Shown: one piece after another, positions 1-64,000 of the stretch | Layout of the letters: the number at the start of each line of letters is the position of its first letter | Numbering within the stretch: position 1 is the first letter of the stretch | Assembly (NCBI GenBank): GCA_045546075.1 | Contig: JAZQCF010000001.1 | Span: forward strand, 8,299 to 72,298 | Direction: 5' to 3' | Source of the DNA: Candidatus Enterousia sp. | Lineage (GTDB): Bacteria; Pseudomonadota; Alphaproteobacteria; Rs-D84 | Length of the DNA: 64,000 nucleotides | The notes under the pieces: generated by a model | The model's input: only the letters and a program-made list of their open reading frames with translations | Told to the model about the DNA's origin: nothing | Database searches by the model: none | Program-made: the position numbers and the translations under genes

Positions 1-1067
1 GCGTGAACCGCGCCATCCACCGGTGCATTTGTGTTCGATATAATCGGCCCACGAAAAGACATTTTGTCGTTATTCGTAACGGGCGCGTTTGGCACCAATG
101 TTTGCGCCAACACATCGCGCAGACTTTTTATAATAAACGCGCGCACGTGATTTGGTTCCAAAAAATGAACATCGGTCTTGGTCGGTGACACATTTACATC
201 AACCGCGGATGGCGGCAAAGTTAAATACAGCGCACACAGCGGAAATTCCCGCGCATGCATAACATCCATATACGCGGCACGCAATGCGCCAACCAAAACC
301 TTGTCTTTGACGGGCCGGCCGTTCACAAACAAAAATTGGTCCACCGATGATGCGCGCCGCAACGTCGGGTTTGAAATATATCCCGTTAATTTCATTCCAC
401 CCGTTGATGATGATTCCGCAGAAACCGCGTGCATCGCCCCACGCACATCTTCACCCATAACGGCAACGATTCGTTCCATCAACGGTTGATTTTTTGGAAA
501 ACGCCATTTGTTATTTAACACAAAACCAACATCCGTTCGCGCCATGGCCAGGCGTTTTACTACATCCAATACCGCCATATTTTCCGCCCGGTCGGTTTTC
601 AAGAACTTTAACCGTGCCGGCGTTTTCGCGAATAAATTTTGGACACGAATACGCGTGCCACTTTGCCAATCGCTTGGCCGAATTTCGCCCGTTTCACAAT
701 CCAGATGCCACCCATTTGAATCTGTGCCATTGCACGTGTCTATGGACATTTGGGACACAGACGCGATTGACGGTAATGCTTCGCCCCGGAAACCCATAAA
801 GTTTATATTCATCAAATCATCATCGGGCAATTTAGATGTCGCGTGCCGTTCGATACATTTTGCCAAATCTTCGCGCGACATTCCCGAACCATTGTCCACA
901 ATGTTTATCAGTGTCCGCCCACCATCAACAACATCTATGATAATTTGGTCCGCCCCGGCATCCAGTGCGTTTTCGATTGTTTCTTTGACAACGCTTGCGC
1001 CATTTTCAACAACTTCGCCTGCGGCGATTTGATTGACCAGGTAATCAGGCAACAAGCGTACCGACAA
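1..1067 (-). CDS. mutL: DNA mismatch repair protein MutL, N-terminal ~355 aa (3' end runs off the left edge)
   Basis: Absent from the ORF track because it is open at the window edge. Translating the minus strand from TTG at 1067 gives MSVRLLPDYLVNQIAAGEVVENGASVVKETIENALDAGA...VDNGSGMSREDL...FRGEALPSIASVS, which are the GHKL ATPase motifs of MutL. The listed + strand ORFs 178-1187 are antisense shadows. Confidence 0.85.
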   Translation of the reverse strand, partial: MSVRLLPDYLVNQIAAGEVVENGASVVKETIENALDAGADQIIIDVVDGGRTLINIVDNGSGMSREDLAKCIERHATSKLPDDDLMNINFMGFRGEALPSIASVSQMSIDTCNGTDSNGWHLDCETGEIRPSDWQSGTRIRVQNLFAKTPARLKFLKTDRAENMAVLDVVKRLAMARTDVGFVLNNKWRFPKNQPLMERIVAVMGEDVRGAMHAVSAESSSTGGMKLTGYISNPTLRRASSVDQFLFVNGRPVKDKVLVGALRAAYMDVMHAREFPLCALYLTLPPSAVDVNVSPTKTDVHFLEPNHVRAFIIKSLRDVLAQTLVPNAPVTNNDKMSFRGPIISNTNAPVDGAVH

Positions 1068-1076
1068 ATTTATTTC

Positions 1077-1547
1077 CTATTCTTTGAATTTAATGTCCAA
1101 TATTTCATATTCGCGTTCACCGGACGGCAACCGAACAACGCACGTATCGCCAACGCATCGACCAATCAACGCACGCCCCACCGGTGAAGTACACGAAATA
1201 ACCTGTTTTCCATCCGATTCTATGTCGGACAAAATACGGCATTGCATACGGTTTCCATCTTCGTCTTCGCACAGCACGCGCGCACCAAACACAACACGGT
1301 CGCCCGACAGATTATCAACATCTATCACCGATGCGTTATTGATAAAGTTTTCAATATATTGAATACGTTTATCAATTTCGCGTTGCCGTTCACGGGCGGC
1401 ACTGTAATCGGCATTTTCCGACAAATCCCCAAGCGAGCGCGCCCATTGCACAACCTTTAATATTTCCGGTCTATCAACTTCTTGCAGTTGTTTTAATTCT
1501 TTAACCAGGGCCTCAAATCCCTGCTTTGAAATCGGTTTCTTATCCAT
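1077..1547 (-). CDS. greA: Transcription elongation factor GreA
   Basis: MDKKPISKQGFEALVKELKQLQEVDRPEI...LGDLSENADYSAARERQ is the typical GreA coiled-coil plus C-terminal domain. The start is set at the internal Met (ATG 1547, 156 aa) rather than the ORF-track start at 1592. The gene ends 9 nt before the mutL start. Confidence 0.9.
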   Translation of the reverse strand: MDKKPISKQGFEALVKELKQLQEVDRPEILKVVQWARSLGDLSENADYSAARERQREIDKRIQYIENFINNASVIDVDNLSGDRVVFGARVLCEDEDGNRMQCRILSDIESDGKQVISCTSPVGRALIGRCVGDTCVVRLPSGEREYEILDIKFKE

Positions 1548-1659
1548 CTTGATTTTTTCCTTATATTTTACGTGGGTATTATAAATATTCATTTTAATTT
1601 TGCAATTAGGAATTAAACAGGCTATAATTTTTTGATTGATATCAATAAATTAATAAAAA

Positions 1660-2718
1660 ATGGCACGAACACGAATTTTATCACGCTTTCTTTTTCGCCG
1701 ATTTTTTGGCGGCGTGGGTCTTGTATTGTTGATTGTGTGCGGCATTATATTTGCGGTTACATTTGTGGAACGGTTGCCCAGTAATCCAACAATTTTTTCC
1801 GCATTAAATGATGCGTGGGTTCGCCTGATTGAATATGTACCACTGTTTTTGCCTTTGGCGGTATTTATGGGAACTTTGGTGGCGTATTATACCCTGACCC
1901 GGTCCAGTGAAGGCATTATTATATCGGCCGCCGGCCTGTCGCCGTATCAAATGGCACGACCGTTTTTGGTTGGCGCATTCTTAATCGGGACGTTTGCGAC
2001 AACCGTTATAAATCCATATGCGGTGGAATTGGGTTCAAAAAATATCACAGATGAAAAATTAAAATTGGTTGATGATGCGGTATGGCTGCGCGAATCATCG
2101 CCCGATGGATATATCACTCTGGTTGCAAAAAATATGAAAAAACACGGCGATAATCTGGTGTTCTTTAACACGACAATATATGTGCAAAATAACGAATTCA
2201 AATTAACCGAACGCATTGATACAGATGAAATAACATTATCTAATTCCGGACTGGCCAGTGATAATGCACGTATACTGGATGCAAATGGAAAAACACACGG
2301 CGGCGCATGGCACGTCCAAACCCGTATAACGCCACAAACCGTCCTGGACAGATATTTACAACCCGATCAAATATCTTTCTGGAAATTACCAGAATTCATT
2401 AACAAAATGTCCAACATAGGCATTTCTGTACGTGGCCATTTGGTTCAGTTTTGGACACTGTTGTTTTTACCGTTAACAATGATTTCAATGGCGACATTGG
2501 GGGTTGCGTTTTCGCAAACCCGCCAACGCCGCAATCACAGTTTTGGGGTAAAATTCGGGCTTGGGATACTTACATGCTTTATATTATATTTTCTGTTAAA
2601 CATATTCAGTGTATTGGGTGCAAATGGAACATTACCAACACTGTTGGCAATTATTGCACCGCCACTTATTATAATATCTGCGGCGGGTGTATTTATTACG
2701 GGATTTGATACAATATAG
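1660..2718 (+). CDS. LptF/LptG (YjgP/YjgQ) family LPS export permease
   Basis: 352 aa with N-terminal TM helices, a central soluble insert and three C-terminal TM helices, which is the YjgP/YjgQ layout. I cannot tell LptF from LptG. Confidence 0.7.
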   Translation: MARTRILSRFLFRRFFGGVGLVLLIVCGIIFAVTFVERLPSNPTIFSALNDAWVRLIEYVPLFLPLAVFMGTLVAYYTLTRSSEGIIISAAGLSPYQMARPFLVGAFLIGTFATTVINPYAVELGSKNITDEKLKLVDDAVWLRESSPDGYITLVAKNMKKHGDNLVFFNTTIYVQNNEFKLTERIDTDEITLSNSGLASDNARILDANGKTHGGAWHVQTRITPQTVLDRYLQPDQISFWKLPEFINKMSNIGISVRGHLVQFWTLLFLPLTMISMATLGVAFSQTRQRRNHSFGVKFGLGILTCFILYFLLNIFSVLGANGTLPTLLAIIAPPLIIISAAGVFITGFDTI

Positions 2719-2735
2719 AAACAAAGGTGAATACT

Positions 2736-2867
2736 ATGCCATTACGAAAGAAACACACCACACGGAATAAAATAATTATATGGACACTGATTATTATATT
2801 GGTCGTTTTAATGATAATATATTTTCCACCGGTCCAACAGGTTACCGAGGTTGTTTTATATCAATAA
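2736..2867 (+). CDS. Possible 43-aa single-pass membrane peptide (MPLRKKHTTRNKIIIWTLIIILVVLMIIYFPPVQQVTEVVLYQ)
   Basis: Not in the track because it is under 60 aa. It has ATG at 2736, a GGTGA Shine-Dalgarno about 7 nt upstream, a basic N-terminus and one hydrophobic helix. There is no homology support. Confidence 0.3.
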   Translation: MPLRKKHTTRNKIIIWTLIIILVVLMIIYFPPVQQVTEVVLYQ

Positions 2868-2884
2868 ATCACTATATATAGATT

Positions 2885-3751
2885 ATGAATTATATTGATG
2901 TATTTTTAGAGGCCATGTCCGCCGAAAAGGGGCGCAGCACAAATACGCTGGTGGCGTACGCAAGTGATTTGAACCACGCAGATGCGGCATTGCCAAACGG
3001 ATTATTGGGCGCAACGCCGGCGGATATTCAATCATATCTTGCCGGTGGTAACGTGCGTCCATCTTCGGTTGCCCGCCGCGCAAGTTGCCTGCGCAGTTTC
3101 TATAAATTTTTAATGTTGGAAAAAATCATTACAACCAACCCAACAACCAATATTGAACTGCCCAAACGAACGAAACCTTTGCCAAAGTTACTGACCACCC
3201 AAGAAATAGAATTATTGATTTCTTCGGCGGGCGACGTGCGCACTTCTATTCGGTTGCGGGCGATGATTGAATTGCTGTACGCATCTGGTCTGCGCGTGTC
3301 CGAACTGTGTGAATTGCCGATGACGGCGAACCTGGGCGACCGATTGTTAATTCACGGCAAAGGTGCCAAAGAACGGATGGTCCCGGTTCACGAATCTGCG
3401 CAAATTGCGTTAAAGAAATGGTTGGAAATGCGTGGCGACACGGATTCAAAATACGTATTTCCGTCAAATTCTGCATCAGGCCATATAACCCGCGATGGAT
3501 TTTTCAAGATATTAAAAAAATGCGCGGTCCTTGCAGGGATTGAACCAAACCGCGTAACACCGCATGTGTTGCGACATTCGTTTGCATCGCACCTGTTGGC
3601 GCATGGGGCAAACCTGCGCGCGATACAAACAATGTTGGGACACGAAGATATTTCAACGACCCAGATTTATACCCACGTGTTACCCGAAAAATTGTCTGCG
3701 GTTGTTACCGAACACCACCCATTGTCCAACACCAAGGTTCATAATAAATGA
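2885..3751 (+). CDS. xerD: Site-specific tyrosine recombinase XerD (XerC not excluded)
   Basis: N-terminal SAM-like domain (RSTNTLVAYASDL) and the C-terminal catalytic signature HVLRHSFASHLLAHGANLRAIQTMLGHEDISTTQIYTHV. Confidence 0.85.
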   Translation: MNYIDVFLEAMSAEKGRSTNTLVAYASDLNHADAALPNGLLGATPADIQSYLAGGNVRPSSVARRASCLRSFYKFLMLEKIITTNPTTNIELPKRTKPLPKLLTTQEIELLISSAGDVRTSIRLRAMIELLYASGLRVSELCELPMTANLGDRLLIHGKGAKERMVPVHESAQIALKKWLEMRGDTDSKYVFPSNSASGHITRDGFFKILKKCAVLAGIEPNRVTPHVLRHSFASHLLAHGANLRAIQTMLGHEDISTTQIYTHVLPEKLSAVVTEHHPLSNTKVHNK

Positions 3752-4245
3752 TAAAAAAATGTGATTTTCCCGGATGTCAAAAGGCGGGCACGTGCCGCGC
3801 CCCAAAAACACGTGACCTGCGTGAATATTGGAATTTTTGCCAAGAACACGCCGCCGAATATAACAAGAATTGGAATTTCTATGCGGATATGAGTCCCGAA
3901 GAAATCGAAGAAGATTGGGAACGCCAAACATTTGGCGAACCAATAAAAAAACGCTCGTCCCAGGATTCCGCCGATTACATAAAATTCTTGAACGATTTTA
4001 TAACGGGGCGCAGCACATTTGATAAAATGCCGCCTAAAAAATCTGTCCCGGCCGACATAACCATCGCATTCAAAACGTTGGGGCTGCCCATTACGGCATC
4101 GTGGCGCGAAGTTGGTGTAAAATACCGCGCATTGGCGAAAAAGCATCACCCGGACACCGCGCGGGATAAATCCGCCGGCAACGAATTTGCCCGAATTTCA
4201 TCGGCGTACCAGACACTAAAAAAATATTTCGGCAAACAAGAATAA
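3748..4245 (+). CDS. J-domain protein with an N-terminal Cys-rich module
   Basis: C-terminal J domain (YRALAKKHHPD...ISSAYQTLKKYF) and an N-terminal CDFPGC...C...FCQEH module. ATGA overlap with the xerD stop. Confidence 0.75.
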   Translation: MIKKCDFPGCQKAGTCRAPKTRDLREYWNFCQEHAAEYNKNWNFYADMSPEEIEEDWERQTFGEPIKKRSSQDSADYIKFLNDFITGRSTFDKMPPKKSVPADITIAFKTLGLPITASWREVGVKYRALAKKHHPDTARDKSAGNEFARISSAYQTLKKYFGKQE

Positions 4246-4309
4246 CAACCAATTTTTTATGGCGCGCCACGCGTGCTTGTGATATGTTAAGACACACAAA
4301 GGAAAATAA

Positions 4310-5218
4310 ATGATGTATGATGTTATTATATTGGGCTCGGGCCCGGCGGGATTAACGGCGGCAATTTATTGCGGTCGCGCGAATAAAAACACCCTGGTTA
4401 TGGGTGGTGACACATTGGGTGGTCAAACGGCGGGAATCGCCACACTGGAAAATTATCCGGGCTGGCGCGGTTCGGGTTTGGAACTGATTGAATTTATGCG
4501 GTCCCAGGCGGAATCGTTCGGTGCCAAGATAGTGATGAAAACGGCGGCACATATCGAAAACGCCGAAAATAACACATTTGTTGTTACCGACGCGCACGGC
4601 GACAAATATGAAACACGCAGTATTATTTTGGCAACGGGCGCATCCCCACGAAAATTGGAAATTGCGGGCGCACGTGAATTTTTTGGACGGGGCGTTTCAT
4701 ACTGCGCAACGTGCGACGGATTTTTCTTTACCGACAAAACCGTATTGGTCATCGGTGGCGGAAATTCTGCATTGAACGATGCGTTATATTTGGCGGACAT
4801 TGCGAAAACGGTAAAAATCATTTATCGCAAATCGTCTTTTACCCGCGCCGAAGGAATCCTGCGCGACCGTGTTGCGGCCAAAGAAAATATTGAATGTGTA
4901 TTTAACACCGAATTAAAATCTATTGCCGCGCGACCGAATTCAACGGATGGCGAATTGATTGCAACAACAACAAATGACGAACAAATTATATGTGATGGAA
5001 TCTTTGTCGCCATTGGGCACGAGGCAAACACAGATTATTTAACCGAAGACATTAAACGCGATGATATGGGGCGCATCGCACCCGAAAATTTACCGGCGGG
5101 AATGTTCATCGCGGGCGATGTTCATTCAAATATTAAAATGCAAATCGCAACGGCGGTCGGCACGGGTTGCACCGCGGCAATGGATGCAATCGCATACCTG
5201 AATAAAAACGCACAATAA
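4310..5218 (+). CDS. trxB: Thioredoxin-disulfide reductase
   Basis: GSGPAG FAD motif, redox-active CATCDG, and GGGNSA NADPH motif. Confidence 0.9.
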   Translation: MMYDVIILGSGPAGLTAAIYCGRANKNTLVMGGDTLGGQTAGIATLENYPGWRGSGLELIEFMRSQAESFGAKIVMKTAAHIENAENNTFVVTDAHGDKYETRSIILATGASPRKLEIAGAREFFGRGVSYCATCDGFFFTDKTVLVIGGGNSALNDALYLADIAKTVKIIYRKSSFTRAEGILRDRVAAKENIECVFNTELKSIAARPNSTDGELIATTTNDEQIICDGIFVAIGHEANTDYLTEDIKRDDMGRIAPENLPAGMFIAGDVHSNIKMQIATAVGTGCTAAMDAIAYLNKNAQ

Positions 5219-5235
5219 AACATAAGGACGCAAAA

Positions 5236-6513
5236 ATGTTGGATATAAAATTTATTCGTGAAAATCCAGACATTGTAAAAAATGCCTGTCGGGTTAAGAA
5301 TTTTCCAGATGTGGTGGATGATATATTGTCTTTGGACGTACGTGTCCGTGAATTAAAGACAATCACCCAAACCAAGACCGCAGAAAAAAATAAAATTTCA
5401 CGTGAAATTCCAACGGCAACCGATAAAACGTCACTTGTTGCGAAATCAAAAGAAATAAGTCAAGAGATTGCAAACGATATGGCCGAATTGGCGGATAAAG
5501 AGGCCATCCTTACCGACCTGTTGCACCGCGTTCCACAAATTCCATCCGCGGATGCGCCGATTGGTCCCGATGATTCCGCAAACGTGGAAATCCGCCGTAT
5601 TGGCACACCACGCAAATTTGATTTTACCCCGCGGCCGCAATGGGATTTACTGGATATGAACGGTTGGTGGATGCCGGAAAAAATCGCAAATATTTGTGGC
5701 ACACGCACGTACGCATTGGCGGGTGAATTGGCGGAATTATCTTTGGCGGTGCAAACATATGTAATTCAAAAACTTATCGGCAAGGGTTTCACATATATCG
5801 AATGTCCGTCTATTTCAAAACCGCAAACCATATTTAACGCCGGGCATTTTATGGGGGCCGATTTATCGGTGATGAATGACGATGTGTTTATGTTGACGGG
5901 CACAGACCGTTGTTTAACGGGCACGGCGGAAATTGTTTTGAATTCACTGCATGCGGATGAAATTTTAACCGAAAAAGATTTACCGATTAAATACGCCGGT
6001 TTTTCACCATGCTTTCGCAAAGAGGCCGGCGCCGCCGGTCGCGACACCCGCGGAATTGTTCGCGTACATCAATTTAACAAGGTTGAACAATATGTATTTT
6101 GCACCCCGGAACAAAGCGATGAAATGCACGAACATTTGTTAAACAACCTGTGTGAAATAATGGCGGATTTTGAATTACCATATCGCGTAATTGCAAACTG
6201 CACCGGGGATATGGGTTTTAACAAGGTTAAAATGAACGATGTCGAAGCATGGTTCCCATCGGAAAACGCATACCGCGAATTGGGTTCTTGTTCATCGATT
6301 GGCCAATTCCAGGCACGTCGCACGAACACACGTTTTCGCCGTGGCGATGGAACGCTGGACTTTGTTGCAACATTGAATAATACGGGAATCGCCCTGCCCC
6401 GTGCATTGGTGCCGATTATTGAAAACCATCAAAACCCAGATGGCAGTGTGAACATACCGAAAAAATTGCAACCGTTAATGGGTGGCCGAACAAAAATCGG
6501 TGGCAAACATTAA
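5236..6513 (+). CDS. serS: Seryl-tRNA synthetase
   Basis: MLDIKFIRENPD start, N-terminal coiled-coil arm, and class II motifs (FRKEAGAAGRDTRGIVRVHQFNKVE; NNTGIALPRALVPIIENHQ). Confidence 0.95.
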   Translation: MLDIKFIRENPDIVKNACRVKNFPDVVDDILSLDVRVRELKTITQTKTAEKNKISREIPTATDKTSLVAKSKEISQEIANDMAELADKEAILTDLLHRVPQIPSADAPIGPDDSANVEIRRIGTPRKFDFTPRPQWDLLDMNGWWMPEKIANICGTRTYALAGELAELSLAVQTYVIQKLIGKGFTYIECPSISKPQTIFNAGHFMGADLSVMNDDVFMLTGTDRCLTGTAEIVLNSLHADEILTEKDLPIKYAGFSPCFRKEAGAAGRDTRGIVRVHQFNKVEQYVFCTPEQSDEMHEHLLNNLCEIMADFELPYRVIANCTGDMGFNKVKMNDVEAWFPSENAYRELGSCSSIGQFQARRTNTRFRRGDGTLDFVATLNNTGIALPRALVPIIENHQNPDGSVNIPKKLQPLMGGRTKIGGKH

Positions 6514-6521
6514 ACACAAAC

Positions 6522-6547
6522 ACCGCCCATTTGGGCGGTATTTTTTT
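6522..6547. terminator. Rho-independent terminator between convergent serS and the 199-aa ORF
   Basis: ACCGCCCA-TT-TGGGCGGT palindrome followed by ATTTTTTT. Confidence 0.7.
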
Positions 6548-6560
6548 ACAATTACAATTT

Positions 6561-7160
6561 TTAATGTGCGCGTGCAGAACGAAAAATGGCCGCCATACGC
6601 ATAAAGAAATTTTGTTTTTTACTATTATAAAATATATTATTCGCTATACGCACGATTTCCTGGGCTTGCGTCATTGATGCCGCCAATTCTTGTTTATTCC
6701 CCGACGTGCGGTTATATTCCCAATTCATAACCAATTTACAAAAATCGAGATATTCACATGACAACTTATTGTTAAATATCGCATTGGTTGTATTTATATG
6801 CACCACATCTGCGGGACTCCACACAAAATTATGTGCATCGTATTCATCACCAATTGGTAAATTATGTTTTTTGGCATATTCCATCGCACGCGCATCCCAA
6901 TCTGCAATTGTCGATTCACGTGAAAAATATTTTTCCGGGTTTTCTGCGACCGCATTCATATATGCCAATGACTTCACCACGGTATCACAGCCCGCAGCAT
7001 CCAATTTCTGTTTTCCAGTATCTTTCATTGCGGTGTCAACAAACCACGCCAATACTGCGCGTATGACGGCATACATTTCAACCGTAGAATTTGGCTTTTC
7101 CGCCAAGACGCGGTTTAATTTTCCTTTTATTCTTAATTCTTGCAATTTATTCATTTGCAA
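6561..7160 (-). CDS. Hypothetical protein, 199 aa
   Basis: Clean ORF filling the serS-typA gap. I recognise no motif and see no signal peptide. Confidence 0.5.
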   Translation of the reverse strand: MQMNKLQELRIKGKLNRVLAEKPNSTVEMYAVIRAVLAWFVDTAMKDTGKQKLDAAGCDTVVKSLAYMNAVAENPEKYFSRESTIADWDARAMEYAKKHNLPIGDEYDAHNFVWSPADVVHINTTNAIFNNKLSCEYLDFCKLVMNWEYNRTSGNKQELAASMTQAQEIVRIANNIFYNSKKQNFFMRMAAIFRSARAH

Positions 7161-7292
7161 CCTCTTTTTTTAACCCATTTATACCAAACCCGCGCAAAAT
7201 GTCAATTTTTTGTAAAAAATCCGCTATAATTTGTTGAAAACGTAAAAATATAGTATAATCTATACCCTTGGGTCAAAAAAAGGGTTATGTAT

Positions 7293-9128
7293 ATGAAAAT
7301 AAGAAACATTGCGATTATCGCGCACGTTGACCACGGGAAAACAACCTTGGTTGACAATATGTTGAAACAGGCGGGAACATTCCGCGAAAACGAACGCGTT
7401 GATGACCGTGTTATGGACAGTGGCGACATCGAACGCGAACGTGGCATTACCATTTCGGCAAAGCCGACATCTATTACATGGCGCGATTATAAAATCAATA
7501 TTGTGGACACCCCGGGACACGCAGATTTTGGCGGCGAAGTGGAACGCATTTTGTCCATGGTTGATGGGGTCGTCCTGTTGGTGGACAGTGCCGAAGGGCC
7601 CCTGCCCCAGACAAAGTTTGTATTATCCAAGGCATTAAAATTGGGATTGCGCCCGATTGTTTGCATAAACAAAATTGACCGTGCCGATGCCCGCCCAGAC
7701 GAAGTTTTAAGCGAAACATTTGACCTGTTTGATAAATTGGGCGCGGACGATGCGCAACTGGATTTCCCGTACCTGTATGCGTGTGGGCGCGATGGTTGGG
7801 CGGTGCGCGAATTGACCGATGAACGCCGCGATTTGACACCCCTGTTCCAACTGATTGTGGACCATGTGCCGGCACCGGATTGTAATGGTACGCGTTGCCA
7901 ATTGGATGCGCCGTTCACTATGTTGGCGACAACCCTGGAATCAGACCCATATGTCGGCCGCATTTTAACTGGAAAAATCGAATCTGGAACCGTGCGCGTC
8001 GGGCAAAGCGTCAAGGCGATAAATATGAACGGCGAATTTATCGAAAACGCCAAGATTACAAAAATTATTGAACACCGCGGAATTGAAAAGGTTTCACTTG
8101 ATTCCGCATCGGCGGGCGATATTGTCGTTGTTGCCGGCTTTTCCAAGGCGACCGTGGCGGATACACTGTGCGCGCCAGAGGTTACCGAACCCATTCCGGC
8201 AATGCCGATTGACCCCCCAACCCTTACCATGACATTCTTTGTGAACACATCGCCATTGGCGGGACAAAGCGGCAAAAAATTGACATCGCGTATGATTGGC
8301 GACCGCCTGTTCAAAGAGGCCGAAACCAACATCGCCCTGCGTGTCACACAAAGCGAAAACAAAGAATCTTTTGAAGTTTCCGGCCGCGGCGAGTTACAGT
8401 TGGGAATTTTAATTGAAACTATGCGCCGCGAAGGATTTGAATTATCTGTATCCCGTCCGCGCGTTGTTATGCAAACGGGTCCAAACGGCGAAACACTGGA
8501 ACCAATCGAAGAAGTTGTTGTCGATGTTGACGATGAATTCAGTGGCGTTGTTATTGAAAAAATGACCAAGCGCAAGGCAACAATTACCGAAATGAAGGCA
8601 TCTGGTGGTGGTAAAACCCGCATAGTGTTTTCGGCACCATCACGCGGTTTGATTGGATACCTGTCGGAATTCCGTACCGACACACGTGGCACCGGAATTA
8701 TGAATCGCGTGTTTGATAAATACGACACATATCGCGGTCCAATTTCCCAATATCGTCCGGGTGTTTTGGTTTCTATGGAGAAAGGCACCACCGCAACATA
8801 TGCGTTACACAACCTGGAACCGCGTGGCGTATTGTTTGTCGGCCCGGGAACTGATGTTTATTCGGGAATGATTATTGGCGAACACAGCAAAGAAAATGAT
8901 TTAGAGGTCAACCCGATTAAAGGCAAAGAATTGACCAATGTGCGCAGTGTAACCGCCGATGAAAAATTATTCCTGGCCCCACCGCGCAAAATGTCTTTGG
9001 AAGAAGCATTGTCTTATATCCAAGACGACGAATTGGTAGAGGTCACACCGGCGACAATTCGTCTGCGCAAAAAAGAATTGGACAGTGGCAAACGTAAAAA
9101 ACTTGCCCGCGGCAAAGAAGAAATATAA
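7293..9128 (+). CDS. typA: Translational GTPase TypA/BipA
   Basis: IRNIAIIAHVDHGKTTL, DTPGHADFGGEVER and NKIDR G-motifs, with EF-G-like domains. The start is moved to the third codon of the ORF, which gives better AGGG spacing. Confidence 0.95.
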   Translation: MKIRNIAIIAHVDHGKTTLVDNMLKQAGTFRENERVDDRVMDSGDIERERGITISAKPTSITWRDYKINIVDTPGHADFGGEVERILSMVDGVVLLVDSAEGPLPQTKFVLSKALKLGLRPIVCINKIDRADARPDEVLSETFDLFDKLGADDAQLDFPYLYACGRDGWAVRELTDERRDLTPLFQLIVDHVPAPDCNGTRCQLDAPFTMLATTLESDPYVGRILTGKIESGTVRVGQSVKAINMNGEFIENAKITKIIEHRGIEKVSLDSASAGDIVVVAGFSKATVADTLCAPEVTEPIPAMPIDPPTLTMTFFVNTSPLAGQSGKKLTSRMIGDRLFKEAETNIALRVTQSENKESFEVSGRGELQLGILIETMRREGFELSVSRPRVVMQTGPNGETLEPIEEVVVDVDDEFSGVVIEKMTKRKATITEMKASGGGKTRIVFSAPSRGLIGYLSEFRTDTRGTGIMNRVFDKYDTYRGPISQYRPGVLVSMEKGTTATYALHNLEPRGVLFVGPGTDVYSGMIIGEHSKENDLEVNPIKGKELTNVRSVTADEKLFLAPPRKMSLEEALSYIQDDELVEVTPATIRLRKKELDSGKRKKLARGKEEI

Positions 9129-9133
9129 AAACC

Positions 9134-9158
9134 ACACCGGCATTTTGCCGGTGTTTTT
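9134..9158 (+). terminator. Rho-independent terminator of typA
   Basis: ACACCGGC-ATTTT-GCCGGTGT followed by TTTTT. Confidence 0.75.
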
Positions 9159-9199
9159 ACAATGTTGAAAAAATCAAAAAAATTTGATTTAATATAAAT

Positions 9200-10048
9200 A
9201 TGAAAACAAAACGATTATTCCTTTTTGCAGGATATGATGCAAACGGTATCATTGATGACGCGATTATATACTATGCCGAACAACTAAATAAATTTGGCGA
9301 TATTATTTTATGTATGGATTGCGATGCAAAAAAAATAGAAACCGATAAAATAAAAAATTACTGCCTGGCCGTGATTGCCAAACGCCACGGCGAATATGAT
9401 TTTGGTTCATATAAACGCGCATACACTTTTGCACGCGATAACGACATATTAAAAAATTATGATGAAATTTATTTGGTAAATGATTCTGTCTTTGGTCCAA
9501 CAACAGATATAAAAAAAATGTTTAATCAAATGGAATCCACCAAATATGATGCAACGGGGCTTATAATATCAAAGCATCGAACACATTCATATATGGAATC
9601 TTGGTTTGTGCGGTTAAATAAAAAAATTGCCACATCAAAATGGTTTAATGATTTTATAACATCTGTCGCCGTGCAACCAACCAAGAATCGCGTTACCGTT
9701 AAATATGAACACGGTTTAAGCAATATAATTAAACAGAATAACTGTTCGTGGAATGGGATGCACATAATATGGGGGCGCACCACATACAATTATCCAAAAT
9801 ATTTATTCAATCGCGGTTGCCCGTTTATTAAGCGCGCGTGCTTTACACGGCACAACGGTGCGGCGGGCAGACAAATTAAATATATATTAAAACATTCCAA
9901 CAAACGTGCAGTGAACGCGATATTAAAAACCGCGAATCGTATATATGGAACGAAATATATGAAATGGTTGATAACATCAAATCCTTTCAAGATAATTATG
10001 CGCAAATTAAAATATGCACGACACAAAATTATTGGTGATAAAAAATGA
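9200..10048 (+). CDS. RgpF-like (rhamnan synthesis protein F family) polysaccharide biosynthesis protein
   Basis: LFLFAGYDANGIIDD...YLVNDSVFGP...YMESWFVRLNKK matches my recollection of the RgpF family core. The gene is AT-rich. Confidence 0.65.
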   Translation: MKTKRLFLFAGYDANGIIDDAIIYYAEQLNKFGDIILCMDCDAKKIETDKIKNYCLAVIAKRHGEYDFGSYKRAYTFARDNDILKNYDEIYLVNDSVFGPTTDIKKMFNQMESTKYDATGLIISKHRTHSYMESWFVRLNKKIATSKWFNDFITSVAVQPTKNRVTVKYEHGLSNIIKQNNCSWNGMHIIWGRTTYNYPKYLFNRGCPFIKRACFTRHNGAAGRQIKYILKHSNKRAVNAILKTANRIYGTKYMKWLITSNPFKIIMRKLKYARHKIIGDKK

Positions 10049-10875
10049 AGAAAAAAATTGCCGCCATAACAATGGCACGAAACGATGAATTTTTTCTATC
10101 CCGATGGGTCGAATATTATGGTCGCGAATTGGGAATAAAGAACCTGTATATCATATTAGACGGGGACGACCAAAACGCACCTAAAAATGCAAAGGGGGCA
10201 AATGTTATAAAATTGCCACATATGGAAATGTCCCGTGCAGCCGGCGATAAATACCGCATTGGTGAAATATCAAATCTGGCGGAAAAACTGTTCGAAAAAT
10301 ATGACATAGTTATTGGATGTGACTGTGATGAATTCTTGATTGTGGACCCGGACATAAAAAAATCACTTGGCGAATATTTATCTGGATTAAAATACAAAAC
10401 AACGGTATCAGGATTGGGATTGGATGTTGGGCAAAATATGAATACCGAAAAGGCACTGAATACAAAAAAACCAATGTTGGAACAACGCGGATACGCCCTG
10501 CTGTCAACCCGATATACAAAACCGGTTGTATTATTTCGCCCTGCCCGCTGGGGCAGTGGTTTCCACAGTGTTCACGGCGCAAACTTTCACATAGATAAAA
10601 ATCTGTATTTATTGCACTTTGGTGCGGTTGATATGAAAATGTTGATAACCAAGGCAACAAAACGCGGTCCCGATTGGGTAAATCACCTGCGGCGACGTGG
10701 AAACGGAACAATAAACGCGGTTACAAAAAAATATGCACATGGTGAAACATACATAAAATTTGCACGTATGATTCAGCGCATCTGTCGCCCAATATACGCA
10801 CTGGACAAACCGGCAATGTTCGGGTTAAAAATTGTCGCAAAAATTCCAACGCGCTTCAAGAAATCCGGCGTATAG
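10045..10875 (+). CDS. Glycosyltransferase (GT2-like, Glyco_tranf_2_4/GT92-like fold)
   Basis: AAITMARNDEFFLSRWVEYYGRELGIKNLYIILDGDDQ...GCDCDEFL. ATGA overlap with the previous gene. Confidence 0.6.
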   Translation: MKKKIAAITMARNDEFFLSRWVEYYGRELGIKNLYIILDGDDQNAPKNAKGANVIKLPHMEMSRAAGDKYRIGEISNLAEKLFEKYDIVIGCDCDEFLIVDPDIKKSLGEYLSGLKYKTTVSGLGLDVGQNMNTEKALNTKKPMLEQRGYALLSTRYTKPVVLFRPARWGSGFHSVHGANFHIDKNLYLLHFGAVDMKMLITKATKRGPDWVNHLRRRGNGTINAVTKKYAHGETYIKFARMIQRICRPIYALDKPAMFGLKIVAKIPTRFKKSGV

Positions 10876-10882
10876 AACGATT

Positions 10883-11902
10883 TTACGCACCAACAAACTT
10901 TATAATTTCGCGGCGTAATTTTCGCATTTTACCGGTGGGTGGAAAATCCATTACACCGATTTTGCAAAGTTTTGAAAATTTTTCACGAATCATATTCAAT
11001 GCGGACGCATCCGTTACAAATTGTATATTATCAAATGCCATATTTATATATGACCATAAAATTTTCTTGTTCCACATTTGAAATTGATATGGGTTCGCAT
11101 TATCGTGATACAACGTAAATGCCTGCTCAATCCCCGCACACAATCCATTTATCATTATAACGCGTTCATTGGGCAGTATAAATTTATCAAATTTTGGCGT
11201 GCAGTAATACAACGGCAAATTCAATATGGTCGCGCGCGGATTTTTCAATATAACGGCACTCCACCACGGAAAATCTTCGAACAAAATACCATCAATAAAA
11301 TTTATATCTGCAACCAAAGAACGCCGATACAAATGTTTGCGCACATCACAGTTTTTAATCAACCATTGCCGATTTGGATTAAATATGCTGCCCGATTGTT
11401 CTGTTACATATTTAAGAATATTATTCGTCACCAAACTGCATACATTTTCCGGCCCATATCTGCGATTTATTCCCCACGGTGTAATTTGGTTTATGTTCAT
11501 ACCGAAAAAATGTCGTGCCTTTAGACGAAAATTATAAACATCATCATAAGAATATGAAACAACATCCGAATCATCCCGACGCGCCATATAATATGTCATT
11601 TCCATTGTTTGTGGATGAATAAAATCATTACCATCCAAGAACATTATATATTCACCACTTGCGTGTTGCACACCGATATTTCGTGCATCTGCACGGCCGC
11701 CGTTTTCCTGATGAATAACGACAAAACGCTTATCACGACGTGCATATTCTTCGGCAATTTTGCCCGAATTTCCCGGATCGCCATCATCGATACAAATGGC
11801 CTGCCAATCGGTAAATGTTTGATTCAAAACGCTGTCTAAACATCTGCGCAGATATTTATCGACCGCATACATTGGTATAATTACAGATATCGCTTGTTGC
11901 AT
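10883..11902 (-). CDS. Family 2 glycosyltransferase (paralog A)
   Basis: ISVIIPMYAVDKYLRRCLDSVLNQTFTDWQAICIDDG...RFVVIHQENGGRADARN...FLDGNDF is the classic GT-A/GT2 N-terminal domain. Confidence 0.85.
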   Translation of the reverse strand: MQQAISVIIPMYAVDKYLRRCLDSVLNQTFTDWQAICIDDGDPGNSGKIAEEYARRDKRFVVIHQENGGRADARNIGVQHASGEYIMFLDGNDFIHPQTMEMTYYMARRDDSDVVSYSYDDVYNFRLKARHFFGMNINQITPWGINRRYGPENVCSLVTNNILKYVTEQSGSIFNPNRQWLIKNCDVRKHLYRRSLVADINFIDGILFEDFPWWSAVILKNPRATILNLPLYYCTPKFDKFILPNERVIMINGLCAGIEQAFTLYHDNANPYQFQMWNKKILWSYINMAFDNIQFVTDASALNMIREKFSKLCKIGVMDFPPTGKMRKLRREIIKFVGA

Positions 11903-12058
11903 AAAAATATTCCTCTTGGGTTAAAATTTCCTCAAAATTTTGCGCCAATAACCTAAGCACCACACAGATGCGTCAAAATCTCTGTTTGTTTATCCTTTTT
12001 ATATTTTTAATGGTACACCACATGGGTATTTTATCATAAAATTCAATTAAATACCAGT

Positions 12059-13063
12059 TTAAGCGATATATTCATAAATCTTGTTTCGTAACTCAAAAAA
12101 TTCATTTGGCACATTATCCAATACACCATTTGATTTCAGTTCTTGTAATATTTTACGCGCCTGGGATTTTTCTGCTTTGGATTCAAGGTATTTTGTTTTA
12201 TTAAATGCACGCCATATAAAATGCCACAAGAAATTTTCACCAAAGCATTTCATTTGATAATCGGTCGCATTATCACGATACAACGTGTATACGGCGGAAA
12301 TCCCCGTACACAGCGATTGCATCATTCGCAACTGTTTCGCCGACAAAACGATTCCACCAAAATTTGGTATGTAATAATACAGTGGTAAATTTATAATTGT
12401 TGTACGTGGATTTTTCAGCATAACGGCACCCCACCACGGAAAATCTTCAAATAAAATCCCCTTGATAAAAGGTATGTCTGCAATCAGTGAACGGCGATAC
12501 AGATTTTTCCAAACCTGACAATGTTTAACCGCCCAACGTTTGTTTTTGACATTGTGCGTACTTTCGGTTGCATATTCAAAAATATCATCTGTTACACGGG
12601 ATTCAATTTTTTTCAAATTATACTTTTTACCAAATCCCCACGGTACAACATTATTTGTATTCAGGCCTAAGAAATGCCGCACCATCAAACGCGGTCGATA
12701 AATATGGTCATACGTAAATGCAACAATATCCGCATTATCACGCCGTGCCATATAATATGTGATTTCCATTGTCTGGGGGTGAATAAAATCATCACTGTCC
12801 AAAAACATTACATATTCACCGGTTGCATATTTCATACCCGTATTACGCGCATCCGACAGACCACCATTTTTCTGGTGAATAACGACAAAGCGTTTGTCGC
12901 GCGCCGCATATTCTTGGGCGATTTCCCCCGACCGGTCCGGCGAACCATCGTCAACACAGATGGCCTGCCAATCGGCAAAGGTCTGGTTCAATACACTGTC
13001 CAAACACCGTTTCAGGTATTTTTCAACCGCATACATTGGTATAATTATCGATATTTTTGCCAT
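12059..13063 (-). CDS. Family 2 glycosyltransferase (paralog B, tandem duplicate of 10883-11902)
   Basis: MAKISIIIPMYAVEKYLKRCLDSVLNQTFADWQAICVDDG... aligns end to end with paralog A. The N-terminal half is very similar and the C-terminal half has diverged. Start taken at the internal Met (13063). Confidence 0.85.
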   Translation of the reverse strand: MAKISIIIPMYAVEKYLKRCLDSVLNQTFADWQAICVDDGSPDRSGEIAQEYAARDKRFVVIHQKNGGLSDARNTGMKYATGEYVMFLDSDDFIHPQTMEITYYMARRDNADIVAFTYDHIYRPRLMVRHFLGLNTNNVVPWGFGKKYNLKKIESRVTDDIFEYATESTHNVKNKRWAVKHCQVWKNLYRRSLIADIPFIKGILFEDFPWWGAVMLKNPRTTIINLPLYYYIPNFGGIVLSAKQLRMMQSLCTGISAVYTLYRDNATDYQMKCFGENFLWHFIWRAFNKTKYLESKAEKSQARKILQELKSNGVLDNVPNEFFELRNKIYEYIA

Positions 13064-13079
13064 ATGCACCCCCAAAAAA

Positions 13080-13853
13080 TCAAAGAAAGATTTTTATAAA
13101 TTTTCTAAATACCCATAACGTGTATACGTTGTGTTTCCTGGCATACACCGATTTATATTGTTTTGCAAATTTGTATTGTTCTTTTAATTTGCGTCTGTGT
13201 GCCGCATCCCGATTATTCAATGCCGATGTGTCGTTAAATATATAATGATAATTAACATTTGGCACAATGATAACCCGGTTTGCAACGGCAATCGCATCTA
13301 AAACAAATATCGCATCTTCTTGGGATATCAGTGACGTATCAAACATCAGTTTATTTTTTTTAATAAAATCCGTGCTAAACAAATACCGCCAAACAAAAGA
13401 TTTTACCAATGCCTGGGTCCAAAATAATTTGCCGAATAAACCCATTAAATTATGAAACCGTTTATATCTAAGGTTTGATGAATATTTACTGTTTGAAACA
13501 AAGCCTGAACAGACCATATCCGCGCCACGCGCCCCAGATATCATCAGTGCATAATATTCATCATCAATCACATCATCGGCATCCATAAAATGAATATACT
13601 CGCCACGTGCCCGTTTAATTCCATCATTACGCGCCGCCGAAACACCCGCGTTTTTTTTATTTATTACGGTAAAACGTTTGTCGCGTGCCGCATATTTATC
13701 CAGTATTTTTTGACTATCGTCCACACTGCCATCGTTTATACAAATAACCTCAAAATCTGTAAATGTCTGGCCCAATAAACTGTCCAGGCAACGCGCCAAA
13801 TATTTTTCGGCATTATACACAGGAACAATTACAGATATTTTTGGCATACGCAT
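13080..13853 (-). CDS. Family 2 glycosyltransferase
   Basis: ISVIVPVYNAEKYLARCLDSLLGQTFTDFEVICINDGSVDDS...FMDADD. Confidence 0.85.
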   Translation of the reverse strand: MRMPKISVIVPVYNAEKYLARCLDSLLGQTFTDFEVICINDGSVDDSQKILDKYAARDKRFTVINKKNAGVSAARNDGIKRARGEYIHFMDADDVIDDEYYALMISGARGADMVCSGFVSNSKYSSNLRYKRFHNLMGLFGKLFWTQALVKSFVWRYLFSTDFIKKNKLMFDTSLISQEDAIFVLDAIAVANRVIIVPNVNYHYIFNDTSALNNRDAAHRRKLKEQYKFAKQYKSVYARKHNVYTLWVFRKFIKIFL

Positions 13854-13859
13854 TTCCTT

Positions 13860-14765
13860 TCACATCTTATTTACCATTTCATCGGCAAACGTTCCGGCCT
13901 CTATCTTTTTAACCCATGGACTGTTATAAGTGGTCTTTTGAAAAAACGCACCTGATGTAACCTTATCAAAGGTTTTTTGATTAAATGGTTTGTCACCATA
14001 CGCCCACCACAGCGCGTGCGTTGGGTCTTGGTCAACGTGCGGCATTTTATCGAAATATTTTTTTGCACGCACATCATTTTGAACCAATGTTTTGAATAAT
14101 AATTGATGCATAAAGTAATCAAAACTGTGATTTTCGTGCATCCAAAAATCCAACATCATTGCACGCCACGCGTCCAACAGATATGCACCTTTGCGTGCAC
14201 GTATAAAACAGTTTTGCATAAAACTGTATGGACTTCCCACTTTTTGTCCGGCCATATACACAAAGAAATCTTGTTTGATTATCCAATCTGGAATCGGTTC
14301 GGTAACAAAGCATGTAGAATCCAACCAAATGCCACCATGTTCATACAACAATTCCACACGACAGATGTCGGCAAAATGCGCGTGTTTAATTTTACCCGCA
14401 CGCCGTTTTTCCATAATTTTGTCCGGCAAAGTTATATAGTCAAAAACCGTTTTTTCATCCAATACTATCAATTCTTGACTGCAATGCCGGCGAATACTGC
14501 AAAAACACGCCTTGACCAACGGCGGTGCCTTATCTTCGCCCTGAAGCCACAGGGTGAAAATTTTTTCATTCTTATCGTCTTTTACCACCCGGCGTTCAAG
14601 AACCCCCGCCGCGGCCGGCAAATATCGCCGAAAATATTTGGGAATTGCATCGGCCAGTATTTCACAACGCACCGCACGACGCGTGGCACGATCGCGCCAA
14701 AACCAATTTAGTATATGTGCACGCACAATTATATTGGCCAACGCACACGTCCGTGCAATTCCCAT
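13860..14765 (-). CDS. Capsular polysaccharide synthesis (Caps_synth / DXD sugar transferase-like) protein
   Basis: IFTLWLQGEDKAPPLVKACFCSIRRH...FADICRVELLYEHGGIWLDSTCF resembles the Caps_synth family core. Confidence 0.65.
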   Translation of the reverse strand: MGIARTCALANIIVRAHILNWFWRDRATRRAVRCEILADAIPKYFRRYLPAAAGVLERRVVKDDKNEKIFTLWLQGEDKAPPLVKACFCSIRRHCSQELIVLDEKTVFDYITLPDKIMEKRRAGKIKHAHFADICRVELLYEHGGIWLDSTCFVTEPIPDWIIKQDFFVYMAGQKVGSPYSFMQNCFIRARKGAYLLDAWRAMMLDFWMHENHSFDYFMHQLLFKTLVQNDVRAKKYFDKMPHVDQDPTHALWWAYGDKPFNQKTFDKVTSGAFFQKTTYNSPWVKKIEAGTFADEMVNKM

Positions 14766-14787
14766 TTTTACCTCCTTGGGTAATTAA

Positions 14788-15858
14788 TTATTCTGCATCA
14801 ACCGAATCGGTATCGTCATCGACCGGCCCGGTTGTCATTTCTTCGGCGATTCCATTTGCACGCGCCATAATTTTATCCAACAATTCACTTTGCGCCTCTG
14901 GATGGTCACGCAACCATTGACGGGCATTCGCCTCGCCCTGGCCTATGCGTTCATTGTTATATGAATAAAAACTGCCGGCTTTGTCGATAAAATCGTATTT
15001 CACACCCATATCCAGAATTTCACTTATACGGGAAATACCTTCACCATACATAATTTTGAAATCAACGGTCCGGAAAGGCGGCGCTACCTTGTTTTTAACA
15101 ATTTTGACACGCGTTTCATTACCAATAACATTTTCTTTGTCTTTAATTGCACCCGTCCGGCGAATATCAAGGCGCACCGACGCATAGAACTTTAACGCGT
15201 TACCGCCACTGGTGGTTTCTGGGTTGCCGAACATAACACCAATTTTCATACGAATCTGGTTAATAAATATCAACAATGTATTACTGCGTGAAACAGACCC
15301 GGCCAATTTTTTTAACGATTGACTCATCAAACGTGCGGTTGTGCCAACAAAACTGTCGCCGATATTGCCTTCCAATTCCGCCTTGGGCACCAGCGCCGCA
15401 ACCGAATCGATAACCACAACATCAACCGCACCCGATTTAATCAGCGTATCAGCGATTTCCAACGCCTGTTCGCCCGAATCGGGTTGTGATATAATCAGGT
15501 TTGCAACATCCACGCCCAGTTTTTTCGCATAACTGGGGTCCAATGCGTTTTCTGCGTCAATATACGCGCACGTACCACCTTTCTTTTGTGCCTCGGCCAC
15601 GGCGTGCAGTGCCAGTGTTGTCTTACCACTGCTTTCTGGGCCATATATTTCAACGATGCGACCACGCGGGTATCCACCGATTCCCAACGCGATATCCAAC
15701 CCCAAAGAACCGGACGATATCGCCTCGATATTCTGTTGGGAACCATCGCCCATTTTCATAATTGCTTCTTTACCGAATTGTTTTTGAATTTGTGCCAGCG
15801 CAGATTCCAATGCCGGATTTTTTGTTGCCGGTGTCGCCGCCGCTTCTTTCTTTGCCAT
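14788..15858 (-). CDS. recA: Recombinase RecA
   Basis: [29 protein letters not shown] (Walker A), IVIDSVAAL, and L1/L2 loop regions. Confidence 0.97.
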
Positions 15859-15884
15859 AAATAAACCCCTTTCTTGTTAAAAGG

Positions 15885-15913
15885 ATAATACAAAGAAAAA
15901 ATCCAGGGTGCAA
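15885..15913 (-). promoter_or_regulatory. Candidate sigma70 promoter of recA (TTGCAC-17 nt-TATTAT)
   Basis: Read on the minus strand about 30 nt upstream of the recA ATG. No GAAC-N7-GAAC or CTGT-N8-ACAG LexA box is visible next to it. Confidence 0.35.
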
Positions 15914-17098
15914 TTACTTTTTCGCCATTAAAACCCCAACCGACAATACCCCAATCGCAAACGTGACCAACCACACCGCGGACGTTGTACCAAAGAAAGC
16001 GATACACGCCGCACCGGCAACAGGTGCAATAACATTTGGGAAATTGACACTGGTGCGGAAAACACCATAGAATTTAGACTGCATATTTTTTGGCACATTG
16101 TCAAAGAACAACAAATCGTGTACAGGTTCCATCAATGCACCCGAAATCTGCCACAGAACAAATATCGCCAAAACCGGAAATCCCGTTGCAAGCGTGGCCC
16201 ATGCCGAAAATGCCGCAAACGAACCAAAACCCAAAACCAACCATATTCTTTTACCGAATCGCCGCACAAGGCGCGCCATTACATCGGATAACAACAAATA
16301 CGGAATTATTCCCAAAGACAAAATTAAACCCAATGTATCTTTGGAAAATCCGTTTTCTATCACAACGATTGGCACATACAGGTATCGCATCGCGCGCAAA
16401 GAATAAAAACCAAAATTTACCGCATACGCACGCAACATTCCCGGGGTTTTGAAAAATTCGGCCGCGTTACGAATCAGTGCCCTAACGGTGCGGCGTGGAT
16501 TTACCGGTTTTATCTGTTTATCTTCCTGGCTTAATCGTAAATACTTAAAGAACAACCACGCGGCCATATAAATCGCCGAAGACAAAAAGAACGCAGACCG
16601 ATTTCCAAATCTGGTTGCGACCATAACCGCCAACATTGGTGCCAATAACGCCCCCACATTAACCCACAGATGATACCGCGCATTCAACCGCGCCATACCC
16701 GTATCCCCCGAAAAATCAGACATAAATAACGGTATCAGCATCGCCGTCAATGTAATTGCGAAACCACTGGTATAATCCAGGACAATAAACGTTCGTGGCA
16801 AAACCGAAAATCCCATCATCGCATAACATATAACAAGCATCAGCAACGCCATGTAAAACACCCGAACCTTGGAAAACAGGCGGAATATTTCTTTGGCAAA
16901 CAGGCCCACAATCACACAAAACACAGAATAAATCGCAACATAAATACCAACAATCGCGGAACTTTTGAAAATTTCCAATATAACCAAAGAATACACGGCA
17001 TTATAAATACCATCGGCAAACCCGGTAAAAATCCCCAGATTCGCAAAAGAAAAGCCGCTTATCGAACCGCGCCCAGAAATATATTTATCTTTGGCCAT
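15914..17098 (-). CDS. MFS transporter
   Basis: About 12 predicted TM helices. The start is set at MAKDKY (17098) because the 28-codon upstream extension of the ORF overlaps the secB terminator. Confidence 0.75.
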   Translation of the reverse strand: MAKDKYISGRGSISGFSFANLGIFTGFADGIYNAVYSLVILEIFKSSAIVGIYVAIYSVFCVIVGLFAKEIFRLFSKVRVFYMALLMLVICYAMMGFSVLPRTFIVLDYTSGFAITLTAMLIPLFMSDFSGDTGMARLNARYHLWVNVGALLAPMLAVMVATRFGNRSAFFLSSAIYMAAWLFFKYLRLSQEDKQIKPVNPRRTVRALIRNAAEFFKTPGMLRAYAVNFGFYSLRAMRYLYVPIVVIENGFSKDTLGLILSLGIIPYLLLSDVMARLVRRFGKRIWLVLGFGSFAAFSAWATLATGFPVLAIFVLWQISGALMEPVHDLLFFDNVPKNMQSKFYGVFRTSVNFPNVIAPVAGAACIAFFGTTSAVWLVTFAIGVLSVGVLMAKK

Positions 17099-17165
17099 AA
17101 AATCTCTCCCCCCAAAAAACCTTATGATAATAATATCACAAAATAACCCGAATCGCAAAACCCAG

Positions 17166-17193
17166 CAAAAAAAACGCACCACCCGGTGCGTTT
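17166..17193 (-). terminator. Rho-independent terminator of secB
   Basis: On the minus strand: CGCACC-GGGT-GGTGCG followed by TTTTTTTT. Confidence 0.7.
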
Positions 17194-17213
17194 ATTAACA
17201 AGCAACTTTAACT

Positions 17214-17648
17214 TTATGCTTTTTGCTGATTGCGCTTTTCGTACATATCGGCAAAATCAACCATTTGCATCGCAAACGGTGGGAATCCGGATTCTGCGGT
17301 CAGGCGTGTAACCAATGCGCGCACAGATGGGAACAACAATGTCGGTACATCAATCAACAAAGTACGTTTTTTGGCCTCTTCATCTTTTTCGGCTTCATCG
17401 ATTTGAACCAAACCGGTATATGTTGCCTCAATCAAGAATATAGATTTAGAATCGGCCTTTAATTTTGAATGAATTTTTGTAATTAAATCAACCATATACA
17501 GATTTTTTTCCGAACCTTTGACCTGCATATCGATATTTATTTCCAATTCCGCCTGGCCATTATCCTGCTTAAAAAATAAATCTGGGACATTTGGACTTTC
17601 GAAAGAAATGTCTTTAAGGAATTGGGATATAATATTGAACTTTGCCAT
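17214..17648 (-). CDS. secB: Protein-export chaperone SecB
   Basis: MAKFNIISQFLKDISFESPNVPDLF...LLFPSVRALVTRLTAESGFPPFAMQMVDF, 144 aa. The 285-aa ORF in the track is an upstream over-extension. Confidence 0.9.
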   Translation of the reverse strand: MAKFNIISQFLKDISFESPNVPDLFFKQDNGQAELEINIDMQVKGSEKNLYMVDLITKIHSKLKADSKSIFLIEATYTGLVQIDEAEKDEEAKKRTLLIDVPTLLFPSVRALVTRLTAESGFPPFAMQMVDFADMYEKRNQQKA

Positions 17649-17729
17649 TGCGATTGCTCCTTTTTTTATGACTCGTTTTATGATAATATAGCATAGAAGG
17701 GAAATTTTACAAGTGGGGGAATAAATAAA

Positions 17730-18836
17730 ATGCAAACAAATGTTTTTAAGTGGATTTTGCGTGGTGCGATATGTGGATTGTGCGGGCTGTTTTTGGCATC
17801 GTGCGACCTGTCGACACCAACGCACAGTGGGGACGATTCGGTCGTCCCGGGCGAAAATTTGAAGAAAGTATCTTATGCCGACCTGCCGGATTGGGAAAAA
17901 GACGATGTCCGCTATGCGCTTCAGGCGTTTCGTAATTCGTGCAAGGCGAAAATTCAATACAAAGGCCGCGTTGTTCCGGACCGCGCGCTGTTCGAAGAAA
18001 AATGTAATATGTTGCCCAGTGCCAGTGCAGATGTTGCAACGGTTCGCGCATGGTTCGAATCGAATTTCCAACCATATAAAATCTATAACGATAACGGAAC
18101 CAGCAAGGGGACATATACCGGATACTATTCGCCGGTGATTCCGGGTTGCCGGACCAAGACGGCCGAATGCAACGAACCGTTAATGGGCATCCCAACCGAT
18201 GGACGTAATTACAAGGGTGTTTCCAAAAAGCAAATTGTTGAAAACAAAATTGGTCGCGTCCTGTATTGGGCAAACATTGTTGATGTCCAAAACATCCAAA
18301 TCCAGGGCAGCGGTATGTTAAAACTGGCGGACGGCACAATGGTAAAATTGAACTTTGCCGCCGTAAATGATTTACCGTTCAAATCCATTGGTGAACAATT
18401 ACGCAACCGGGGCATCCGGCCCGATGGCGGATATTCGGCGGATGCGGTTTGGACGCATTTGAAAAAGAATCCAAAACTTGCCAAAGAAGTTATTTATAAC
18501 AATCCACGTTATGTCTATTTCTATGAATCGGTCCCGCCGGATGTGATTGGTAAACTTGGCACACCGCTTTCGAAAATTCGCAGTATTGCGATGGACGATT
18601 CGCTGTATACGTTGGGTTTACCCGTATACATCGATACAAACCTGTCAAACGGACAAAAATTTAGACGTTTAATGGTCGCCCAAGACACCGGCAGCGCCAT
18701 CCGCGGTTTCGTCCGTGCCGATATATTCTTTGGCAAAGGCGACGAAGCATATAAATATGCCCACGGCCAACACGCCCAGGGCGAGATGTATATTTTAATG
18801 CCGAAAGAATACAGTTATGTCAAACCCAAAAAGTAA
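17730..18836 (+). CDS. mltA: Membrane-bound lytic murein transglycosylase A (lipoprotein)
   Basis: Lipobox LASC, MltA-specific region (LPDWEKDDVRYALQAFRNSC) and a C-terminal 3D domain (VAQDTGSAIRG...DIFFG). Confidence 0.85.
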   Translation: MQTNVFKWILRGAICGLCGLFLASCDLSTPTHSGDDSVVPGENLKKVSYADLPDWEKDDVRYALQAFRNSCKAKIQYKGRVVPDRALFEEKCNMLPSASADVATVRAWFESNFQPYKIYNDNGTSKGTYTGYYSPVIPGCRTKTAECNEPLMGIPTDGRNYKGVSKKQIVENKIGRVLYWANIVDVQNIQIQGSGMLKLADGTMVKLNFAAVNDLPFKSIGEQLRNRGIRPDGGYSADAVWTHLKKNPKLAKEVIYNNPRYVYFYESVPPDVIGKLGTPLSKIRSIAMDDSLYTLGLPVYIDTNLSNGQKFRRLMVAQDTGSAIRGFVRADIFFGKGDEAYKYAHGQHAQGEMYILMPKEYSYVKPKK

Positions 18837-19149
18837 AGATTTATCGGTACGCATAAAACGTCCGCAAAGTATTGCGGGCGCACTGGGCGGTCTGTTCAAA
18901 ATATTTGGCGTGCGCGCGTCTGATTCCGATTTGGTTGCACGATGGCCGGAAATAATGGGGCCCGAAATATCAAATATGGCGGACATTTGCGCGATAAAAA
19001 AAACACGCACCGGCGAATATAATATCGTCTTGCGGCCACGAAATCCGGCGTATACATTAAAATTATCGTATATGACAGACGATATAAAAAAACAAATCAA
19101 CAAATATTTTGGTACAGACTGTGTCGCAAAAATCAGTTTCAGGAAATAA
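18817..19149 (+). CDS. DUF721/DciA-like protein
   Basis: Size 110 aa; the pattern LGGLFKIFG...LVARWPEIMGPEIS...L.L...NPAYTLKLSYM resembles DUF721. Overlaps the mltA end by 20 nt. Confidence 0.55.
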   Translation: MSNPKSKDLSVRIKRPQSIAGALGGLFKIFGVRASDSDLVARWPEIMGPEISNMADICAIKKTRTGEYNIVLRPRNPAYTLKLSYMTDDIKKQINKYFGTDCVAKISFRK

Positions 19150-19151
19150 AA

Positions 19152-19643
19152 ATGGCAAAACGAATTTTGGGTATTGACCCCGGACTTTTACATACCGGTT
19201 GGGCGGTAATTGAAACAAACGGCAATGCGCGCAAATATATTGCCAGCGGTGTGATTTTACCAAAAAAGACCGGTCCCTTACCCGAACGTTTGGCCATTAT
19301 TTTTAACGAAGTCACAAAATTGGTTGATGCGTTTTCACCGGACGAATCCAGTATGGAAATAACATTTGTAAATAAAAACCCAACAACAACACTTATTTTG
19401 GGTCACGCGCGCGCGGCGGCAATGGTTGCGATATCTGTTAAAAATATCCCGGTATTTGAATATGAACCGAATCGTGTTAAAAAGATTCTTACCGGTGCAG
19501 GCCATGCAGATAAAACGGCGGTCGATAAAATGGTGCGCATATTGTTGCCGGGCGCGAATCCCAAAACCCCGGACGAAAGCGATGCCATCGCAATCGCCCT
19601 GGCCCACGCCAATACAACCCAATTTGAAAAATTTATAAAATAA
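19152..19643 (+). CDS. ruvC: Crossover junction endodeoxyribonuclease RuvC
   Basis: ILGIDPGLLHTGWAVIE...PDESDAIAIALAH catalytic acidic residues. Confidence 0.92.
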   Translation: MAKRILGIDPGLLHTGWAVIETNGNARKYIASGVILPKKTGPLPERLAIIFNEVTKLVDAFSPDESSMEITFVNKNPTTTLILGHARAAAMVAISVKNIPVFEYEPNRVKKILTGAGHADKTAVDKMVRILLPGANPKTPDESDAIAIALAHANTTQFEKFIK

Positions 19644-19664
19644 AAATGCGGGGCAACGCCCCGC
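19642..19664. terminator. Shared hairpin terminator between convergent ruvC and yebC
   Basis: GCGGGGC-AAC-GCCCCGC. The U-run is on the minus strand (ATTTTTATTTT), so it mainly serves yebC. Confidence 0.65.
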
Positions 19665-19665
19665 A

Positions 19666-19697
19666 CACTATCCACTAACCACTAACACTAATCACTA
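19666..19697 (-). repeat. TAG-TGA + (T)TAGTG(G) heptamer-like tract starting at the yebC stop codon
   Basis: The minus strand reads TAGTGATTAGTGTTAGTGGTTAGTGGATAGTG and then the terminator hairpin. The same TAGTGATTAGTG 12-mer starts at the rmuC stop (39691). Confidence 0.8.
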
Positions 19698-20411
19698 ATT
19701 TGCGGCGGTGAATACCTTTTGCACATCGTCATTGGCATCCAACGCGTCAACCAATTTTTCGATTTTTGCGTATGCCTCGTCATCTAAATCCATCGGCATA
19801 TTTGGAACCCATGTCAATTCTGCATTTTCCGGTTCGCCCAACACGTCCGCGATTTTCTTTTGAACATTCATAAAATCATCCGGCTTGGTTGTAATAATGA
19901 AACCTTCTTCGGTCGTTTCCAGGTTTTCTGCATCCGCGTCCATAATGATTTCCATCACTTCGTCTTCGGTTTTACCGATTGTTGATGGGTAGAATATTTG
20001 CCCAACGCGTGTGAACATAAACACAACCGAGCCCTCTTCACCCATATTTCCACCATTTTTGGCAAAGATATTACGAACCTCTGGCACTGTGCGCCGTGGG
20101 TTATCGGTCAGGGCCTCGACAATAACGGGAACGGCACCCGGGCCATATCCTTCGTAACGCACGGCAACATAGTTTTCGGTGTTTGAACCCGACGCTTTAT
20201 CAATCGCGCGTTTAATATTATCGTTCGGCATAGAATTTTTGCGTGCCTGTAAAATGGCAAGGCGCAACCGCGGATTGTTATCGGGATTTTTATCACCCAA
20301 TTTTGCCGCCATTGTAATTTCACGTGCCAATTTTGTGAACAGACCACTGCGTGCCGCATCGGCCAGTCCTTTTTTGTGTTGAATATTATGCCACTTGCTG
20401 TGTCCACTCAT
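19695..20411 (-). CDS. yebC: YebC/PmpR family DNA-binding transcriptional regulator
   Basis: MSGHSKWHNIQHKKGLADAARSGLFTKLAREI is the canonical YebC N-terminus. Confidence 0.92.
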   Translation of the reverse strand: MSGHSKWHNIQHKKGLADAARSGLFTKLAREITMAAKLGDKNPDNNPRLRLAILQARKNSMPNDNIKRAIDKASGSNTENYVAVRYEGYGPGAVPVIVEALTDNPRRTVPEVRNIFAKNGGNMGEEGSVVFMFTRVGQIFYPSTIGKTEDEVMEIIMDADAENLETTEEGFIITTKPDDFMNVQKKIADVLGEPENAELTWVPNMPMDLDDEAYAKIEKLVDALDANDDVQKVFTAAN

Positions 20412-20465
20412 TTGTTTGACCTTTTGATTTTATTAGATTAAAATAATATGGCATAAGGATAACAA

Positions 20466-21047
20466 ATGATTGGAAAATTGCAAGGCATTGTTGATTATAT
20501 TGGCAATGACCACATAATTTTGATGACGGGCGGCGTTGGATATATGGTCTATACGCCGGAAACACTGACATTGGGAACAAACATATCCATGTGGATTGAA
20601 ACGGTTGTCCGCGAAGATTCGATTCGTCTGTTTGGGTTTATGAACCAATCGGGGCGCGATTTGTTTAATATGTTGACGGGCGTGTCGGGTGTTGGCCCAC
20701 GGGTTGCGATGTCTATAATGGGAACGATAAAGACCGATACACTTATGACCGCGATTGCAACGGGCGACGCGAAAACGATTTCGACCGCGCCGGGTGTCGG
20801 CAAAAAGATGGCGGAAAAAATTATCGTTGAATTAAAATCACGCGTTGCGGGCGCGTCTGCAAGCCTGTTTACCCCCGATGTATCATCAACCGGTGCGTTG
20901 CCGGATTTGCTGTCTGCGTTGGAATCATTGGGATACCGGCGTATGGATATTATCGATATGGCGCAAAAATTGGTTGCACAAAACCCAACCGCAGACATAA
21001 CAAAACTGGTCCCCATGGCATTACGGGAAATAAGTGGAAATAAATAA
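20466..21047 (+). CDS. ruvA: Holliday junction branch migration complex subunit RuvA
   Basis: MIGKLQGIV..., HhH motifs (LTGVSGVGPRVAMSI; APGVGKKMAEKI) and C-terminal domain III. Confidence 0.9.
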   Translation: MIGKLQGIVDYIGNDHIILMTGGVGYMVYTPETLTLGTNISMWIETVVREDSIRLFGFMNQSGRDLFNMLTGVSGVGPRVAMSIMGTIKTDTLMTAIATGDAKTISTAPGVGKKMAEKIIVELKSRVAGASASLFTPDVSSTGALPDLLSALESLGYRRMDIIDMAQKLVAQNPTADITKLVPMALREISGNK

Positions 21048-21048
21048 T

Positions 21049-22350
21049 ATGAACAATAACGATACAATATTTGCATTATCATCCGGGCATGGGAAATCCG
21101 GCGTTGCAGTGATTCGCATATCGGGCAACAAATTACAAGACTTTGCACAAAAAATTATTGGGCGCGACGGTATCAAACCAAGGCATGCATATTTTACAAA
21201 CCTGGCCGACAATGCGGGGGAAATAATTGACCAATGCGTTGTTATATACTTTGCCGCCCCGCACAGTTTTACCGGCACCGATGTCATAGAGATTCATTCG
21301 CACGGCGCGCCGGCGGTTATAAATAAAATATTTGAATTCCTGGGCGCACACGATATGCGCATTGCAACCCCCGGCGAATTTTCACGGCGCGCGTTTTATA
21401 ACGGCAAAATGGATTTGGCAGATGTTGACGGACTGACCGCGCTGCTGGATGCCGAAACCGATAAACAACGCGCCGCGGCATTAAAATCTATGATGGGTGG
21501 CGATGGTGCGGTTTATGCCGATTGGCGGCAACAAACATTGGAAATTTCCGCCTATGCGGCGGCAATGACCGATTACCCGGCGGATGATTTGCCGGCGAAC
21601 ATAGAACACACCGTTTACGAACGTATAAAAACGCTCTATACGGCGATTTCCGCCGCATTGGCGAAGTATAAAACCGCGCGTGCAATTCGTGGCGGCGTGA
21701 ATATAGTATTGGTCGGCGAAACAAATGTTGGTAAATCTTCGCTGTTTAATCGAATCGTTGGTGCAAACCGCGCGATTGTTTCCGACACGCCCGGCACAAC
21801 ACGCGATGTGGTTTCCGCGAACCTGGATATAGATGGATTCTTGGTAAATTTGTCGGACACGGCGGGCATTCGTGAAACCACCGATTCGGTCGAACGAATC
21901 GGCATAGAACGCACAAACCAAGAGATTGAAAACGCGGATATTGTTTTGCATATTATCACACCAAACGGCGATGCGGCATCGGTTGCGCCGGGGGAAATTC
22001 TGGTTGTCAACAAATGCGACACGGTCGATTCGCGCAACATAGAAAATGCAATCTATGTATCGGCCAAAACTGGGGCGGGATTTGATGAAATGATGCAGAT
22101 AATTCGCACGCGCATAAACGACATTACCGGACGTGGCGAATCGGTTTTAATGATAAACGCACGCACGTATGATTTATTGACAACCGCGGCCCGCGAATTA
22201 GAAAACGCGATGACAAAATCGAACGGCGATTATGATATACTGGCCGAACACGTCCGCTATGCCGCCGATGCGATTGGCAAAATACTTGGCACAATCAATA
22301 CGGCGGAAATCCTGGATGCGACATTTTCACAACTGTGTTTGGGAAAATAA
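21049..22350 (+). CDS. mnmE: tRNA modification GTPase MnmE
   Basis: DTIFALSSGHGKSGVAVIRISG, G-domain (GETNVGKSSLFN; DTAGIRET; NKCD) and the C-terminal CLGK motif. An alternative upstream start at 21034 overlaps ruvA. Confidence 0.92.
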   Translation: MNNNDTIFALSSGHGKSGVAVIRISGNKLQDFAQKIIGRDGIKPRHAYFTNLADNAGEIIDQCVVIYFAAPHSFTGTDVIEIHSHGAPAVINKIFEFLGAHDMRIATPGEFSRRAFYNGKMDLADVDGLTALLDAETDKQRAAALKSMMGGDGAVYADWRQQTLEISAYAAAMTDYPADDLPANIEHTVYERIKTLYTAISAALAKYKTARAIRGGVNIVLVGETNVGKSSLFNRIVGANRAIVSDTPGTTRDVVSANLDIDGFLVNLSDTAGIRETTDSVERIGIERTNQEIENADIVLHIITPNGDAASVAPGEILVVNKCDTVDSRNIENAIYVSAKTGAGFDEMMQIIRTRINDITGRGESVLMINARTYDLLTTAARELENAMTKSNGDYDILAEHVRYAADAIGKILGTINTAEILDATFSQLCLGK

Positions 22351-22361
22351 TGTATTGCTAT

Positions 22362-22922
22362 CTACAGTACACTGCCACCACAATCACATACACCACTTGG
22401 GTTACACTGCAGCCCTCCACCAGTACAACGCAACCCATTACAATCCGTCCCGCTGCTACAAGATACACTAACTTCAACTGTGGTATTTTCTAAATTCCAC
22501 AGAATGCAATTTGGATCTGTTTGTGGCGCGCCGGCCGCCCACGCGGTACAGGTTTTCGTGGTTACGTTTTTTGTCGGCAGCCTGGGAACAGCTTGCGAAA
22601 TTACGTTTCCCAACACACCCCGCGTAACCAGATAATCATCCACACAATCCCCATCTGCATGTGTCACGGCATCACATATAAAACGTTCACCAAGTACACC
22701 GGCATCAGTGGTGTATGTAACAACGGATACACCACCACCGTTTTCTTCGTCATTTACACCCGCCGCCGGGATAGTATTTTGCTTTATTTCATCAAGTTCA
22801 TCATAAAGTGCTGCATCTTGGTTATCAACGTAGGTTTTTGATGTAACGGTTGTATCCGCGAAAACCTGATTAATTGCGATAATTGATGCAACCGCACCAA
22901 TGGTAAGAATTGAAATCCTCAT
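22362..22922 (-). CDS. Exported hypothetical protein with a Cys-rich C-terminus
   Basis: Signal-peptide-like N-terminus (MRISILTIGAVASIIAINQVFA/DT). The C-terminal region is CSSGTDCNGLRCTGGGLQCNPSGVCDCGG. I recognise no family. Confidence 0.5.
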   Translation of the reverse strand: MRISILTIGAVASIIAINQVFADTTVTSKTYVDNQDAALYDELDEIKQNTIPAAGVNDEENGGGVSVVTYTTDAGVLGERFICDAVTHADGDCVDDYLVTRGVLGNVISQAVPRLPTKNVTTKTCTAWAAGAPQTDPNCILWNLENTTVEVSVSCSSGTDCNGLRCTGGGLQCNPSGVCDCGGSVL

Positions 22923-22960
22923 ATTCCTTTCCTTTTTGCTTGTTTGTTAATCTCTCCACC

Positions 22961-23115
22961 GTCATCCCGGGCAGGCCGGGACCCAGGCCGAGCGACAGCG
23001 AGGACCTGCCCCGCAGGGAATTTGGAACGCGCTTTGCGCGTGACAAACATTCACTGTCTGCGACGCAAGTTTACGGCGTTGCCGTAAACTGGATCCCGGC
23101 CTGCGCCGGGATGAC
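22961..23115. mobile_element. MITE-like GC-rich palindromic element (VIPAQAGIQ-type repeat)
   Basis: Terminal inverted repeats GTCATCCCGGGCAGGCCGGGACCCAG (left) and CTGGATCCCGGCCTGCGCCGGGATGAC (right) are about 25/27 complementary. Internal hairpins are GTTTACGGC-GTT-GCCGTAAAC and CGCGC-TTT-GCGCG. The element is much more GC-rich than its flanks. Confidence 0.6.
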
Positions 23116-23330
23116 GACTCTTTTGTCGTGCCTGACGGCGTTGTTTTATGTTTATAATGGTAACAAAAAAGGAACGTTTTTGTCCCCCCACTTTCCGGAT
23201 TTTTCAATCGTTGATTTTACTGAATAATTTTTTCTAAAAAAGCACTGGACAAAAACGTTCGTTTTTTTTGACCACAACGCACAAAGAAACACCCGGAAAT
23301 CCGGGCGTTTTTGCAATCACATTTGAATTT

Positions 23331-24911
23331 TTACTCTTTACGCATTATATATTTGCCATCAATCAAATTCTGGCGAACGATATGATGTTTGACCTTTTGC
23401 GTACTGGTCATCGGCAAATCATCCGTCGTCATTGCAAAGTGTGTAACCCATTTATATGACGCAACTTTCTTATTTGCACGTGCAACCTCGGCCGCCAATT
23501 TTTCCATGGTCATACCCTGCTCTACACTGAACACGCCATATGCAACGGTTTTATCTTTGACGCGATGTTCAAACACCGCGACATTTTTTACGCCCGGAAT
23601 TGTGATAAACAACCCCTCCAATTCATCGGGATAGACATTTTTACCACTGTCCAGAACAATAACCTGTTTTTTACGGCCGGCAAAGTGCAATTCGCCATTT
23701 TTATCCATTGACACCATATCGCCGGTATTAAAGAACCCACGGTCATCAAACACTTCCTTGTTCACGGCATCATTGTTCATATAACCACCAAACACCTGGT
23801 TACCCTTGACCCAGAGTATCCCGACACCATCGGCATTTTTATCGCGAATTTCGACATAATTATTCCGTGTCGGTCCACCAAATGCGAACGGAACACGCCC
23901 TTTGCACGGTTTTGAAATACAGATTGGTCCAACGGTTTCCGTCATACCAAAGCCCTGGATAAACCCAAGCCCCAGTGATGTAAAGAACGTTTCAATTTCC
24001 GGCTTGGTCGCCGCGCCCCCGGCAATCAGCAACTTTACGCGTCCACCAAACACATCCAACACCGGTTTGCGCGCCATATCCACCAATTTCCCAAGGCCAA
24101 TTTTCTTTAACCATCCGGCATTCTTCATAAGGAACGAAAACATCACCCATTTATGCTGGGATTTAATATTATCAATGATTTTGTTACGAAAAACCTCAAA
24201 CAAACGGGGAACCGCCGGAATCACGTGCGGACGATATTGTTTGAAATCCGCCAAGAATTCTTTGGGATTCACGGTCGGCTGTAATACAACCCCCGCCCCA
24301 TACTGCAATGTCGCCAAAACTTCCACCGCGAAACCAAAGATATGATACATCGGCAAAAATCCATACATAACATCGCCAACCTCAAAATATTCGTGCATAT
24401 CCAACAAAGAATTCGCACATTCGGTCAAATTATAGTGTGTCAACGGCACAACCTTGGGTGTGCCGGTTGAACCCGATGTGAACGACAATGTCGCGATATC
24501 TGTATCTTTTAATTTGGCAGGTTTAAGTTTTGGGTTCACATCCCCATCCGCCGTTGTGATTTCAAAGAAATCAAAAACATCTGTTTTATAAAAGAAAGAT
24601 TTTTCTGCGCATATAAACCGACACTTGGTAATACCCGCCATATTGTCATATTCGAACGGGGTCAAATTCGTATCCAGCAATAACACCGTCCCACCAAGGT
24701 ACCATACCGCGAACAATGTAATTGGAAACGCAGGTATATTATGCGACAAAATACCAACAACATCACCCGCACGAACACCGTTCGCGTGTAATGTTGCCGC
24801 GCGCCGCCGAACCATATCCATAAAGCCGGCAAAAGTAACCTGCTCGCGTACAAGATACAATTCGTCCGGCCATTTCGTTACGGCACGGTTCAAAAAATCC
24901 AACATATTCAT
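23331..24911 (-). CDS. AMP-dependent synthetase/ligase (acyl-CoA synthetase family)
   Basis: AMP-binding motif LSFTSGSTGTPKVV, plus GFGMTE and FNTGDM...GRKKQVI. Confidence 0.85.
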   Translation of the reverse strand: MNMLDFLNRAVTKWPDELYLVREQVTFAGFMDMVRRRAATLHANGVRAGDVVGILSHNIPAFPITLFAVWYLGGTVLLLDTNLTPFEYDNMAGITKCRFICAEKSFFYKTDVFDFFEITTADGDVNPKLKPAKLKDTDIATLSFTSGSTGTPKVVPLTHYNLTECANSLLDMHEYFEVGDVMYGFLPMYHIFGFAVEVLATLQYGAGVVLQPTVNPKEFLADFKQYRPHVIPAVPRLFEVFRNKIIDNIKSQHKWVMFSFLMKNAGWLKKIGLGKLVDMARKPVLDVFGGRVKLLIAGGAATKPEIETFFTSLGLGFIQGFGMTETVGPICISKPCKGRVPFAFGGPTRNNYVEIRDKNADGVGILWVKGNQVFGGYMNNDAVNKEVFDDRGFFNTGDMVSMDKNGELHFAGRKKQVIVLDSGKNVYPDELEGLFITIPGVKNVAVFEHRVKDKTVAYGVFSVEQGMTMEKLAAEVARANKKVASYKWVTHFAMTTDDLPMTSTQKVKHHIVRQNLIDGKYIMRKE

Positions 24912-24980
24912 AACTAAAAATCCTTGTTGTTTTTATAAATCACAAAGACTATTATATTCATAAAAGGAAATATTGCAAAT

Positions 24981-25751
24981 ATGAAAATACTGACACTGAA
25001 TATAAACTCTATACGTGCACACATTGAATCATTTTTGGATTTATTAAAATCCGGCGAATACGACACAATTTTGGTCCAAGAATTAAAGGTCGAATCCGGA
25101 AATTTCCCACACACACTGTTCGAAGAATACGGATACAATATTCGGGTTTTTGGACAAAAAAGTTGGAATGGTGTCGCGGTATTTTCAAAATTCTCAATCG
25201 AAGATGTTATTCGTGGTATGCCGAATTATGGCGACCCAAACGCACGATTCTTGGAATGCGTTGTTGACGGACGCGTGCGCATTATCAATGTATATATGCC
25301 AAACGGCGACAATATTGAATCGCCCAAGTTTCAATATAAATTGGAATGGATGCGCGCATTTACCGATTATATATCCCAATACTTGGACAGCGAAGAATCG
25401 GTTATAATCGGTGGCGATTTTAATGTCGCAATAACCGACCAAGACATATGGAACCCCAAAAATTATGTGGGTTCCAGTATTTCTGCCCCGGCGGCACGCG
25501 AAATTATGCAACAATGGATAGATTCAGGTTGGATGGATGTTTGGCGCACTATGCACCCGGACGAAATTGACTATACATGGTATGGATATCGTGGACGTGA
25601 TACAATCGGCAATGGCCAAGGTTTACGTCTTGATTATTTCTTGGCGAATCGGGCGGCGGCAAAACAAATCAAAACCTGCGAGATAGACAAATCGCCCCGT
25701 ATGGCGGACAAACCAACCGACCATTGCGGTTTAATGATTAAAATTTGTTAA
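24981..25751 (+). CDS. xthA: Exodeoxyribonuclease III
   Basis: MKILTLNINSIRAH...VQELK...IIGGDFNVA...DYTWYGYR...LRLDYFL...SDHC-like PTDHCGL. Confidence 0.9.
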   Translation: MKILTLNINSIRAHIESFLDLLKSGEYDTILVQELKVESGNFPHTLFEEYGYNIRVFGQKSWNGVAVFSKFSIEDVIRGMPNYGDPNARFLECVVDGRVRIINVYMPNGDNIESPKFQYKLEWMRAFTDYISQYLDSEESVIIGGDFNVAITDQDIWNPKNYVGSSISAPAAREIMQQWIDSGWMDVWRTMHPDEIDYTWYGYRGRDTIGNGQGLRLDYFLANRAAAKQIKTCEIDKSPRMADKPTDHCGLMIKIC

Positions 25752-28270
25752 TCACGCTCGTCCGCGCGCGCAAAGTCATCATATTCTTTATACTTTACAT
25801 CACCGGTTCGACGATATTCATATCCAAAATTGCCGGATGAATATGCCTTGAACAGTTCTGTAACCTTGAAAACCGCAGCGTTTATCATTTCATTTGTGGT
25901 CGCACCATCATATTGAATTGGGCGCACATCCCCGGCGCGTAATTGTAAAAATTCCATTGTCGGCATAAAATCTTGATTCGCCCTATACGGCGGGAATCCG
26001 CCATTTTTCAGCATATATGCCTCTAATGGTAACTGTGGCATATTGCCCAACGATAACTGATTTTTATTCGGGGCGGAACCCGTTTTTATATCCAAAACAC
26101 CGGTTTCCCAAATTCTATCTGCACGTGCGCGAACTGTGCGCCCCGCAATTTTGATGGCACCTTCAATTTCATTTTTGGAATTCGGTGTACGTGCCAACAT
26201 ATCAGCAATCGCCGGTGCCATTTCAACAAAACGCCGATGCCAAAACCAGAATATCAAACTGTTACGCCCCAATTTGTCACGGGCACGCGCGTCCATTTCT
26301 GCAACCAAATAATCTGCCGTACACGTAGAATCCGCGTGTTCAATTACATCATGAACCAAATTACCAAAATCCCGTGCATCGGGCGGCAACCAATAATCAT
26401 CAATTTTGCGCAGGCGCAATATATGATGCACATAGAACACATACGGGTTGTGTATCAATTTTTCAATTTCTGTAACAAATACATCGGTCAAATCGGCCGG
26501 TGGAATCGGGTCGCTATAATCCAGTGGGACAAAGTCTGTATCATCACGCGCCCGCACAGATTTCAATATTTCTGCACCCGTGGCGGTATCAAATTTTCCG
26601 CGTGCCACAATCACACGCGATATAAAACGTGATTCCATCGTTTGCACGCCGCCCGATGTAGTGCTGCGCGTCCAATACACATCCGCACCGCACGAAAGAT
26701 TCATAAAATCCAACGCCATAAGCGAAACCTTGTGATCCGGTGACGGCAGGCCTATTTTGTCTGCAACCGCGCGTGGCAGCCACGGGTTTTCATAACCACG
26801 CGCCGGAAACATACCATCATTCAATCCGGTCAATATCACAACATCCGCCGTCTGCATACGTGATTCTATTGTTCCCAAAACAACAACCTGGGCAGAATCA
26901 TTCATTGTCCCACGCACACGTACCCCGGATAACGCGTCCGCAATAAACGCACGCGCATCATTTATATCAACCCGTATTTTTTGCACATCTAAACAGTTCG
27001 ATAACTGTTTTATTTGGGTCCAAATTTGAATACTTGCCGCATCTTCTATATCAAACCGCGGCGACAAATTATCCATTTGGTTTTCAACAATATATGCGAC
27101 CGTTTCAAATAAATCACAACCACATCGATTGTATATTTGTTGAAAGTTATCCGCGCCCGAATCAATCCAATCATCTAAAACATTCAGTATTGCGCGCCCC
27201 ACCGGCGTTGCAGTTCCAATTTGTCCACCGGAAAAATCTGCGGTAATTTTACGTGCATCAAATTCAGTCATCAAACGTTGGTTACCCGCGGAATCCGGCG
27301 TTATAATCAAAACAGATTTATTTTCTGCGACCGCGCGCGCGGCAATATCGGCAACGGCGGCGGCCTCTTCGGCCTCACGCAAGGCAACAACCAAATGACA
27401 ATTCGATAAATTGTATTCACCAAAATCGCTGTATACGTTGGAAAACGCGCGATTCATAAAATCTATGTGTGATTTTCCAACATCAATTTCCTGAACAGAT
27501 TTATAATCAACACCTATTTCACACAAGAATTTATATTCCGCATTATATGGATGTGTGTCCAATTCAAAATCACTGCACGCACCGGAAATCCGCCCAGACA
27601 GAATAATTCGCCCATTTGGCAAATTCGCAACAACCGACATCAATTTACGCGTTGTTGGAACACTGGCCGTGGAACCACAGACAATAACCAAAGAATCATC
27701 AGCCGGCATTTGTTTAACATAATCACACCACGCGTATGCATCGCGATTCCGGCGTTTTACATCTGTTTCACGACCGCGAAAAACATCAACAGATGCACGC
27801 GCAAGTATATTCAAAAGTTCGGCTTTGTCCTGAAAATGTTTTGCATATTTTTCATCAACCAAGTTTGTCCAATCTATATCTGCAATATCTATGCCGCTGT
27901 TTTCCAGGTAATCTTGCATAGTAATCAATGTTCGCGCAATCGGCAATGCGGTGGAAATATTTCGAATATTTGGCAACGCGGCAATCATATACGCCACAAC
28001 AACCACACGTTCCAATTCAGGGATTGTATCATTATAATTTTCATCCGCAATATCATCCAACCCTTCGCCCAACGGAACTATCCGTGGCAAAATCGCCGCC
28101 CCGCCCGATTTTTCCGCAATCATTTTTTCAACACTTCTTGCGGCGCGACGACTTGGGACAAACAATAAAATATTTGGAATTGGAACGCCTGATTCGGTCA
28201 TAACACGCCACAGACCGTCCATAATCTTGGCGGGATTCGATACACAAAAAATATTTTTATTTAATTCCAA
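25748..28270 (-). CDS. addB: Double-strand break repair protein AddB (alphaproteobacterial type)
   Basis: N-terminus LLFVPSRRAARSVEKMI...AILPRIVPLGE and a C-terminal PD-(D/E)XK region ARADRIWETGVLDIKTGSAPNKNQLSLGNMPQLPLEAYML. The protein is 840 aa. Confidence 0.75.
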   Translation of the reverse strand: MELNKNIFCVSNPAKIMDGLWRVMTESGVPIPNILLFVPSRRAARSVEKMIAEKSGGAAILPRIVPLGEGLDDIADENYNDTIPELERVVVVAYMIAALPNIRNISTALPIARTLITMQDYLENSGIDIADIDWTNLVDEKYAKHFQDKAELLNILARASVDVFRGRETDVKRRNRDAYAWCDYVKQMPADDSLVIVCGSTASVPTTRKLMSVVANLPNGRIILSGRISGACSDFELDTHPYNAEYKFLCEIGVDYKSVQEIDVGKSHIDFMNRAFSNVYSDFGEYNLSNCHLVVALREAEEAAAVADIAARAVAENKSVLIITPDSAGNQRLMTEFDARKITADFSGGQIGTATPVGRAILNVLDDWIDSGADNFQQIYNRCGCDLFETVAYIVENQMDNLSPRFDIEDAASIQIWTQIKQLSNCLDVQKIRVDINDARAFIADALSGVRVRGTMNDSAQVVVLGTIESRMQTADVVILTGLNDGMFPARGYENPWLPRAVADKIGLPSPDHKVSLMALDFMNLSCGADVYWTRSTTSGGVQTMESRFISRVIVARGKFDTATGAEILKSVRARDDTDFVPLDYSDPIPPADLTDVFVTEIEKLIHNPYVFYVHHILRLRKIDDYWLPPDARDFGNLVHDVIEHADSTCTADYLVAEMDARARDKLGRNSLIFWFWHRRFVEMAPAIADMLARTPNSKNEIEGAIKIAGRTVRARADRIWETGVLDIKTGSAPNKNQLSLGNMPQLPLEAYMLKNGGFPPYRANQDFMPTMEFLQLRAGDVRPIQYDGATTNEMINAAVFKVTELFKAYSSGNFGYEYRRTGDVKYKEYDDFARADERD

Positions 28271-28811
28271 TTATCGCCCTTATACTTTCGATTCCGCGCT
28301 TTTTTTCCGCCGAAGTTTCCAATATATCGGCAATCATTGCGGGGTGTTGCATATGATCCAATGCAACCTGATTTGTTTCGCGAACACGTTTATCTTTTTT
28401 GGTGTAAACAATTTGGTATGGTATTCCGTTCAAATCACAAAAATTCATCAGTTCTATATCGGTATCACGCGGCCCGATTCGCGAATCGATTAAAATAAAC
28501 AGTCTTTTCATTTGTCGGCGCGTGGTTATATATTCTTGAAATCGCACCAGCCATCGTTCCGCATCCGTCCGCGACACACGCGCATATCCATAGCCCGGCA
28601 AATCAATAATTGTTACTTTATCGTGCACATTAAACATATTCAGTGTCTGTGTCCGCCCCGGCGTGTTCGACGTTCGCGCGACACTTTGTCCCAGAATTGC
28701 ATTTATCAACGAAGATTTACCAACATTACTGCGCCCGGCAAACGCATATTCCGGGAATTGAGTTTCCGGCAAATCACACACACGTTCAAAACCGCCAACA
28801 AACTTTATCAT
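28257..28811 (-). CDS. engB: Ribosome biogenesis GTP-binding protein YihA/YsxC
   Basis: EYAFAGRSNVGKSSLINAI, DLPGYGYA and TKKDK G-motifs. Confidence 0.9.
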   Translation of the reverse strand: MIKFVGGFERVCDLPETQFPEYAFAGRSNVGKSSLINAILGQSVARTSNTPGRTQTLNMFNVHDKVTIIDLPGYGYARVSRTDAERWLVRFQEYITTRRQMKRLFILIDSRIGPRDTDIELMNFCDLNGIPYQIVYTKKDKRVRETNQVALDHMQHPAMIADILETSAEKKRGIESIRAIIGIK

Positions 28812-29605
28812 TTATCCCCCGTTTTGTTCAGCATACGTTTATATGCCTCTTTTTTAGATATACCGGTGCGCGCCGCCAAATCCGCCGCCGCGTCCTTGGT
28901 AGAATTTGCCACAACATCATTCACAATTTGCGATATTTCCGCATCTGTCATTTTATGTTCTGGGGCGGGCGCAATAACCAAAACTATTTCACCACGCGGG
29001 TCATCAATATTCATTAAATCGGCCGGATATCCAATAATGGTTTCTTCGTGAATTTTTGTAATTTCGCGCACAATGGCAACCTTTCTTTCCGGCATAACCC
29101 GTGCGATTGCGGCAATGGCAGATTTTACACGATTTGGACTTTCGTAATAAATAATAGTATGGCGAATTTTATTGTCTTCACGTAATTTTTTTTCATCAAA
29201 GAACCCACAAAACGTGAACCGGTCGGTTGGAAAGCCCGACAACACCAACGCCGATACCGCCGCCGTTGGCCCCGGCACAACAAACACCGGCAATTTTGCA
29301 TCACGTGCGGCACGAACGATTCTAAATCCGGGGTCGCTGATTCCTGGCATACCGGCATCACTTACCACCGCAACCGATGCACCACCACGAATTTTTTCTA
29401 TTAAACCATCAATTACATCACGTTCATTATGTTCGTGACAGGATACACGCGGTGTCTTGATATCAAAATGCGATGCGATTTTGCCGAACACGCGTGTATC
29501 TTCGGCGGCGACAATGTCCGCATTTTTCAAAACATCAATCGCGCGCGGCGACAAATCGGCCAAATTACCAATCGGCGTTCCAACAATGTAAAGCCCTGTT
29601 TGCAT
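28808..29605 (-). CDS. rsmI: 16S rRNA (cytidine1402-2'-O)-methyltransferase RsmI
   Basis: LYIVGTPIGNLADLSPRAIDVLKNADIVAAEDTR...VSDAGMPGISDPG. Confidence 0.9.
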   Translation of the reverse strand: MQTGLYIVGTPIGNLADLSPRAIDVLKNADIVAAEDTRVFGKIASHFDIKTPRVSCHEHNERDVIDGLIEKIRGGASVAVVSDAGMPGISDPGFRIVRAARDAKLPVFVVPGPTAAVSALVLSGFPTDRFTFCGFFDEKKLREDNKIRHTIIYYESPNRVKSAIAAIARVMPERKVAIVREITKIHEETIIGYPADLMNIDDPRGEIVLVIAPAPEHKMTDAEISQIVNDVVANSTKDAAADLAARTGISKKEAYKRMLNKTGDK

Positions 29606-29626
29606 TTCTAAATCCTTTGTAGTAAA

Positions 29627-31249
29627 ATGATACAGAATAAAATGGATTTTTCAATGTATATTATAAAGCATTTATTTCGATTAATATGTATATCCGCAAT
29701 TTTGGCCGGATGCAGTGGCACGCACAATCGATGGTATTCTGAATATGACCGCGCAAATGTATCCACGCCCGCACAATTACAGTACGGCAGTTTTAGTCAC
29801 GATATGTACGGCACAGATTCAACTGAATCCATCGCGGTATTATTACCAACATCGGGTCCAAACGCGAACATTGGAAAATCTGTTCGTCCCGCGATTGAGG
29901 CGGCGGCAATGCAATTCGCATCAAACGGCACACGCATAGATTTTTATGACACAGGTTCGGGCGATGTGACACAAACGATTCGCACGGCGGTCGCATCAAA
30001 TCCCGGCGTTATTATTGGACCGGTCTTTGCCCAAAACGCGCGCATTTTGCGCGATATTAAGCCAACCGACATACCGGCATTGGCGTTTACATCCGATATA
30101 TCGGCGGTCGGGGACGGGGTTTTCAGTATGTCACTGTTGCCAACAAACACGATTGAATCAACCATTACCGAAATGCGTGCACGTGGCGGAAAACAATTTA
30201 TAATCATTGCACCCGACAATACGTCGGGTCGAACAATGGCGGGTGCGGCCAAATCTTTGACCGGAACATATAACATACGAAATACCGGTGTGTTTTATTA
30301 TAATGAACACGACACAGAATCTATTAAATCAACGGCAATGGCGGCGGCGATGTATACGGCACGAAACGCGGCAAACACCCGCGCCAAAGAAATTTTGGCG
30401 GACATATTAAACAAAGAAAATTTATCGGCAACCGAACGCACAAATATTGCAAAACAATTAGAAAACATAAATCGTACCGATACATTGGGCGATTTACCAT
30501 ACGATTCGATATTATTTATGGGAACGGGCGATGATACAAAATCATTGGTATCATTCTTGCGCTATTACGGGTTGGGTGCACGTGATGCCGGATTTTATGG
30601 CACCCCATTATGGGAAGACGGTGATATTGCAAACGATGTTGCAATGACGGGCGCGATGTTTGCAACAATGCCGGAAATACCCGCAGAATTTGCGAATATT
30701 TATCAATCTGCAACCGGCACGCCGGCGACACGCCTTGCGGCGATTGGTTATGATGCGACAATATTGGCACTGGGGGCCGTGCGCGCACACGACAACGCGG
30801 CGGCATACCTGATGAATCAAAGTGGCTACATAGGTGCGAACGGTCTGTTCCGTCTGCGCCCAAGTGGTTCAAATGAACGCGCATTGCGAATCGTACGCAT
30901 CAATGGCGATGGCACAACAACAACCGTAAAACAACCCGCCGCCGCGTTCACAATTCCAATATACACATCTACGGCAAATTATATCAGTCCCGCCGAACCA
31001 ATGTCTTTGATGACCGATGGCGTTAACCCAATGAAATATATTCACATACCGGAACGCCTGCGCGGAAAATATACCGCAAAAACATATGGTGCAAATCACA
31101 GTGTTGCCACACCGGACACGACTTTCTCATCTATAACGATATTACCAAATCAAGACAGTGAATTTTCAATCACCGCGGAAAACTATGCACCTGTGCCATT
31201 GGAAAATGTTCAACGCACATATATAGATTCTGTTGAAATAAATGAATAA
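29627..31249 (+). CDS. LppC/LpoA-like penicillin-binding protein activator lipoprotein (periplasmic-binding-protein fold)
   Basis: Lipobox LAGC and a type-1 PBP-like body. It is divergent from rsmI, the same arrangement as E. coli rsmI-lpoA. The functional assignment is by analogy. Confidence 0.55.
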   Translation: MIQNKMDFSMYIIKHLFRLICISAILAGCSGTHNRWYSEYDRANVSTPAQLQYGSFSHDMYGTDSTESIAVLLPTSGPNANIGKSVRPAIEAAAMQFASNGTRIDFYDTGSGDVTQTIRTAVASNPGVIIGPVFAQNARILRDIKPTDIPALAFTSDISAVGDGVFSMSLLPTNTIESTITEMRARGGKQFIIIAPDNTSGRTMAGAAKSLTGTYNIRNTGVFYYNEHDTESIKSTAMAAAMYTARNAANTRAKEILADILNKENLSATERTNIAKQLENINRTDTLGDLPYDSILFMGTGDDTKSLVSFLRYYGLGARDAGFYGTPLWEDGDIANDVAMTGAMFATMPEIPAEFANIYQSATGTPATRLAAIGYDATILALGAVRAHDNAAAYLMNQSGYIGANGLFRLRPSGSNERALRIVRINGDGTTTTVKQPAAAFTIPIYTSTANYISPAEPMSLMTDGVNPMKYIHIPERLRGKYTAKTYGANHSVATPDTTFSSITILPNQDSEFSITAENYAPVPLENVQRTYIDSVEINE

Positions 31250-31268
31250 AAAAAGAGGGAATGTAAAT

Positions 31269-31514
31269 ATGAGAACGATATATAAAATCTTTATCGCGTG
31301 CCTTTTAACCGCCATTGTTACCGCGTTTGTCACGGCCCACGTTGTTCGACAAAAATATGAATGGACAGACACAATGGAATATCTGTGCAAAGACGATGCC
31401 GCCCCAGATTTGAATGGATGCTGTCCGGGTGAAACATATACAGATATGGGTGAAGCCGGGTTTAATTGTTGTCCAACCGATGGTGGTGATTGTTTTCCAC
31501 CGATTGAAAAATAA
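31269..31514 (+). CDS. Small membrane-anchored protein carrying the C-x9-GCC-x14-CCP-x5-C motif
   Basis: GAGGGA SD 7 nt before ATG 31269, one N-terminal TM helix, and C-terminus LCKDDAAPDLNGCCPGETYTDMGEAGFNCCPTDGGDCFPP, which aligns with the C-terminus of the 50716-51336 product. Confidence 0.55.
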   Translation: MRTIYKIFIACLLTAIVTAFVTAHVVRQKYEWTDTMEYLCKDDAAPDLNGCCPGETYTDMGEAGFNCCPTDGGDCFPPIEK

Positions 31515-31637
31515 AAAACTTGCTCTGGGCATTATTCTAAACTATCATATTTTTTGGAATCTTATGGGAAAAAGTTTCGGGACCTTCACAAGTCCAAAAC
31601 GGAAGTCGCAATAATTTAACAGTTATTGTTTTTCCCA

Positions 31638-31781
31638 CGTGGTGATTTACACCACACCCCCAATTTGCTGTTGGGGGGGCGTTGGTTATACAACAGGTGC
31701 AAACCAAAAGCCAACGGGATTACTGACTTCTGTGATTTTGTGAACTCCCCCAACTGCCATTAAGATTCTGGCAGTTTTTTT
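31638..31781 (+). promoter_or_regulatory. Structured leader or small RNA upstream of the Stealth gene
   Basis: Hairpins GTGGTG-ATTTA-CACCAC (31638-31654), CCCCCAA-TTTGCTG-TTGGGGG (31656-31676) and CGTTGG...CCAACG (31679-31715). A second CCCCCAA (31746-31752) abuts the terminator stem. A possible promoter TTGCTC-17-TATCAT lies at 31519-31547. Confidence 0.4.
31753..31781 (+). terminator. Rho-independent terminator 25 nt upstream of the Stealth start codon
   Basis: CTGCCA-TTAAGATTC-TGGCAG followed by TTTTTTTT. Confidence 0.7.
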
Positions 31782-31806
31782 TCACAAAAATATCAGGAGT
31801 CATAAA

Positions 31807-32811
31807 ATGCAAAAAATAGATTTAGTTTATATGTGGGTTGATGGTAACGATAAAAAATGGCAACGCGAAAAAGAAAAATATCTGGCCGGCGAACGCGGCA
31901 AAACAAACCTGCCGCCCGATGCGACCGTGGATGCCCGTTGGCGCGATAACGATGAATTAAAATACGCCCTGCGCAGTGTGGAAAAATACATTCCGTGGAT
32001 AAATCATATTTATATTATTACCGGATTTAACCAGGTTCCAAAATGGCTGAACACCAAACATCCAAAAATTACAATTATCCCACATCAAGACATAATGCCA
32101 AACTATGCAATGCCGACATTTTGTTCCGACAATATTGAAATGTGTATCGGCAATATCTCTAATCTGGCAGAACATTTTTTATTATCAAATGACGATATGT
32201 TTTTTGCACGCCCGCTTGCCCCGTCTTTCTTTTTTGATTCCCGGGGGCGCGCGATTTTCCGTTACCATAAATCACATAAATTTATTCAATGCATTGGTTT
32301 CGCATTAGAAAAACAAACAGATTACCGGCAAAGATTAACCATCGCGCAACAAAAAATATATAAAACATTTAATAAAAAACTGTTTACATACCTGCCATCA
32401 CACGGAATTGATCCATATATAAAATCCACAGTTATAAATTGCCGCAATCACCCACTTATAAAACGTGATATTGATTTACAGTTATTTGATAAATTTCGCC
32501 ACGGCAATCAAATTCAAAGAATTATTTTTAACCTGTACGACAAGATACACGGCACCGCAAAATTCATCCGCACCCGAAACTATAAACAAACAAAATGCAA
32601 ATTATGGAATAAAATATATAACGCAATTCATTGTCGGTGCATTAAAAATTCGCCGTGTTATTGTACCGATGCAAACAAGGCAAATTTATATAAACGTACA
32701 CCACCGATTGTCTGTATAAACGACACTGCAATAACAACCGATGAAATGCGTGAAAACAATCGAAAGTGGCTTGAATGGAAATTCCCAACAAAATCCAGTT
32801 TTGAAAAATAA
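31807..32811 (+). CDS. Stealth family (CR1-CR3) sugar-1-phosphate transferase, capsule or exopolysaccharide type
   Basis: CR1 IDLVYMWVDGNDKKW, CR2 RDNDELKYALRSVEKYIPWINHIYIITGFNQVPKWL and CR3 FLLSNDDMFF. Confidence 0.8.
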   Translation: MQKIDLVYMWVDGNDKKWQREKEKYLAGERGKTNLPPDATVDARWRDNDELKYALRSVEKYIPWINHIYIITGFNQVPKWLNTKHPKITIIPHQDIMPNYAMPTFCSDNIEMCIGNISNLAEHFLLSNDDMFFARPLAPSFFFDSRGRAIFRYHKSHKFIQCIGFALEKQTDYRQRLTIAQQKIYKTFNKKLFTYLPSHGIDPYIKSTVINCRNHPLIKRDIDLQLFDKFRHGNQIQRIIFNLYDKIHGTAKFIRTRNYKQTKCKLWNKIYNAIHCRCIKNSPCYCTDANKANLYKRTPPIVCINDTAITTDEMRENNRKWLEWKFPTKSSFEK

Positions 32812-32814
32812 ATT

Positions 32815-34179
32815 TTAATCTAAATCACGCAAACTAACATTGTCACCATCGACAATTACAATTTTGCCGGATTTGACATCAAACATATTTGCAACCGTGG
32901 AAAAATCGCGCAATGCGAACAAATCCGGCGTATAGACAGATTTTACACCACGCAGTATACATAATTGATTCGCAATCAAATCATTATCACATATGGCGAT
33001 AATCGGCACATCGGGCCGACGACATGACACCATTGTTACAGAATCTGTATCACGTGCGAACACAATTATTGCCGATGCGTGATTCAAATGCGCCATTGAT
33101 GACACTGAACGCGACCAATCATTCTCGTGCTCTGCGCGTGTCCAATCACCCGAATTTTCAATGGCATCCATATCGGTATAAGACAAAATCTTGTCCATTG
33201 TTTCAATAACCTTTACCGGGTTTGCGCCAATGGTTGTTTCTTCGGATGTCATTGTTGAATCGACACGCAAATATGCTGCGTTTGCGACATCACTTATTTC
33301 TGCGCGGGTTGGAAATTCACTTGCCACCATAGACCCCAGCATTTGCGTAGCCATCATCACAGGCCGATTTAATCGCCGGCATTCACGAATAATTTTACGC
33401 GAAATTGCCGGCACCTGCTCGAACGGTAATTCGACCGCCAAATCGCCCCGTGCAATCATAATTCCATCGGCGGCGGCGGCAATTTCGGCGATTCGTTCGA
33501 CCGCGTTTCGTCTTTCTATTTTTGCCATAATTTTAATCGGTGCCGCCGTGCGGGCGGTAATAAAATCCCGAACCGCGGCAATATCTTCGGGCCGTTGCAC
33601 AAAAGACACCGCAACCCAATCCGGTTTTTTTGTTATGGCATATTCTAAATCCGCCCTGTCCTTGTCGGTTAACACAGACGTTTTTATCTCTGTATCCGGC
33701 AGGTTAAATCCCCGTCGCGACCAAATTTCTGTTCCACGCACCACACGTGTTTTGACCACGCCATTTGCAACGTCTGTAACCTGCATTTCTATTTTACCAT
33801 CGTTCAATAAAACCCTGTCCCCGACATTCAGTGATTTTAACACATCGGCATCCGGCATATTTACCCGGGTGGAATTACCCGGTGCCGGATTTTCATCAAA
33901 CGTAAATGTTTGCCCAACCGAAATCGGGTATTTTTCTTCGGTTTCAAAATTTCCAATACGATGTTTAGGTCCCTGCAAATCAACTAAAATTCCAACCGGA
34001 ATATTCAAATCGCGCGAAATACGGCGAACAGAATCAATTTTATTCCCCTGAACATCACCGGTATCATGACTGAAATTTATTCTGCACACATTTACGCCCG
34101 CCAAAATCATTTGACGCAGAACGCTTTCGCTGTCGCAACTGGGGCCAATGGATGCCGTAATTTTCGTCAATCTGAACAT
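32815..34179 (-). CDS. pyk: Pyruvate kinase
   Basis: TKITASIGPSC...NVCRINFSHD...IMIARGDLAVELP...ATQMLGSM. Confidence 0.93.
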   Translation of the reverse strand: MFRLTKITASIGPSCDSESVLRQMILAGVNVCRINFSHDTGDVQGNKIDSVRRISRDLNIPVGILVDLQGPKHRIGNFETEEKYPISVGQTFTFDENPAPGNSTRVNMPDADVLKSLNVGDRVLLNDGKIEMQVTDVANGVVKTRVVRGTEIWSRRGFNLPDTEIKTSVLTDKDRADLEYAITKKPDWVAVSFVQRPEDIAAVRDFITARTAAPIKIMAKIERRNAVERIAEIAAAADGIMIARGDLAVELPFEQVPAISRKIIRECRRLNRPVMMATQMLGSMVASEFPTRAEISDVANAAYLRVDSTMTSEETTIGANPVKVIETMDKILSYTDMDAIENSGDWTRAEHENDWSRSVSSMAHLNHASAIIVFARDTDSVTMVSCRRPDVPIIAICDNDLIANQLCILRGVKSVYTPDLFALRDFSTVANMFDVKSGKIVIVDGDNVSLRDLD

Positions 34180-34256
34180 TTTTTACTCTTTCGGGTTTGA
34201 TTTTTACAATTTATGGTATATCATAAAACGTACATTTTAACAAGGGGAAAACATAT

Positions 34257-34505
34257 ATGAAAAACGCAAATCACGGGGCACTTGATAACACTCAGTTGCT
34301 GTCTATAATTGAACGTATCGAAAAATTAAACGAAGATTCTGCCGCCATTGCCGCAGACATCAAAGAAATTTACAGCGAGGCTAAATCCGCCGGATTCGAC
34401 CCAAAATACATCCGTCAAATGATACGCCTGCGGAAAATGGACCCGGACGAATTGGACGAAACGGACGAATTGACCCAAATGTATCGTAATGCACTTGGAC
34501 TGTGA
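34257..34505 (+). CDS. gapR: GapR/DUF2312 (UPF0335) nucleoid-associated protein
   Basis: QLLSIIERIEKLNEDSAAIAADIKEIYSEAKSAGFDPKYIRQMIRLRKMD is the hallmark alphaproteobacterial DUF2312 sequence. Confidence 0.85.
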   Translation: MKNANHGALDNTQLLSIIERIEKLNEDSAAIAADIKEIYSEAKSAGFDPKYIRQMIRLRKMDPDELDETDELTQMYRNALGL

Positions 34506-34819
34506 TGAAAAAATTTACCAAAACCATCGAAGATTTTGTTTGCGCCCATTGTGGCGCGATGGTTTTTGGTAATGGCTATACAAATCATTGTCCACATTGC
34601 CTGTGGTCACGACACGTAGACAACAACCCGGGCGATCGTGCGTCAAATTGTGGCGGAATGATGACACCAATTGCCGCGGCACCGGCGGGCGACGGTTTCG
34701 TTATAACGCACAAATGTGAAAAATGTGGAAAAACCATAAATCAACACTCATCAAGCAACGATAATACCGATGCGATAATTGCATTAACCACAAATTCAAA
34801 TTTTATATTTGGAAAATAA
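34502..34819 (+). CDS. RNHCP domain protein (Zn-ribbon)
   Basis: FVCAHCGAMV...YTNHCPHCLWSRHVD...CEKCG. ATGA overlap with gapR. Confidence 0.7.
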   Translation: MMKKFTKTIEDFVCAHCGAMVFGNGYTNHCPHCLWSRHVDNNPGDRASNCGGMMTPIAAAPAGDGFVITHKCEKCGKTINQHSSSNDNTDAIIALTTNSNFIFGK

Positions 34820-34827
34820 TTTTAACT

Positions 34828-36759
34828 ATGCGCGATTGGATTGATGCACAAAAACCAAATGTATTTTTATGGGCGCCAATTTTTCTGGCGTTGGGAATGG
34901 CGTGTTATTTTTCCATTGGACCGGAACCAAACCTACAAAAACTGATTTTTGCTTTAATCACCGGTATATTTGGAATAATATCCTTGCGCAAGATTCCATT
35001 TGTCGCATTGATAGCGTGCATCTTGTTTGGATTTGGCTATGCCGGTGTTTATGCGCATATAAAGAACACACCACAATTATCAAACGATTTACACGGTCTG
35101 GAAATAACCGGACGAGTATTGGACACCGAACAAACAAATGAAAAAATCAGGATACACATTAAAACAGAAGATTTTGGTATTGTGCGCGTATCCACGACAG
35201 ACAATATAGTATTAAAACCCGGTGACATTATTTCCGGCGATGGCGGTCTGTTCAAACCCAAACCCGCGAACGTACCGTATGGATTTGATTATGCGCGACA
35301 CGCATATTTTAATAACCTGACTGCGACCGGATACATCGAAAACATTAAAATTGTCTATACGGCGAAATCCGGCGCATACAGCATACGTGACACCATCAAG
35401 AATCGTGTAAAATCTTTCCTTGCCAATTCACTTTTGTTGGGATATAAAAATGCTGTCCCAATCATCCAACGCGATATATGGACACAAAACGGCGTTGCAC
35501 ACCTGTGGTCAATCAGTGGTTATCATTTGACATTAATTGCAGGATGGTTGTTTATGGTATTTTACATTATATTCCGTTGTATTCCAAAAATCGTCCGGCG
35601 AATTCCTGCACGAATTCCGGCCACAATATGTTCATGGCTTGGATTGGTCGGTTATGTATTTTTATCTGGTGGTGGCATCGCAACATTACGCGCATTTATT
35701 ATGGCAACACTGGTTATGTTGGCAATCATCATTGGTCGCAGCGCGATGTCTATGCGTATGGCGGCCGTGGCATTTATTATATTGGCATTGATAAACCCAT
35801 ATAACATTATGCGCGCCGGATTTCAGTTATCGTTTTCGGCAATATTTGGGATTTTGTGGTTATGGACAATTATTTGTCCGGCATTACCGAATCGAAAAAT
35901 AATCCGGTATTTTTATACTGCAATTTTAACAGCATTGGTTGCAAGCATATTTACGGCACCATTTGTCTTGGCACACTTTGGCACGATACCATTATATGGA
36001 ATTTTGGGAAACTTGATATTTTTACCATTGTTTTCCTTTATACTTATGCCCACCATAATCATTGGGACAATATGCGCATTGATTGGCATATACAGCCCAA
36101 TCGCATTTGCACATAATGTGTATGATATATTGTTTTCTATTGCGGAACATATTGCCAATTTACCATTTGGAAATTTAAGCCTTGGCACACCACCAAATGT
36201 CAGCCTGGTCTTTATGATTATAGGGCTTTCGTGTTTGATTTTTATGCGTAACGTCGATAAATTCCGGACAATATTCACACGACACATAAATGTATTTATA
36301 TCAATATTTTTGATTTGTATTGGAATTGCGATATGGTTGTCATCGCCCCGCCCCATATTTTACATATCTGCCGACCATAAACTAATCGCGGCATCAGTTA
36401 ATGGGAAATTAAAGTTTAACAAATCACGCGACAGTGGAAATTATTTTGCATTTGATAATTGGAAGAAACTAAATCGTGAAAAAACCGGCACAGAAAATGA
36501 ACGCTTAACCAAAGAATCCGGTGTATACACCATTTCACGGCCGGGATGGAAAATTATTTATTTACCAAATTTTGCATCTGTTTCCAAAAATATCACTGCT
36601 ATATGCACGGACCCAAACGTGCGATATGTCGCATCATATTTTGATATAGATTCTACCAAATGTGCCAAGAAAATTATTTATGGTGGTGCGGTAATTTATA
36701 AATCGGGCCACATAGATTACATACCGTCTAATCGTCTGTGGCATAATCCGCCCGAATAA
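34828..36759 (+). CDS. comEC: ComEC/Rec2 family DNA internalization channel protein
   Basis: N-terminal TM helices plus an OB-like DUF4131 region, then the polytopic Competence domain (GVAHLWSISGYHLTLIAG...). I saw no HxHxDH metallo-beta-lactamase motif in the C-terminal ~170 aa. Confidence 0.85.
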   Translation: MRDWIDAQKPNVFLWAPIFLALGMACYFSIGPEPNLQKLIFALITGIFGIISLRKIPFVALIACILFGFGYAGVYAHIKNTPQLSNDLHGLEITGRVLDTEQTNEKIRIHIKTEDFGIVRVSTTDNIVLKPGDIISGDGGLFKPKPANVPYGFDYARHAYFNNLTATGYIENIKIVYTAKSGAYSIRDTIKNRVKSFLANSLLLGYKNAVPIIQRDIWTQNGVAHLWSISGYHLTLIAGWLFMVFYIIFRCIPKIVRRIPARIPATICSWLGLVGYVFLSGGGIATLRAFIMATLVMLAIIIGRSAMSMRMAAVAFIILALINPYNIMRAGFQLSFSAIFGILWLWTIICPALPNRKIIRYFYTAILTALVASIFTAPFVLAHFGTIPLYGILGNLIFLPLFSFILMPTIIIGTICALIGIYSPIAFAHNVYDILFSIAEHIANLPFGNLSLGTPPNVSLVFMIIGLSCLIFMRNVDKFRTIFTRHINVFISIFLICIGIAIWLSSPRPIFYISADHKLIAASVNGKLKFNKSRDSGNYFAFDNWKKLNREKTGTENERLTKESGVYTISRPGWKIIYLPNFASVSKNITAICTDPNVRYVASYFDIDSTKCAKKIIYGGAVIYKSGHIDYIPSNRLWHNPPE

Positions 36760-37471
36760 AATAAAGGCCCGCCGCCGGTGCGGTTGCGCCCGCCGCCGAA
36801 CGATTACGCGCGTCAAATATATTGGCGATATTATGTTTTGCGCCCAAACCAATTTCAACCAACGTGCCAACAATATTTCTAACCTGATGATGCAGGAATG
36901 ACCGCGCCGAAAATTCGAAAATCACTAAATCACCTTTTTGCTCTATACGGCACGAATCTAGGGTTTTTATCGGGCTTTTTGCCTGACACTGCGACGCACG
37001 AAACGATGTCCAATCGTGTTCGCCGGGCAATAATTTTGCCGCGTTGCGCATCGCATCTATATCCAATTTTTTCGGCACCCACCAAACCCGATTCGCATCC
37101 AAAACCGGCCGTGCCGAACGATTTAACACAATGTATTTATAATGCCGCGCAATACAGGAAAAACGCGCATTAAAATCATCGGGCACAATTTCGCAATTCA
37201 ATATTGATACCGGTGCATTATTCAAATAAAAATTTACCGCCCGCATAACGGTTGCGGCATCAAAATCTTTATCTAAATCAAAGTGTGCCGTCATCGCAAC
37301 CGCATGCACACCGGCATCGGTCCGCCCCGCCCCAACAATATCTGGCCGCGCACCACAGAATTTTTCTATTGCGTCTTTTAGCAACGATTGCACAGACGGG
37401 CCTTGGGTGTTTTCCTGCCACCCGATTAAATCCGTTCCATCATATTCCAAAATTACTTTATATCGCGTCAT
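36728..37471 (-). CDS. truA: tRNA pseudouridine(38-40) synthase TruA
   Basis: YKVILEYDGTDLIGWQ...GAGRTDAGVHA...FLHHQVRNIVG. Confidence 0.92.
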   Translation of the reverse strand: MTRYKVILEYDGTDLIGWQENTQGPSVQSLLKDAIEKFCGARPDIVGAGRTDAGVHAVAMTAHFDLDKDFDAATVMRAVNFYLNNAPVSILNCEIVPDDFNARFSCIARHYKYIVLNRSARPVLDANRVWWVPKKLDIDAMRNAAKLLPGEHDWTSFRASQCQAKSPIKTLDSCRIEQKGDLVIFEFSARSFLHHQVRNIVGTLVEIGLGAKHNIANIFDARNRSAAGATAPAAGLYFIRADYATDD

Positions 37472-38274
37472 TATTCACCATATTTAATCTCTGCGCCGTG
37501 CAGGCCGTTTACAAAACTCTTCCAATCCATGGGGCGCCGCCCCACAGGCTGAACAGTAATAATTTCCAACCTGTCGCCGTTCATTTTTGTCTTTAATATT
37601 TTAACATCTATGCCGTTTATTTTTGTGCGACCCGCACCAAGTGCACGCACCAAATTATGTATTTCAATCGGCGATTTTTTCCAATCGATAATTTCGTCGT
37701 ATACAGTGGTTTTCGCCGTATAGACGATTTTTCCACTTTGTGGAATCGGTGGATATTTTTGTGGATTTTCCATATATTCAACAATCATTTCGCCACCGAT
37801 TTTCGAAACTTTGTCTTCCACCGTTTCATTTGTATCATCAATATCAATATTGAATTTTTTACACATTAAAATATCGCCGGCATCCAATTCATTTGTCATT
37901 TTCATTAAACACACACCACTTTCAGCATCACCATTTTTAATCGCGGTGCGAATTGGTGATGGCCCACGATAGCGTGGCAACAGACTTGGGTGCAGGTTTA
38001 CACACGGTGCAGAATTCAAAACATTGTCGCGCAATATCGCGCCATATGCCGCAACGAACACCATATCGGGCGCAAAGTTATATTCGGCGGGCTTATGATA
38101 TACCGGAATCCCACGCGATTCCGCCCAAATATGCACCGGCGATTTTGTGATGATATGTTTTCGTCCCACGGGTTTTGGTGCACGTGTAAAAACCGCAATG
38201 ACTTCGTGTCGATTTGCCACGGCATCAAATATTGGCACAACAAAATCCGGGGTTCCCATTAAAACAACTTTCAT
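37471..38274 (-). CDS. fmt: Methionyl-tRNA formyltransferase (short, 267 aa)
   Basis: MKVVLMGTPDFVVP...NLHPSLLPRYRGPSPI...DAGDIL. 1-nt overlap with the truA start. Confidence 0.9.
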   Translation of the reverse strand: MKVVLMGTPDFVVPIFDAVANRHEVIAVFTRAPKPVGRKHIITKSPVHIWAESRGIPVYHKPAEYNFAPDMVFVAAYGAILRDNVLNSAPCVNLHPSLLPRYRGPSPIRTAIKNGDAESGVCLMKMTNELDAGDILMCKKFNIDIDDTNETVEDKVSKIGGEMIVEYMENPQKYPPIPQSGKIVYTAKTTVYDEIIDWKKSPIEIHNLVRALGAGRTKINGIDVKILKTKMNGDRLEIITVQPVGRRPMDWKSFVNGLHGAEIKYGE

Positions 38275-38771
38275 TTGCGCCGCCTTACCTTGCGCATAAC
38301 CATTTCGCGCTTTGCACCCGTCAACAGGTCGATAAACAGCACACCGTCCAAATGATCTGTTTCGTGTTGCACAATGCGCGCCATTATGCCCGACATTTCG
38401 GCGGCATATTTTTTACCGTCCACCCCCATCCATTCTACACTGACAACCGCCGGACGCGACACATTGGCATAGACCGGCAAATCATCCGGCCCCAGCACCG
38501 ACAGGCACCCTTCTTCCATAACAACGGTATCAATCGAACGGGATGTAATAACCGGATTTATCATTTTGAAAACTTCTTCGGTTTCCGGATTCATCATCAC
38601 CAAGAATCGTTTAGTCACGCCAACCTGGGGCGCGGCCAGGCCGACACCACTTTGGTCGCGCATCATTTTGACCATTTCATCCATGTTTTTCAAAATCTCT
38701 GGGGTAATATCGTCCACCGGGGAACACTTTTCCCGCAACACCAAATCACCACAAAGTTTCATTTGCAACAT
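38271..38771 (-). CDS. def: Peptide deformylase
   Basis: GVGLAAPQVG, EGCLS and QHETDHLDG motifs. Confidence 0.93.
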   Translation of the reverse strand: MLQMKLCGDLVLREKCSPVDDITPEILKNMDEMVKMMRDQSGVGLAAPQVGVTKRFLVMMNPETEEVFKMINPVITSRSIDTVVMEEGCLSVLGPDDLPVYANVSRPAVVSVEWMGVDGKKYAAEMSGIMARIVQHETDHLDGVLFIDLLTGAKREMVMRKVRRRK

Positions 38772-38814
38772 ACATAAATCCTTTTATAATGAAATGATAG
38801 CAAAGGATTTCCAA

Positions 38815-39693
38815 ATGACAACTTATATTTTAATTGTGATGTGTGCGGTTATAATCGTGATGTTGGGCGCATTATTGATGCGGCCGGCTCAAATAGATAT
38901 GTCGGCCCTGCGTGAAGACAACACACGCCTGCGTGAAAGATTGGCAGAACGTTTGGGTGTGTTGGCACAAAACGCGAATGAATTAAAAAACATCAGCGCA
39001 GATATCGCAAATTTCAAAAACATCCTTATGGGCAATAAACAGGCGCGTGGCACATTTGGCGAACGTCAACTGGAAGATTTAATTGCAGACATTATGCCCC
39101 CCGAAACATATGCGTTTCAATCTGTTATGGAAACGGGTGTCCGACCCGATTGCATAATTCACCTGCCCTATCCGCCGGGCGATATGATTATCGACAGTAA
39201 ATTTCCATTGGAATCTTATTCCCGCATGCAAAGTGGCGACAACCCAGAATTGTACCGGAAACAGTTTGAATTAGATGTCCGCAAACACATAGATGCCATC
39301 GCCGAAAAATATATTATTCCCGGTAAAACCGCCGAAAGCGCGATGATGTTCATCGCAAGCGAATCAATATTTGAAACATTACACCGTGAATTTCCGGGCG
39401 CGGTTGAATACGCCGCGCGCAAAAAGGTCTTTATTGTTTCACCATCAACATTATGGGCGACATTGAATACGATTCGTGCGGTCTTGGCGGATATCAAGAT
39501 TAAACGTGTCGCGGGTCAAATCAAACGGGAATTGGATATGTTATTGACCGACCTTTCACGCCTTGCCGAACGCGCGACCAAGGTTTCACAGCACTTTAAT
39601 ATGGCACAGACCGACATAGAACAATTACAAACATCGGTAAATAAAATCACCCCCCGCGCAGAAAAATTAAAAGAACTGGATTTTGATAAATAG
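38815..39693 (+). CDS. rmuC: DNA recombination protein RmuC
   Basis: N-terminal TM helix, a coiled coil, then FGERQLEDL...PDCIIHLP...IIDSKFPLE...MFIASESIF. The track ORF start at 38566 overlaps def, so the start is set at ATG 38815. Confidence 0.88.
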   Translation: MTTYILIVMCAVIIVMLGALLMRPAQIDMSALREDNTRLRERLAERLGVLAQNANELKNISADIANFKNILMGNKQARGTFGERQLEDLIADIMPPETYAFQSVMETGVRPDCIIHLPYPPGDMIIDSKFPLESYSRMQSGDNPELYRKQFELDVRKHIDAIAEKYIIPGKTAESAMMFIASESIFETLHREFPGAVEYAARKKVFIVSPSTLWATLNTIRAVLADIKIKRVAGQIKRELDMLLTDLSRLAERATKVSQHFNMAQTDIEQLQTSVNKITPRAEKLKELDFDK

Positions 39694-39708
39694 TGATTAG
39701 TGGTCAGT

Positions 39709-39737
39709 AAAAAACGGTGCATATCGCACCGTTTTTT
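39709..39737. terminator. Bidirectional terminator between rmuC and the convergent exported-protein operon
   Basis: AAAAAA-CGGTGC-ATATC-GCACCG-TTTTTT. Confidence 0.8.
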
Positions 39738-39765
39738 GACTCGCCCACCTCAAAGAAAACATTAC

Positions 39766-40389
39766 CTAGAACCCTCTAACAGGAATCTCCAATATACATG
39801 CTTTAATTTCATCATTTTTATTTATATATTCATCAAACCCATATTTATAATTAATACTCTTATTTTCTAAATTTGAAACAAATTGAGCAAGCTCTTGACA
39901 CGTTGAAGCATTTATATTCTTGCAATAAGTTTTTGTATTATCATCTATACTGTAATCAAAAAAACCACCGTAAAGAATGCACGCTGTCCAATGCGGGCTA
40001 AACACCCCATACGATTCTGTTTCATTCCCATATGGAAACACTTTATAATAACCATTATAATTAACAGCCAACCACCCTTGTTCAAAACCATACCCATCGG
40101 CATACGACTCCAGAATACTAACATGTATATTATCGATGCCTAAATACTTTTTTATGAGCTTTTCACGTTTTATATTATCTTTCATATCACTATATTCAAA
40201 GAAATAATCACAGTAAGCATTTACTATTTCTCTATCATCAGATTTACACGGATTGATTGGCACACAACGTTGTGTCTTTTCCACCCAAACCAATTTATCT
40301 GGATGTTCTAAACAGGTTTCTTTTATTCCCGCATTTGCGGAACCGATTACGGCAACGCCCGCCAATACAGACAACAAAGTTTTTTTCAT
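39766..40389 (-). CDS. Exported hypothetical protein, AT-rich gene
   Basis: Signal peptide MKKTLLSVLAGVAVIGSANA/G and eight Cys in the mature part. I recognise no family. Confidence 0.5.
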   Translation of the reverse strand: MKKTLLSVLAGVAVIGSANAGIKETCLEHPDKLVWVEKTQRCVPINPCKSDDREIVNAYCDYFFEYSDMKDNIKREKLIKKYLGIDNIHVSILESYADGYGFEQGWLAVNYNGYYKVFPYGNETESYGVFSPHWTACILYGGFFDYSIDDNTKTYCKNINASTCQELAQFVSNLENKSINYKYGFDEYINKNDEIKACILEIPVRGF

Positions 40390-40401
40390 TTTTTCTCCTT
40401 T

Positions 40402-40818
40402 TTATTTTTTACATTCTTCTGGCGGTTCAATACCCAATTTTACAAATTCGTTACACGAAGATTCATCGCGTTGTTCTTGCGTTTGGGTATCTGCCACCGT
40501 GCCAGCCCCGCCGGAACCACCGCCGGCATATCCACCACCGCCCCGGCCTTTCAGTAATTTCTGTTTCTCGATTTCTTGTGCAAGTTTTATATTTCCAACA
40601 ACACCAACACCCGTCGCGGTCAGTGTCGATATTCCCGCAATCTTGAATCCGCGTGTGTTTTTCTCACACGCTTCTAAATCACTTTTCAATTTATCGCGTC
40701 GGGATATCAATTCATTTATTTGCGCGTCCAACTGCATATCTATATAATCAACCGTATCCGCATGGGCGGCACAAATCATTAGGCAACCGACAAAAATTAT
40801 GATTTTATTTAATTTCAT
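40402..40818 (-). CDS. Exported coiled-coil / Gly-zipper protein (paralog 1)
   Basis: Signal peptide (…MICAAHA/D), a heptad-like stretch ending in Cys (LKSDLEACEKN), the hydrophobic Gly/Thr/Ala segment AGISTLTATGVGVVGNI, then a Lys-rich and poly-Gly tail. Confidence 0.5.
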   Translation of the reverse strand: MKLNKIIIFVGCLMICAAHADTVDYIDMQLDAQINELISRRDKLKSDLEACEKNTRGFKIAGISTLTATGVGVVGNIKLAQEIEKQKLLKGRGGGGYAGGGSGGAGTVADTQTQEQRDESSCNEFVKLGIEPPEECKK

Positions 40819-41131
40819 CTTTCTTGTCCGTTGTTGTTGGTTTTTCGGTTTTGCCGGCTGATTCGTTTTCTTTCTTCAATTTATTTAACTTTACGCCCTG
40901 CACTATCGCCGCAGTGCCGGTCGCAACCGTGCCCGCCGCACCAACCCATGTCGCAGTGCGCCAATTTTTATTCTTGCGGGTACATTCGCCCAGTTTGATT
41001 TCTAATTCGCTGATTTCTCGTTTAAGGGATGCGATTTGCATTTGGCGGGATGTATCAATCATCATCTCGTCCGCGTATGCAAACGACACAGAAAGTAATA
41101 TAAATAAAAACGCCCCCAAATGTTTGCTCAT
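40805..41131 (-). CDS. Exported coiled-coil / Gly-zipper protein (paralog 2)
   Basis: Start at MSKHLGAFLFILLSVSFAYA/D. It has the same layout as paralog 1 (ISELEIKLGECTRKN; TATWVGAAGTVATGTAAIVQGV; Lys-rich tail). Confidence 0.5.
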   Translation of the reverse strand: MSKHLGAFLFILLSVSFAYADEMMIDTSRQMQIASLKREISELEIKLGECTRKNKNWRTATWVGAAGTVATGTAAIVQGVKLNKLKKENESAGKTEKPTTTDKKDEIK

Positions 41132-41196
41132 TTTTTTCTCACTACCCCACCGGCTTCGCCGGTCCCCCATTCACAATGTGAAGGGGAACAAAAAAA

Positions 41197-41340
41197 CCAC
41201 TTAATATTTCAAGTGGTTGGAGGTTGAAGACTATGTTCTAAGAAAATAGTGGGCTTATTCTATATATTCACCGCCCTCCAACCACACTTTGGTTGGAGGA
41301 GTTTTATGTCCCCACGGACACTTAGAACCAGGGGTCTTCA
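41197..41340. other. Nested inverted-repeat structure (candidate structured RNA or MITE remnant)
   Basis: CCACTT-8 nt-AAGTGG (41197-41216). GGTTGGAGG occurs twice (41215, 41291) against one CCTCCAACC (41275). A long-range helix pairs TGAAGAC..GTTCTAAG (41225-41242) with CTTAGAAC..GTCTTCA (41321-41340). Confidence 0.4.
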
Positions 41341-41401
41341 CACCCCATCGGCGGAACACCCACCGACACAGGCATTATATCATAAATACACAGAAAAAGA
41401 A

Positions 41402-41529
41402 AATAAAAAACACGGGTGCGACTGCACCCGTACTAACCCTTGCCCCACGAAGCCTTGGCGAAGTGGGGACTAATCACTTACACCCGTCGCGGCCGCGGCA
41501 CCAAAGGTGCCGGGACGGACTAACCACTA
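41402..41529 (-). repeat. Three tandem TTAGT + GC-rich hairpin units downstream of the HAD gene; the last is a rho-independent terminator
   Basis: The minus strand reads TAGTGGTTAGTCC then hairpin (41484-41518), GTGATTAGTCC then hairpin CCCCAC..GTGGGG (41443-41468), and GGTTAGTAC then ACGGGTGC-AGTC-GCACCCGT + TTTTTT (41402-41431). Confidence 0.65.
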
Positions 41530-42129
41530 TCGTGGCAATCCGGTTTTGGGGTTTATCCAAATTTGTTGGTCGGCGATTTCCATCATTGGTAAATCGCTTT
41601 TGCTGTCCGAATATGCGCGGATAACATTTGGTATAAATTTATGTTCGCGCGCCCACGCGTCCATCATCACAACTTTATTTTTACCCCAACAAAATGCTTT
41701 ATATTTCCACGGCTGCGCCGAATCCATTTGCGAACAGATTACCGCATCGAACCGCATATCAACCACCAATTTTGGAATCAAATAATCCGGTGAAGCACTT
41801 AACAACACAACCATATTTCCGCGTGCGCGTTCATCGGCAACTTTGTCCGCCGCCCAACCGAATCGGTTTCGAATATGCGATTTTATAAAGTCCGGCGCGA
41901 ATCGCGTAACCATATCACGCGTTATAAAACGGCGAATATTTTGCCGCCACCAAAGCCCGCCCGGGTTAAATATGCGCACAATAAAACAAACAGCAATTAA
42001 CGGCAAAAACAACCACGGCCGAATCGAATGTCGAAAACAGTAACGCCCGAACGCCATATTCGAATCGGGCCAAGACAATGTTCCATCAAAATCGAATAAC
42101 ACAACATTAACACGCTTTAACATTTTCAT
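41527..42129 (-). CDS. HAD-IB family hydrolase/phosphatase
   Basis: VVLFDFDGTLS (motif I), and SASPD and SDSKSDLPMM resemble motifs II and IV. Confidence 0.65.
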   Translation of the reverse strand: MKMLKRVNVVLFDFDGTLSWPDSNMAFGRYCFRHSIRPWLFLPLIAVCFIVRIFNPGGLWWRQNIRRFITRDMVTRFAPDFIKSHIRNRFGWAADKVADERARGNMVVLLSASPDYLIPKLVVDMRFDAVICSQMDSAQPWKYKAFCWGKNKVVMMDAWAREHKFIPNVIRAYSDSKSDLPMMEIADQQIWINPKTGLPR

Positions 42130-42173
42130 CCTTTTTTATTCACCGCATTATATACATATAAATAAATATATCA

Positions 42174-42197
42174 AACAAAAACGGGGCCACGCCCCGT
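42174..42197 (-). terminator. Rho-independent terminator of the RND operon
   Basis: On the minus strand: ACGGGGC-GTG-GCCCCGT followed by TTTTGTTTG. Confidence 0.65.
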
Positions 42198-42200
42198 ATA

Positions 42201-45200
42201 TTATTTACGATTTTTTAATTTTTGGCGCAACCGTTCCAACGCAAAGAACAACGCCGGTGTCAAAGTAAATGTCCATATCAATGATGCCAACATACCACCA
42301 ATCATAACCGCCGCCATCGCAGATTTCATACCATCGGCACTCCACAGTTGCGGCAACATACCCGCCATAACCGCGATAGAAGTCATCAACACCATATTCT
42401 TTTTTGCGTTTAATTCGGTCCACAGTGCGACTTTCAGGTTTTGCCCACGTCTTATGCGCGCGATTGTTGGTTCCAACACCAAAATATTATTATTCACAAC
42501 CAAACCAACCAACATAACAAATGCCAACATCGCACCAACGTTTGTCGATGCCCCCGACAAGAACAGCAATATAAACACACCGGCAAAACTGGTTATAATA
42601 GATGTCGCAATCGTGAACGGGTGAATCAGTGAATTCAAAATAGCCGCCAACAACATAAATGTCAAAATTGTCGCCAACAAAAATGCCTGACCTATTTCAC
42701 CGGTTGTTTCGCTTTGAATTTCTGCCATACCACCAAATTCATAACTGTATCCGGCATCCCATTTAATCCGGTCCAATTCTTTAACAATTTTTTGTTGGAC
42801 GGGACCACTGGTTGACTTACCGATATTGATATCGATTTCGGTTACGCGGTTTTTATCCAACCGACGAATATCCGGTGTCGCCGGCACGCGTTTAATTTCA
42901 CCCAAATCCGCAATGGCAACCATACCTTTTTGTGAATTCAGCAACACATTATTAAACAAAGACGCGTCTTGGAAGGGCCGTGCGAATTCCAATATAATCG
43001 GGTATTCTTCGCCGTTTTCTTTGTATTTATATGTATCGTTTCCATACAGCGCCGTTCGCAACGCCCCGCCTGCATAAGAATTTTTTATTCCCCAAAAATC
43101 CATTTTATCGGCATCGGGCATAAACCGTATTTCATCACCCGGCGTTTGTTGGGCAAGTACCGCCGTTTGAACCTCTGGAATATTATTTATCGCGTTTAAT
43201 GCCCGTAACGCATATTCTTGACGTTTTGCGTCATCTTCACCAAATATATTCAAAACAATATCGGCCGATATGACACTGGATACCCCCTCGCCCGCGCGGA
43301 CCTGGATTTCCGCATCTGGAATTTTATGCAGTTCCGGCAACATCAATCGTGCGATTTCCTTATCACTGTGCCGGCGGTCTGATTTTTCCACCAATTTTAT
43401 TTTCACCGCAATGTTTTGCAGACCACGTTCACCGATTTTAACAGATGTTGATTTTACATCTGGAAAATTTGCCAAAGTATTTTCTATTTTTGTGGCAATG
43501 TCCCTGGATTTTTCATATGTTGCCCCCATTGGCGCACGTGCGGTAATATTTATCTCGTTCGCATCGGTTGCAGGACTAAATTCATTTCCGGTGAATCGCA
43601 TTAAAAACGCCGACGCAATCAGTACCCCAACCGCCATCAAAATAACGCGACCCGAATGTTTATATTGATATGCAAACCATTTTTCCATTGGGGAACGTTT
43701 TGCCATATTGATTGATATGTGTCGCATCCGCGGCAGACGTAAAATCTTGGCAATCATCATTGGTGCCAACGTGAACGAGAATATCAGCGACAGCACCGTC
43801 AAATAAACAACCGTCATACCAAATTGCAACATAAATTTACCGGCAATTCCGCCCATAAACGCCAACGGCAAGAACACCACAACGTTCGTTCCAACGCCGG
43901 CGAACACAGAAACCGCAACCTTTTTGGTTCCGTCCAACGCGGCGGCCTCGGGGTCTTTGCCGCTGCGCATTTCTTGCAGTGCGGCCTCAATCAAAATAAT
44001 CGCATTTGACACCAACGTTCCCAATGCCGACGAATACGCCAACAAAGTCATCGCGTTTATTGTAAAACCACTGGCATCCACAAAGAAGAAACCTGCAATC
44101 AAAGATGCCGGTATCACAACACCTGCGATAATTGTTGAACGCCAATTTCTTGTAAATACCAACAACACAATTATTGTCAACACAACACCAAGCACTATTC
44201 CGTTAATTGTACTGGACGTTTCATTTGAAACAACAACAGATGAATCAGATATTATTTCCATTTGTGCATCCGGGAACCGCGATTTCAAATCGCGTGTAAA
44301 ATTCGGCAATTCTTTGTTTAACGCGCGCGATATTTTTATTGCATTTCCATCTGTTGCCTTGATAACCGATGCGATAACAACATCTTGGCCATTAAATCGT
44401 GCACCGTTTTCAATATCACGCGCAGAATCTGTCACACTCGCAATATCTGCAACGCGGAACTTTTGTCCTTCGGCGGTTGTGATATGCAGATTTCCAATCG
44501 CATCAACCGATTCGAATTCGCCGATAAATCGCACACTGGACGAATCTGCGCCCGCCTCTATCTTGCCGCCGGGCACGTTCATATTACTGGCCCCAAATGC
44601 GGAAACAACATCCATAATCGTAACACCGTGTGCCGCCATAGATTCCGGATTTAACGCCACACGAATCGCGCGTTCTTCGCCACCGAAAACCGATACACTG
44701 GCAACACCATTAATACCTGTTATTTTGTTTGCCAATGTGTTATCTGCATATTCCTTCAAATCACGTAAAGACGCGCCCGATAACGCAATATCGACCACAG
44801 ATGTTTGTAAAGGATTTAATTTTTCAATAACAGGCTGTTTCAAATCGGTTGGGAATTCCGATGCCAAAGCATCAATTTTAGATTTAACTTCACTGGCCTT
44901 GTCATTAACGTTTACACCCAAATTAAATTCCGCCATAACATATCCACCGTTCTCGAATGCCTGGGACGTTAATTTCTTTAATTCCGGCACTTGGGACATT
45001 GCGTCTTCGGCTTTTTTAATAACCTGGGATTCTATTTCGGCGGGTGCGGCACCGGGGTACACAAATGTCGCAGTTACCATTGGAAAATCCAACGCCGGTG
45101 TGCGCTCTATATTCATTTTGGGGAAAGAAACCAACCCCAACACCACCCACAGCAAAACAAACATAACTGTTGTAACAGGCCGCTTGACAAAGAACTTTAA

Positions 45201-45203
45201 CAT
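42201..45203 (-). CDS. RND (AcrB/HAE-type) efflux permease
   Basis: 1000 aa with 12 TM helices and two large periplasmic loops. The N-terminus MLKFFVKRPVTTVMFVLLWVVLGLVSF is typical of the AcrB family. Confidence 0.92.
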   Translation of the reverse strand: MLKFFVKRPVTTVMFVLLWVVLGLVSFPKMNIERTPALDFPMVTATFVYPGAAPAEIESQVIKKAEDAMSQVPELKKLTSQAFENGGYVMAEFNLGVNVNDKASEVKSKIDALASEFPTDLKQPVIEKLNPLQTSVVDIALSGASLRDLKEYADNTLANKITGINGVASVSVFGGEERAIRVALNPESMAAHGVTIMDVVSAFGASNMNVPGGKIEAGADSSSVRFIGEFESVDAIGNLHITTAEGQKFRVADIASVTDSARDIENGARFNGQDVVIASVIKATDGNAIKISRALNKELPNFTRDLKSRFPDAQMEIISDSSVVVSNETSSTINGIVLGVVLTIIVLLVFTRNWRSTIIAGVVIPASLIAGFFFVDASGFTINAMTLLAYSSALGTLVSNAIILIEAALQEMRSGKDPEAAALDGTKKVAVSVFAGVGTNVVVFLPLAFMGGIAGKFMLQFGMTVVYLTVLSLIFSFTLAPMMIAKILRLPRMRHISINMAKRSPMEKWFAYQYKHSGRVILMAVGVLIASAFLMRFTGNEFSPATDANEINITARAPMGATYEKSRDIATKIENTLANFPDVKSTSVKIGERGLQNIAVKIKLVEKSDRRHSDKEIARLMLPELHKIPDAEIQVRAGEGVSSVISADIVLNIFGEDDAKRQEYALRALNAINNIPEVQTAVLAQQTPGDEIRFMPDADKMDFWGIKNSYAGGALRTALYGNDTYKYKENGEEYPIILEFARPFQDASLFNNVLLNSQKGMVAIADLGEIKRVPATPDIRRLDKNRVTEIDINIGKSTSGPVQQKIVKELDRIKWDAGYSYEFGGMAEIQSETTGEIGQAFLLATILTFMLLAAILNSLIHPFTIATSIITSFAGVFILLFLSGASTNVGAMLAFVMLVGLVVNNNILVLEPTIARIRRGQNLKVALWTELNAKKNMVLMTSIAVMAGMLPQLWSADGMKSAMAAVMIGGMLASLIWTFTLTPALFFALERLRQKLKNRK

Positions 45204-45220
45204 AATAAATCCCCCAAAAA

Positions 45221-45817
45221 TTATTTACTGACTTTTTGATTATTTGAAACCTTGGACAAAATCACGATGTCCCCATCGTTTATTCCACCCGATATGCACG
45301 CGATGCCTGAATCTTGGGCCGCAACATTAACATTTTGCGAAACCGCAATTCCCGATTTTTCAATCATAACGACACCGTCACGCACGGCATAGACCGGCAC
45401 AAAATAACCGTTGCACGGAATTTGAACATTGTTTACCCCATCGGTTGCGCCACGCGTTTGCACAACATACATTCCCGAATCTAAATCCAACGTTCCCGAC
45501 ACAGATACTATCGTTCCACCACCGGAAATATTCTGTCCCGCGCGCAATTTTGCACGTGCGCGCCCCGAAACATAGGCACGATTATTTTTTATTGCGATTG
45601 GGAAATCTATTGTTCCAGTTTTTTTATTTACAACAATCGTTTCCACAATGGTCCCATTTTTATTCGCATCACGCACAGGATTAAACACAACCATACGTGA
45701 TTCAATCGCGACCATAACAAACCGATATATAAACCACGCAATCAAAGCCACTAAAACCGCCGTATAGACGTTTTTCTTGACCTTTTTATCATCAAATTTT
45801 CGTCCAAATATTCTCAT
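45221..45817 (-). CDS. Short membrane-anchored periplasmic adaptor (MFP-like, beta-barrel only)
   Basis: It sits between tolC and the RND gene. It has an N-terminal TM anchor and beta-rich segments with the MFP C-terminal pattern (FVPVYAVRDGVVMIEKSGIA...GINDGDIVI), but only 198 aa and no coiled-coil hairpin region. Confidence 0.55.
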   Translation of the reverse strand: MRIFGRKFDDKKVKKNVYTAVLVALIAWFIYRFVMVAIESRMVVFNPVRDANKNGTIVETIVVNKKTGTIDFPIAIKNNRAYVSGRARAKLRAGQNISGGGTIVSVSGTLDLDSGMYVVQTRGATDGVNNVQIPCNGYFVPVYAVRDGVVMIEKSGIAVSQNVNVAAQDSGIACISGGINDGDIVILSKVSNNQKVSK

Positions 45818-45818
45818 A

Positions 45819-47138
45819 CTATTCCCCTAACTTTTTCACCGATTCCGCCGACATTAAAATCTTGTATTTCGCGTTCAGCAACGCCATATCTAATTGATAC
45901 AAACCCGCCGAAACATCCGCCAATTCAACAGCCGATGTTTGACCCGCGGCAAATCGATCACGTGAAAAACCATACGCCCGCGCCGCCAAATCCCGCGCAT
46001 TTTTCAATCCACCAAGGTTTTCGCGCAGATGATTGTATTGCTTGATTGCATTGGAATATTTTTCCGTTGTTAATTTTCTAGACTTGTCTAAATCTTGGCG
46101 TGCGGCCTCGGCATTCATGGCATCAACCGTGGCATTCGCGCGATTTAGACCGCCACTGAAAATAGGAACCTTTAATGCCAACCCCCAATATGCCGATTGT
46201 GATGCGTTATCATTAAACATATTCTTGAAACTTTTATCCATCGTAGAATAGTTATATGACCCAACCGCCGCCAACGTTGGATAACCGTTTGCACGTTTAG
46301 ATGATGCCTGGGCCTCGTACATCTTGACCTGTTGGTCCAACACCATCCATTCCGGAGTATTGGTCAATTTTTTATTTGCCATTTCCGGAAATTCATCCGG
46401 GAATTCATCAGTCAGGTTTAATTCTTCATCAACATCGATTCCCGCCAATATTTTTAACATACGATGTGCGGTATCCCGATTAAATTCTGCATCACTAAGG
46501 TTAATTTCTTTGGTTGCAATATCGGATTCAATTTTAACCAGGTTTGACCTGTTTGCGCGCCCGGCCACCGCTATATTCCGTTTCGCCTCTTTTGCATAAT
46601 CCAAATCCTGCTTAGATATTTTGACGATTTCATCGGTCATTTTTGCGGTCCAATACATATCGGCGGCGGCATATTTAACCTCGCGCATAACCATCTCTTT
46701 ACTGTATTCGCCCATTTTAATTGCGCTGCGCACGCTGTCCACCGCGTTACCAATTTTTCCAAACGTATAAATCGGCTGTGTAATCGTAACACCCGCCATA
46801 AAGATATTATCTGGAATTTCAATATTATTTATACCGGCCAACTGGGGCACCAATCCACCAATTTCCGGCGGCAGTTTTACATTATACGAATCCAGTGGTT
46901 TTTCCACATTTACCAAATTCATATATGTCGCCGACCCTTCAATACTGAACCACCGATTGGAATTCGCCACATCCAACGATGCCTGGGCCTTTTTCAGGTT
47001 TGCATCGGCCTTTTTCAAATCATTCGATTCGGCAACAATTTTTTGCACCGCATCGTTCAAAGACAAATCCATCGCATACCCGTCTATGCCGCAAAATCCG
47101 GCGTATAGCGCAAAACCAAATACAATACATTTACGCAT
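45819..47138 (-). CDS. TolC family outer membrane efflux protein
   Basis: Signal peptide, tandem OEP repeats, and an N-terminus LSLNDAVQKIVAESNDLKKADANLKKAQASLD typical of TolC. Confidence 0.85.
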   Translation of the reverse strand: MRKCIVFGFALYAGFCGIDGYAMDLSLNDAVQKIVAESNDLKKADANLKKAQASLDVANSNRWFSIEGSATYMNLVNVEKPLDSYNVKLPPEIGGLVPQLAGINNIEIPDNIFMAGVTITQPIYTFGKIGNAVDSVRSAIKMGEYSKEMVMREVKYAAADMYWTAKMTDEIVKISKQDLDYAKEAKRNIAVAGRANRSNLVKIESDIATKEINLSDAEFNRDTAHRMLKILAGIDVDEELNLTDEFPDEFPEMANKKLTNTPEWMVLDQQVKMYEAQASSKRANGYPTLAAVGSYNYSTMDKSFKNMFNDNASQSAYWGLALKVPIFSGGLNRANATVDAMNAEAARQDLDKSRKLTTEKYSNAIKQYNHLRENLGGLKNARDLAARAYGFSRDRFAAGQTSAVELADVSAGLYQLDMALLNAKYKILMSAESVKKLGE

Positions 47139-47580
47139 TTTTTGACTCCATCTTCATCAAAATACCGTTCATTGTTTTGAAAGATTTTATTAATTCTTCT
47201 TCATCATTTTTATCAATATCTTTGAATATTGTTGCAATCGCCTGATGAAACATTTCTATAAATTTTACTGCAACACGGGCACCGTGTTCCGTAACCGAAT
47301 ACCAGGTATTACGCCGGTCATTTTCATCCACCATACGCAGAACCAAACCGTCACGTTCCATTTTACGAAACGCAGCACATAAATTCGGTGCCGGCAAAAA
47401 TTCCCGCGCCGCCAAATCCTTTAACCGCACGCGCCCGCCCAAATACAGACGAATTAAAAATTGCGCCTGTTGACGGGAATATTCACCAAAATTCACCAAA
47501 TCCCGGTTAATACGTTCAGACAATTTTGCAAACAGCAAAATATTTTTTTCTAACAAACTAACCAATTCTTTACGAACCAT
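47131..47580 (-). CDS. MarR family transcriptional regulator
   Basis: Winged helix (QAQFLIRLYLGGRVRLKDLAAREFLPAPNLCAAFRKMERDGLVLR). It is the first gene of the efflux operon, with an 8-nt overlap with tolC. Confidence 0.85.
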   Translation of the reverse strand: MVRKELVSLLEKNILLFAKLSERINRDLVNFGEYSRQQAQFLIRLYLGGRVRLKDLAAREFLPAPNLCAAFRKMERDGLVLRMVDENDRRNTWYSVTEHGARVAVKFIEMFHQAIATIFKDIDKNDEEELIKSFKTMNGILMKMESKNA

Positions 47581-47680
47581 ATCGGCCCCCTTTTTGTGAA
47601 CTTTTTATTAAAAGCGACAATTATTATAATTTTTAATAATTATAAATCAAGTGCAAAAAATGAAAAAATTCATTTTATTA

Positions 47681-47708
47681 TTGAAAAAGCCGGAAAAACA
47701 TATATAAT
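47681..47708 (+). promoter_or_regulatory. Candidate sigma70 promoter of tRNA-Gln (TTGAAA-16 nt-TATAAT)
   Basis: Consensus-like hexamers. The -10 element ends 12 nt before tRNA position 1. Confidence 0.5.
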
Positions 47709-47720
47709 TCAAATCACTTT

Positions 47721-47794
47721 TGGGGTGTCGTCTAATGGTAGGACAAGAGATTTTGGTTCTCTTTATCATGGTTCGAATCCGTGCGCCCCAACCA
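47721..47794 (+). tRNA. tRNA-Gln (anticodon UUG), CCA encoded
   Basis: Hand-folded. Acceptor TGGGGTG/CGCCCCA, D arm GTCT-AATGGTA-GGAC, anticodon stem AGAGA/TCTCT with loop TTTTGGT (UUG), T arm CATGG-TTCGAAT-CCGTG, discriminator A, CCA. Confidence 0.9.
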
Positions 47795-48069
47795 AAAATT
47801 CAACCGGCTCCACCGGTTTAATTTTTGGTCTGCGCACGGATGGGTGCGACGCGTCAGCGCAGCACCAATACGAGAATACACAATTAGAAAAATCTTAAAA
47901 AATCGACTTTGGAGAATTTTTTTGATTTTTGTTATTGTGTATCAAGGCACCCGTGCGCATTCCAGAGAGCAAAAAAAACAAATTTTCGCCAAGTTCGAAA
48001 GTTTGGTTTTGAAAAATGGCAAAAAATTGGTGTTTTCAAACTCTTTGTGATATAATTATGCCAAAGGTT
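47783..48069 (+). repeat. Module A: tRNA-Gln 3' end + hairpin + GCGCATTCCAGAGAG box + promoter-like TGATATAAT
   Basis: Collinear blocks are shared with module B (48788-48966): CCCCAACCAAA(A/C)ATTCAACCGG..., GCGCATTCCAGAGAG, AAATTTTC.CCAAG.TTC.AA, TTTCAAACT.TTT.T.ATA.AATTA. Confidence 0.75.
47792..47828 (+). terminator. Long hairpin overlapping the tRNA CCA end (terminator / att-like core)
   Basis: CCAAAAATT-C-AACCGG-CTCCA-CCGGTT-T-AATTTTTGG. A copy with compensatory changes lies at 48796-48836. Confidence 0.6.
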
Positions 48070-48074
48070 ATTTT

Positions 48075-48725
48075 ATGAATAAGATTTTTTATATATTTAG
48101 ACATGGTCAGACAGATTACAATACTGAAAAACGGGTACAAAGTATTTTAGATGTACCATTAAATCAAGATGGTGTTAATCAAGCAAAACAGTTAGCAAAA
48201 AATTTATCTGATGTGCAATTTGATTGTATTTATAGTTCTCCTTTATCACGGGCTTTGGATACAGCAAAAATTGTTGTTGAGAATCGAGATATAAAAATTA
48301 TAACTGATCCAGGATTACAAGAAAGGAACCTTGGTGCACTTTGCGGGAAAATAGTAAAAACAACGGATGCCCCTGTTAACACACAGTTTGATATAAATGC
48401 AGATATGATAAACATACCTTTGGCTCTTTTGTCTGACGATGATTATGCGCCACCAAAAAATGGTGAAAGCTATAATATGTTTGCTAAACGAGTTCTTGAT
48501 ACAATGTTGAATATTGCAAAGAATACACATGCAAAAACAGTCGGTGTTTCAACGCATGGTGGTGTTATGAGTTTTTTAATACGACATTTTACTGATTTTG
48601 CACATGGCGGAACCCCAAATACAGGTTATATCAAAATGCAGTGGGATGGGAAAACTTTTACTTTACTAGAAACTCCCGATTGGTTGTTAAAAATTAATGC
48701 TTTAACACAATCTGGACGGCAATAA
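48075..48725 (+). CDS. Histidine phosphatase (phosphoglycerate mutase-like) family protein
   Basis: IFYIFRHGQTDYN (RHG catalytic motif) and the second His in VSTHGGV. AT-rich gene. Confidence 0.8.
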   Translation: MNKIFYIFRHGQTDYNTEKRVQSILDVPLNQDGVNQAKQLAKNLSDVQFDCIYSSPLSRALDTAKIVVENRDIKIITDPGLQERNLGALCGKIVKTTDAPVNTQFDINADMINIPLALLSDDDYAPPKNGESYNMFAKRVLDTMLNIAKNTHAKTVGVSTHGGVMSFLIRHFTDFAHGGTPNTGYIKMQWDGKTFTLLETPDWLLKINALTQSGRQ

Positions 48726-48787
48726 TATATCTTTAACATCATCTATCTCTCTTACTATTTCCAATAATTCAGTTCGCGTTTTGCCAG

Positions 48788-48966
48788 CACCCCCCAACCA
48801 AACATTCAACCGGCCCCAGCGGTTTAATGTTTAGGTTTGTGTGACGCACGAATACACCAGAGCGACGCGCATTCCAGAGAGTAAATAAATTTTCCCAAGA
48901 TTCAAATGGTTGGGTTTTTGAAATTCAAAATTTATTGAACTTTCAAACTGTTTATAATAAAATTAA
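48788..48966 (+). repeat. Module B: degenerate copy of the tRNA-Gln 3' end/hairpin/promoter-like module
   Basis: GCACCCCCCAACCAAACATTCAACCGGCCCCAGCGGTTTAATGTTTAGG matches tRNA positions ~66-76 plus the downstream hairpin of module A. About 100 nt of module A are missing from the middle. Confidence 0.75.
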
Positions 48967-48987
48967 ACGACAACCAAAGGAAAAAAG

Positions 48988-49719
48988 ATGCAAATAACAA
49001 TGCGACCAATGACGGTTGATGAAGCATGGAATTATATTCTTGAACGGCATACAGCATTTCATGACAGCTTAAAAAATTTTGGGTATAAATATAACCTTTG
49101 GGTGCCGAAACCGAATAACGAATATATCAAGGCAATGTTCGAAAAAGATAAGTTAACAGACCAAGAAATAAACTTTTATAAAAATTTCTTTACCAATAAA
49201 ATCTATAATATTGATGATTTGCGACGGTTTGATGGTATATTCGACGAATTTGTAAAACCTATGTTGGAAAGGAGTATAAATAAATTTTTGGTTCCTTTGT
49301 TACCAAGTTGGAACGCGAATTTGCCCGAAAAGTTAGAAATTTTATGTACCTATGGTGTGGGCGCGGGATATGACCGTAAAAGCGATGAAGTTGCCACAAT
49401 AACTTTTCGTATGTCAAGATATCCAGACAACAAGGAAAAGATACTTGATACTATGTTGCATGAATTTATTCATTTATTAATAGAAAAACCAATAATACAA
49501 CAATACGATGTTCCGCATAATTTTAAAGAACGAATTGTTGATAACATAGGGCAAATATTTTATAACAGATACCCCCAAGAAAAATTTATAAATCCTTTCG
49601 TCGATAAATATATTACCGCCACGGCAATCAAAACAGATTTACCTGGCGCGGTAAAAAAGATGATGACAGATTATAAAATGTTGCGGCAGAAACAAATTCA
49701 GCAAGGACAAAGTTTTTAA
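48988..49719 (+). CDS. Hypothetical protein with an HExxH motif (possible Zn-metallopeptidase fold)
   Basis: MLHEFIHLLIE is the only motif I recognise. No signal peptide. AT-rich gene. Confidence 0.45.
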   Translation: MQITMRPMTVDEAWNYILERHTAFHDSLKNFGYKYNLWVPKPNNEYIKAMFEKDKLTDQEINFYKNFFTNKIYNIDDLRRFDGIFDEFVKPMLERSINKFLVPLLPSWNANLPEKLEILCTYGVGAGYDRKSDEVATITFRMSRYPDNKEKILDTMLHEFIHLLIEKPIIQQYDVPHNFKERIVDNIGQIFYNRYPQEKFINPFVDKYITATAIKTDLPGAVKKMMTDYKMLRQKQIQQGQSF

Positions 49720-49859
49720 TATACTTTTGCGGTTTTGCACTATCTAATGATTCGAGCCGCGTTTCGCCATCATTTCGGCACATGCCAAAGGTTTTTTATC
49801 AAATAACAATTAAACAGCCCCGGTGTTATACTGGGGCCGTATTCTTATGGGGGGGCGAC

Positions 49860-50552
49860 ATGTACGAATATTTAATAATTTATGGATTGATGATAGTCAA
49901 ACTTGTTTTGGCAATTGTATCTGTTGTTATCTTTATGCATTTTTTCAGTTCATCCGGCAATCTAAAACAATCCACCCCGCTTTCTGTTATAATAAACTTC
50001 CTGCTTAGTGCGATTTTATCGGGTTTTATATTAAATGACCGCATAAATATTCTAGAATTTACAATTGTTGTTTTGATATACGGCGGAATAATCAGCGCCC
50101 TAAACCGATTGGCGTTTTACACTAATTTTGGTCGTCGCATGTTCGTCGGCATACCCAAAGTATTGGTCCAAAACGGTCAATTAAACACGAAACGAATGCA
50201 AAAACTTAAAATATCTGCACGCGATTTAGTCGTCGCCATGCGAAAACACAAAATACGTTCTCTTGACGACATTGAAATGGCCCAGATTGAACCCACCGGC
50301 GAATTGACCATTGTAAAGAAAGGCGCAGAAAAATATTCAATTGTATTGATTGATAACGGAATTATCGACCGTATCGCATTAAAGAAAATAAACCGTACCG
50401 AAAAATGGCTGCGCCAAAAATTGCGTGAAAAAAAGATAACAACAACCAATAATATTTTTGTCGCCCAATGGCACCATGGAAAACTGTATATAGTAAAAAA
50501 GAACAAGGGATTAAATAACGCCACGCCCCCGACACAAAAATCTAATACATAA
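49860..50552 (+). CDS. DUF421 (YetF-like) membrane protein
   Basis: Three N-terminal TM helices and a C-terminal soluble domain (ISARDLVVAMRKHKIRSLDDIEMAQIEPTGELTIVKK) resembling the YetF family. Start set at MYEYLII (49860). Confidence 0.65.
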   Translation: MYEYLIIYGLMIVKLVLAIVSVVIFMHFFSSSGNLKQSTPLSVIINFLLSAILSGFILNDRINILEFTIVVLIYGGIISALNRLAFYTNFGRRMFVGIPKVLVQNGQLNTKRMQKLKISARDLVVAMRKHKIRSLDDIEMAQIEPTGELTIVKKGAEKYSIVLIDNGIIDRIALKKINRTEKWLRQKLREKKITTTNNIFVAQWHHGKLYIVKKNKGLNNATPPTQKSNT

Positions 50553-50715
50553 AATCCAACAGGTCATAAAACTAATAACATTCTTTCATCAAATACGTTT
50601 TACGACCAATATATATTTGTTTATTTTTCAACCATACCGTCCGCACAATCCATTGCAACCGCGGGCGATAAAATACCAACACAAAACAAACCAAAGCAAA
50701 ATTTTTTCATACTTT

Positions 50716-51336
50716 TTATTTTTTCCTTGGCTCTACGCATTCGCCGTCGCCTTCGCGGGGACAGCACGCAAATTTCATCTGGGAAACTTCTTTGAACTTT
50801 TCACCCGTACAGCATCCAAACCGATTGGGTTTTGCCCCATCATCACACAGGCCTTTGGCGCGATTTTCTTCTATTTGCGCCAATTCAGCCGCCAATTCTT
50901 CGGGCGTTTTTTCTGGTACCGGTTCGGGTTCTGGTGCCGGTTCTGGTGTGGCATCAACCTCTTCTTCTACAACTTCTTCTGCAACCTGGGGTTCAACAAA
51001 ATTTTTGGCCGGATTTACATTTTCATAGTTATGAACCGGTCTGCGCCGCGCGCGTGCCGCACACACCGTGCGTTGCCGCGACAACATATATTCTAAATCG
51101 GGGGCCAATTCCGGATACGCCTTGATATCTTCGCGCAGTTCTTCAACGCGTTGATTTATGTCGGCGCAACTCATCCGCTCTACCACCGCGCGTGGGGCGG
51201 GAACTTCTTCCACCGCGGCGGTATCAACAACTGTGGTTTCTGCGTCATCCGCAACAACCGATTCCAGGTTTGATTCATCCGCCAATGCCGGCGCACACAC
51301 AAATACGCCAAGTATCGCAATTATTTTTATGTTCAT
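50716..51336 (-). CDS. Exported acidic/Pro-Glu-rich protein ending in the C-x9-GCC-x14-CCP-x6-C motif
   Basis: Signal peptide MNIKIIAILGVFVCAPALA/DE, the linker PEPAPEPEPVPEKTPEE, and the C-terminus LCDDGAKPNRFGCCTGEKFKEVSQMKFACCPREGDGECVEP. Strong SD (AAGGGGGG). Confidence 0.55.
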   Translation of the reverse strand: MNIKIIAILGVFVCAPALADESNLESVVADDAETTVVDTAAVEEVPAPRAVVERMSCADINQRVEELREDIKAYPELAPDLEYMLSRQRTVCAARARRRPVHNYENVNPAKNFVEPQVAEEVVEEEVDATPEPAPEPEPVPEKTPEELAAELAQIEENRAKGLCDDGAKPNRFGCCTGEKFKEVSQMKFACCPREGDGECVEPRKK

Positions 51337-51356
51337 TCCGCCCCCCTTTGAATTTT

Positions 51357-52109
51357 TTATTCTTCAATTATGCGTTGCAATTCCAATATAAAATCGATTC
51401 CCGGATTAACCATTTTTTCAACTTTATTCAGGTATTTTTTTGCTTCGTTCTGCATTTGCAGTTTTTTATAGGTATTTATCGTAGAACGAATTTCACTGGT
51501 ATCAATATTTGCATCATTAACGCGCACACCATCGGCAATTTTTAATTCATCCAAAGCCTTTTGCGCATATTTCTGGCGATTTTCCGTACAACCATCTTCC
51601 GCCATTTTCGAATATATCTCGGCATTTTCTAAATGACAATTTGGTGAATCGCCACAATTCTGTATATTAGATAACAAATTTCTTTCAATGACGGCACATG
51701 GACTATCATCAACAATATTCTCATCAAAAATTTTACGCAAAACTTCAAAGGTTGCAAATTCTGCATCTCTCATTTCTTTATACTTGTCGGTATTTTCGTC
51801 ACAGCCCCACTTTGCCAACCTGTCATAAATATCGGCATTATGTCTATGGGCCGTTGTTGCCCATCTCAGGTCTGCATCATTTATGTTATAATTCAGTTGT
51901 GCCAACAATGCATTTTCGCGCATTTGGCAACCACTTAATTCTGTCTGTACGGCGGAATCCGGCGTATAGACGGTTTTTGCCTGCCAAATAAACGCGCCCG
52001 CCATCATACCACATACAAATATTCCAATCAATGCGACCCAGGCCAAAATTCTTTGACGGCGCGAATATGTATAAACTTTTTCATTTACGATTTTTTTATT
52101 CTCTCTCAT
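51357..52109 (-). CDS. Membrane-anchored protein with an internal NA[DE]IY..[LM]A..GC.EN..KY repeat
   Basis: One TM helix (ILAWVALIGIFVCGMMAGAFIW). The repeats are HRHNADIYDRLAKWGCDENTDKY (aa 88-110) and HLENAEIYSKMAEDGCTENRQKY (aa 159-181). Confidence 0.55.
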   Translation of the reverse strand: MRENKKIVNEKVYTYSRRQRILAWVALIGIFVCGMMAGAFIWQAKTVYTPDSAVQTELSGCQMRENALLAQLNYNINDADLRWATTAHRHNADIYDRLAKWGCDENTDKYKEMRDAEFATFEVLRKIFDENIVDDSPCAVIERNLLSNIQNCGDSPNCHLENAEIYSKMAEDGCTENRQKYAQKALDELKIADGVRVNDANIDTSEIRSTINTYKKLQMQNEAKKYLNKVEKMVNPGIDFILELQRIIEE

Positions 52110-52128
52110 TTTTTCTCCCCTTTATATT

Positions 52129-52839
52129 TTATTTAACGATGCCTTTTTTAATTGTAATCTGGCGGTCGGCACGGTTGGCCAACGACATATCGTGCGTCAC
52201 AAACAACATTGCCATTTTATTTTTCCTTACCAAATCCAACAGCAATTCAAAAACGCTGATTGCGTGATTTGGATCCAAACTGCCCGTTGGTTCGTCCGCC
52301 AACAATATATCCGGCGTGTTTGCCAACGCGCGCGCAACCGCGGTGCGTTGTTGTTCACCACCCGACATTTGCCCCGGCAGATGTGATGCCCGATGCGCCA
52401 CATTGGCGGATTTTAACAGTTTCATCGCGCGTGCGTACGCCGCATCCGCGTCCATACCGTTTGCCAACATTGGCAACATAACGTTTTCCACCGCCGTAAA
52501 ATCAGACAACAAATTATGCCGCTGATATACAAATCCCATTTTGCGCCGGCGAATCATTGTCCGCATTTCTTCGTTCATTGTGTGAACCGGCGTGCCAGAA
52601 ACCAAAATACTGCCCCCCGACGGTTTATCCAATAAACCCACACATTGTAACAGGGTTGATTTCCCCGAACCCGACGGACCAACCAGGGCGATAATTTCAC
52701 CACGGTGTAAATCAAACCCGCCCCCGGTTAGAATATGCAACGGTTGACCACCTTCTATAAAGGTCTTTTTAATATCGCGCACCGACAGGACCACATCGCC
52801 CTGCTTTGCCCGTGATAAAGAATTCAATATAGATGCCAT
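52129..52839 (-). CDS. lolD: Lipoprotein-releasing system ATP-binding protein LolD
   Basis: GPSGSGKSTLLQ (Walker A), LSGGEQQRTAVARAL (signature) and LLADEPTGSLD (Walker B). Confidence 0.88.
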   Translation of the reverse strand: MASILNSLSRAKQGDVVLSVRDIKKTFIEGGQPLHILTGGGFDLHRGEIIALVGPSGSGKSTLLQCVGLLDKPSGGSILVSGTPVHTMNEEMRTMIRRRKMGFVYQRHNLLSDFTAVENVMLPMLANGMDADAAYARAMKLLKSANVAHRASHLPGQMSGGEQQRTAVARALANTPDILLADEPTGSLDPNHAISVFELLLDLVRKNKMAMLFVTHDMSLANRADRQITIKKGIVK

Positions 52840-53519
52840 TATTTTATGTCTCGCCCTTTATTAGTTTTTATGATAGCATTTTGTTTATTTTTTTCCAATG
52901 CAGAAATTATCTTGTTCGCTGTTTCCGGTGCCAACACATACCCAGTCATAATTCCATATGCTTTAATTTTATCATACAATTCTTGTTCATTCTTTAAAAC
53001 AATATCTATATGAATACCTTGCTGAAAACGCCCGCGGCAATAATAATCTATCTCTTTTGGCGCAAACCCAAATATTGACCCATATATAATATCATTACGT
53101 TTGCTTGGTATGTTTGGTAAATCCGGATTCAATTTGATTATCTTATCATATTCCAAAGATAATTTTTCATCATAACTTTTACTTTTTGATTTGATGTAAT
53201 CGATAACCTGCAATCTTGTTTGTTCATCTGGTATACTATTTTTAAAATCCGTTTGAAAACCAAACCTATCATCACCATTCAGCATTTCAAAATCTACATA
53301 AAAACCATACAGTGCAATTTTTTTCATATAATCTGCCTGTGTCACATTGTCCGGCATTTTATATTTATGAAATAATTTTATATTGTTAATACCGATTTTC
53401 TGTAATTGTTTTTCCAAATCTTTTGCAGACGAATTCCATTCTTCGCCATATGCATACGAATACCTTAATGCAATTTCGGCCAATTTGATTTCAATTGATT
53501 TATCTAAAGACTTATTCAT
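52839..53519 (-). CDS. Hypothetical cytoplasmic protein (226 aa) wedged between lolE and lolD
   Basis: Its ATG overlaps the lolE stop (ATGAATAA) and its stop overlaps the lolD start (TAATG). No signal peptide, TM helix or recognisable motif. Visibly AT-richer than its neighbours. Confidence 0.55.
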   Translation of the reverse strand: MNKSLDKSIEIKLAEIALRYSYAYGEEWNSSAKDLEKQLQKIGINNIKLFHKYKMPDNVTQADYMKKIALYGFYVDFEMLNGDDRFGFQTDFKNSIPDEQTRLQVIDYIKSKSKSYDEKLSLEYDKIIKLNPDLPNIPSKRNDIIYGSIFGFAPKEIDYYCRGRFQQGIHIDIVLKNEQELYDKIKAYGIMTGYVLAPETANKIISALEKNKQNAIIKTNKGRDIK

Positions 53520-54789
53520 TTCGCAACACCTCTACCGGGTCAGTGTTTGCGGCACGCCACGCCGGATATATGGTTGCCAAGAACGCCAGTGCGATTGCCA
53601 GCACCGCAATTCCAACAACCGTTGTAAATTCCAAACGCGATGGCAATTCAGACAAATAATACAATTCCGCCGGAAACAAATCGCGACCTGTTGCCCATTG
53701 AAAGAATTTGCGAATCGGTTCAATATAAATTGCCACAACCACGCCCAATATCGTCCCCAGCGCGGCACCAATCACACCAATACTGGTCCCCGACAGGATA
53801 AATATCTTCATCATTGAACGGCGTGAAACACCGAATGTCCGCAACACCGCAATATCGCGCGATTTGTCTTTGACCAACATAACCAAAGACGAAACGATAT
53901 TAAACGCCGCCACAATCACAATCAGCATTAAAATCAAAAACATAACATTTGTTTCAACCTGCAACGCACCAACAAATCCGCGGTTCAAATCACGCCAATC
54001 ACGCACCACATACCCATCGGGCAATGTTGCAATTAATGCCTCGCGCACGGGGGTTGTGTCTTCGGGATTTTTCAAGAATAAATCTATATGCGTTACCGCA
54101 TCCCCCAGGTTCAAATATTTCTGGGCGGTTTCCAACGGCATAAATATATATCCCGAATCATATTCATACATTCCCATAAAGAAAGATGTCATCACCGGAT
54201 AAGACATAATTCGCGGCATCGTTCCAAACGCAGTCGGTGTCGCCCCATTTGCCGAAACCAACGACACAGTTTCCCCCATATGCACATTCAGGTTTCGCGT
54301 CAAAGATGCACCCGCCACCAATTCACCATCGCGAATATCGCTAAGTTTTTTACCATACATCCGTGTTCCGGTTGCGGTCTTGGCCGCCAAATCGGTCATA
54401 CGAATTCCACGCACCATCGCACCGGTGTTGTTCCCATCGTGAGTAACCATAACCTGGCCTTCGGCGATTGGCACAATGGACGACACGGCGTTTTTCACAG
54501 TTTTGCCGCTTTTCATTTGTTCTATTAAAAAATCATAGTCCGCGATTGCGCCATCTTGGTGATATACAACAACGTGCCCGTTCATACCAACAATGCGCGA
54601 CAACAGCGTATCGTGAAAACCGCCCATAACCGACATAACCACAATCAGTGTCGCAACACCCAACATAATCCCAATCAACGACACCCACGACACCACGGAC
54701 CCAAACCCGCGTCCCCGCGCCCCCAGGTATCTAAATGCTATTTTTCTTTCCAATTTGCTGAACATCATACTACCTATTCTATCATCCAA
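53512..54789 (-). CDS. lolE: Lipoprotein-releasing system permease (LolC/LolE family, FtsX/MacB-type)
   Basis: KIAFRYLGARGRGFGSVVSWVSLIGIMLGVATLIVVMSVMGGFHDTLLSRIVGMNGHV, a large periplasmic domain and three C-terminal TM helices. The start could also be M8 or M9 (54768/54765). Confidence 0.85.
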   Translation of the reverse strand: MDDRIGSMMFSKLERKIAFRYLGARGRGFGSVVSWVSLIGIMLGVATLIVVMSVMGGFHDTLLSRIVGMNGHVVVYHQDGAIADYDFLIEQMKSGKTVKNAVSSIVPIAEGQVMVTHDGNNTGAMVRGIRMTDLAAKTATGTRMYGKKLSDIRDGELVAGASLTRNLNVHMGETVSLVSANGATPTAFGTMPRIMSYPVMTSFFMGMYEYDSGYIFMPLETAQKYLNLGDAVTHIDLFLKNPEDTTPVREALIATLPDGYVVRDWRDLNRGFVGALQVETNVMFLILMLIVIVAAFNIVSSLVMLVKDKSRDIAVLRTFGVSRRSMMKIFILSGTSIGVIGAALGTILGVVVAIYIEPIRKFFQWATGRDLFPAELYYLSELPSRLEFTTVVGIAVLAIALAFLATIYPAWRAANTDPVEVLRNE

Positions 54790-54791
54790 AA

Positions 54792-56111
54792 TTATTCGCG
54801 CAAGAAATTCCGCAATGCATCCCCGACCAACTGCGGTTCATCCGGAATATCATTTGGGTTTACAATCGAAACAATCCGTGGCGACATAAATACAACCAAT
54901 TCTGCAAACGGACTTATCAATGTTTCCGGTGTTGTAACAAACGAATGTGTTGGAATACCAATTATGACATAGTTATCACCGACACTGGACGGAATTGTAA
55001 ATGATGTCAATTCGCCCTTGCTGGTCCGCAGGACGATTTTCGCGTCTATCTTGTTTCGACCGGCGTAATCGCCGTATTTCGCACTGGCCCCCACAATCAG
55101 GTCTGTTTCTATACGGTCTTCTTTGCTGCATTGACCGATATCGAATCGGGATTGCCAACCGTCCGGCACCACAAAATGCCCCTGGGATATAAGAACAACA
55201 TTGGATTGCGCAGACAAGAATTCTTGTAATGTTTTGGTGTTAACTTCGGGCCCAACAACCAACGCACGCCCAACAACCCCCGGCACAGACATTTTAATAT
55301 TTTTTTCACCAAAGGCCGGCAACATATTCATCCATATAATTGGATTGTCCGTCCGCGGATACACGCGATACACATCCATATCCCACGCCAAGACATATTT
55401 TTTGGATGCTATATCGGCAATTATGCGTGTAACTTCGCGCTCGGTTTGATAATTGCCTTCGAAAACAACGGTTTTATCCGCCCAATCCACAATCAGGTTT
55501 CTTACATCCGCCCCATGCATTGCATCCAACAATGCCATTATTATATCCTGCTCTGCCGGCATTTTTATCAACCATTTTGCCCGATTGGACAGTTTTATTT
55601 CACCACCCGCGGCATCATATGAATAATACATCCGCCCCAGGCGTGCAATCAAATCCACCGTATCGGCCAGGTTTCCCGACGCAACCGACCCAGACACCTT
55701 TTCATATCCGGGTTCTTCTTCAATAACGGCAATATCAACACCTTCCAATAATTTATTTAACGCATTTGCAACGGTCTGTTTCCTGAAATCATAGTCCGTA
55801 ACGTTTAATTCCGGCAAATCATCACCTTTGTCCAGGCGCACCATTTCAATTTTTTCATCCGGCACAACCGACACAACCGATTGACTGTCCCAATTTACCG
55901 TGCATCGCCGCGGCAATTCGATAGAAAATCGCCGTGCGGTATCGGTGGTCAACGCCGCCTTTTTCGGGAAAATCGGCACAGAATTATCATCTATGACCAA
56001 ATTATCAATAACCTGAACCGTGTCATAGTATACCGTTTCATCCGCGCCATTGTTTCGCACACACGCCCCTAAACACACAGCCATCAAAACAAAATTTATT
56101 ATTTTTTTCAT
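54792..56111 (-). CDS. Outer-membrane lipoprotein with a secretin-like C-terminal region (tentative)
   Basis: Lipobox LGAC. An N-domain-like segment (QTVANALNKLLEGVDIAVI). The C-terminal pattern SNVVLISQGHFVVPDGWQSRFDIG...TIPSSVGDNYVIIGIP...AELVVFMSPRIVS resembles the secretin core (..v.dG.tvviGGl..eLlifitPriv). Confidence 0.4.
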   Translation of the reverse strand: MKKIINFVLMAVCLGACVRNNGADETVYYDTVQVIDNLVIDDNSVPIFPKKAALTTDTARRFSIELPRRCTVNWDSQSVVSVVPDEKIEMVRLDKGDDLPELNVTDYDFRKQTVANALNKLLEGVDIAVIEEEPGYEKVSGSVASGNLADTVDLIARLGRMYYSYDAAGGEIKLSNRAKWLIKMPAEQDIIMALLDAMHGADVRNLIVDWADKTVVFEGNYQTEREVTRIIADIASKKYVLAWDMDVYRVYPRTDNPIIWMNMLPAFGEKNIKMSVPGVVGRALVVGPEVNTKTLQEFLSAQSNVVLISQGHFVVPDGWQSRFDIGQCSKEDRIETDLIVGASAKYGDYAGRNKIDAKIVLRTSKGELTSFTIPSSVGDNYVIIGIPTHSFVTTPETLISPFAELVVFMSPRIVSIVNPNDIPDEPQLVGDALRNFLRE

Positions 56112-56126
56112 TTGTTTTACCCCGGG

Positions 56127-56450
56127 TTAAATATTCATTACCTTTTCGAATTCTTCCAATGTCATTTCATATATCGGCTTTTGCGAAGGCGTTGTCAAAT
56201 CACGCACATGTTCGAATTGCGCGCGAAACCGTTCCAAGACCGACACCACATCCGGCGATACATTTTTATTTGATTTTACCAAACGTTCACCATATTCTAC
56301 AACAAATTCTAACACATCCGCCGCAAAAAAACGACCGACATAATTTTCCATTGGAATTCCACCCTTGTTGACACATATTGCCGACATAGTCTTGGCGGTT
56401 TGATTATAAAAATTTGCCAACTTAATAAAATTTTGAACTGTTATCGCCAT
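56127..56450 (-). CDS. Hypothetical cytoplasmic protein (107 aa), first gene of the cluster
   Basis: GGGGGA SD 5 nt before ATG 56450. There is a 15-nt gap to the next gene. I recognise no motif. Confidence 0.45.
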   Translation of the reverse strand: MAITVQNFIKLANFYNQTAKTMSAICVNKGGIPMENYVGRFFAADVLEFVVEYGERLVKSNKNVSPDVVSVLERFRAQFEHVRDLTTPSQKPIYEMTLEEFEKVMNI

Positions 56451-56525
56451 CTTGTTCCCCCGATACATTTTTATACATTATAAAAACTATTGCCACCAAA
56501 ACGCAATTAAATTATAATAGGAAAT

Positions 56526-56915
56526 ATGAGAATGTTAAAAATATTTTTATTTGTTGGTTTATTTGGGATGGCGGCCTGCACATCCCCCAACGGCGGCAGC
56601 ATTGATGACGCAACCATTTTGAATTGGGAAAACGAATCTGTCACGACCGAACAGTTTGTTCGTGATCACCGGGCGTGCCTTGGGATAACACAACCATCAT
56701 ATATGCCACGTTCGCGCCTTGCAAAACTGTTGTCCCCAACACAAAGTACCCGTATGCCGGATTGGGATGGATTGTGGGTAACATTTCAATCAAACGAATA
56801 CAAGGATGTTGGCCAACGCGCATTATTGTCTGTGCCACGCAACACGACATCAAAATCTGTGGGATCTTACCGAAAATGTATGTTCCGCCGCGGATATTTA
56901 TTGCGCGCAATGTAA
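56526..56915 (+). CDS. Small lipoprotein
   Basis: Lipobox GMAAC after a hydrophobic signal. Divergent from the lol cluster and upstream of ftsQ. Confidence 0.5.
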   Translation: MRMLKIFLFVGLFGMAACTSPNGGSIDDATILNWENESVTTEQFVRDHRACLGITQPSYMPRSRLAKLLSPTQSTRMPDWDGLWVTFQSNEYKDVGQRALLSVPRNTTSKSVGSYRKCMFRRGYLLRAM

Positions 56916-56969
56916 ATTTTTTGCGCGGTCACTTTTACATTTAATATAAAGTATGATATAATACGCCAT

Positions 56970-57650
56970 ATGAAACGTAACCTTTGGTTTTGGCTTTATT
57001 TTATTGCCGCCATATTATTGGCGATATACTTTGCGACGCGAATCATTATGACCTTTATGGGATATGGCCCAATATCTACGGTTCGTAATATATCTATATC
57101 GGCGGACACAAAAAACAAAGACCTGACCCAAATGGTGGCGGCGGCGGGTGTTGCACCGGGTACGCACGCATATTCGGTAAACCTGGAATTGATAAATGAA
57201 CGGTTGCTGAATACACCGGGGATTCGCGAATCGGCGGTGCGACGATTACCAAATGGGAATTTATCTGTGCGGGTGCACCTGTATCGTGCGGTTGCCGGTT
57301 GGACCGATGGAACATATTATTATCCACTGTCCGCGGATGGCACCGTTGTCAACAGCCCCAGTGAAGAAAAAAAGCCGGGTGTTGTTATGTTTCGTGGCCC
57401 CGTTCCAAACGATATTGCCGATATAACAAAATCCGCGACAAACCTTATTGGGAATTTGGATTATATGGAATGGATTGACAACCGACGTTGGAATATCATA
57501 ACCACAGATGGTATAACGATTATGCTGCCCGAAGAAGACCCAAATGCGGCAATCGCATCACTGATTGTATTAAACGACAAACATAATATTTTATCCAAGA
57601 ACATAAAAACGATTGATATGCGTGATAGCGCAAGGATTTTGGTTAAATAA
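56970..57650 (+). CDS. ftsQ: Cell division protein FtsQ
   Basis: N-terminal TM anchor, POTRA-like segment (INERLLNTPGIRESAVRRLPNGNLSVRV), and position immediately upstream of ftsA. Confidence 0.75.
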   Translation: MKRNLWFWLYFIAAILLAIYFATRIIMTFMGYGPISTVRNISISADTKNKDLTQMVAAAGVAPGTHAYSVNLELINERLLNTPGIRESAVRRLPNGNLSVRVHLYRAVAGWTDGTYYYPLSADGTVVNSPSEEKKPGVVMFRGPVPNDIADITKSATNLIGNLDYMEWIDNRRWNIITTDGITIMLPEEDPNAAIASLIVLNDKHNILSKNIKTIDMRDSARILVK

Positions 57651-59441
57651 ATGAATATGCTGGATTCATCTTTTCTGTGTTTAGACATCGGTTCGTGCGG
57701 TGTCCGCGGAATGGCGTATCGCATTCGTAATGCCGAAATTGATAAAAGCGTATATTATTCTGTGGACGATTTTGATACAGTATTCGCATTAAAATCTGTT
57801 ATTGATGAATTGGAACGACAAATTGGAACGCATTTTAATGCGGCATATATAACAGGAAACTTTGGTCCATCATATTTCAAGATGACCAGTAAAAGCACCA
57901 CTTGGCCCGGCGACCACAAAATAACCGCCGCCGATATAAAATCACAAATTGCCGAAATTGATGCCCCCGATGGATTTTATCCAATGCATATAATTCCATT
58001 GCGATATGACACACCGAAAATTCGTAATATGCTGACCCCAATCGGGCACAGCGACAGACAATTAGTGTCCGCATTTTCTGCGTTGTTTTTTGATGGCGAA
58101 TATATGAAAAAAATCCAAAACCTGATGCGACGCGCACATATTCAATCAAACGCATTCTATACGCCACATTTCCTGGGGAATTCGATTCTACGCAAAAAGA
58201 ATCAAACGATTATGTTCATTGATTTTGGCGCAGAAAACACAACAACATCCATATGGACCGACCGTGGACCTGTTTGTTATAACGGCCGCGCGATTGGTGG
58301 AAACGATTTAACCACCGAAATATCAACACGACTGAATATACCATTTGCCGATGCCGAACGTATTAAACGCGCGGTGGCGGACCTTAAATCAAATGAAATG
58401 GCACGTTTCAGTCCTGCCGATTCTGCATATGCGTTTTCCTGTGCGGATGTAAATGAAATCGTTGTTCCGTTTTATAATAATTTAATTGATGGCATTAAAA
58501 GTGATATTGCCGAATATATTGATAAATATTCACCAACACAAATTATTATTGGTGGCGGTGGCGCAAACATAAATGGAATTGACGATTTAATGACCGGGGC
58601 GTTTAACAACATACCTTTCGTCAAAAAAGACCCTGATTGGGCGGTGCGTACATTGGCGGAATATATATGGGAATGTGAATTACCACGGCGGCGCGCATAT
58701 ATTGCACGCGCACAACATATCCAAAATCGTATGAATAAAATTGTTGGTATCTTCAAACGCAAACGCCGTGTACACAAACGAAACATACCAATTTTCCCAA
58801 GCACCCTTTGTTTCGATATGGCACGTCCCGAAACATATACAATGTTTCAAACCGGTGGCATATCAACAATACACGTTGATATTATGGATGGATTATATGT
58901 AAACAAAATTGCGGGTGGTATTGATGAATTACGCCAAATCCGGGCATCTTGGGATGGACATTTGCACGTCCACCTTATGACCGATGCACCCGCCGAATGG
59001 GCGCGCAGCGCGATTAATTCTGGGGCGGACACAATTATTGTTTCGACAAATACCGCAGGATTACGCAGTGCGGTTCAAATTGTTCGTGAATCAGGCCGAC
59101 GCATTGGTATTGCACTAAATCCCGAATCTTCGGTATCGTTATTAAAAACTGTCTTGCGTGATTTAGACGAAGTGATGATTATGGGGGTCACCCCGGGTGC
59201 CGCCGGCCAAGAATTTAATCGGGATGTGTTACATAAAATATCTGTATTAAACGCAACCCGAAAAAAATATGGATTAAAATTTACAATATCTGTTGATGGT
59301 GGAATAACACCCGAAACGGCACGTATGTGTTGGGCCGCAGGCGCAGATTCATTGGTGTCGGGGTCATACCTGGCATCGGCACCGGATTTTCCGTTGGCGG
59401 TATTATCCTTGTTGCCGCCCCAAAAAATTAACGCAGTATAA
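57651..59441 (+). CDS. FtsA-like actin-fold protein fused in frame to ribulose-phosphate 3-epimerase
   Basis: aa 1-~365 carry CLDIGSCGVRG, FIDFGAENTTTS and IIIGGGGANINGIDDL. A basic linker NKIVGIFKRKRRVHKRN follows. aa ~379-585 carry IFPSTLCFD, IHVDIMDG, HVHLMT, MGVTPGAAGQEF and SVDGGI, which make a complete Rpe barrel. Confidence 0.75.
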   Translation: MNMLDSSFLCLDIGSCGVRGMAYRIRNAEIDKSVYYSVDDFDTVFALKSVIDELERQIGTHFNAAYITGNFGPSYFKMTSKSTTWPGDHKITAADIKSQIAEIDAPDGFYPMHIIPLRYDTPKIRNMLTPIGHSDRQLVSAFSALFFDGEYMKKIQNLMRRAHIQSNAFYTPHFLGNSILRKKNQTIMFIDFGAENTTTSIWTDRGPVCYNGRAIGGNDLTTEISTRLNIPFADAERIKRAVADLKSNEMARFSPADSAYAFSCADVNEIVVPFYNNLIDGIKSDIAEYIDKYSPTQIIIGGGGANINGIDDLMTGAFNNIPFVKKDPDWAVRTLAEYIWECELPRRRAYIARAQHIQNRMNKIVGIFKRKRRVHKRNIPIFPSTLCFDMARPETYTMFQTGGISTIHVDIMDGLYVNKIAGGIDELRQIRASWDGHLHVHLMTDAPAEWARSAINSGADTIIVSTNTAGLRSAVQIVRESGRRIGIALNPESSVSLLKTVLRDLDEVMIMGVTPGAAGQEFNRDVLHKISVLNATRKKYGLKFTISVDGGITPETARMCWAAGADSLVSGSYLASAPDFPLAVLSLLPPQKINAV

Positions 59442-59838
59442 TTTTACGCCCCGCCCCATATTCACAAATATCAATATGAACAGTGTTTTCCGGCAACATA
59501 TCCGCCGCAATATCCGGCCATTCAATCAATGTTATATCGTTTTGAATTGAATGTTCCAAACCGATTTCTACCAATTCCGCCGCATCCGCAATTCTGTATA
59601 AATCAAAATGCGATATTTTTGTATCGCCCGCAACATACGTTTGAACCAATGTAAATGTTGGACTTGGCACCACGGTATTTTCCCCGCACAGTGTTTGAAT
59701 AATTGTTCGCGCGATTTCACTTTTTCCAACACCCAAATCCCCGTGCAGCGCGACACAAACCGGCGCGGTCAATGTTCGCGCAAATTCGCGTGCGAATTCA
59801 CGTGTTTCGTTTATGTCTTTTGTAATGTATGTTTTCAT
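59428..59838 (-). CDS. tsaE: tRNA t6A37 biosynthesis protein TsaE
   Basis: ALHGDLGVGKSEIARTI P-loop and SPTFTLVQTY. Convergent 14-nt overlap with the previous gene. Confidence 0.85.
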   Translation of the reverse strand: MKTYITKDINETREFAREFARTLTAPVCVALHGDLGVGKSEIARTIIQTLCGENTVVPSPTFTLVQTYVAGDTKISHFDLYRIADAAELVEIGLEHSIQNDITLIEWPDIAADMLPENTVHIDICEYGAGRKIILR

Positions 59839-59844
59839 ATTTTT

Positions 59845-61833
59845 TTACTCCAACACCAATAATTCATCTTCCAGTTTTCGAATCGTATCACGAATTTCCG
59901 CCGCCATCTCAAAGTCCAGGTTTTCCGCCGCACGCCGCATTTTTTGATTCAGTGTTTTTATTTCGCGCCGCAAACCATCTGCATCTTTCAAACCTTCTTT
60001 GGTGTACAAGAATCGTTGTTTTTTATCAACCTTTTCTTGTTTTTCTGTGACATCATCAAATATTTTCTTGGATACAGTTTTTGGTGTAATTCCATGTTCG
60101 GCATTATATGCCATTTGCTTTTCACGCCGGCGCGCCGTTTCACTTAATGCGGCATTCATAGAATCCGTTATCACATCGGCATAGAGTATTACACGCCCGT
60201 TTGCGTTACGCGCGGCACGACCAATGGTTTGAATAAGTGAACGTGTTGACCGCAAAAAACCTTCTTTATCGGCATCCATAATCGCGACCAATTCACATTC
60301 CGGCACATCCAATCCTTCGCGCAATAAATTAATTCCAACCAACACATCAAATTTTCCCATACGCAAATCACGCAATAATTCTATACGTTCCAATGTTTCA
60401 ATATCACTGTGCAGGTATCGCGCACGAACACCGTTTTCCACCAAATAGTCCGTTAATTGTTCCGCCATTTTTTTGGTCAATGTCGTAACCAGTGCACGTC
60501 CATCAATCGCCTTTAATTCCGCCAACAAATCATCAACCTGATTTTTAATTGGTCGAACGACACATTCTGGGTCCAACAGACCCGTTGGGCGAATCACCTG
60601 TTCGGCAACGATTCCGCCCGATTGTTCCAATTCCCAATCTGCGGGTGTGGCCGACACAAAAATTGTTTGTGGCCGCATTGCGTCCCATTCATCAAACGTA
60701 AGTGGCCGATTATCGACGCACGACGGCAATCGAAAACCATATTGCGCCAATGTTTCTTTGCGCGCACGGTCACCGCGCGACATCGCACCAATTTGGGATA
60801 CTGTAACGTGGCTTTCATCTATAAATAAAATTGCATCTTTCGGCAGGTATTCAAACAACGTTGGTGGTGGCTCGCCCGGTTTTCGTCCCGACAGGTATCG
60901 CGAATAATTTTCAATACCGCGACATGTTCCGGTTGATTCCATCATTTCAATATCCATATTTACACGTTCGCGCAGGCGTTGTTCTTCGACATATTTCATA
61001 TTTTCGTGAAAATATGCCAAACGCTCGTTCAGGTCACTTCGAATTTGACCAATCGCCTGGACCACGGACGGCATCGATGTCGCATAGTGCGTATTTGGAT
61101 ACACCGCGACACGGTCTAATTTAGATAACTTTGCCCCGGTCAATGTATCAAATTCCCAAATATCTTCAATTTCGTCCCCCCAGAAAGAAATCTTCCATGC
61201 CCTGTCCTGGCTGTGAGATGGAAAAATATCCAACGTATCCCCATGCACACGAAAATCACCACGCGTTGGTGCAACATCATTACGTTTATATTGAATACCA
61301 ACCAATTCGCGCATAATATCGGCCGGTCCCATCATATCCCCAACACGCAAAACCAATTTCATTTCTGCATATTGTTCGGGTGTCCCAAGGCCATATATGG
61401 CGGATACCGAAGAAACCACGATAACATCACGTTCTTCCAACATTGCGCGTGTTGCGCTGTGTCGCATACGGTCCAACTGTTCATTTATTGATGCGTCTTT
61501 ATCAATATATGTATCGGTTGTTGGAACATATGCTTCGGGTTGGTAATAATCATAATATGAAACAAAATATTCCACGTGATTATGTGGGAAAAAAGCCTTC
61601 ATTTCGGTATATAATTGTGCCGCCAAAATCTTGTTCGGTGCCATAATCAAGGCCGGCCGCCCCAATTCCGCAATAACATTTGCCATTGTAAAAGTCTTTC
61701 CGGAACCCGTGACCCCCAATAAAACCTGGGAACGGCGACCATCACGAATCCCCCCCACCAAATCATTAATAGCGGCCGGTTGGTCGCCCATTGGTTTGTA
61801 ATCACTTTCAAGATTAAAAATTTTTTTATTCAC
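59845..61833 (-). CDS. uvrB: Excinuclease ABC subunit B
   Basis: [18 protein letters not shown], helicase motifs and the C-terminal UVR domain (EMAAEIRD). GTG start. Confidence 0.96.
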
Positions 61834-61885
61834 ATTTACCAGTATAATTCATTATAATGGAAAAACAAGAGGGGGGATAAATAAT

Positions 61886-64000
61886 ATGATTATCAAACCA
61901 CACCATAAACGCAGGACGTTTTGGACCATTGTTGTTACAACCGGTGTTATTATAATCGGGCTGTTGCTTGCGCCAACTTTTATCAATTTGAATAAATTGC
62001 GGTCCCACTTTGAATCCGCGGTGTTCGAGCAAACCGGGGTTGTAACAAAGATTCACGGTGATGTAAATTTTGGTATTCTGGGGTCAACCCACCTGATTGC
62101 CCATGGTGTGGAAACCGAACACGGATTTACCAAAATGTTGGCTATAAACATACCGTTTTCGGGCCTGTTTGATTTGGCAAACACAGAAATAAATGATGTT
62201 ATAACCGCCTATGAACCACACATATATGTGGATTCTCTATCCTTGTTACATGTGAAATATCGATTGTATGTAAAAAATGCAATCATGACCTTTATGGGTA
62301 AAGATTATAAAATCATTCGTGGTTTATTTAGTCATGGCACCTTTGATGGCCAGGTCCGTACCAGCGAACATAAATACGATATTTCATTCAAAGGTAATGA
62401 TTTTAAGGTTACGAACAAAAACCTGAAATTAAACATTACGGGTGAATACTTTCCATCCGGCGGTGCCGCAGGTATATTGGAAATAAACACCAACAAGATA
62501 AATTCTTGGTTTGGTTTTGACGAACCCAACATTACACACAACGTCAAATTAACAACAAATTTTTATTGGGATGGCGGATACGGATTTAAGTTTACAGACA
62601 TTGTTGCGAATAATCTTCATGGTGATGTTACATTGGAACCAAATGGTTGGCGCACAATCAACGTTGAATCCGATAACATTTCATTTGATTTTTCTTTTCT
62701 GTCAAAACCGTCTAATTTTGCCAAAGACACAACATTAAAGGTTGATTTCTACGGCGACCTTGTATTTAATAATCATCGTTTTGAACACGTACAAATAGAT
62801 GCTGTCGGTGTCCAAGATTATATACAAATAAATAAAATTATCGCAGATTCTACTTCGTTCACCGGTGGAACCATTGACAACCACGGTGCGCACGAAATAA
62901 TGATTCGAACAATACTGGATGATAAAAAAACCGAATGTTTATTTTCCGGCACAGAAAATAATTTTGAATGCCAGAATTTTGTCTATGGCGACATAACCGG
63001 TAATTTGAAATATAAAAATCGGGTATTAGAGGCAGATATTTCATCAAATCGCAAACTGGATTTGAAAGAATTAGAATCATATATTAAACGAATTGGCGCA
63101 CAAAGTGCAACCATACGATTTAAGTTTGCAAATATGGGCGGGGTTTTCACACAAACAAAAAAATCTTCTTCTATCAAATACGATTATATTTATGATAAAA
63201 CATTATCTTGGTTAAACCCACACATGAAATCATTGCCGGCATTTATGATGGACAGTCCGGGAAATATGGTATGGTCAGGCGACAGTTTTTCATTTACACC
63301 GAACACAAACGATTGGTCTTTGTCTTTGCGCGATAATTTCTTTTATATCTCAGGCCAAGATATAAAAAAATGGTTCCCCAATATGGACCTGCGCACAATA
63401 AACAGTCTTGAATACATCATGACCGGTTTTTACAATGACCAAGGCGATGTATCAAATTTAACACTTCAAATTGCCGGCCATACATTTACCGGCACCGCAG
63501 ACAAACGTTCGTTAACCCTGCATACAAACGTTTTTGATATTGATGCGTTTTTAACAGATGAATTTTTCGAACGATACGAAGAACTGGAATTTTTAACCAA
63601 CAGTCCATTATTATTACCGTTTGATTTTTCACGCAATATATATTTAACGGCGGACACATTGGTATATGGTGAAAATTCATATAATAATTTTGTATATTCA
63701 TTAAAATCTGGGACACAAACATTTTCTATAACCGATAATGCCCGTGGAAATATGTTGGCAACAATAATCAAAGAACGTTCTGTTTATGATATATTTATTC
63801 AATTAAATAAATTTGTAATAAATGGAAAACTGTTGTCCAACGAATTTCCACTGAACATTATGAACACATCAATAACCGCAGAAATAAATCTTAAAACCCA
63901 CGGACACATCGCACACGATATTAAATACAATATGACCGGGGACTTGGATTTGACGTTTGATGGCGGATATATCACCGGAATTGGACTGGACGCATTTTAT
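61886..64000 (+). CDS. AsmA family protein (N-terminal 705 aa; continues past the right edge)
   Basis: Absent from the ORF track because it is open at the edge. ATG 61886 follows a GAGGGGGG SD. The N-terminal anchor plus APTFINLNKLRSHFESAVFEQTGVVTKIHGDVNFGIL matches the AsmA N-terminal pattern, and a long beta-rich body follows. Confidence 0.6.
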   Translation, partial: MIIKPHHKRRTFWTIVVTTGVIIIGLLLAPTFINLNKLRSHFESAVFEQTGVVTKIHGDVNFGILGSTHLIAHGVETEHGFTKMLAINIPFSGLFDLANTEINDVITAYEPHIYVDSLSLLHVKYRLYVKNAIMTFMGKDYKIIRGLFSHGTFDGQVRTSEHKYDISFKGNDFKVTNKNLKLNITGEYFPSGGAAGILEINTNKINSWFGFDEPNITHNVKLTTNFYWDGGYGFKFTDIVANNLHGDVTLEPNGWRTINVESDNISFDFSFLSKPSNFAKDTTLKVDFYGDLVFNNHRFEHVQIDAVGVQDYIQINKIIADSTSFTGGTIDNHGAHEIMIRTILDDKKTECLFSGTENNFECQNFVYGDITGNLKYKNRVLEADISSNRKLDLKELESYIKRIGAQSATIRFKFANMGGVFTQTKKSSSIKYDYIYDKTLSWLNPHMKSLPAFMMDSPGNMVWSGDSFSFTPNTNDWSLSLRDNFFYISGQDIKKWFPNMDLRTINSLEYIMTGFYNDQGDVSNLTLQIAGHTFTGTADKRSLTLHTNVFDIDAFLTDEFFERYEELEFLTNSPLLLPFDFSRNIYLTADTLVYGENSYNNFVYSLKSGTQTFSITDNARGNMLATIIKERSVYDIFIQLNKFVINGKLLSNEFPLNIMNTSITAEINLKTHGHIAHDIKYNMTGDLDLTFDGGYITGIGLDAFY

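Follow-up and report, generated by a model that had tools for sequence, protein, structure and literature searches.

Transporters of the LolCDE/LolDF group, among them LolCDE of Escherichia coli and the LolF-type homodimers of Acinetobacter, Helicobacter and Caulobacter, combine a permease of MacB_PCD and FtsX domains with a LolD-like ATPase encoded beside it. Alphaproteobacteria carry one lolF and lolD and have no LolB (PMC7240156, PMC9963962), an absence for which a bifunctional LolA accounts (PMC9963962). MacAB-TolC employs a permease of the same superfamily (MacB_PCD and FtsX) and an ATPase of the same clade. The Aat system (AatPABCD) of enteroaggregative and enterotoxigenic E. coli joins Lol-like ABC components to components of type I secretion; its Lol-related permease and ATPase are encoded alongside the exported substrate and a channel in the outer membrane (PMC7943197). 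A further group, the lipoprotein secretins of type IVb pili (BfpB, PDB 9u5s; TcpC; PilN of R64), is built from a lipobox, N0/STN-like and N domains, and a C-terminal secretin domain with a terminal ELVxFxxPRI motif (PMC12531336).

Genes related to the first and the last of these groups stand side by side in a 64-kb window, the whole stretch of DNA analysed here, from a Candidatus Enterousia-like alphaproteobacterium of the gut (order Rs-D84). A LolF-type permease gene and lolD are encoded together as in LolCDE/LolDF, with the single permease gene usual for the LolF-type systems of Alphaproteobacteria. In contrast to those systems, a gene for a secretin-like lipoprotein lies upstream and genes for Cys-rich exported proteins lie downstream, some strains have an extra ORF translationally wedged between permease and ATPase, and LolD scores below the curated NCBIfam cut-off. 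We consider it reasonably probable that the string is a layered operon, a mosaic of four layers and not one machine. The layers would be an old g1-g2 module, the housekeeping lolF-lolD pair, the clade-specific g6 and g7 with a deleted third gene, and g4, wedged into the lolF-lolD junction.

Organisation and conservation of the gene string

The string comprises seven minus-strand genes (56450..50716), each of which an ORF check finds at the position given here:

Promoter-like site TTAACA-16-TATAAT, 56511..56538, minus strand: just 5' of g1, a candidate operon promoter by pattern match only
g1, 56127-56450, minus strand: 107 aa, or 113 aa if the upstream ATG at 56468 is used
g2, 54792-56111, minus strand: predicted lipoprotein of 439 aa
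lolF-type permease gene, 53512-54789, minus strand: 425 aa (TTG start) or 417 aa (ATG at 54765)
g4, 52839-53519, minus strand: 226 aa
lolD, 52129-52839, minus strand: 236 aa
g6, 51357-52109, minus strand: 250 aa
g7, 50716-51336, minus strand: 206 aa
29-aa ORF, 50621-50710, minus strand
Gene remnant, 50572..50710, minus strand: first 29 and last ~17 codons of an internally deleted gene for a 270-aa exported Cys protein

From g1 to g7 the intergenic gaps are +15, +2, -8, -1, +19 and +20 nt, with +5 nt to the 29-aa ORF, confirming an earlier note on this DNA that had described seven co-directional genes spaced by -8 to +20 nt. In strain L090 the permease start is called at the ATG equivalent to 54765 (417 aa). 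The promoter-like site upstream of g1 is strong and sigma-70-like (11 of 12 consensus matches), and a search for convincing minus-strand terminators within the string found none. A single transcription unit, suggested earlier from the tight packing, is compatible with this pattern. We regard the string as a real operon that is probably co-transcribed.

The order g1-g2-permease-lolD-g6-g7 is kept in 80 of the 80 related species-level genomes fetched, as far as contigs extend, so the ORFs are not lined up by chance. The conservation extends to these six genes and not to the full set of seven, g4 being missing from most relatives. Two unrelated neighbours, ftsQ and a gene for a 129-aa lipoprotein, are conserved beside the string equally well in the 80 loci.

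A compact lipoprotein secretin and its partner

The lipobox of the g2 product reads LGAC, and its cysteine, Cys17, does not vary among 32 orthologues. Residues 18-80, a conserved linker of low model confidence, separate the lipobox Cys from N0; the N0/STN-like and ring-building N domains are followed by a shortened secretin domain ending in ELVVFMSPRIV. Direct sequence searches of Pfam and the PDB return no match for g2, and the Pfam Secretin HMM (PF00263) matches neither g2 nor 34 family members; one member of the family matches Pfam STN. Aligned by hhalign with BfpB-class lipoprotein secretins (Pfam-Secretin proteins), g2 gives a probability of 100% and E 1.7e-39 over residues 84-423, a span that includes its N domains, and a bridging secretin profile again has BfpB as its best PDB match. 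The AF2 model (pLDDT 86.5) contains beta-alpha-beta-beta-alpha-beta-beta and alpha-beta-beta-alpha-beta units in residues 80-302. When this model is searched against the PDB with Foldseek, all 31 significant matches (E<=1e-3) are secretins, with BfpB (9u5s) the best and the XcpQ, GspD and EscC N-domain crystal structures among them; TM-scores against oligomer-state secretin chains are low (0.14-0.24), only the monomer having been modelled. The secretin domain is thus recognisable by remote homology and fold, the N0/STN and N domains are present, and so are the lipobox Cys, predicted to be lipidated, and the linker to N0 that mark the BfpB/TcpC/PilN type. Judged by homology and predicted fold, g2 is a genuine, though highly divergent, secretin homologue of this lipoprotein class. 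The earlier description of a lipoprotein with a secretin-like C-terminus was sound as to the likeness and too narrow as to its extent, since hhalign and Foldseek find the whole mature protein homologous.

Several features set g2 apart from the BfpB class. Compared with BfpB-like relatives, its secretin domain lacks ~80 residues, the hhalign alignment showing three deletions, so g2 may form no gated channel at all. A Cys70/Cys328 pair is invariant, and in place of BfpG/TcpQ the conserved partners are unrelated proteins (soluble G1, double-HTH regulator, PT). No genes for a T2SS, a T3SS, a type IV pilus or competence machine, or a filamentous-phage machine occur within +/-10 kb, none for T2SS, T3SS or T4P among the ORFs of >=200 aa across the window, and none for T2SS, T3SS, T4P or phage machines in the neighbourhoods of distant g2 homologues examined. 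The family numbers at least 1,200 sequences from gut and rumen Alphaproteobacteria. In the gene-shedding clade to which this genome belongs, g2 is kept in every genome (80 loci) and evolves under strong purifying selection (dN/dS 0.03-0.10).

The 107-aa product of g1 is soluble, has neither a TM segment nor a signal peptide, and matches nothing in Pfam, NCBIfam, PHROG, PADLOC or the PDB. It is a conserved partner of g2: its counterparts in relatives are longer, acidic 'G1' proteins, to whose C-terminal core it aligns, and phmmer identifies it as homologous to the gene immediately 5' of the g2 homologues in lineages L081, L083 and L085. In relatives the pair normally has as companions a double-HTH regulator, a proline-rich bitopic protein (PT) and longer G1 paralogues, one or two in number; this HTH-G1-G1-G2-PT arrangement stands free of lol genes in L084, L085, L086 and L155 and in 62 of the 63 metagenome loci. 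Elsewhere the downstream neighbours of g1-g2 vary (PT protein, plsY-dprA, others). Direct adjacency of the pair to lolF-lolD is confined to Enterousia and four further lineages (L081, L083, L145 and L154). In those four, g2 (35-43% identity) is directly followed by lolF-lolD (permease 41-47% identity), with codons overlapping or almost abutting, while the other neighbours differ; L081 and L083 have a g2/lolF start/stop overlap. From these comparisons, g1-g2 appears to be an old module of two genes, encoding a small soluble protein and a compact, presumably lipidated secretin. The recurrence of g2 next to lolF in four more divergent lineages persists beyond neutral-synteny expectation and could mean a tighter functional tie.

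The Lol pair with g4, g6 and g7

The permease scores 416.6 bits with TIGR02212 (lolCE), against an equivalog cut-off of 362.45, and carries the Pfam domains MacB_PCD (PF12704) and FtsX (PF02687); the LolC/E model far outscores the MacB and YbbP models. For lolD, TIGR02211 (LolD) ranks first among 200 ABC models with 243.7 bits, short of the curated 307.75 cut-off, and Pfam ABC_tran also matches. The LolE/LolD family assignment made earlier is borne out, for LolD by this best match short of the cut-off, and the LolF-type permease is the only one of that kind in the string. No second FtsX-type permease or ABC ATPase is present in the 64-kb window. Across 80 species the permease is 80-95% identical, and the lolF dN/dS of 0.01-0.09 indicates very strong purifying selection. 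Enterousia genomes measure ~0.75-1.0 Mb (PMC12306168). An equivalog-level LolC/E protein under such extreme purifying selection in a ~0.9 Mb genome is most simply explained as part of the sole, essential Lol system, and the small genome together with the single-lolF rule in Alphaproteobacteria makes it likely that this is the only Lol pair of the genome. Most likely, then, lolF-lolD serves as the housekeeping lipoprotein extraction system of the organism. In relative L154, lspA adjoins lolD.

The lolF-lolD junction is interrupted by g4, whose start ATG sits in the final lolF codons and whose stop overlaps the lolD ATG. Its predicted cytoplasmic product belongs to a family of 61 proteins with no known domain, and all 13 genomic contexts examined lie between lolF and lolD. 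The gene has a GC content of 30%, compared with 47-49% in the flanking DNA, and evolves fast (dN/dS 0.18-0.44). Of 80 related loci, 71 lack it and 9 have it; about 85% of relatives are without the gene. In strain L090, the flanking DNA of which is 99% identical, exactly 670 nt (53511..52842) are missing, g4 with them, and 13 nt stand in their place; graded deletion scars occur in several relatives, such as L030 ('MNNALEKNKQRVMMNN...'). By all appearances g4 is a dispensable, non-essential orphan gene, which deletions are removing from most lineages. The earlier note had counted it as a member of the string; relatives including L090 have lolF and lolD adjacent without it, which the note itself had named as evidence against its idea.

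Downstream of lolD, g6 encodes a bitopic membrane protein with a single TM (19-44) and a periplasmic domain bearing a repeated NAxIYxxxAxxGCxEN motif. Among the 78 loci in which it follows lolD, identity runs from 27 to 96%, and at least 77 share the three cysteines Cys33, Cys138 and Cys174. The acidic g7 product (pI 4.5) has a predicted signal peptide and a linker rich in Pro and Glu, and carries the motif C-x10-CC-x14-CC-x7-C at its C-terminus; eight Cys are invariant in 77 of 77 orthologues, so that the exported Cys-motif proteins of the earlier note hold up; a paralogue with the g7 motif lies at 31242-31514. Neither product matches a protein family (Pfam, NCBIfam) or the PDB. Both genes are absent from L081, L083 and L154, distant lineages that still keep g2-lolF-lolD. 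The two are fast-evolving proteins with invariant cysteines, specific to the Enterousia clade, and would be disulfide-rich components of the envelope.

The 29-aa ORF after g7, once offered as a possible signal-peptide mini-ORF, is rejected as a gene. What remains there is the 5' end of a 270-aa gene that has suffered an internal deletion and is intact in strain L090 (14755-15567). The N-terminus of the remnant reads MKKFCF...DCADGMVEK, and that of L090 MKKILF...DCADGMDEK; the C-termini are IYIGRKTYLMKECY and IYIGRKIYSLQECN, respectively.

How the layers may be connected

In the layered operon, the transporter would take the LolF2D2 homodimeric form usual for Alphaproteobacteria. Pro-g2 would be exported by Sec and lipidated at Cys17 by Lgt and LspA, whereupon LolF2D2 would extract it and LolA would carry it to the outer membrane, where it may oligomerise into a secretin-type channel. 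The position of g2 directly 5' of lolF could couple expression of a large lipoprotein client with that of its transporter, and transport through g2 would not itself be powered by LolDF. Such a looser link, with the lipidated secretin g2 as a Lol client, is plausible.

It is unlikely that no functional link exists at all, that is, that the adjacency of g1-g2, lolF-lolD and g6-g7 is an accident frozen in gene-dense, rearrangement-poor reduced genomes, with g2 perhaps a degenerate secretin of structural role only. The equal conservation of ftsQ and the 129-aa lipoprotein gene beside the string, the several different downstream neighbours of g1-g2 elsewhere and the shortened secretin domain would all fit such an accident. 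Against it, g2 is under strong purifying selection and retained throughout a clade that sheds genes, and both the g2/lolF start/stop overlaps of L081 and L083 and the recurrence of the adjacency in lineages of otherwise scrambled context point to selected co-expression.

A bolder proposal, which we hold to be distinctly doubtful, is that G1-G2, with the double-HTH regulator, G1 paralogues and PT protein of relatives, is an undescribed, pilus-independent 'mini-secretin' system of gut Alphaproteobacteria with reduced genomes, hard-wired in the Enterousia-side clade to a cooperating LolF-LolD. It would offer a Lol-fed surface route for lipoproteins or Cys-rich proteins, or an uptake channel (e.g., of DNA for ComEC) in cells without standard transporters, and g4 would be a strain-variable modulator of LolF-LolD.

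The dedicated export module, one of the two readings offered in the earlier note, appears improbable. Spelled out as a trans-envelope machine, it would have a MacB/Aat-like LolF/LolD motor drive periplasmic Cys-rich cargo of the g6/g7 type out through a g2 channel. It draws on the tight packing and probable co-transcription, on the true membership of g2 in the secretin superfamily and its adjacency to lolF in four other lineages, on the constant presence of g6 and g7 after lolD in the Enterousia clade, and on the precedent of Aat, which shares this design and has a Lol-like ABC recruited to dedicated lipoprotein secretion (PMC7943197). Yet the TolC-like duct, periplasmic adaptor and acyltransferase AatD of Aat are all absent from the string, as is a MacA-type adaptor: Pfam and NCBIfam searches find no MacA/AatB adaptor, TolC/AatA duct or AatD, and the five non-Lol products match no family in either database. 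A single OEP/TolC-like gene does lie nearby (45819-47138), as part of a MarR-OEP-RND cluster of its own. The permease is no diverged paralogue: it is a true LolC/E equivalog, and extreme purifying selection acts on it in a ~0.9 Mb genome. Moreover, most lineages have g1-g2 apart from any lol genes, those outside Enterousia that conserve g2-lolF-lolD lack g6 and g7, and the membrane-anchored g6 is not an obvious cargo.

Very improbable is a role of g2 as the outer-membrane partner of the Lol pathway, either a lipoprotein acceptor/insertase replacing LolB or a pore flipping selected lipoproteins to the surface: LolB is missing in Alphaproteobacteria (PMC9963962, PMC7240156), an outer-membrane-type lipoprotein gene lies immediately 5' of lolF in five lineages, and T2SS secretins are known to pass lipoproteins such as PulA and InvL to the surface (PMC12802150), but bifunctional LolA already explains the LolB-less state (PMC9963962), most g2 homologues sit in the HTH-G1-G1-G2-PT module away from lol genes, and the significant fold matches are all secretins, with no LolA/LolB-like fold.

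Between the two readings of the earlier note, the evidence leans towards a housekeeping Lol pair whose neighbours differ in age, and away from a dedicated export module; of the earlier interpretation, the families, the exported Cys proteins and the packing survive. For the layered operon, this means that tight operons in reduced genomes are not necessarily single machines, a caution for annotation. An essential lolF-lolD junction can host a translationally coupled, dispensable gene, and the graded scars left by g4 provide a natural series for studies of gene loss and translational coupling. The locus also defines a compact lipoprotein-secretin family, invisible to Pfam and under strong purifying selection in ~0.9 Mb genomes, and makes the role of a stand-alone secretin in minimal cells, whether in export, uptake or attachment to partner cells, a testable question.

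Gene string and Lol transporter

All seven co-directional ORFs described in an earlier note were recovered in place on the minus strand of the window.

Genes of the string, in gene order (window coordinates, strand, product)
56127-56450, minus, g1, 107 aa, or 113 aa if an upstream ATG is used
54792-56111, minus, g2, secretin-like lipoprotein, 439 aa
53512-54789, minus, permease (lolF), 425 aa from TTG, or 417 aa from the ATG used in the sister strain
52839-53519, minus, g4, 226 aa
52129-52839, minus, lolD, 236 aa
51357-52109, minus, g6, 250 aa
50716-51336, minus, g7, 206 aa

From g1 to g7 the intergenic gaps are +15, +2, -8, -1, +19 and +20 nt. A sigma-70-like site (TTAACA-16-TATAAT, 11/12 match, at 56538..56511) lies just 5' of g1, and a pattern search revealed no convincing minus-strand terminator inside the string. 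The promoter and terminator evidence consists of pattern matches, and co-transcription is inferred. Divergent from g1 is a gene for a predicted 129-aa lipoprotein without a family match (56526-56915, plus), which has its own promoter-like site (56490-56518) and is 69-98% conserved among related loci.

The permease, composed of Pfam MacB_PCD and FtsX domains, scores 416.6 bits against the NCBIfam equivalog TIGR02212 (lolCE; cut-off 362.45). The best model for the ATPase is TIGR02211 LolD, at 243.7 bits and under its cut-off of 307.75. The LolE/LolD family assignment of the earlier note is thereby upheld, with the ATPase below threshold. Because the string holds one permease gene and not two, the transporter classifies as a LolF-type system. 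Such systems are reported in Alphaproteobacteria, where LolB is absent (PMC7240156, PMC9963962). Both genes are under strong constraint (dN/dS 0.01-0.09 for the permease, 0.03-0.08 for lolD), lspA adjoins lolD in one relative, and no Lol paralogue was found elsewhere in the 64-kb window. Within this stretch, lolF-lolD appears to be the housekeeping Lol system.

Searching with the permease brought up 80 species-level genomes with identities of 80-95%; they all come from uncultured rumen or gut Alphaproteobacteria, and many carry the name Candidatus Enterousia. Genomes of the order Rs-D84 lineage measure ~0.75-1.0 Mb and lack flagella (PMC12306168). The remainder of the window consists of housekeeping genes, which include LptF/G, a Xer-type recombinase, SerS, BipA, glycosyltransferases, RecA, MltA, MnmE, ComEC, TruA, Fmt, a MarR-OEP-RND cluster, FtsQ, an FtsA-Rpe fusion, TsaE and UvrB. 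The fusion is a 596-aa ORF directly after ftsQ (57651-59441, plus) in which residues ~180-320 form an FtsA/PilM-like actin-fold domain and residues 383-574 a complete ribulose-phosphate 3-epimerase; it is called likewise in the sister strain L090.

The lipoprotein secretin g2

The product of g2 carries the lipobox LGAC, whose Cys17 is invariant. A word-indexed search returned 1,205 homologues; among the 120 listed, none has a Pfam hit and all are named 'hypothetical protein'. Run exhaustively against 1.84 billion representatives, phmmer gave 136 matches, the weak tail of which comprises proteins with Pfam Secretin, STN and, once, TcpQ domains. When a profile of 34 g2-family members was compared with one of 26 secretins from this tail, g2 residues 84-423 aligned with secretin positions 62-466 (probability 100%, E 1.7e-39). 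The alignment takes in the terminal ELVVFMSPRIV signature and contains three deletions, through which the secretin domain of g2 is ~80 residues shorter. Among solved structures, the secretin profile matches BfpB, a lipoprotein secretin, best (9u5s, E 5e-40). Searches of Pfam Secretin and of PDB sequences with the g2 family gave no match.

Structure prediction leads to the same superfamily. An AlphaFold model built from 32 sequences at least 72% identical reached a pLDDT of 45, and one built from 57 sequences reaching down to 20% identity a pLDDT of 86.5 (pTM 0.76). In Foldseek searches of the PDB, all 31 matches to the g2 model at E<=1e-3 are secretins, headed by BfpB (E 5.6e-10). The accompanying TM-scores of 0.14-0.24 are low, as expected when a free monomer model is set against chains from assembled rings, and they say nothing on oligomer geometry. 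The profile alignment and the predicted fold thus identify g2 as a divergent secretin, which bears out the 'secretin-like' label of the earlier note. Two further cysteines are invariant in the 34 family members, down to 21% identity: Cys70 in the N-terminal linker (ELPRRC, ~55902-55904) and Cys328 in the secretin domain (FDIGQC, ~55128-55130). Their invariance suggests a disulfide that would tie the linker to the barrel.

The nearest known relatives of g2 are the lipoprotein secretins of type IVb pili. Unlike these, g2 is accompanied by other conserved partners, and pilus genes are missing both from the window and from every neighbourhood examined. The window ORFs of 200 aa or more include no gene of a T2SS, a T3SS or a type IV pilus. 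The g2 proteins make up a new, compact and Pfam-invisible family inside the secretin superfamily.

A ComEC gene (Competence and DUF4131 domains; 34828-36759, plus) lies in the window, where T4P/T2SS genes were not seen, and in L155 the g2 homologue is followed by plsY and, as the second gene downstream, dprA. Alongside the orphan secretin, these genes raise the idea of a possible role in DNA uptake.

Age and decay of the linkages

Part of the gene order set out in the earlier note proved stable. The series g1-g2-lolF-lolD-g6-g7 is kept in 80/80 Enterousia-type loci, as far as contigs reach, with identities of 62-96% for g1, 68-94% for g2 and 22-96% for g6/g7, whereas an ORF at the g4 site is present in only 9/80. 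Neighbours unrelated to the string, namely the 129-aa lipoprotein gene and ftsQ, are as conserved, so the Enterousia clade alone tells little about function.

In more distant loci the contexts divide. In four divergent lineages (L081, L083, L154 and L145) lolF-lolD comes directly after a g2 homologue, either overlapping it or lying no more than a few tens of nt away; the g2 identities are 37% (L081), 35% (L083) and 43% (L154). Homologues without lol genes following are found in L084, L085, L086, L155, probably L156, and 62/63 gut or rumen metagenome loci, which are partly redundant strains from a scan with an 8-sequence g2-family subset. What nearly all loci share is a different unit, in which a double-HTH (XRE-type) regulator goes with one or two G1 proteins, acidic, soluble and homologous to g1, and with G2, the homologue of g2; in a large metagenome clade a proline-rich bitopic protein joins this unit. 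The g1 of the window corresponds to the C-terminal core that is conserved in the G1 protein encoded directly 5' of G2. No counterparts of g6 or g7 were found in the distant G2 loci examined. Given a lol-free G1-G2 unit and clade-limited g6/g7, g1-g2 is an old module that is joined to lolF-lolD on one side of the family only, with g6/g7 added later.

The metagenome loci (L091-L153) and L084-L086 and L155 display a conserved, lol-free five-gene module of double-HTH_3 regulator, long acidic G1a, G1b, G2 and the proline-rich protein, with a TrbL/VirB6-family gene just upstream in L085. The g1 and g2 genes of the window share a reading frame, 15 nt apart (54792-56468). In L084 (6001-7725) gene calling places the counterparts of g1 and g2 in a single 574-aa ORF (P0139), in which the lipobox would be buried; read-through, a gene-calling artefact and a real fusion are candidate explanations.

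The gene g4 is nested at the lolF-lolD junction. It begins with an ATG embedded in the final codons of lolF (...AAT GAA TAA read as A ATG AAT AA.) and ends in a stop codon that shares bases with the start of lolD (TAATG). Its GC content is 30% vs 47-49% for the neighbours. ORFs at this site are all homologous (21-80% identity). The family numbers 61 proteins among 5.8 billion, with 13/13 contexts examined lying between lolF and lolD. The sister strain L090 encodes an identical g2 protein and is 99.0% identical over 60000..53512 and 96.7% over 52841..50609; where the window has 670 nt at the g4 site, this strain has 13 nt. In relatives without g4, the spacers hold remnants of it that fall into a graded series. 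That of L030 retains 'MNNALEKNKQRVMMNNTKETGKEV', and those of L038, L020, L010, L017 and L009 hold C-terminal pieces, shorter or frameshifted. The commonest spacers, of 8-15 nt, have little left beyond an A/G-rich stretch resembling a Shine-Dalgarno sequence, which reads AAAGG in many; most also show the ATGAATAA start on the lolF side, and in some the TAATG junction survives. These graded deletions indicate loss as the dominant direction: g4, ancestral to the clade, is undergoing repeated loss. Internal-deletion remnants of 32-70 nt occur in L030, L038, L020, L010, L017, L009, L018 and L039 (~7250-7340 per locus). Many of the 8-15-nt spacers form a mini-ORF of 3-8 codons from the ATG in the lolF end, some with stops overlapping the lolD ATG.

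A mobile insertion or homing-type element was rejected as the main reading of g4 in view of the graded remnants, flanks 99% identical to L090 right beside the indel, and no imported tract. Nor did a defence or phage gene find PADLOC or PHROG support.

Where g4 is kept, a dN/dS of 0.18-0.44 points to purifying but relaxed selection. Its dS falls below that of the flanks between the window and L013 (0.69 vs 0.94-1.83) and above it between L013 and L016 (0.93 vs 0.40-0.59), and the empty allele of L090 is common to more distant species; some allele exchange by recombination is therefore likely. Between L013 and L016, LolF is 99% and g4 53% identical at the protein level, and since flank dS is already 0.4-0.6, much of this contrast reflects relaxed constraint. 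Neither a signal peptide nor a TM segment is present in the g4 protein, which shows conserved motifs (YK(M/L)P, NPEL and G..(F/Y)G..P..I) and matched nothing in Pfam, PDB, PHROG or PADLOC. That it is a non-essential cytoplasmic accessory of LolF/LolD is the best guess, and no more than a guess.

At the distal end, the exported Cys-motif proteins of the earlier note are well founded. The bitopic g6 (TM 19-44) repeats the motif NAxIY...GCxEN, and at least 77/78 orthologues share its Cys33, Cys138 and Cys174; g7 has a signal peptide, a pI of 4.5 and eight cysteines invariant in 77/77 orthologues. Searches of Pfam, NCBIfam, PHROGs and PADLOC gave no match for g1, g2, g4, g6 or g7, and PDB sequence searches with g2, g4 and g1 family profiles and with g6 and g7 singly gave noise only. 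The C-terminal motif of g7, C-x10-CC-x14-CC-x7-C, recurs in a 90-aa membrane-anchored ORF (31242-31514, plus; 43% identity over 44 aa), so it represents a small domain family and not a Lol-specific feature. This ORF directly follows an LppC/LpoA-like periplasmic-binding lipoprotein gene (29627-31249).

The 29-aa signal-peptide mini-ORF proposed after g7 turns out to be the first 29 codons of a gene for a 270-aa exported Cys protein, intact in L090; its last ~17 codons survive out of frame at ~50572-50625. Beside tRNA-Gln (47721-47794) lies a low-GC (34%) variable island (47886-50608) with three plus-strand genes: a histidine phosphatase, a 243-aa gene of unknown function and a YetF/DUF421 gene. 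In the same slot L090 carries genes that run in the direction of the operon; they encode the 270-aa Cys protein, a protein of 327 aa and a GH108 muramidase-like product.

Interpretation of the probable operon

We favour, with somewhat better than even confidence, a layered operon. LolF2D2 would perform its ordinary lipoprotein job and g2 would be one of its clients, forming a secretin-type channel once in the outer membrane; its position 5' of lolF may provide co-expression. Lineage-specific envelope proteins would be encoded by g6 and g7, and g4 would be a decaying passenger. A small literature search found no account of a secretin-lolF operon or of a gene nested between lolF and lolD.

Pure synteny inertia is unlikely, as the g2-lolF junction recurs in four other lineages in which the remaining neighbours differ. 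Of the two alternatives in the earlier note, housekeeping Lol, here with neighbours of differing age, fares better than a dedicated module. A dedicated MacB/Aat-like export machine is improbable: neither an adaptor nor a TolC-like duct is encoded in the string, and such a machine clashes with an equivalog-level, strongly constrained permease in a ~0.9-Mb genome and with the mostly lol-free distribution of g1-g2. Least credible of all is that g2 stands in for LolB or serves as a pore for surface lipoproteins. This would suit Alphaproteobacteria without LolB, but bifunctional LolA already accounts for the missing LolB (PMC9963962) and the majority of g2 homologues are not lol-linked.

The Lol part of the operon is known biology, and the main interest lies in g2 as a stand-alone mini-secretin in minimal genomes.

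Follow-up and report, generated by a model that had tools for sequence, protein, structure and literature searches.

An undescribed protein family in a single-gene slot between lolE and lolD of Candidatus Enterousia, with features of an exchangeable accessory gene

Gene X at the junction of lolE and lolD

LolCDE (or LolDF), an essential transporter and drug target, is usually encoded by adjacent genes. We analysed a stretch of 64,000 nucleotides of Candidatus Enterousia DNA (the window), in which an additional gene, here designated gene X, separates two of these genes in the minus-strand order lolE, X, lolD. The upstream flank (53512..54789, minus strand) encodes a permease of the lolE/lolCE type, as indicated by the match to TIGR02212 (lolCE; 416.6 bits, above the cut-off) and by the FtsX and MacB_PCD domains detected in Pfam and NCBIfam searches. 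The downstream flank (52129..52839, minus strand) encodes a LolD-like ATPase with an ABC_tran domain; its best NCBIfam match is TIGR02211 (LolD) at 1.5e-72, yet with 243.7 bits, which is below the cut-off of 307.75 bits. Between them, gene X (52839..53519, minus strand) encodes 226 amino acids and shares 8 nt with lolE and 1 nt with lolD.

Both ends of gene X are embedded in the neighbouring genes. The ATG of X (53517–53519) lies within the final lolE codons (...cgaaATGAATAA), just upstream of the lolE stop codon TAA (53512–53514), and is preceded, with a 7-nt spacer, by a Shine–Dalgarno (SD)-like GAGGTG at 53527–53532. This 5′ docking edge (53512..53532, minus strand) is thus formed by the conserved lolE codons for ...P-V-E-V-L-R-N-E-stop. 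At the 3′ docking edge (52837..52860, minus strand), which consists of the last X codons and the lolD start, the TAA of X and the ATG of lolD have base 52839 in common (TAATG), and an SD-like AAGGG/GAG for lolD is carried by the last codons of X. On the minus strand, no terminator was detected between lolE, X and lolD (the scan remained at the level of shuffled sequence), promoter-like matches across the three genes occurred only at shuffle or chance level, and an Rfam search of 50500–56700 gave no match.

The base composition of X sets it apart from its surroundings. Measured in 300-nt segments, the G+C content was 28–33% in X versus 47–50% in the flanks, and the whole gene, with 30.0% G+C and a GC3 of 26%, falls at the 0.4th percentile among the 725 ORFs with 150 aa or more in its genome (0.97 Mb, 43.7% G+C). 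The G+C content of X was likewise below that of the flanks in 15 of the 15 occupied junctions examined. We estimate that chance alone would keep a frame open over 226 codons in DNA of 30% G+C with a probability of approximately 1e-8. The product contains neither a transmembrane segment (maximum Kyte–Doolittle value of a 19-mer, 0.85) nor a signal peptide. An earlier note on this DNA had described an ORF of 226 codons that starts within the end of lolE, shares a TAATG with lolD, is AT-rich compared with its neighbours and encodes a product free of any signal peptide, transmembrane segment or known motif. Its coordinates hold, with the gene on the minus strand, and the double-overlap geometry is borne out by the sequence; the segmental G+C content and the rank among the ORFs agree with the claim on composition, as do hydropathy and the Pfam, NCBIfam, PADLOC and PHROG searches with that on the product.

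To characterize the X family, we searched 1.84 billion representative proteins with HMMER and detected 75 homolog clusters at E≤1e-3, mostly of 200–250 aa, named just 'hypothetical protein' in every source. No family match to X was found in Pfam, NCBIfam or PADLOC (none at E≤1) or in PHROG (best E=0.078). A Pfam search with ten longer X relatives gave nothing, and a sequence profile search of PDB returned only noise. In the alignment of the family, four conserved blocks (W-SSA-LE, KL-Y-YKLP, LNPEL and G-FGFAP-EI-Y) and five invariant residues (Y53, P56, N131, G147 and I157) were recognized; no catalytic motif is evident in X. The AlphaFold2 model predicts a soluble all-alpha protein of ten helices with high confidence (pLDDT 94.1, pTM 0.88), and the Foldseek search of this model against PDB and BFVD gave no fold match (best E≥2, TM≤0.22). 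Neither the profile searches nor Foldseek provided a homolog of known function, and X is an undescribed protein family with an undescribed fold, the libraries covered for the fold being PDB and BFVD. A function of X as a DNA mimic or nucleic-acid binder was rejected because the pI of the family spans 4.8 to 9.8.

Pairwise dN/dS ratios of X ranged from 0.08 to 0.5 in all but one (a near-identical pair) of 26 pairs, compared with 0.01–0.11 for LolD and LolE, of which LolE alone spanned 0.01–0.10. These ratios are low but above those of LolD and LolE, indicating that selection on X is purifying yet relaxed. The homologs, the purifying selection and the confident predicted fold together confirm that X is a real gene.

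The named relatives of X all come from metagenome-assembled genomes (MAGs) of uncultured gut or rumen Alphaproteobacteria, including Candidatus Enterousia. Members of the order Rs-D84 have genomes of approximately 0.9 Mb and presumably rely on partner cells (PMC12306168). Among 328 genomes of this order, 120 matched the family profile of X; they are distributed over 12 of 30 genera, and all 120 fall in one family-level clade (f1), which comprises Candidatus Enterousia and its sister genera. All genomes compared are MAGs, in which a chimeric assembly at the junction remains conceivable, and the junction pattern repeats over dozens of independent assemblies. Relatives of X were found neither in INPHARED or PLSDB by tblastn nor among the viral contigs of IMG/VR. 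The lack of any match to a defence, toxin, immunity or phage family, of phage, plasmid or viral relatives and of a partner gene counts against the explanation of X that we favour below.

Occupancy of the junction and exchange of X alleles

A homolog of X is located at exactly the lolE–lolD position in at least 11 of 37 Enterousia species (approximately 30%). Direct examination of 25 Enterousia genomes showed an empty junction in 18, with a lolE–lolD gap of 2–43 nt, and the junction is likewise empty in four genomes from two outgroup families. LolD was found in 41 of 41 genomes and X in a minority of them. X shows no homology to any Lol component in Pfam, NCBIfam or PDB, and is absent from most genomes that carry LolDE. 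On the tree built from LolE and LolD, empty sites alternate with occupied ones between close relatives, and the well-supported branches force at least nine changes of state; across the genus, the amino acid identity of the flanks is 75–98% for LolE and 74–98% for LolD. In all of the occupied Lol slots of Enterousia that were examined (40 of 40), the cargo is X and no other gene, an exclusiveness that also counts against our favoured explanation.

We then compared the junctions at the nucleotide level. All 15 occupied junctions examined open with ATGAATA, 14 of them with ATGAATAA, and the 5′ docking edge with its SD-like GAGGTG and ATG was found in every one of the 15. The lolE ending ...R-N-E-stop is retained in all 22 empty junctions, followed there by an AAGG-type SD sequence, a spacer and the ATG of lolD; in approximately one-third of the empty junctions, synonymous codons (AAC GAA) abolish the embedded ATG. 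The start of X at a lolE ending that is conserved in occupied and empty junctions alike indicates that the last codons of lolE itself furnish the predicted SD-like GAGGTG and the ATG (ATGAATAA) for X. Likewise, the codons for the C-terminal K-G-x of X are indicated to double as the putative ribosome-binding site of lolD.

Dozens of species have this slot filled with X, in alleles of 25–80% identity. In the X tree, the Lol-slot copies fall into at least six deep clades, mixed with copies from other contexts. The relation between X and its flanks was assessed by comparing synonymous divergence. In one pair of genomes (L059/L095), LolE and LolD are 97.6% and 98.3% identical in amino acid sequence, with dS values of 0.5–0.6, whereas X is 33% identical, with a saturated dS of approximately 2; the nucleotide identity drops from approximately 90% to approximately 45% precisely at the gene borders. 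The opposite relation was observed in three pairs, in which the dS of X was 0.02 against 0.6–0.75 for the flanks (L005/L076), 0.14 against approximately 1.0 (L078/L080) and 0.08 against 0.5–0.74 (L099/L101). In addition, an A-type allele of X is nested in a D-type LolDE clade of 96–98% identity. X has thus been exchanged independently of its flanks, as seen from the dS contrasts in both directions and from the ends of the transferred tracts. The same contrasts between X and its flanks led us to reject a simple divergence of X under relaxed constraint.

Tracts of high identity stop approximately 50 nt into lolE, approximately 150–200 nt into lolD, or inside X. Such ragged ends within the flanks argue for homologous recombination and not for site-specific insertion. 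A search of the junction for boundary repeats (attC, inverted repeats and direct repeats) yielded just short matches at chance level and no ends of the transposon or integron type. No recombinase or integrase gene was found near X, the sole neighbours of which are lolE and lolD. Taken together, these sequence comparisons indicate that homologous recombination replaces X alleles and moves them from one species to another; the conserved lolE and lolD flanks would serve as its anchors.

A second junction, other contexts and fused domains

The X family occupies a second transporter junction outside Enterousia. In at least seven sister genera, X lies between the genes for an ATPase and a MacB_PCD+FtsX permease, within a MacAB-like operon of the order OEP-HlyD-ATPase-X-permease. 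The overlaps resemble those of the Lol slot: the stop codon of the ATPase gene and the start codon of X form TAATG, and in three genomes the ATG of the permease gene falls within the final X codons. Among 30 MacAB-like junctions, 12 contained X, eight were empty, three contained a 23S_rRNA_IVP gene (PF05635), presumably Avd-like; an ORF6N gene (PF10543) was present in one, and kinase-like genes on the opposite strand in others. In the window genome, the junction of its own MacAB-like operon is empty. LolE and the MacB-like protein are the sole two permeases of the FtsX type in this genome, and the X family therefore uses both of the available type VII ABC junctions. Genetic linkage of X to ATPase and permease genes was found in the Lol as well as the MacAB-like slot.

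In the sister genera, none of 29 genomes contained X at the Lol junction. Three of these genomes instead carry a NUDIX gene (PF00293) in the slot and one carries a Zeta_toxin-family kinase gene (PF06414), and all four cargo genes begin at the ATG embedded in lolE, their products starting with MN.. or MS... In relatives, the site is therefore either empty or filled with genes unrelated to X. Zeta_toxin, NUDIX, ORF6N and 23S_rRNA_IVP types are common in conflict systems.

Approximately one-third of the X copies are located elsewhere, in about ten contexts, and most of these are co-directional with and tightly spaced in housekeeping operons, for example after DHDPS, after RmlD, before TsaE or before DUF374-LpxK. 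Two of approximately 15–17 distinct contexts of X are the sole two type VII ABC ATPase–permease junctions of these genomes; we estimated, post hoc, that approximately 0.04 such placements are expected by chance. The location of X at both junctions may reflect a functional tie to the transporters and not just a permissive slot, and in this respect counts against the explanation favoured below.

Some relatives of X carry additional domains, designated here Y and T, in the architectures X-Y, T-X, Y-T, Y-Y and X-X, the last being a tandem fusion (P0062). The Y domain, C-terminal to X, contains the motif LYHGS...FATSD...AKNYA and bears a weak resemblance to ADP-ribosyltransferases. Its lone family hint, ART-PolyVal, was below threshold (E=0.039), and the AlphaFold2 model of Y was poor; Y is a possible ADP-ribosyltransferase-like domain. 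The T domain lies N-terminal to X and was modelled with a pLDDT of 75–90. Its Pfam match (E=0.0026) fell under the cut-off, and its model matched the transglutaminase-like Cys-His fold of vasohibins, transglutaminases, arylamine N-acetyltransferases and LapG with probabilities of 0.99–1.0 and E-values down to 6e-4. The predicted structure of T is thus that of a transglutaminase/vasohibin-like domain of the Cys-His fold. Two genomes also have a stand-alone T gene, approximately 1 kb upstream of X. No relatives of Y or T were found in the phage collection.

Interpretation and comparison with known systems

From these observations, we propose that X is probably a dispensable, hitch-hiking accessory or conflict gene in a single-gene slot of the lol operon, expressed by translational coupling, and not a Lol subunit. 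This explanation is preferred because X is optional, because its alleles are swapped beside invariant LolD and LolE through interspecies tracts of homologous recombination, and because its composition is extreme; the copies in unrelated operons, the conflict-type cargo in both junctions and the shuffling with enzyme-like modules argue in the same direction. As a hitch-hiker, X would lack a promoter of its own and would be expressed through translational coupling to lolE, and its function would be other than lipoprotein export. The genomic behaviour of X and its fusions suggest that it belongs to a pool of genes for conflict or interaction between organisms, with an effector-, immunity- or defence-like role. 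The conserved, essential flanks would offer both a safe harbour and anchors for recombination, and the diversity of alleles may be maintained by frequency-dependent selection. The earlier note had offered two readings, namely, an insertion of the selfish or defence type that relies on an essential operon to be expressed, and a Lol accessory or regulator. The former gained ground, as X is optional and exchanged and the slot takes unrelated cargo, while the latter was weakened.

By extension, both type VII ABC junctions in this bacterial family may be integrase-free cassette platforms, in which the upstream gene would provide the ribosome-binding site and start codon, and promoterless cargo would be translationally coupled and traded by homologous recombination; we give this generalization about an even chance of being correct.

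A different role for X is suggested by its neighbours. X may be a cytoplasmic protein devoted to type VII (MacB/Lol-type) ABC transporters, as an accessory or a regulator. It would attach to the ATPase, or to the permease on its cytoplasmic side, via its conserved SSA, YKLP, LNPEL and GFxPxEI elements, and would modulate ATP turnover or shield the transporter from an inhibitor. Such a role would fit the overlap of X at both ends with ATPase and permease genes in both type VII operons, that is, Lol in Enterousia and MacAB-like in the sister genera, its persistence under purifying selection, and its exclusive possession of the occupied Lol slots in Enterousia. It would also fit the difference in gene order, which is TMD-X-NBD in the Lol operon and NBD-X-TMD in the MacAB-like operon; with these opposite orders, recombination between paralogous operons does not explain the move of X from one to the other. 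However, the transporters lack X in approximately two-thirds of species and in the MacAB-like operon of the window genome, and alleles of X with 33% identity stand beside LolD and LolE with 98% identity. This dispensability, together with the swapping of alleles next to invariant LolD and LolE, argues against an obligate partner of the transporter. Moreover, about one-third of the family resides in unrelated operons, and both junctions accept unrelated cargo, so that permissiveness is an alternative explanation of the enrichment. All partners of type VII ABC transporters known to us (MacA, LolA, EnvC and TesA) are periplasmic, which we also count against an accessory role. We therefore regard this role as unlikely.

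As a sub-case of the hitch-hiking explanation, X may act as a single-gene anti-phage defence or counter-defence protein, with the junction as a miniature defence hotspot. The polymorphism of presence and absence, the deep allelic lineages, the transfer between species, the AT-richness and the multi-copy paralogs are all in line with defence, as is the Zeta_toxin, NUDIX, ORF6N and 23S_rRNA_IVP cargo with its association with conflict systems. Against it stand the lack of PADLOC and PHROG matches, of a recognizable effector domain in the 226-aa form and of phage-borne relatives; on these data, defence is inseparable from effector or immunity roles. This specific assignment is accordingly rather improbable.

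It is very improbable that X is an old, vertically inherited and fast-evolving gene that was often lost and never exchanged horizontally. The clades F and most of C in the X tree do track LolE+LolD clades, and in some pairs the dS of X is similar to that of the flanks (L095/L099 and L040/L041) or moderately lower (L022/L097 and L007/L079). Descent with loss is nevertheless contradicted by the dS contrasts, since in three pairs the dS of X is 5–30 times below that of the flanks, and it reaches saturation at a flank dS of approximately 0.55; the A-type allele inside the D-type LolDE clade is also at odds with it. Finally, a spurious ORF or a one-off, functionless, recent foreign insertion, although suggested by the extreme composition and the lack of annotation anywhere, is refuted with near certainty by the dozens of divergent homologs in the same slot, the purifying selection and the confident predicted fold; the simple recent insertion that the earlier note had considered likewise fails on the 25–80% identity of the alleles across dozens of species.

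The hitch-hiking explanation implies that a foreign gene with rapid exchange is tolerated within an essential transporter operon, to which overlapping codons join it, and that this operon apparently serves as its expression platform. Should the platform interpretation hold, it would represent a compact, recombinase-free route of accessory gene flow in genomes of approximately 0.9 Mb, a setting with few known examples. The X family, with its 75 or so clusters, its lack of a structural relative in PDB or BFVD and its shuffling with protease-like and ADP-ribosyltransferase-like modules, is a candidate mediator of the contacts that these uncultured, partner-dependent gut bacteria make with other cells or with phages. 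Should the transporters instead prove to be the target of X, X would be a new kind of component and the first accessory or modulator of a type VII (MacB/Lol-type) ABC system to reside in the cytoplasm.

Accessory and defence hotspots flanked by core genes, the variable cargo of which is exchanged through homologous recombination in the flanks, can be compared with the lol slot: the flanks are conserved and essential, unrelated cargo alternates with empty sites, the transferred tracts end in the flanks and the cargo is AT-rich. The lol slot differs in that a lone promoterless gene is lodged within an essential operon, its start and stop codons overlapping those of its neighbours and its SD sequence and ATG supplied by the upstream gene, and in that no integrase, tRNA or repeats are present. 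Integron cassettes are similar as promoterless single genes of diverse function expressed from a host platform, but the X slot has no attC-like repeats or integrase, its cargo is exchanged by homologous recombination, and expression would depend on translational coupling instead of a Pc promoter. The PF05635 and PF10543 genes are, like X, small genes of unclear role in highly conserved loci, and occur at the same MacB-type ATPase–permease junction as X does elsewhere; they have no relationship to X in sequence or fold. MacA, LolA, EnvC and TesA are also encoded with or near transporter genes, but these proteins are periplasmic and conserved with the transporter, whereas X is predicted to be cytoplasmic and is optional and hypervariable. 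Toxin–antitoxin pairs differ from X, which is a single gene directly between lolE and lolD. X resembles modular effector and polymorphic-toxin families in being shuffled with other domains (T and Y), restricted to one lineage and fast-evolving, but neither a signal for secretion nor a delivery system or neighbouring immunity gene was identified for it, and the 226-aa form consists of the X module alone.

Occupants of the lolE–lolD junction

In sister genera of Enterousia, the junction between lolE and lolD, occupied in the window by X (the 226-aa, all-helical, AT-rich gene), carries other cargo, namely, a NUDIX-domain gene in three genomes (L149, 915–1490, G314; L150, 962–1504, G313; and L161, 961–1497, G325) and a Zeta_toxin-family P-loop kinase gene in one (L145, 789–1466, G308). 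The start codon of all four cargo genes is an ATG within the final codons of lolE. In the outgroup genome G037, from a different family of the same order, lolE and lolD are separated by a 402-aa multi-TM gene (L038, 274–1482), judged by eye to be MFS-like.

The DNA downstream of lolD (window 50716–52109) is likewise highly variable among species. In the alignment of loci L005 and L076, identity fell to approximately 40% immediately after lolD (columns beyond 2650), and in two other locus pairs it remained at approximately 50–85% past lolD. This variation between species suggests that two genes of the window, one TM-anchored with Cys repeats and the other acidic and exported, may be variable cargo as well.

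An imperfect inverted repeat of 22 nt (82% complementary) was detected at 52725–52746 and 53616–53637 of the window. Its arms are located inside the lolD and lolE coding sequences, roughly symmetrically, approximately 100 nt beyond either end of X, and this repeat is probably due to chance.

The MacB-type junction

In three genomes (L116, G296; L125, G308; and L126, G321), the ATPase–permease junction of the MacB-type operon contains a gene for 23S_rRNA_IVP, a four-helix bundle, and in one (L139, G311) it contains an ORF6N gene. In genus g29, thymidylate- or guanylate-kinase-like genes were found at this junction on the opposite strand. In G069, the junction is filled by two divergent X-family genes arranged in tandem (L071, 2409–3716); an X–X fusion protein, P0062, is also known.

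In the whole genome of the window organism, just two FtsX-domain (PF02687) genes were detected, encoding LolE and the MacB-like permease. As no separate FtsX was found in this whole genome, the organism may lack FtsEX.

Additional domains and a second AT-rich ORF

A second very AT-rich ORF of the window (48988–49719, 243 aa, approximately 30% G+C) is unrelated to X. It contains one HEFIH motif, and its sole match was weak and SprT-like (E=0.22).

Two additional lineage-specific domains, Y and T, have undergone shuffling both between themselves and with X (P0097, P0095–P0098 and P0099–P0119). The T domain has a vasohibin/transglutaminase-like fold. The Y domain carries a YHG[ST] motif and is possibly ART-like; beyond the window, Y-like genes are present elsewhere in the same genome (G000:C10:60247-60738 and G000:C5:1681-2264).

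Follow-up and report, generated by a model that had tools for sequence, protein, structure and literature searches.

The window, a 64-kb stretch of DNA from Candidatus Enterousia sp., carries the gene under study directly behind the division gene ftsQ. The ftsQ gene (56970..57650, + strand) encodes 226 aa and was recognised by the Pfam models FtsQ_DivIB_C (2.9e-10) and, weakly, POTRA_1, as well as by the NCBIfam FtsQ model (4e-6). Its stop codon adjoins the ATG of the ORF that we call ftsA::rpe (57651..59441, + strand), which comprises 596 codons plus a stop and encodes 596 aa. An earlier note, made from the letters alone, had described an uninterrupted 596-codon frame directly after ftsQ, and we found the ORF exactly there. 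The note had placed its start 1 nt behind ftsQ; the adjacency is correct, but the spacer is in fact 0 nt. Downstream, the convergent tsaE gene (59428..59838, - strand; Pfam TsaE, 4e-33) overlaps the last 14 nt of the fusion, as the note had also stated, and fills the position that ftsZ takes after ftsA in canonical dcw clusters. A promoter-like site just 5' of ftsQ (56934..56962, + strand; TTTACA-17 nt-TATAAT with a TG extension, 11/12 matches) is a candidate promoter for the ftsQ-ftsA::rpe unit, as a consensus match alone in a region whose total of such sites is not above the shuffled expectation. Promoter-like matches within the fusion ORF are weak, with 9/12 at best. Pfam annotation covered about 50 genes of the window; besides ftsQ and ftsA::rpe it found no division gene, nor a further rpe, a tkt or an rpi. 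The sole RNA gene detected in the window by Rfam and tRNA scans is a tRNA-Gln (47721-47794), which is unrelated to the fusion.

Residues 1-343 (57651..58679, + strand) were assigned to the actin-like core of FtsA with subdomains 1A, 1C, 2A and 2B. The Pfam family FtsA (PF14450) matched residues 189-319 at 43.6 bits (cut-off 31.8), and the NCBIfam model ftsA TIGR01174 gave 64.7 bits vs a cut-off of 175.85. When the profile was searched against the PDB, FtsA 7q6f was found over positions 5-340 (1.2e-26) and PilM over 174-326 alone. The 18 best Foldseek matches of this half were all FtsA (target TM 0.64-0.75, about 350-390 aligned columns), with target TM 0.70-0.75 for 1e4g, 4a2a and 7q6f, at an identity to solved FtsAs of 15-16%, so the half is very divergent. 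Subdomain 1C, the SHS2 insert that stands in for subdomain 1B in FtsA, corresponds to 57870..58094 (+ strand; residues about 74-148), where the AF2 model places predicted strands at 74-90, 109-120 and 134-148 and a helix at 93-101. Pfam gave no SHS2 match in the window protein at E<=0.1; in the fusion homologs, SHS2_FTSA matched P0146 (2.1e-11) and P0155 (6.6e-8), and also P0145, P0144 and P0148.

The nucleotide-binding motifs of this half (phosphate 1, phosphate 2 and adenosine) are all present in the sequence as D12-I-G14 (DIGS), D191-F-G193-A-E and G302-G-G-G-A, with little or no variation across 33 homologs; at phosphate 2 the loop reads GAEN, a GAE variant, and not GGGT. The FtsA hallmark AERIK lies at residues 235-239. 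It opens the stretch AERIK...MARFSPAD.AYAFS.ADVN, which varies little within the clade and belongs to 2B, the subdomain by which FtsA, a recruiter of late divisome proteins, binds the C-terminal peptide of FtsZ. The earlier note had recognised the actin-fold phosphate and adenosine motifs of FtsA; all the motifs it listed were found, with Pfam and Foldseek in agreement. It had also proposed a structure model of the full chain. In our AF2 model (pLDDT 90.5) both domains fold at pLDDT >90, and the prediction confirms a complete FtsA fold for residues 1-343, while the orientation of the two domains to each other is not confidently predicted (pTM 0.60).

PilM (2YCH, 5EOX) stands with the fusion in a common FtsA/PilM branch of the actin-like superfamily and has a GAE-type phosphate-2 loop as the fusion does. 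Identity as PilM was rejected: PilM models match only about residues 174-330, with PilM_2 and TIGR01175 at about 181-328 and 43 bits vs a cut-off of 133, and the gene context also speaks against it, with no pilN/O/P/Q nearby. The context is that of ftsQ, plus an FtsL-sized ORF and ftsI in the homolog P0146, and not a pilMNOPQ operon. Judged by these matches, the PilM name on database entries is very probably a mis-annotation. A related explanation would make the N-terminal half an FtsA/PilM-like ATPase paralogue that has left the divisome and serves as membrane anchor or regulator for the epimerase, with a canonical FtsA encoded elsewhere, next to ftsZ. What such a paralogue would have to accommodate is that the fusion follows ftsQ without exception in the 80 GTDB loci and also in the distant lineages, with a spacer that nearly always lies between -4 and +15 nt. 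P0146, the most conservative member, reaches 165 bits on the FtsA equivalog TIGR01174 (cut-off 175.85) in the order FtsL-sized ORF-ftsI-ftsQ-ftsA::rpe-rpmB; moreover, the FtsA profile and structures span the whole domain, whereas PilM covers its C-terminal half only, and pilNOPQ genes are missing nearby. The score of the window protein under the NCBIfam FtsA cut-off, the additional PilM matches, the name PilM given to some members by NCBI and the lack of a neighbouring ftsZ, both in the window and in 89 related loci, do fit a paralogue, which we nonetheless consider quite improbable.

Residues 380-590 (58788..59420, + strand) match a complete ribulose-phosphate 3-epimerase (Rpe) (beta/alpha)8 barrel. 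Ribul_P_3_epim (PF00834) covered residues 383-574 at 137.1 bits (cut-off 21.1; 6.6e-40) and model positions 4-197 of 198, and the profile search of the PDB found Rpe 2fli at 3.7e-53 over positions 379-587. The Streptococcus pyogenes Rpe 2FLI matched this half at 9.8e-32 with 33% identity, and Foldseek superposed the predicted barrel on it with a target TM of 0.92 and an rmsd of 1.3 Å over 209 columns. H408, D410, H441 and D549 map onto H34, D36, H67 and D176 of 2FLI; these four residues and the Met cushion (M412, M443, M511) are invariant in 33 homologs. The motifs PSTLCFD, HVDIMDG (H408/D410), HLM (H441), PGAAGQEF and VDGG (D549) are present, and so are the phosphate loops P515-G-A-A-G-Q520 and G571-S572, with GAAGQ in place of GFGGQ. 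Pfam, the mapping to 2FLI and Foldseek thus uphold the complete barrel with intact metal and catalytic positions that the earlier note had read; decay of the catalytic residues, which it had named as counter-evidence, is not seen here. The separate profile searches of the two halves that it had suggested recognised both with Pfam and NCBIfam models. In the PDB, Rpe structures from bacteria and plastids contain 3, 6 or 12 chains, in agreement with the known Rpe hexamers, and we infer that the barrel also oligomerises in the fusion.

The NCBIfam models rpe NF004076 (164.5 bits vs a cut-off of 165) and TIGR01163 (147.9 vs 212.6) were narrowly and clearly missed, respectively, and allulose-6-phosphate epimerase models also match this half. 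At the site of the canonical Rpe FVPN the window protein has YVNK (YV(N/D/E)(K/R/N) across homologs), and the substrate specificity is therefore not certain. These features, together with clearly dead sites in some lineages, would suit a clade-wide pseudoenzyme or another activity, such as another sugar-phosphate epimerase or a ligand sensor, with the real Rpe elsewhere or absent. Against this stand the metal and catalytic residues, Met cushion and phosphate loops, intact in the window protein and in 19/22 divergent representatives, the lowest dN/dS of the chain (0.06), the close superposition on 2FLI, and P0146, which passes Rpe NF004076 at 193.8 bits (cut-off 165). We consider a clade-wide loss or change of activity unlikely, and the barrel would be expected to interconvert Ru5P and Xu5P.

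The two halves are joined by an amphipathic basic helix (58680..58754, + strand; residues 344-368, ..AYIARAQHIQNRMNKIVGIF; helical in the AF2 model) and a disordered, strongly basic tether (58755..58787, + strand; residues 369-379, KRKRRVHKRNI) with pLDDT <50 at residues 369-376. In 33/33 homologs the linker is basic and amphipathic: the junction of 42-47 aa contains 9-15 K/R vs 0-5 D/E, and in about two-thirds of these homologs the top hydrophobic-moment segment of the linker lies within the protein's top 1%. F368 is conserved in at least 90% of homologs. Linker length ranges over 32-41 aa with indels in whole codons only (85 CDS), and the sequence varies except for charge and amphipathicity, with no conserved protease site motif. 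At the helix position P0146 carries WVQIKNWFEKHL, which appears to resemble the C-terminal helix of E. coli FtsA. That an amphipathic basic stretch follows where FtsA ends had been noted before, and the predicted helix with its basic tail agrees with it. Residues 344-379 resemble the membrane-targeting sequence of FtsA, the helix being a candidate for a retained and now internal copy, and the linker would presumably bind the membrane. A polyprotein-like chain could be imagined, in which a cut in the basic linker frees the Rpe from a normal FtsA with the membrane helix at its end, since residues 369-376 are predicted to be disordered, are K/R-rich and would therefore be protease-accessible. However, no protease site motif is conserved in a linker that varies beyond charge and amphipathicity, we know of no precedent for cleavage of FtsA from a polyprotein, and we regard such processing as very unlikely.

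A separate Rpe from an internal start was rejected as well. The earlier note had given M390 as the only internal Met; M390 does lie past the first barrel strand, but the junction has a second Met close by, M361 (ATG 58731-58733), upstream of the basic tether. Relatives have V, T, L and others in place of M361, and no Shine-Dalgarno sequence stands before it. No conserved start codon or Shine-Dalgarno sequence was found before the barrel.

The fusion was confirmed by tblastn in 497 stretches in a scan of the GTDB genome collection. The proteins of 588-598 aa form >120 clusters at 90% identity, and the extracted CDS are uninterrupted in 85/85 cases (588-623 aa), each of them behind ftsQ. In a representative search, at least 18 clusters at 50% identity had the same architecture with the FtsA half down to 23% identity, and in the distant fusion lineages this half is only 23-30% identical. 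No version split into ftsA and rpe occurred among the homolog matches. The search for the same fusion in related genomes, which the earlier note had recommended, hence found the fusion with neither separate genes nor a start codon at the junction. The genes around the fusion comprise lolCDE, three unknown genes, ftsQ, tsaE and uvrB; tsaE is downstream in most loci, and it overlaps the fusion or comes within 6 nt of it in 38 loci but is >60 nt away in 32. By this distribution, the fusion appears to go back to the ancestor of Rs-D84, an order of gut-associated alphaproteobacteria with reduced genomes that comprises Candidatus Enterousia and its relatives. The dN/dS values were 0.087 for the FtsA core, 0.18 for the linker and 0.06 for Rpe, and all three segments are under purifying selection.

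With these data, an assembly, sequencing or annotation artefact, the obvious concern with one MAG-derived contig, was rejected; nothing was found in its favour. A frame-fusing indel that joined two genes in the contig would have to recur as the same open frame in all of the 85 independent loci, although these come from different hosts, were assembled with different programs in many studies and include the circular long-read MAG OZ007020.1 (958,618 bp); the junction evolves at a dN/dS of 0.18 and changes length by whole codons, and the barrel is without a conserved start codon or Shine-Dalgarno sequence of its own. The probability of such an error is negligible in our judgement. Intact relatives, profiles and structures support the genuine in-frame FtsA-Rpe fusion that the earlier note had proposed.

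The catalytic residues H408, D410, H441 and D549 were lost only in P0135/P0405 and P0129 among the 22 divergent representatives. These are two very AT-rich sublineages, both of which retained the barrel. In the P0135/P0405 lineage the changes are H408Y, D410T/S and D549C, and the barrel is the most conserved segment, with 80% identity and a dN/dS of 0.20, which is one pairwise value from a lineage of 20-25% GC; its predicted fold has a pLDDT of 88. The active-site decay in P0129, a single singleton contig, is independent. Retention of the barrel after loss of the active site hints at a structural role, and a dead barrel under selection would be compatible with a non-catalytic role in division.

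These observations bear on a neutral explanation, in which ftsA and rpe became adjacent after ftsZ left, the stop and spacer were deleted by gene compaction, and the two halves kept separate jobs in an uncoupled manner. Such a fusion would persist because splitting requires a new start site, and neutral joining of neighbours in a shrinking genome would yield most of our observations too: the genomes of 0.7-1.0 Mb are tightly packed, with the tsaE overlap and the 0-nt spacer to ftsQ as examples (PMC12306168), Rpe is elsewhere fused to PASTA, thiamine pyrophosphokinase and AP endonuclease-2, and the junction is a disordered tether between domains without a confidently predicted arrangement. On the other hand, the architecture has survived the divergence of the FtsA half to 23% identity with no split version among the matches, and lineages that lost the active site have not deleted the barrel, their most constrained segment, which counts against neutrality because genome reduction should remove a useless appendage of 210 aa. 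We give the neutral explanation a minority chance that deserves to be taken seriously.

The canonical partner of FtsA was searched for around the fusion. The FtsZ signature GGG[TS]G[TS]G did not occur in the six frames of the window, tblastn with E. coli FtsZ gave no match at E<=1 in the window or 85 loci and none at E<=0.01 in 90 loci (1.73 Mb in total), and in 89 related loci no ftsZ was found up to about 10 kb from the fusion. The earlier note had seen no ftsZ downstream, and this observation extends to the related loci. Our literature search found no description of FtsA fused to ribulose-phosphate 3-epimerase, in line with the note, whose author knew of no described fusion of FtsA to a pentose-phosphate enzyme. 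The main text of the mSphere paper on Rs-D84 does not mention FtsZ or FtsA; it reports genomes of 0.75-1.0 Mb and the non-oxidative pentose-phosphate steps except transaldolase (PMC12306168). In databases the fusion bears the automatic names 'ribulose-phosphate 3-epimerase', 'pilus assembly protein PilM' or 'hypothetical', and JGI and NCBI annotate it as the Rpe. The fusion is real, old and under selection, undescribed in the literature search, and represented in databases by proteins under automatic names.

In the explanation that we favour, and hold to be probable, the product would be one true chain of about 66 kDa, the lineage's FtsA orthologue with a permanently fused C-terminal Rpe, dating to the Rs-D84 ancestor. 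The data show the domain identities, the intact residues, purifying selection on all three segments, the age and breadth of the architecture and the synteny with ftsQ; the fusion would presumably be the only FtsA and the only Rpe of the genome and would interact with FtsZ. In this scheme, ftsA::rpe would share a transcript with ftsQ, their translation would be coupled, and the actin-like core (1-343) with 1C and the nucleotide motifs would perform the divisome job. The helix and tail (344-379) would be the former FtsA membrane-targeting sequence, now internal and lying on the inner leaflet of the membrane. The barrel (380-590) would be a catalytically competent, metal-dependent Rpe that supplies the Ru5P/Xu5P step in the truncated non-oxidative pentose-phosphate pathway, and we propose that it is held at the membrane or divisome by the putative membrane-targeting linker. 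Since bacterial Rpe enzymes are obligate oligomers, the barrel probably makes FtsA multivalent, and this structural contribution is our proposed reason why it is kept despite a decayed active site. A bolder reading, which we offer tentatively and at less than even chance, takes the Rpe barrel as an integral structural or regulatory divisome module in the whole order, which, as an obligate oligomer placed right behind the membrane helix of FtsA, would cluster FtsA at the membrane, possibly let FtsA assembly respond to pentose-phosphate levels, and remain as a pseudoenzyme where the pathway was lost because it is still required for division.

Compared with canonical FtsA (E. coli, Thermotoga maritima, Vibrio maritimus; 1E4G, 4A2A, 7Q6F), the fusion shares the actin-like fold with the 1C/SHS2 subdomain, the nucleotide motifs, AERIK in 2B, the position after ftsQ and a predicted basic amphipathic helix after the core. 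It differs by a 210-aa enzyme domain behind that helix, which is internal and not C-terminal, by the lack of ftsZ downstream, by GAEN in place of GGGT, and by its 15-16% identity and score below the TIGR01174 cut-off. With stand-alone Rpe (S. pyogenes 2FLI, Synechocystis 1TQJ, E. coli Rpe) it shares the barrel, the His/Asp/His/Asp site, the two catalytic Asp, the Met cushion and the phosphate loops; unlike them, its Rpe is tethered N-terminally to FtsA via a candidate membrane-binding linker, has YV(N/D)(K/R) for FVPN, scores just under NCBIfam cut-offs and is kept in two sublineages with a decayed site.

Metabolic enzymes that moonlight as division regulators are known to connect central carbon metabolism to the division machinery: B. 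subtilis UgtP, E. coli OpgH and Caulobacter GdhZ/KidO, the last being an alphaproteobacterial precedent for a link between metabolism and division. These are separate proteins that act in trans on FtsZ, whereas here Rpe is covalently part of FtsA, a physical linkage of enzyme and division protein. Shiomi and Margolin (2007/2008) reportedly altered the C-terminus of FtsA, by replacing the membrane helix or by making tandem or dimerised FtsA, and found other membrane anchors at this end to be tolerated and Z-ring integrity to be strengthened by forced dimerisation. Those variants are laboratory constructs in E. coli, whereas the fusion is a natural architecture fixed across an order, and by analogy its oligomeric barrel could have an effect akin to forced dimerisation. 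E. coli cells that lack rpe are small and grow slowly, and in pentose-phosphate mutants with changed cell size the frequency of Z-rings no longer follows the growth rate (PMC5825171).

The fusion provides a clean synapomorphy and marker of the Rs-D84 lineage. Public databases misname the gene as Rpe alone, as PilM or as hypothetical; when the pathways of these bacteria, which are abundant in rumen and gut, are reconstructed, an Rpe is counted but the FtsA may be missed, or the reverse. The bacterial division ring is anchored to the membrane mainly by FtsA, whose function presumably depends on how it oligomerises and on an amphipathic helix that ends freely at the C-terminus. Across this clade, a metabolic enzyme of 24 kDa, presumably oligomeric, sits behind the FtsA helix, even where its active site is dead. 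The clade is therefore a natural experiment on whether the FtsA membrane helix can work internally, on what forced multivalency does to FtsA, and on whether carbon metabolism can be wired directly into cytokinesis. If ftsZ proved absent from these genomes, the fusion would also belong to an unusual way of using FtsA without FtsZ; if the barrel is indeed a divisome module, it would be a natural covalent link from central carbon metabolism to cytokinesis.

A single open frame of 596 codons on the forward strand (57651–59441) was found to encode FtsA and ribulose-phosphate 3-epimerase (Rpe) as one protein, ftsA::rpe. No spacer separates its ATG from the TAA of the upstream ftsQ (56970–57650, 226 aa, Pfam FtsQ_DivIB_C 2.9e-10), and its final 14 nt (59428–59441) overlap the convergent tsaE (59428–59838, 136 aa, Pfam TsaE 4e-33). 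Pfam searches of the ORF returned the FtsA/PilM-type actin-like region PF14450 with 43.6 bits (cut-off 31.8) and a complete Ribul_P_3_epim domain at residues 383–574 (137 bits, model positions 4–197 of 198). With the NCBIfam models, the fusion scored 164.5 bits for rpe NF004076 (cut-off 165), 147.9 for rpe TIGR01163 (cut-off 212.6) and 64.7 for ftsA TIGR01174 (cut-off 175.85); by these scores both halves are divergent in sequence, with identities in agreement with Pfam. An earlier note on this DNA had described an in-frame FtsA-Rpe fusion directly after ftsQ, with an intact epimerase and without ftsZ downstream. This observation was confirmed and its interpretation is supported. Every motif it listed was found in the fusion, and the FtsZ signature occurs nowhere in the 64-kb window. 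Both domains belong to well-known families, and most of the features by which membership is judged were found.

A profile of 33 homologous fusions, compared with the sequences in the PDB, matched Vibrio maritimus FtsA 7Q6F at positions 5–340 (1.2e-26) and S. pyogenes Rpe 2FLI at positions 379–587 (3.7e-53); its matches to PilM and MreB were confined to about 174–330, the actin fold's C-terminal half. The AlphaFold2 model of the fusion has a mean pLDDT of 90.5, with each domain above 90, and predicts a long helix at 344–368 followed by disorder at 369–376. The 18 best Foldseek matches in the PDB were all FtsA structures (Thermotoga, Vibrio, Xenorhabdus, E. coli, Staphylococcus), with target TM-scores of 0.64–0.75; they span about 350–390 aligned columns and so take in the whole of FtsA, subdomain 1C included. 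Rpe structures ranked after them, with a target TM of 0.92 and an rmsd of 1.3 Å. In a residue-level alignment, H408, D410, H441 and D549 correspond to H34, D36, H67 and D176 of 2FLI, its metal ligands and catalytic residues, roles reportedly described by Akana et al. in 2006. All four are invariant in the 33-sequence alignment, as are the methionine cushion (M412, M443, M511) and both phosphate loops. The FtsA half retains D12-I-G, D191-F-G-A-E and G302-G-G-G-A together with the FtsA-typical AERIK motif.

In the protein database, more than 120 clusters (90% identity) match the fusion at 58–100% identity and, with the exception of two partial sequences of 567 and 529 aa, have both domains in a length of 588–598 aa. 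A GTDB scan using one genome per GTDB species gave 497 stretches encoding a relative of the fusion. The best 80 of these 497 all showed full-length coverage, derive from MAGs of rumen, faeces and other gut sources, and carry the names Candidatus Enterousia, 'Alphaproteobacteria bacterium' or 'uncultured Rickettsiales bacterium'. One fusion-bearing GTDB locus lies on a circular long-read MAG of 958,618 bp (OZ007020.1). The extracted fusion CDS was uninterrupted in 85 of 85 loci (588–623 aa) and started with ATG in 84 of them; the linker ranged from 32 to 41 aa, changing in whole codons only. From 63 unsaturated pairs, dN/dS by the Nei-Gojobori method was 0.087 in the FtsA core, 0.18 in the linker and 0.06 in Rpe. 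An assembly or sequencing artefact is excluded as the source of the fusion.

When the FtsA half by itself was the query of an exhaustive HMMER search of 1.84 billion representatives, about 19 of them (50% identity clusters, 542–623 aa) came out above the stand-alone FtsAs, the closest of which are just 21–31% identical to the FtsA half (E about 1e-12 or weaker). An Rpe domain was present in all 18 of the higher-ranking representatives that were scanned, with identity down to 23% in the FtsA half and of 34–62% in the Rpe half. The shorter high-scoring matches inspected (P0121, P0126) are truncated or frameshifted pieces of fusions. P0146, the most conservative fusion (623 aa), scored 165 bits with TIGR01174 and 2e-11 with SHS2_FTSA, and its Rpe reached 193.8 bits with NF004076, exceeding the cut-off; in sequence it looks like a nearly textbook FtsA joined to a textbook Rpe. 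Its gene order is a 97-aa ORF (FtsL-sized), ftsI, ftsQ, ftsA::rpe, rpmB. From the representative search and the scores and gene order of P0146, we conclude that the fusion has a single origin, from a bona fide division-cluster FtsA. It is real, ancient and taxonomically broad, and is a shared trait of the order-level clade GTDB Rs-D84, whose genomes measure 0.7–1.0 Mb (PMC12306168); the fusion-bearing Rs-D84 sequence OZ246409.1 is 716,531 bp.

In 80 of 80 GTDB loci (the best 80 of 497), flank rearrangements included, ftsQ lies immediately 5' of the fusion, and at nearly every locus the two genes are spaced by −4 to +15 nt, a shortness that suggests translational coupling. A sigma-70-like site just 5' of ftsQ (11/12 match) is a candidate promoter by consensus match only. 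Between lolCDE and ftsQ stand a 439-aa lipoprotein (54792–56111, reverse strand), a 113-aa protein (56127–56468, reverse strand) and a 129-aa lipoprotein (56526–56915, forward strand), and these three genes (54792–56915) had no Pfam or NCBIfam match. The block lolD, lolCE, three unknown genes, ftsQ and ftsA::rpe is retained even in the most distant fusion lineages (loci L083, L085, L086, L087 and L089), which suggests an envelope- or division-related module. Among relatives, 38 loci have the stops of the fusion and tsaE overlapping by 4–14 nt or separated by 1–6 nt, and 32 have them separated by more than 60 nt. Between the two 3' ends there is no intrinsic terminator. A search of 1.73 Mb, comprising the 64-kb window and the DNA up to about 10 kb from the fusion in 89 fetched related loci, found no ftsZ, and Pfam revealed no other division or pentose-phosphate genes among about 50 annotated genes of the window. 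The sole other window gene linked to segregation or division is an XerC/XerD-type tyrosine recombinase (Phage_integrase with a SAM-like N-domain; 2885–3751, forward strand).

Some other genes of the window were also recorded. One open frame of at least 722 codons (61835–64000, forward strand) continues past the window end in a region of only 36% GC; by synteny with L083 and L086 it is a roughly 825-aa AsmA-like gene 3' of uvrB. The SecB ORF (17214–18071, reverse strand, 285 aa) has its SecB domain limited to residues 143–283, and its 5' part overlaps the opposite-strand MltA ORF (17730–18836, forward strand); the true start of SecB is probably internal. For a genome of about 1 Mb without most biosynthesis, two further features stand out: a surface-polysaccharide cluster with RgpF-like, Caps_synth and four GT2 glycosyltransferase genes (9200–14765), and a Stealth-family protein (31807–32811).

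The 42–47-residue junction between the two domains contains 9–15 Lys/Arg versus 0–5 Asp/Glu in 33 of 33 homologs. Its best segment falls in the top 1% of the protein's hydrophobic moments in about two-thirds of the 33 and is the very highest in eight. The linker pattern, W/I..(K/R)(I/V)..(I/L)F(K/H)R(K/R)n, resembles the C-terminal amphipathic membrane-targeting helix of E. coli FtsA (GSWIKRLNSWLRKEF), and the likeness is greatest for the P0146 linker, with WVQIKNWFEKHL. The function of that helix has been reviewed (PMC5832921). By this resemblance, the ancestral FtsA membrane helix may be retained as an internal, in-plane anchor, and the order after the FtsA core would be the internal membrane helix, a short disordered polybasic tether and the barrel.

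When catalytic positions were compared in 22 divergent fusion representatives, H408, D410, H441 and D549 were all kept in 19, the exceptions being P0135 (locus L086, 10001–11770), P0405 (L087, 5415–7187) and P0129 (L089, 4568–6295), very AT-rich sublineages with a gene GC of 19–20% and a locus GC of 24–26%. P0135 and P0405 are 75% identical and between them stand for 18 member sequences, with contigs reaching 198 kb and loci of 25% GC. Both carry H408Y, D410T/S, D549C, G551D and altered phosphate loops in Rpe, and also lack the FtsA nucleotide motifs (D12S, D191N, G193E, GGGG to SGSN). These fusions are still full-length and placed between ftsQ and tsaE, and both folds are predicted to be kept (pLDDT 88.1). 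The dead barrel is their most conserved segment, with 80% identity and a dN/dS of 0.20, compared with 0.36 in the N-domain and 0.30 in the linker. P0129, a singleton on a contig of 23.6% GC, lacks H408, H441, D549 and the PGxGGQ loop and keeps the FtsA motifs; its active-site loss is independent of that in P0135 and P0405. Because a genome-reducing lineage keeps a 210-residue dead domain under purifying selection, these sequences argue for some structural contribution of the barrel to the fusion, although the case is a thin one, made of one pairwise dN/dS at extreme base composition and one singleton. The main rival explanation, that neighbouring genes were joined by a purely neutral event while the genome compacted, accounts well for the origin of the fusion but less well for such persisting dead barrels.

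The evidence best supports an FtsA::Rpe that is bifunctional and associated with the membrane. In this reading the divisome would be the place of action of the FtsA core, the amphipathic, polybasic segment inside the chain would keep the fusion at the membrane, and the barrel, predicted to be an active epimerase in most lineages including that of this window, would serve a truncated non-oxidative pentose-phosphate route. Such a route is reported to be retained in Rs-D84 genomes (PMC12306168). Bacterial and plastid Rpe entries in the PDB contain 3, 6 or 12 chains. Since Rpe enzymes are also known as hexamers, the barrel would probably make FtsA multivalent. FtsA function depends on oligomeric state (PMC5832921, PMC11323482), and multivalency conferred by the barrel would explain the retention of a dead one.

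No description of an FtsA-Rpe fusion architecture was found in the searchable literature, and database entries carry automatic names only, hiding one half or mislabelling the protein as PilM. In function, the nearest analogies are UgtP, OpgH and Caulobacter GdhZ/KidO, which as metabolic enzymes modulate division in trans; unlike this fusion, none is covalently joined to FtsA. E. coli pentose-phosphate mutants, rpe included, show altered cell size and Z-ring frequency (PMC5825171), a link between metabolism and division without covalent fusion to FtsA. Other natural fusions in the protein database combine Rpe with PASTA, thiamine pyrophosphokinase or AP_endonuc_2 (P0326, P0292, P0299), which makes Rpe a recurrent fusion partner of operon neighbours. 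Functional coupling of FtsA and Rpe is plausible but unproven, and the significance of the fusion would rise sharply if the barrel organises FtsA, if pentose phosphates tune division, or if the fusion-bearing genomes lack ftsZ.
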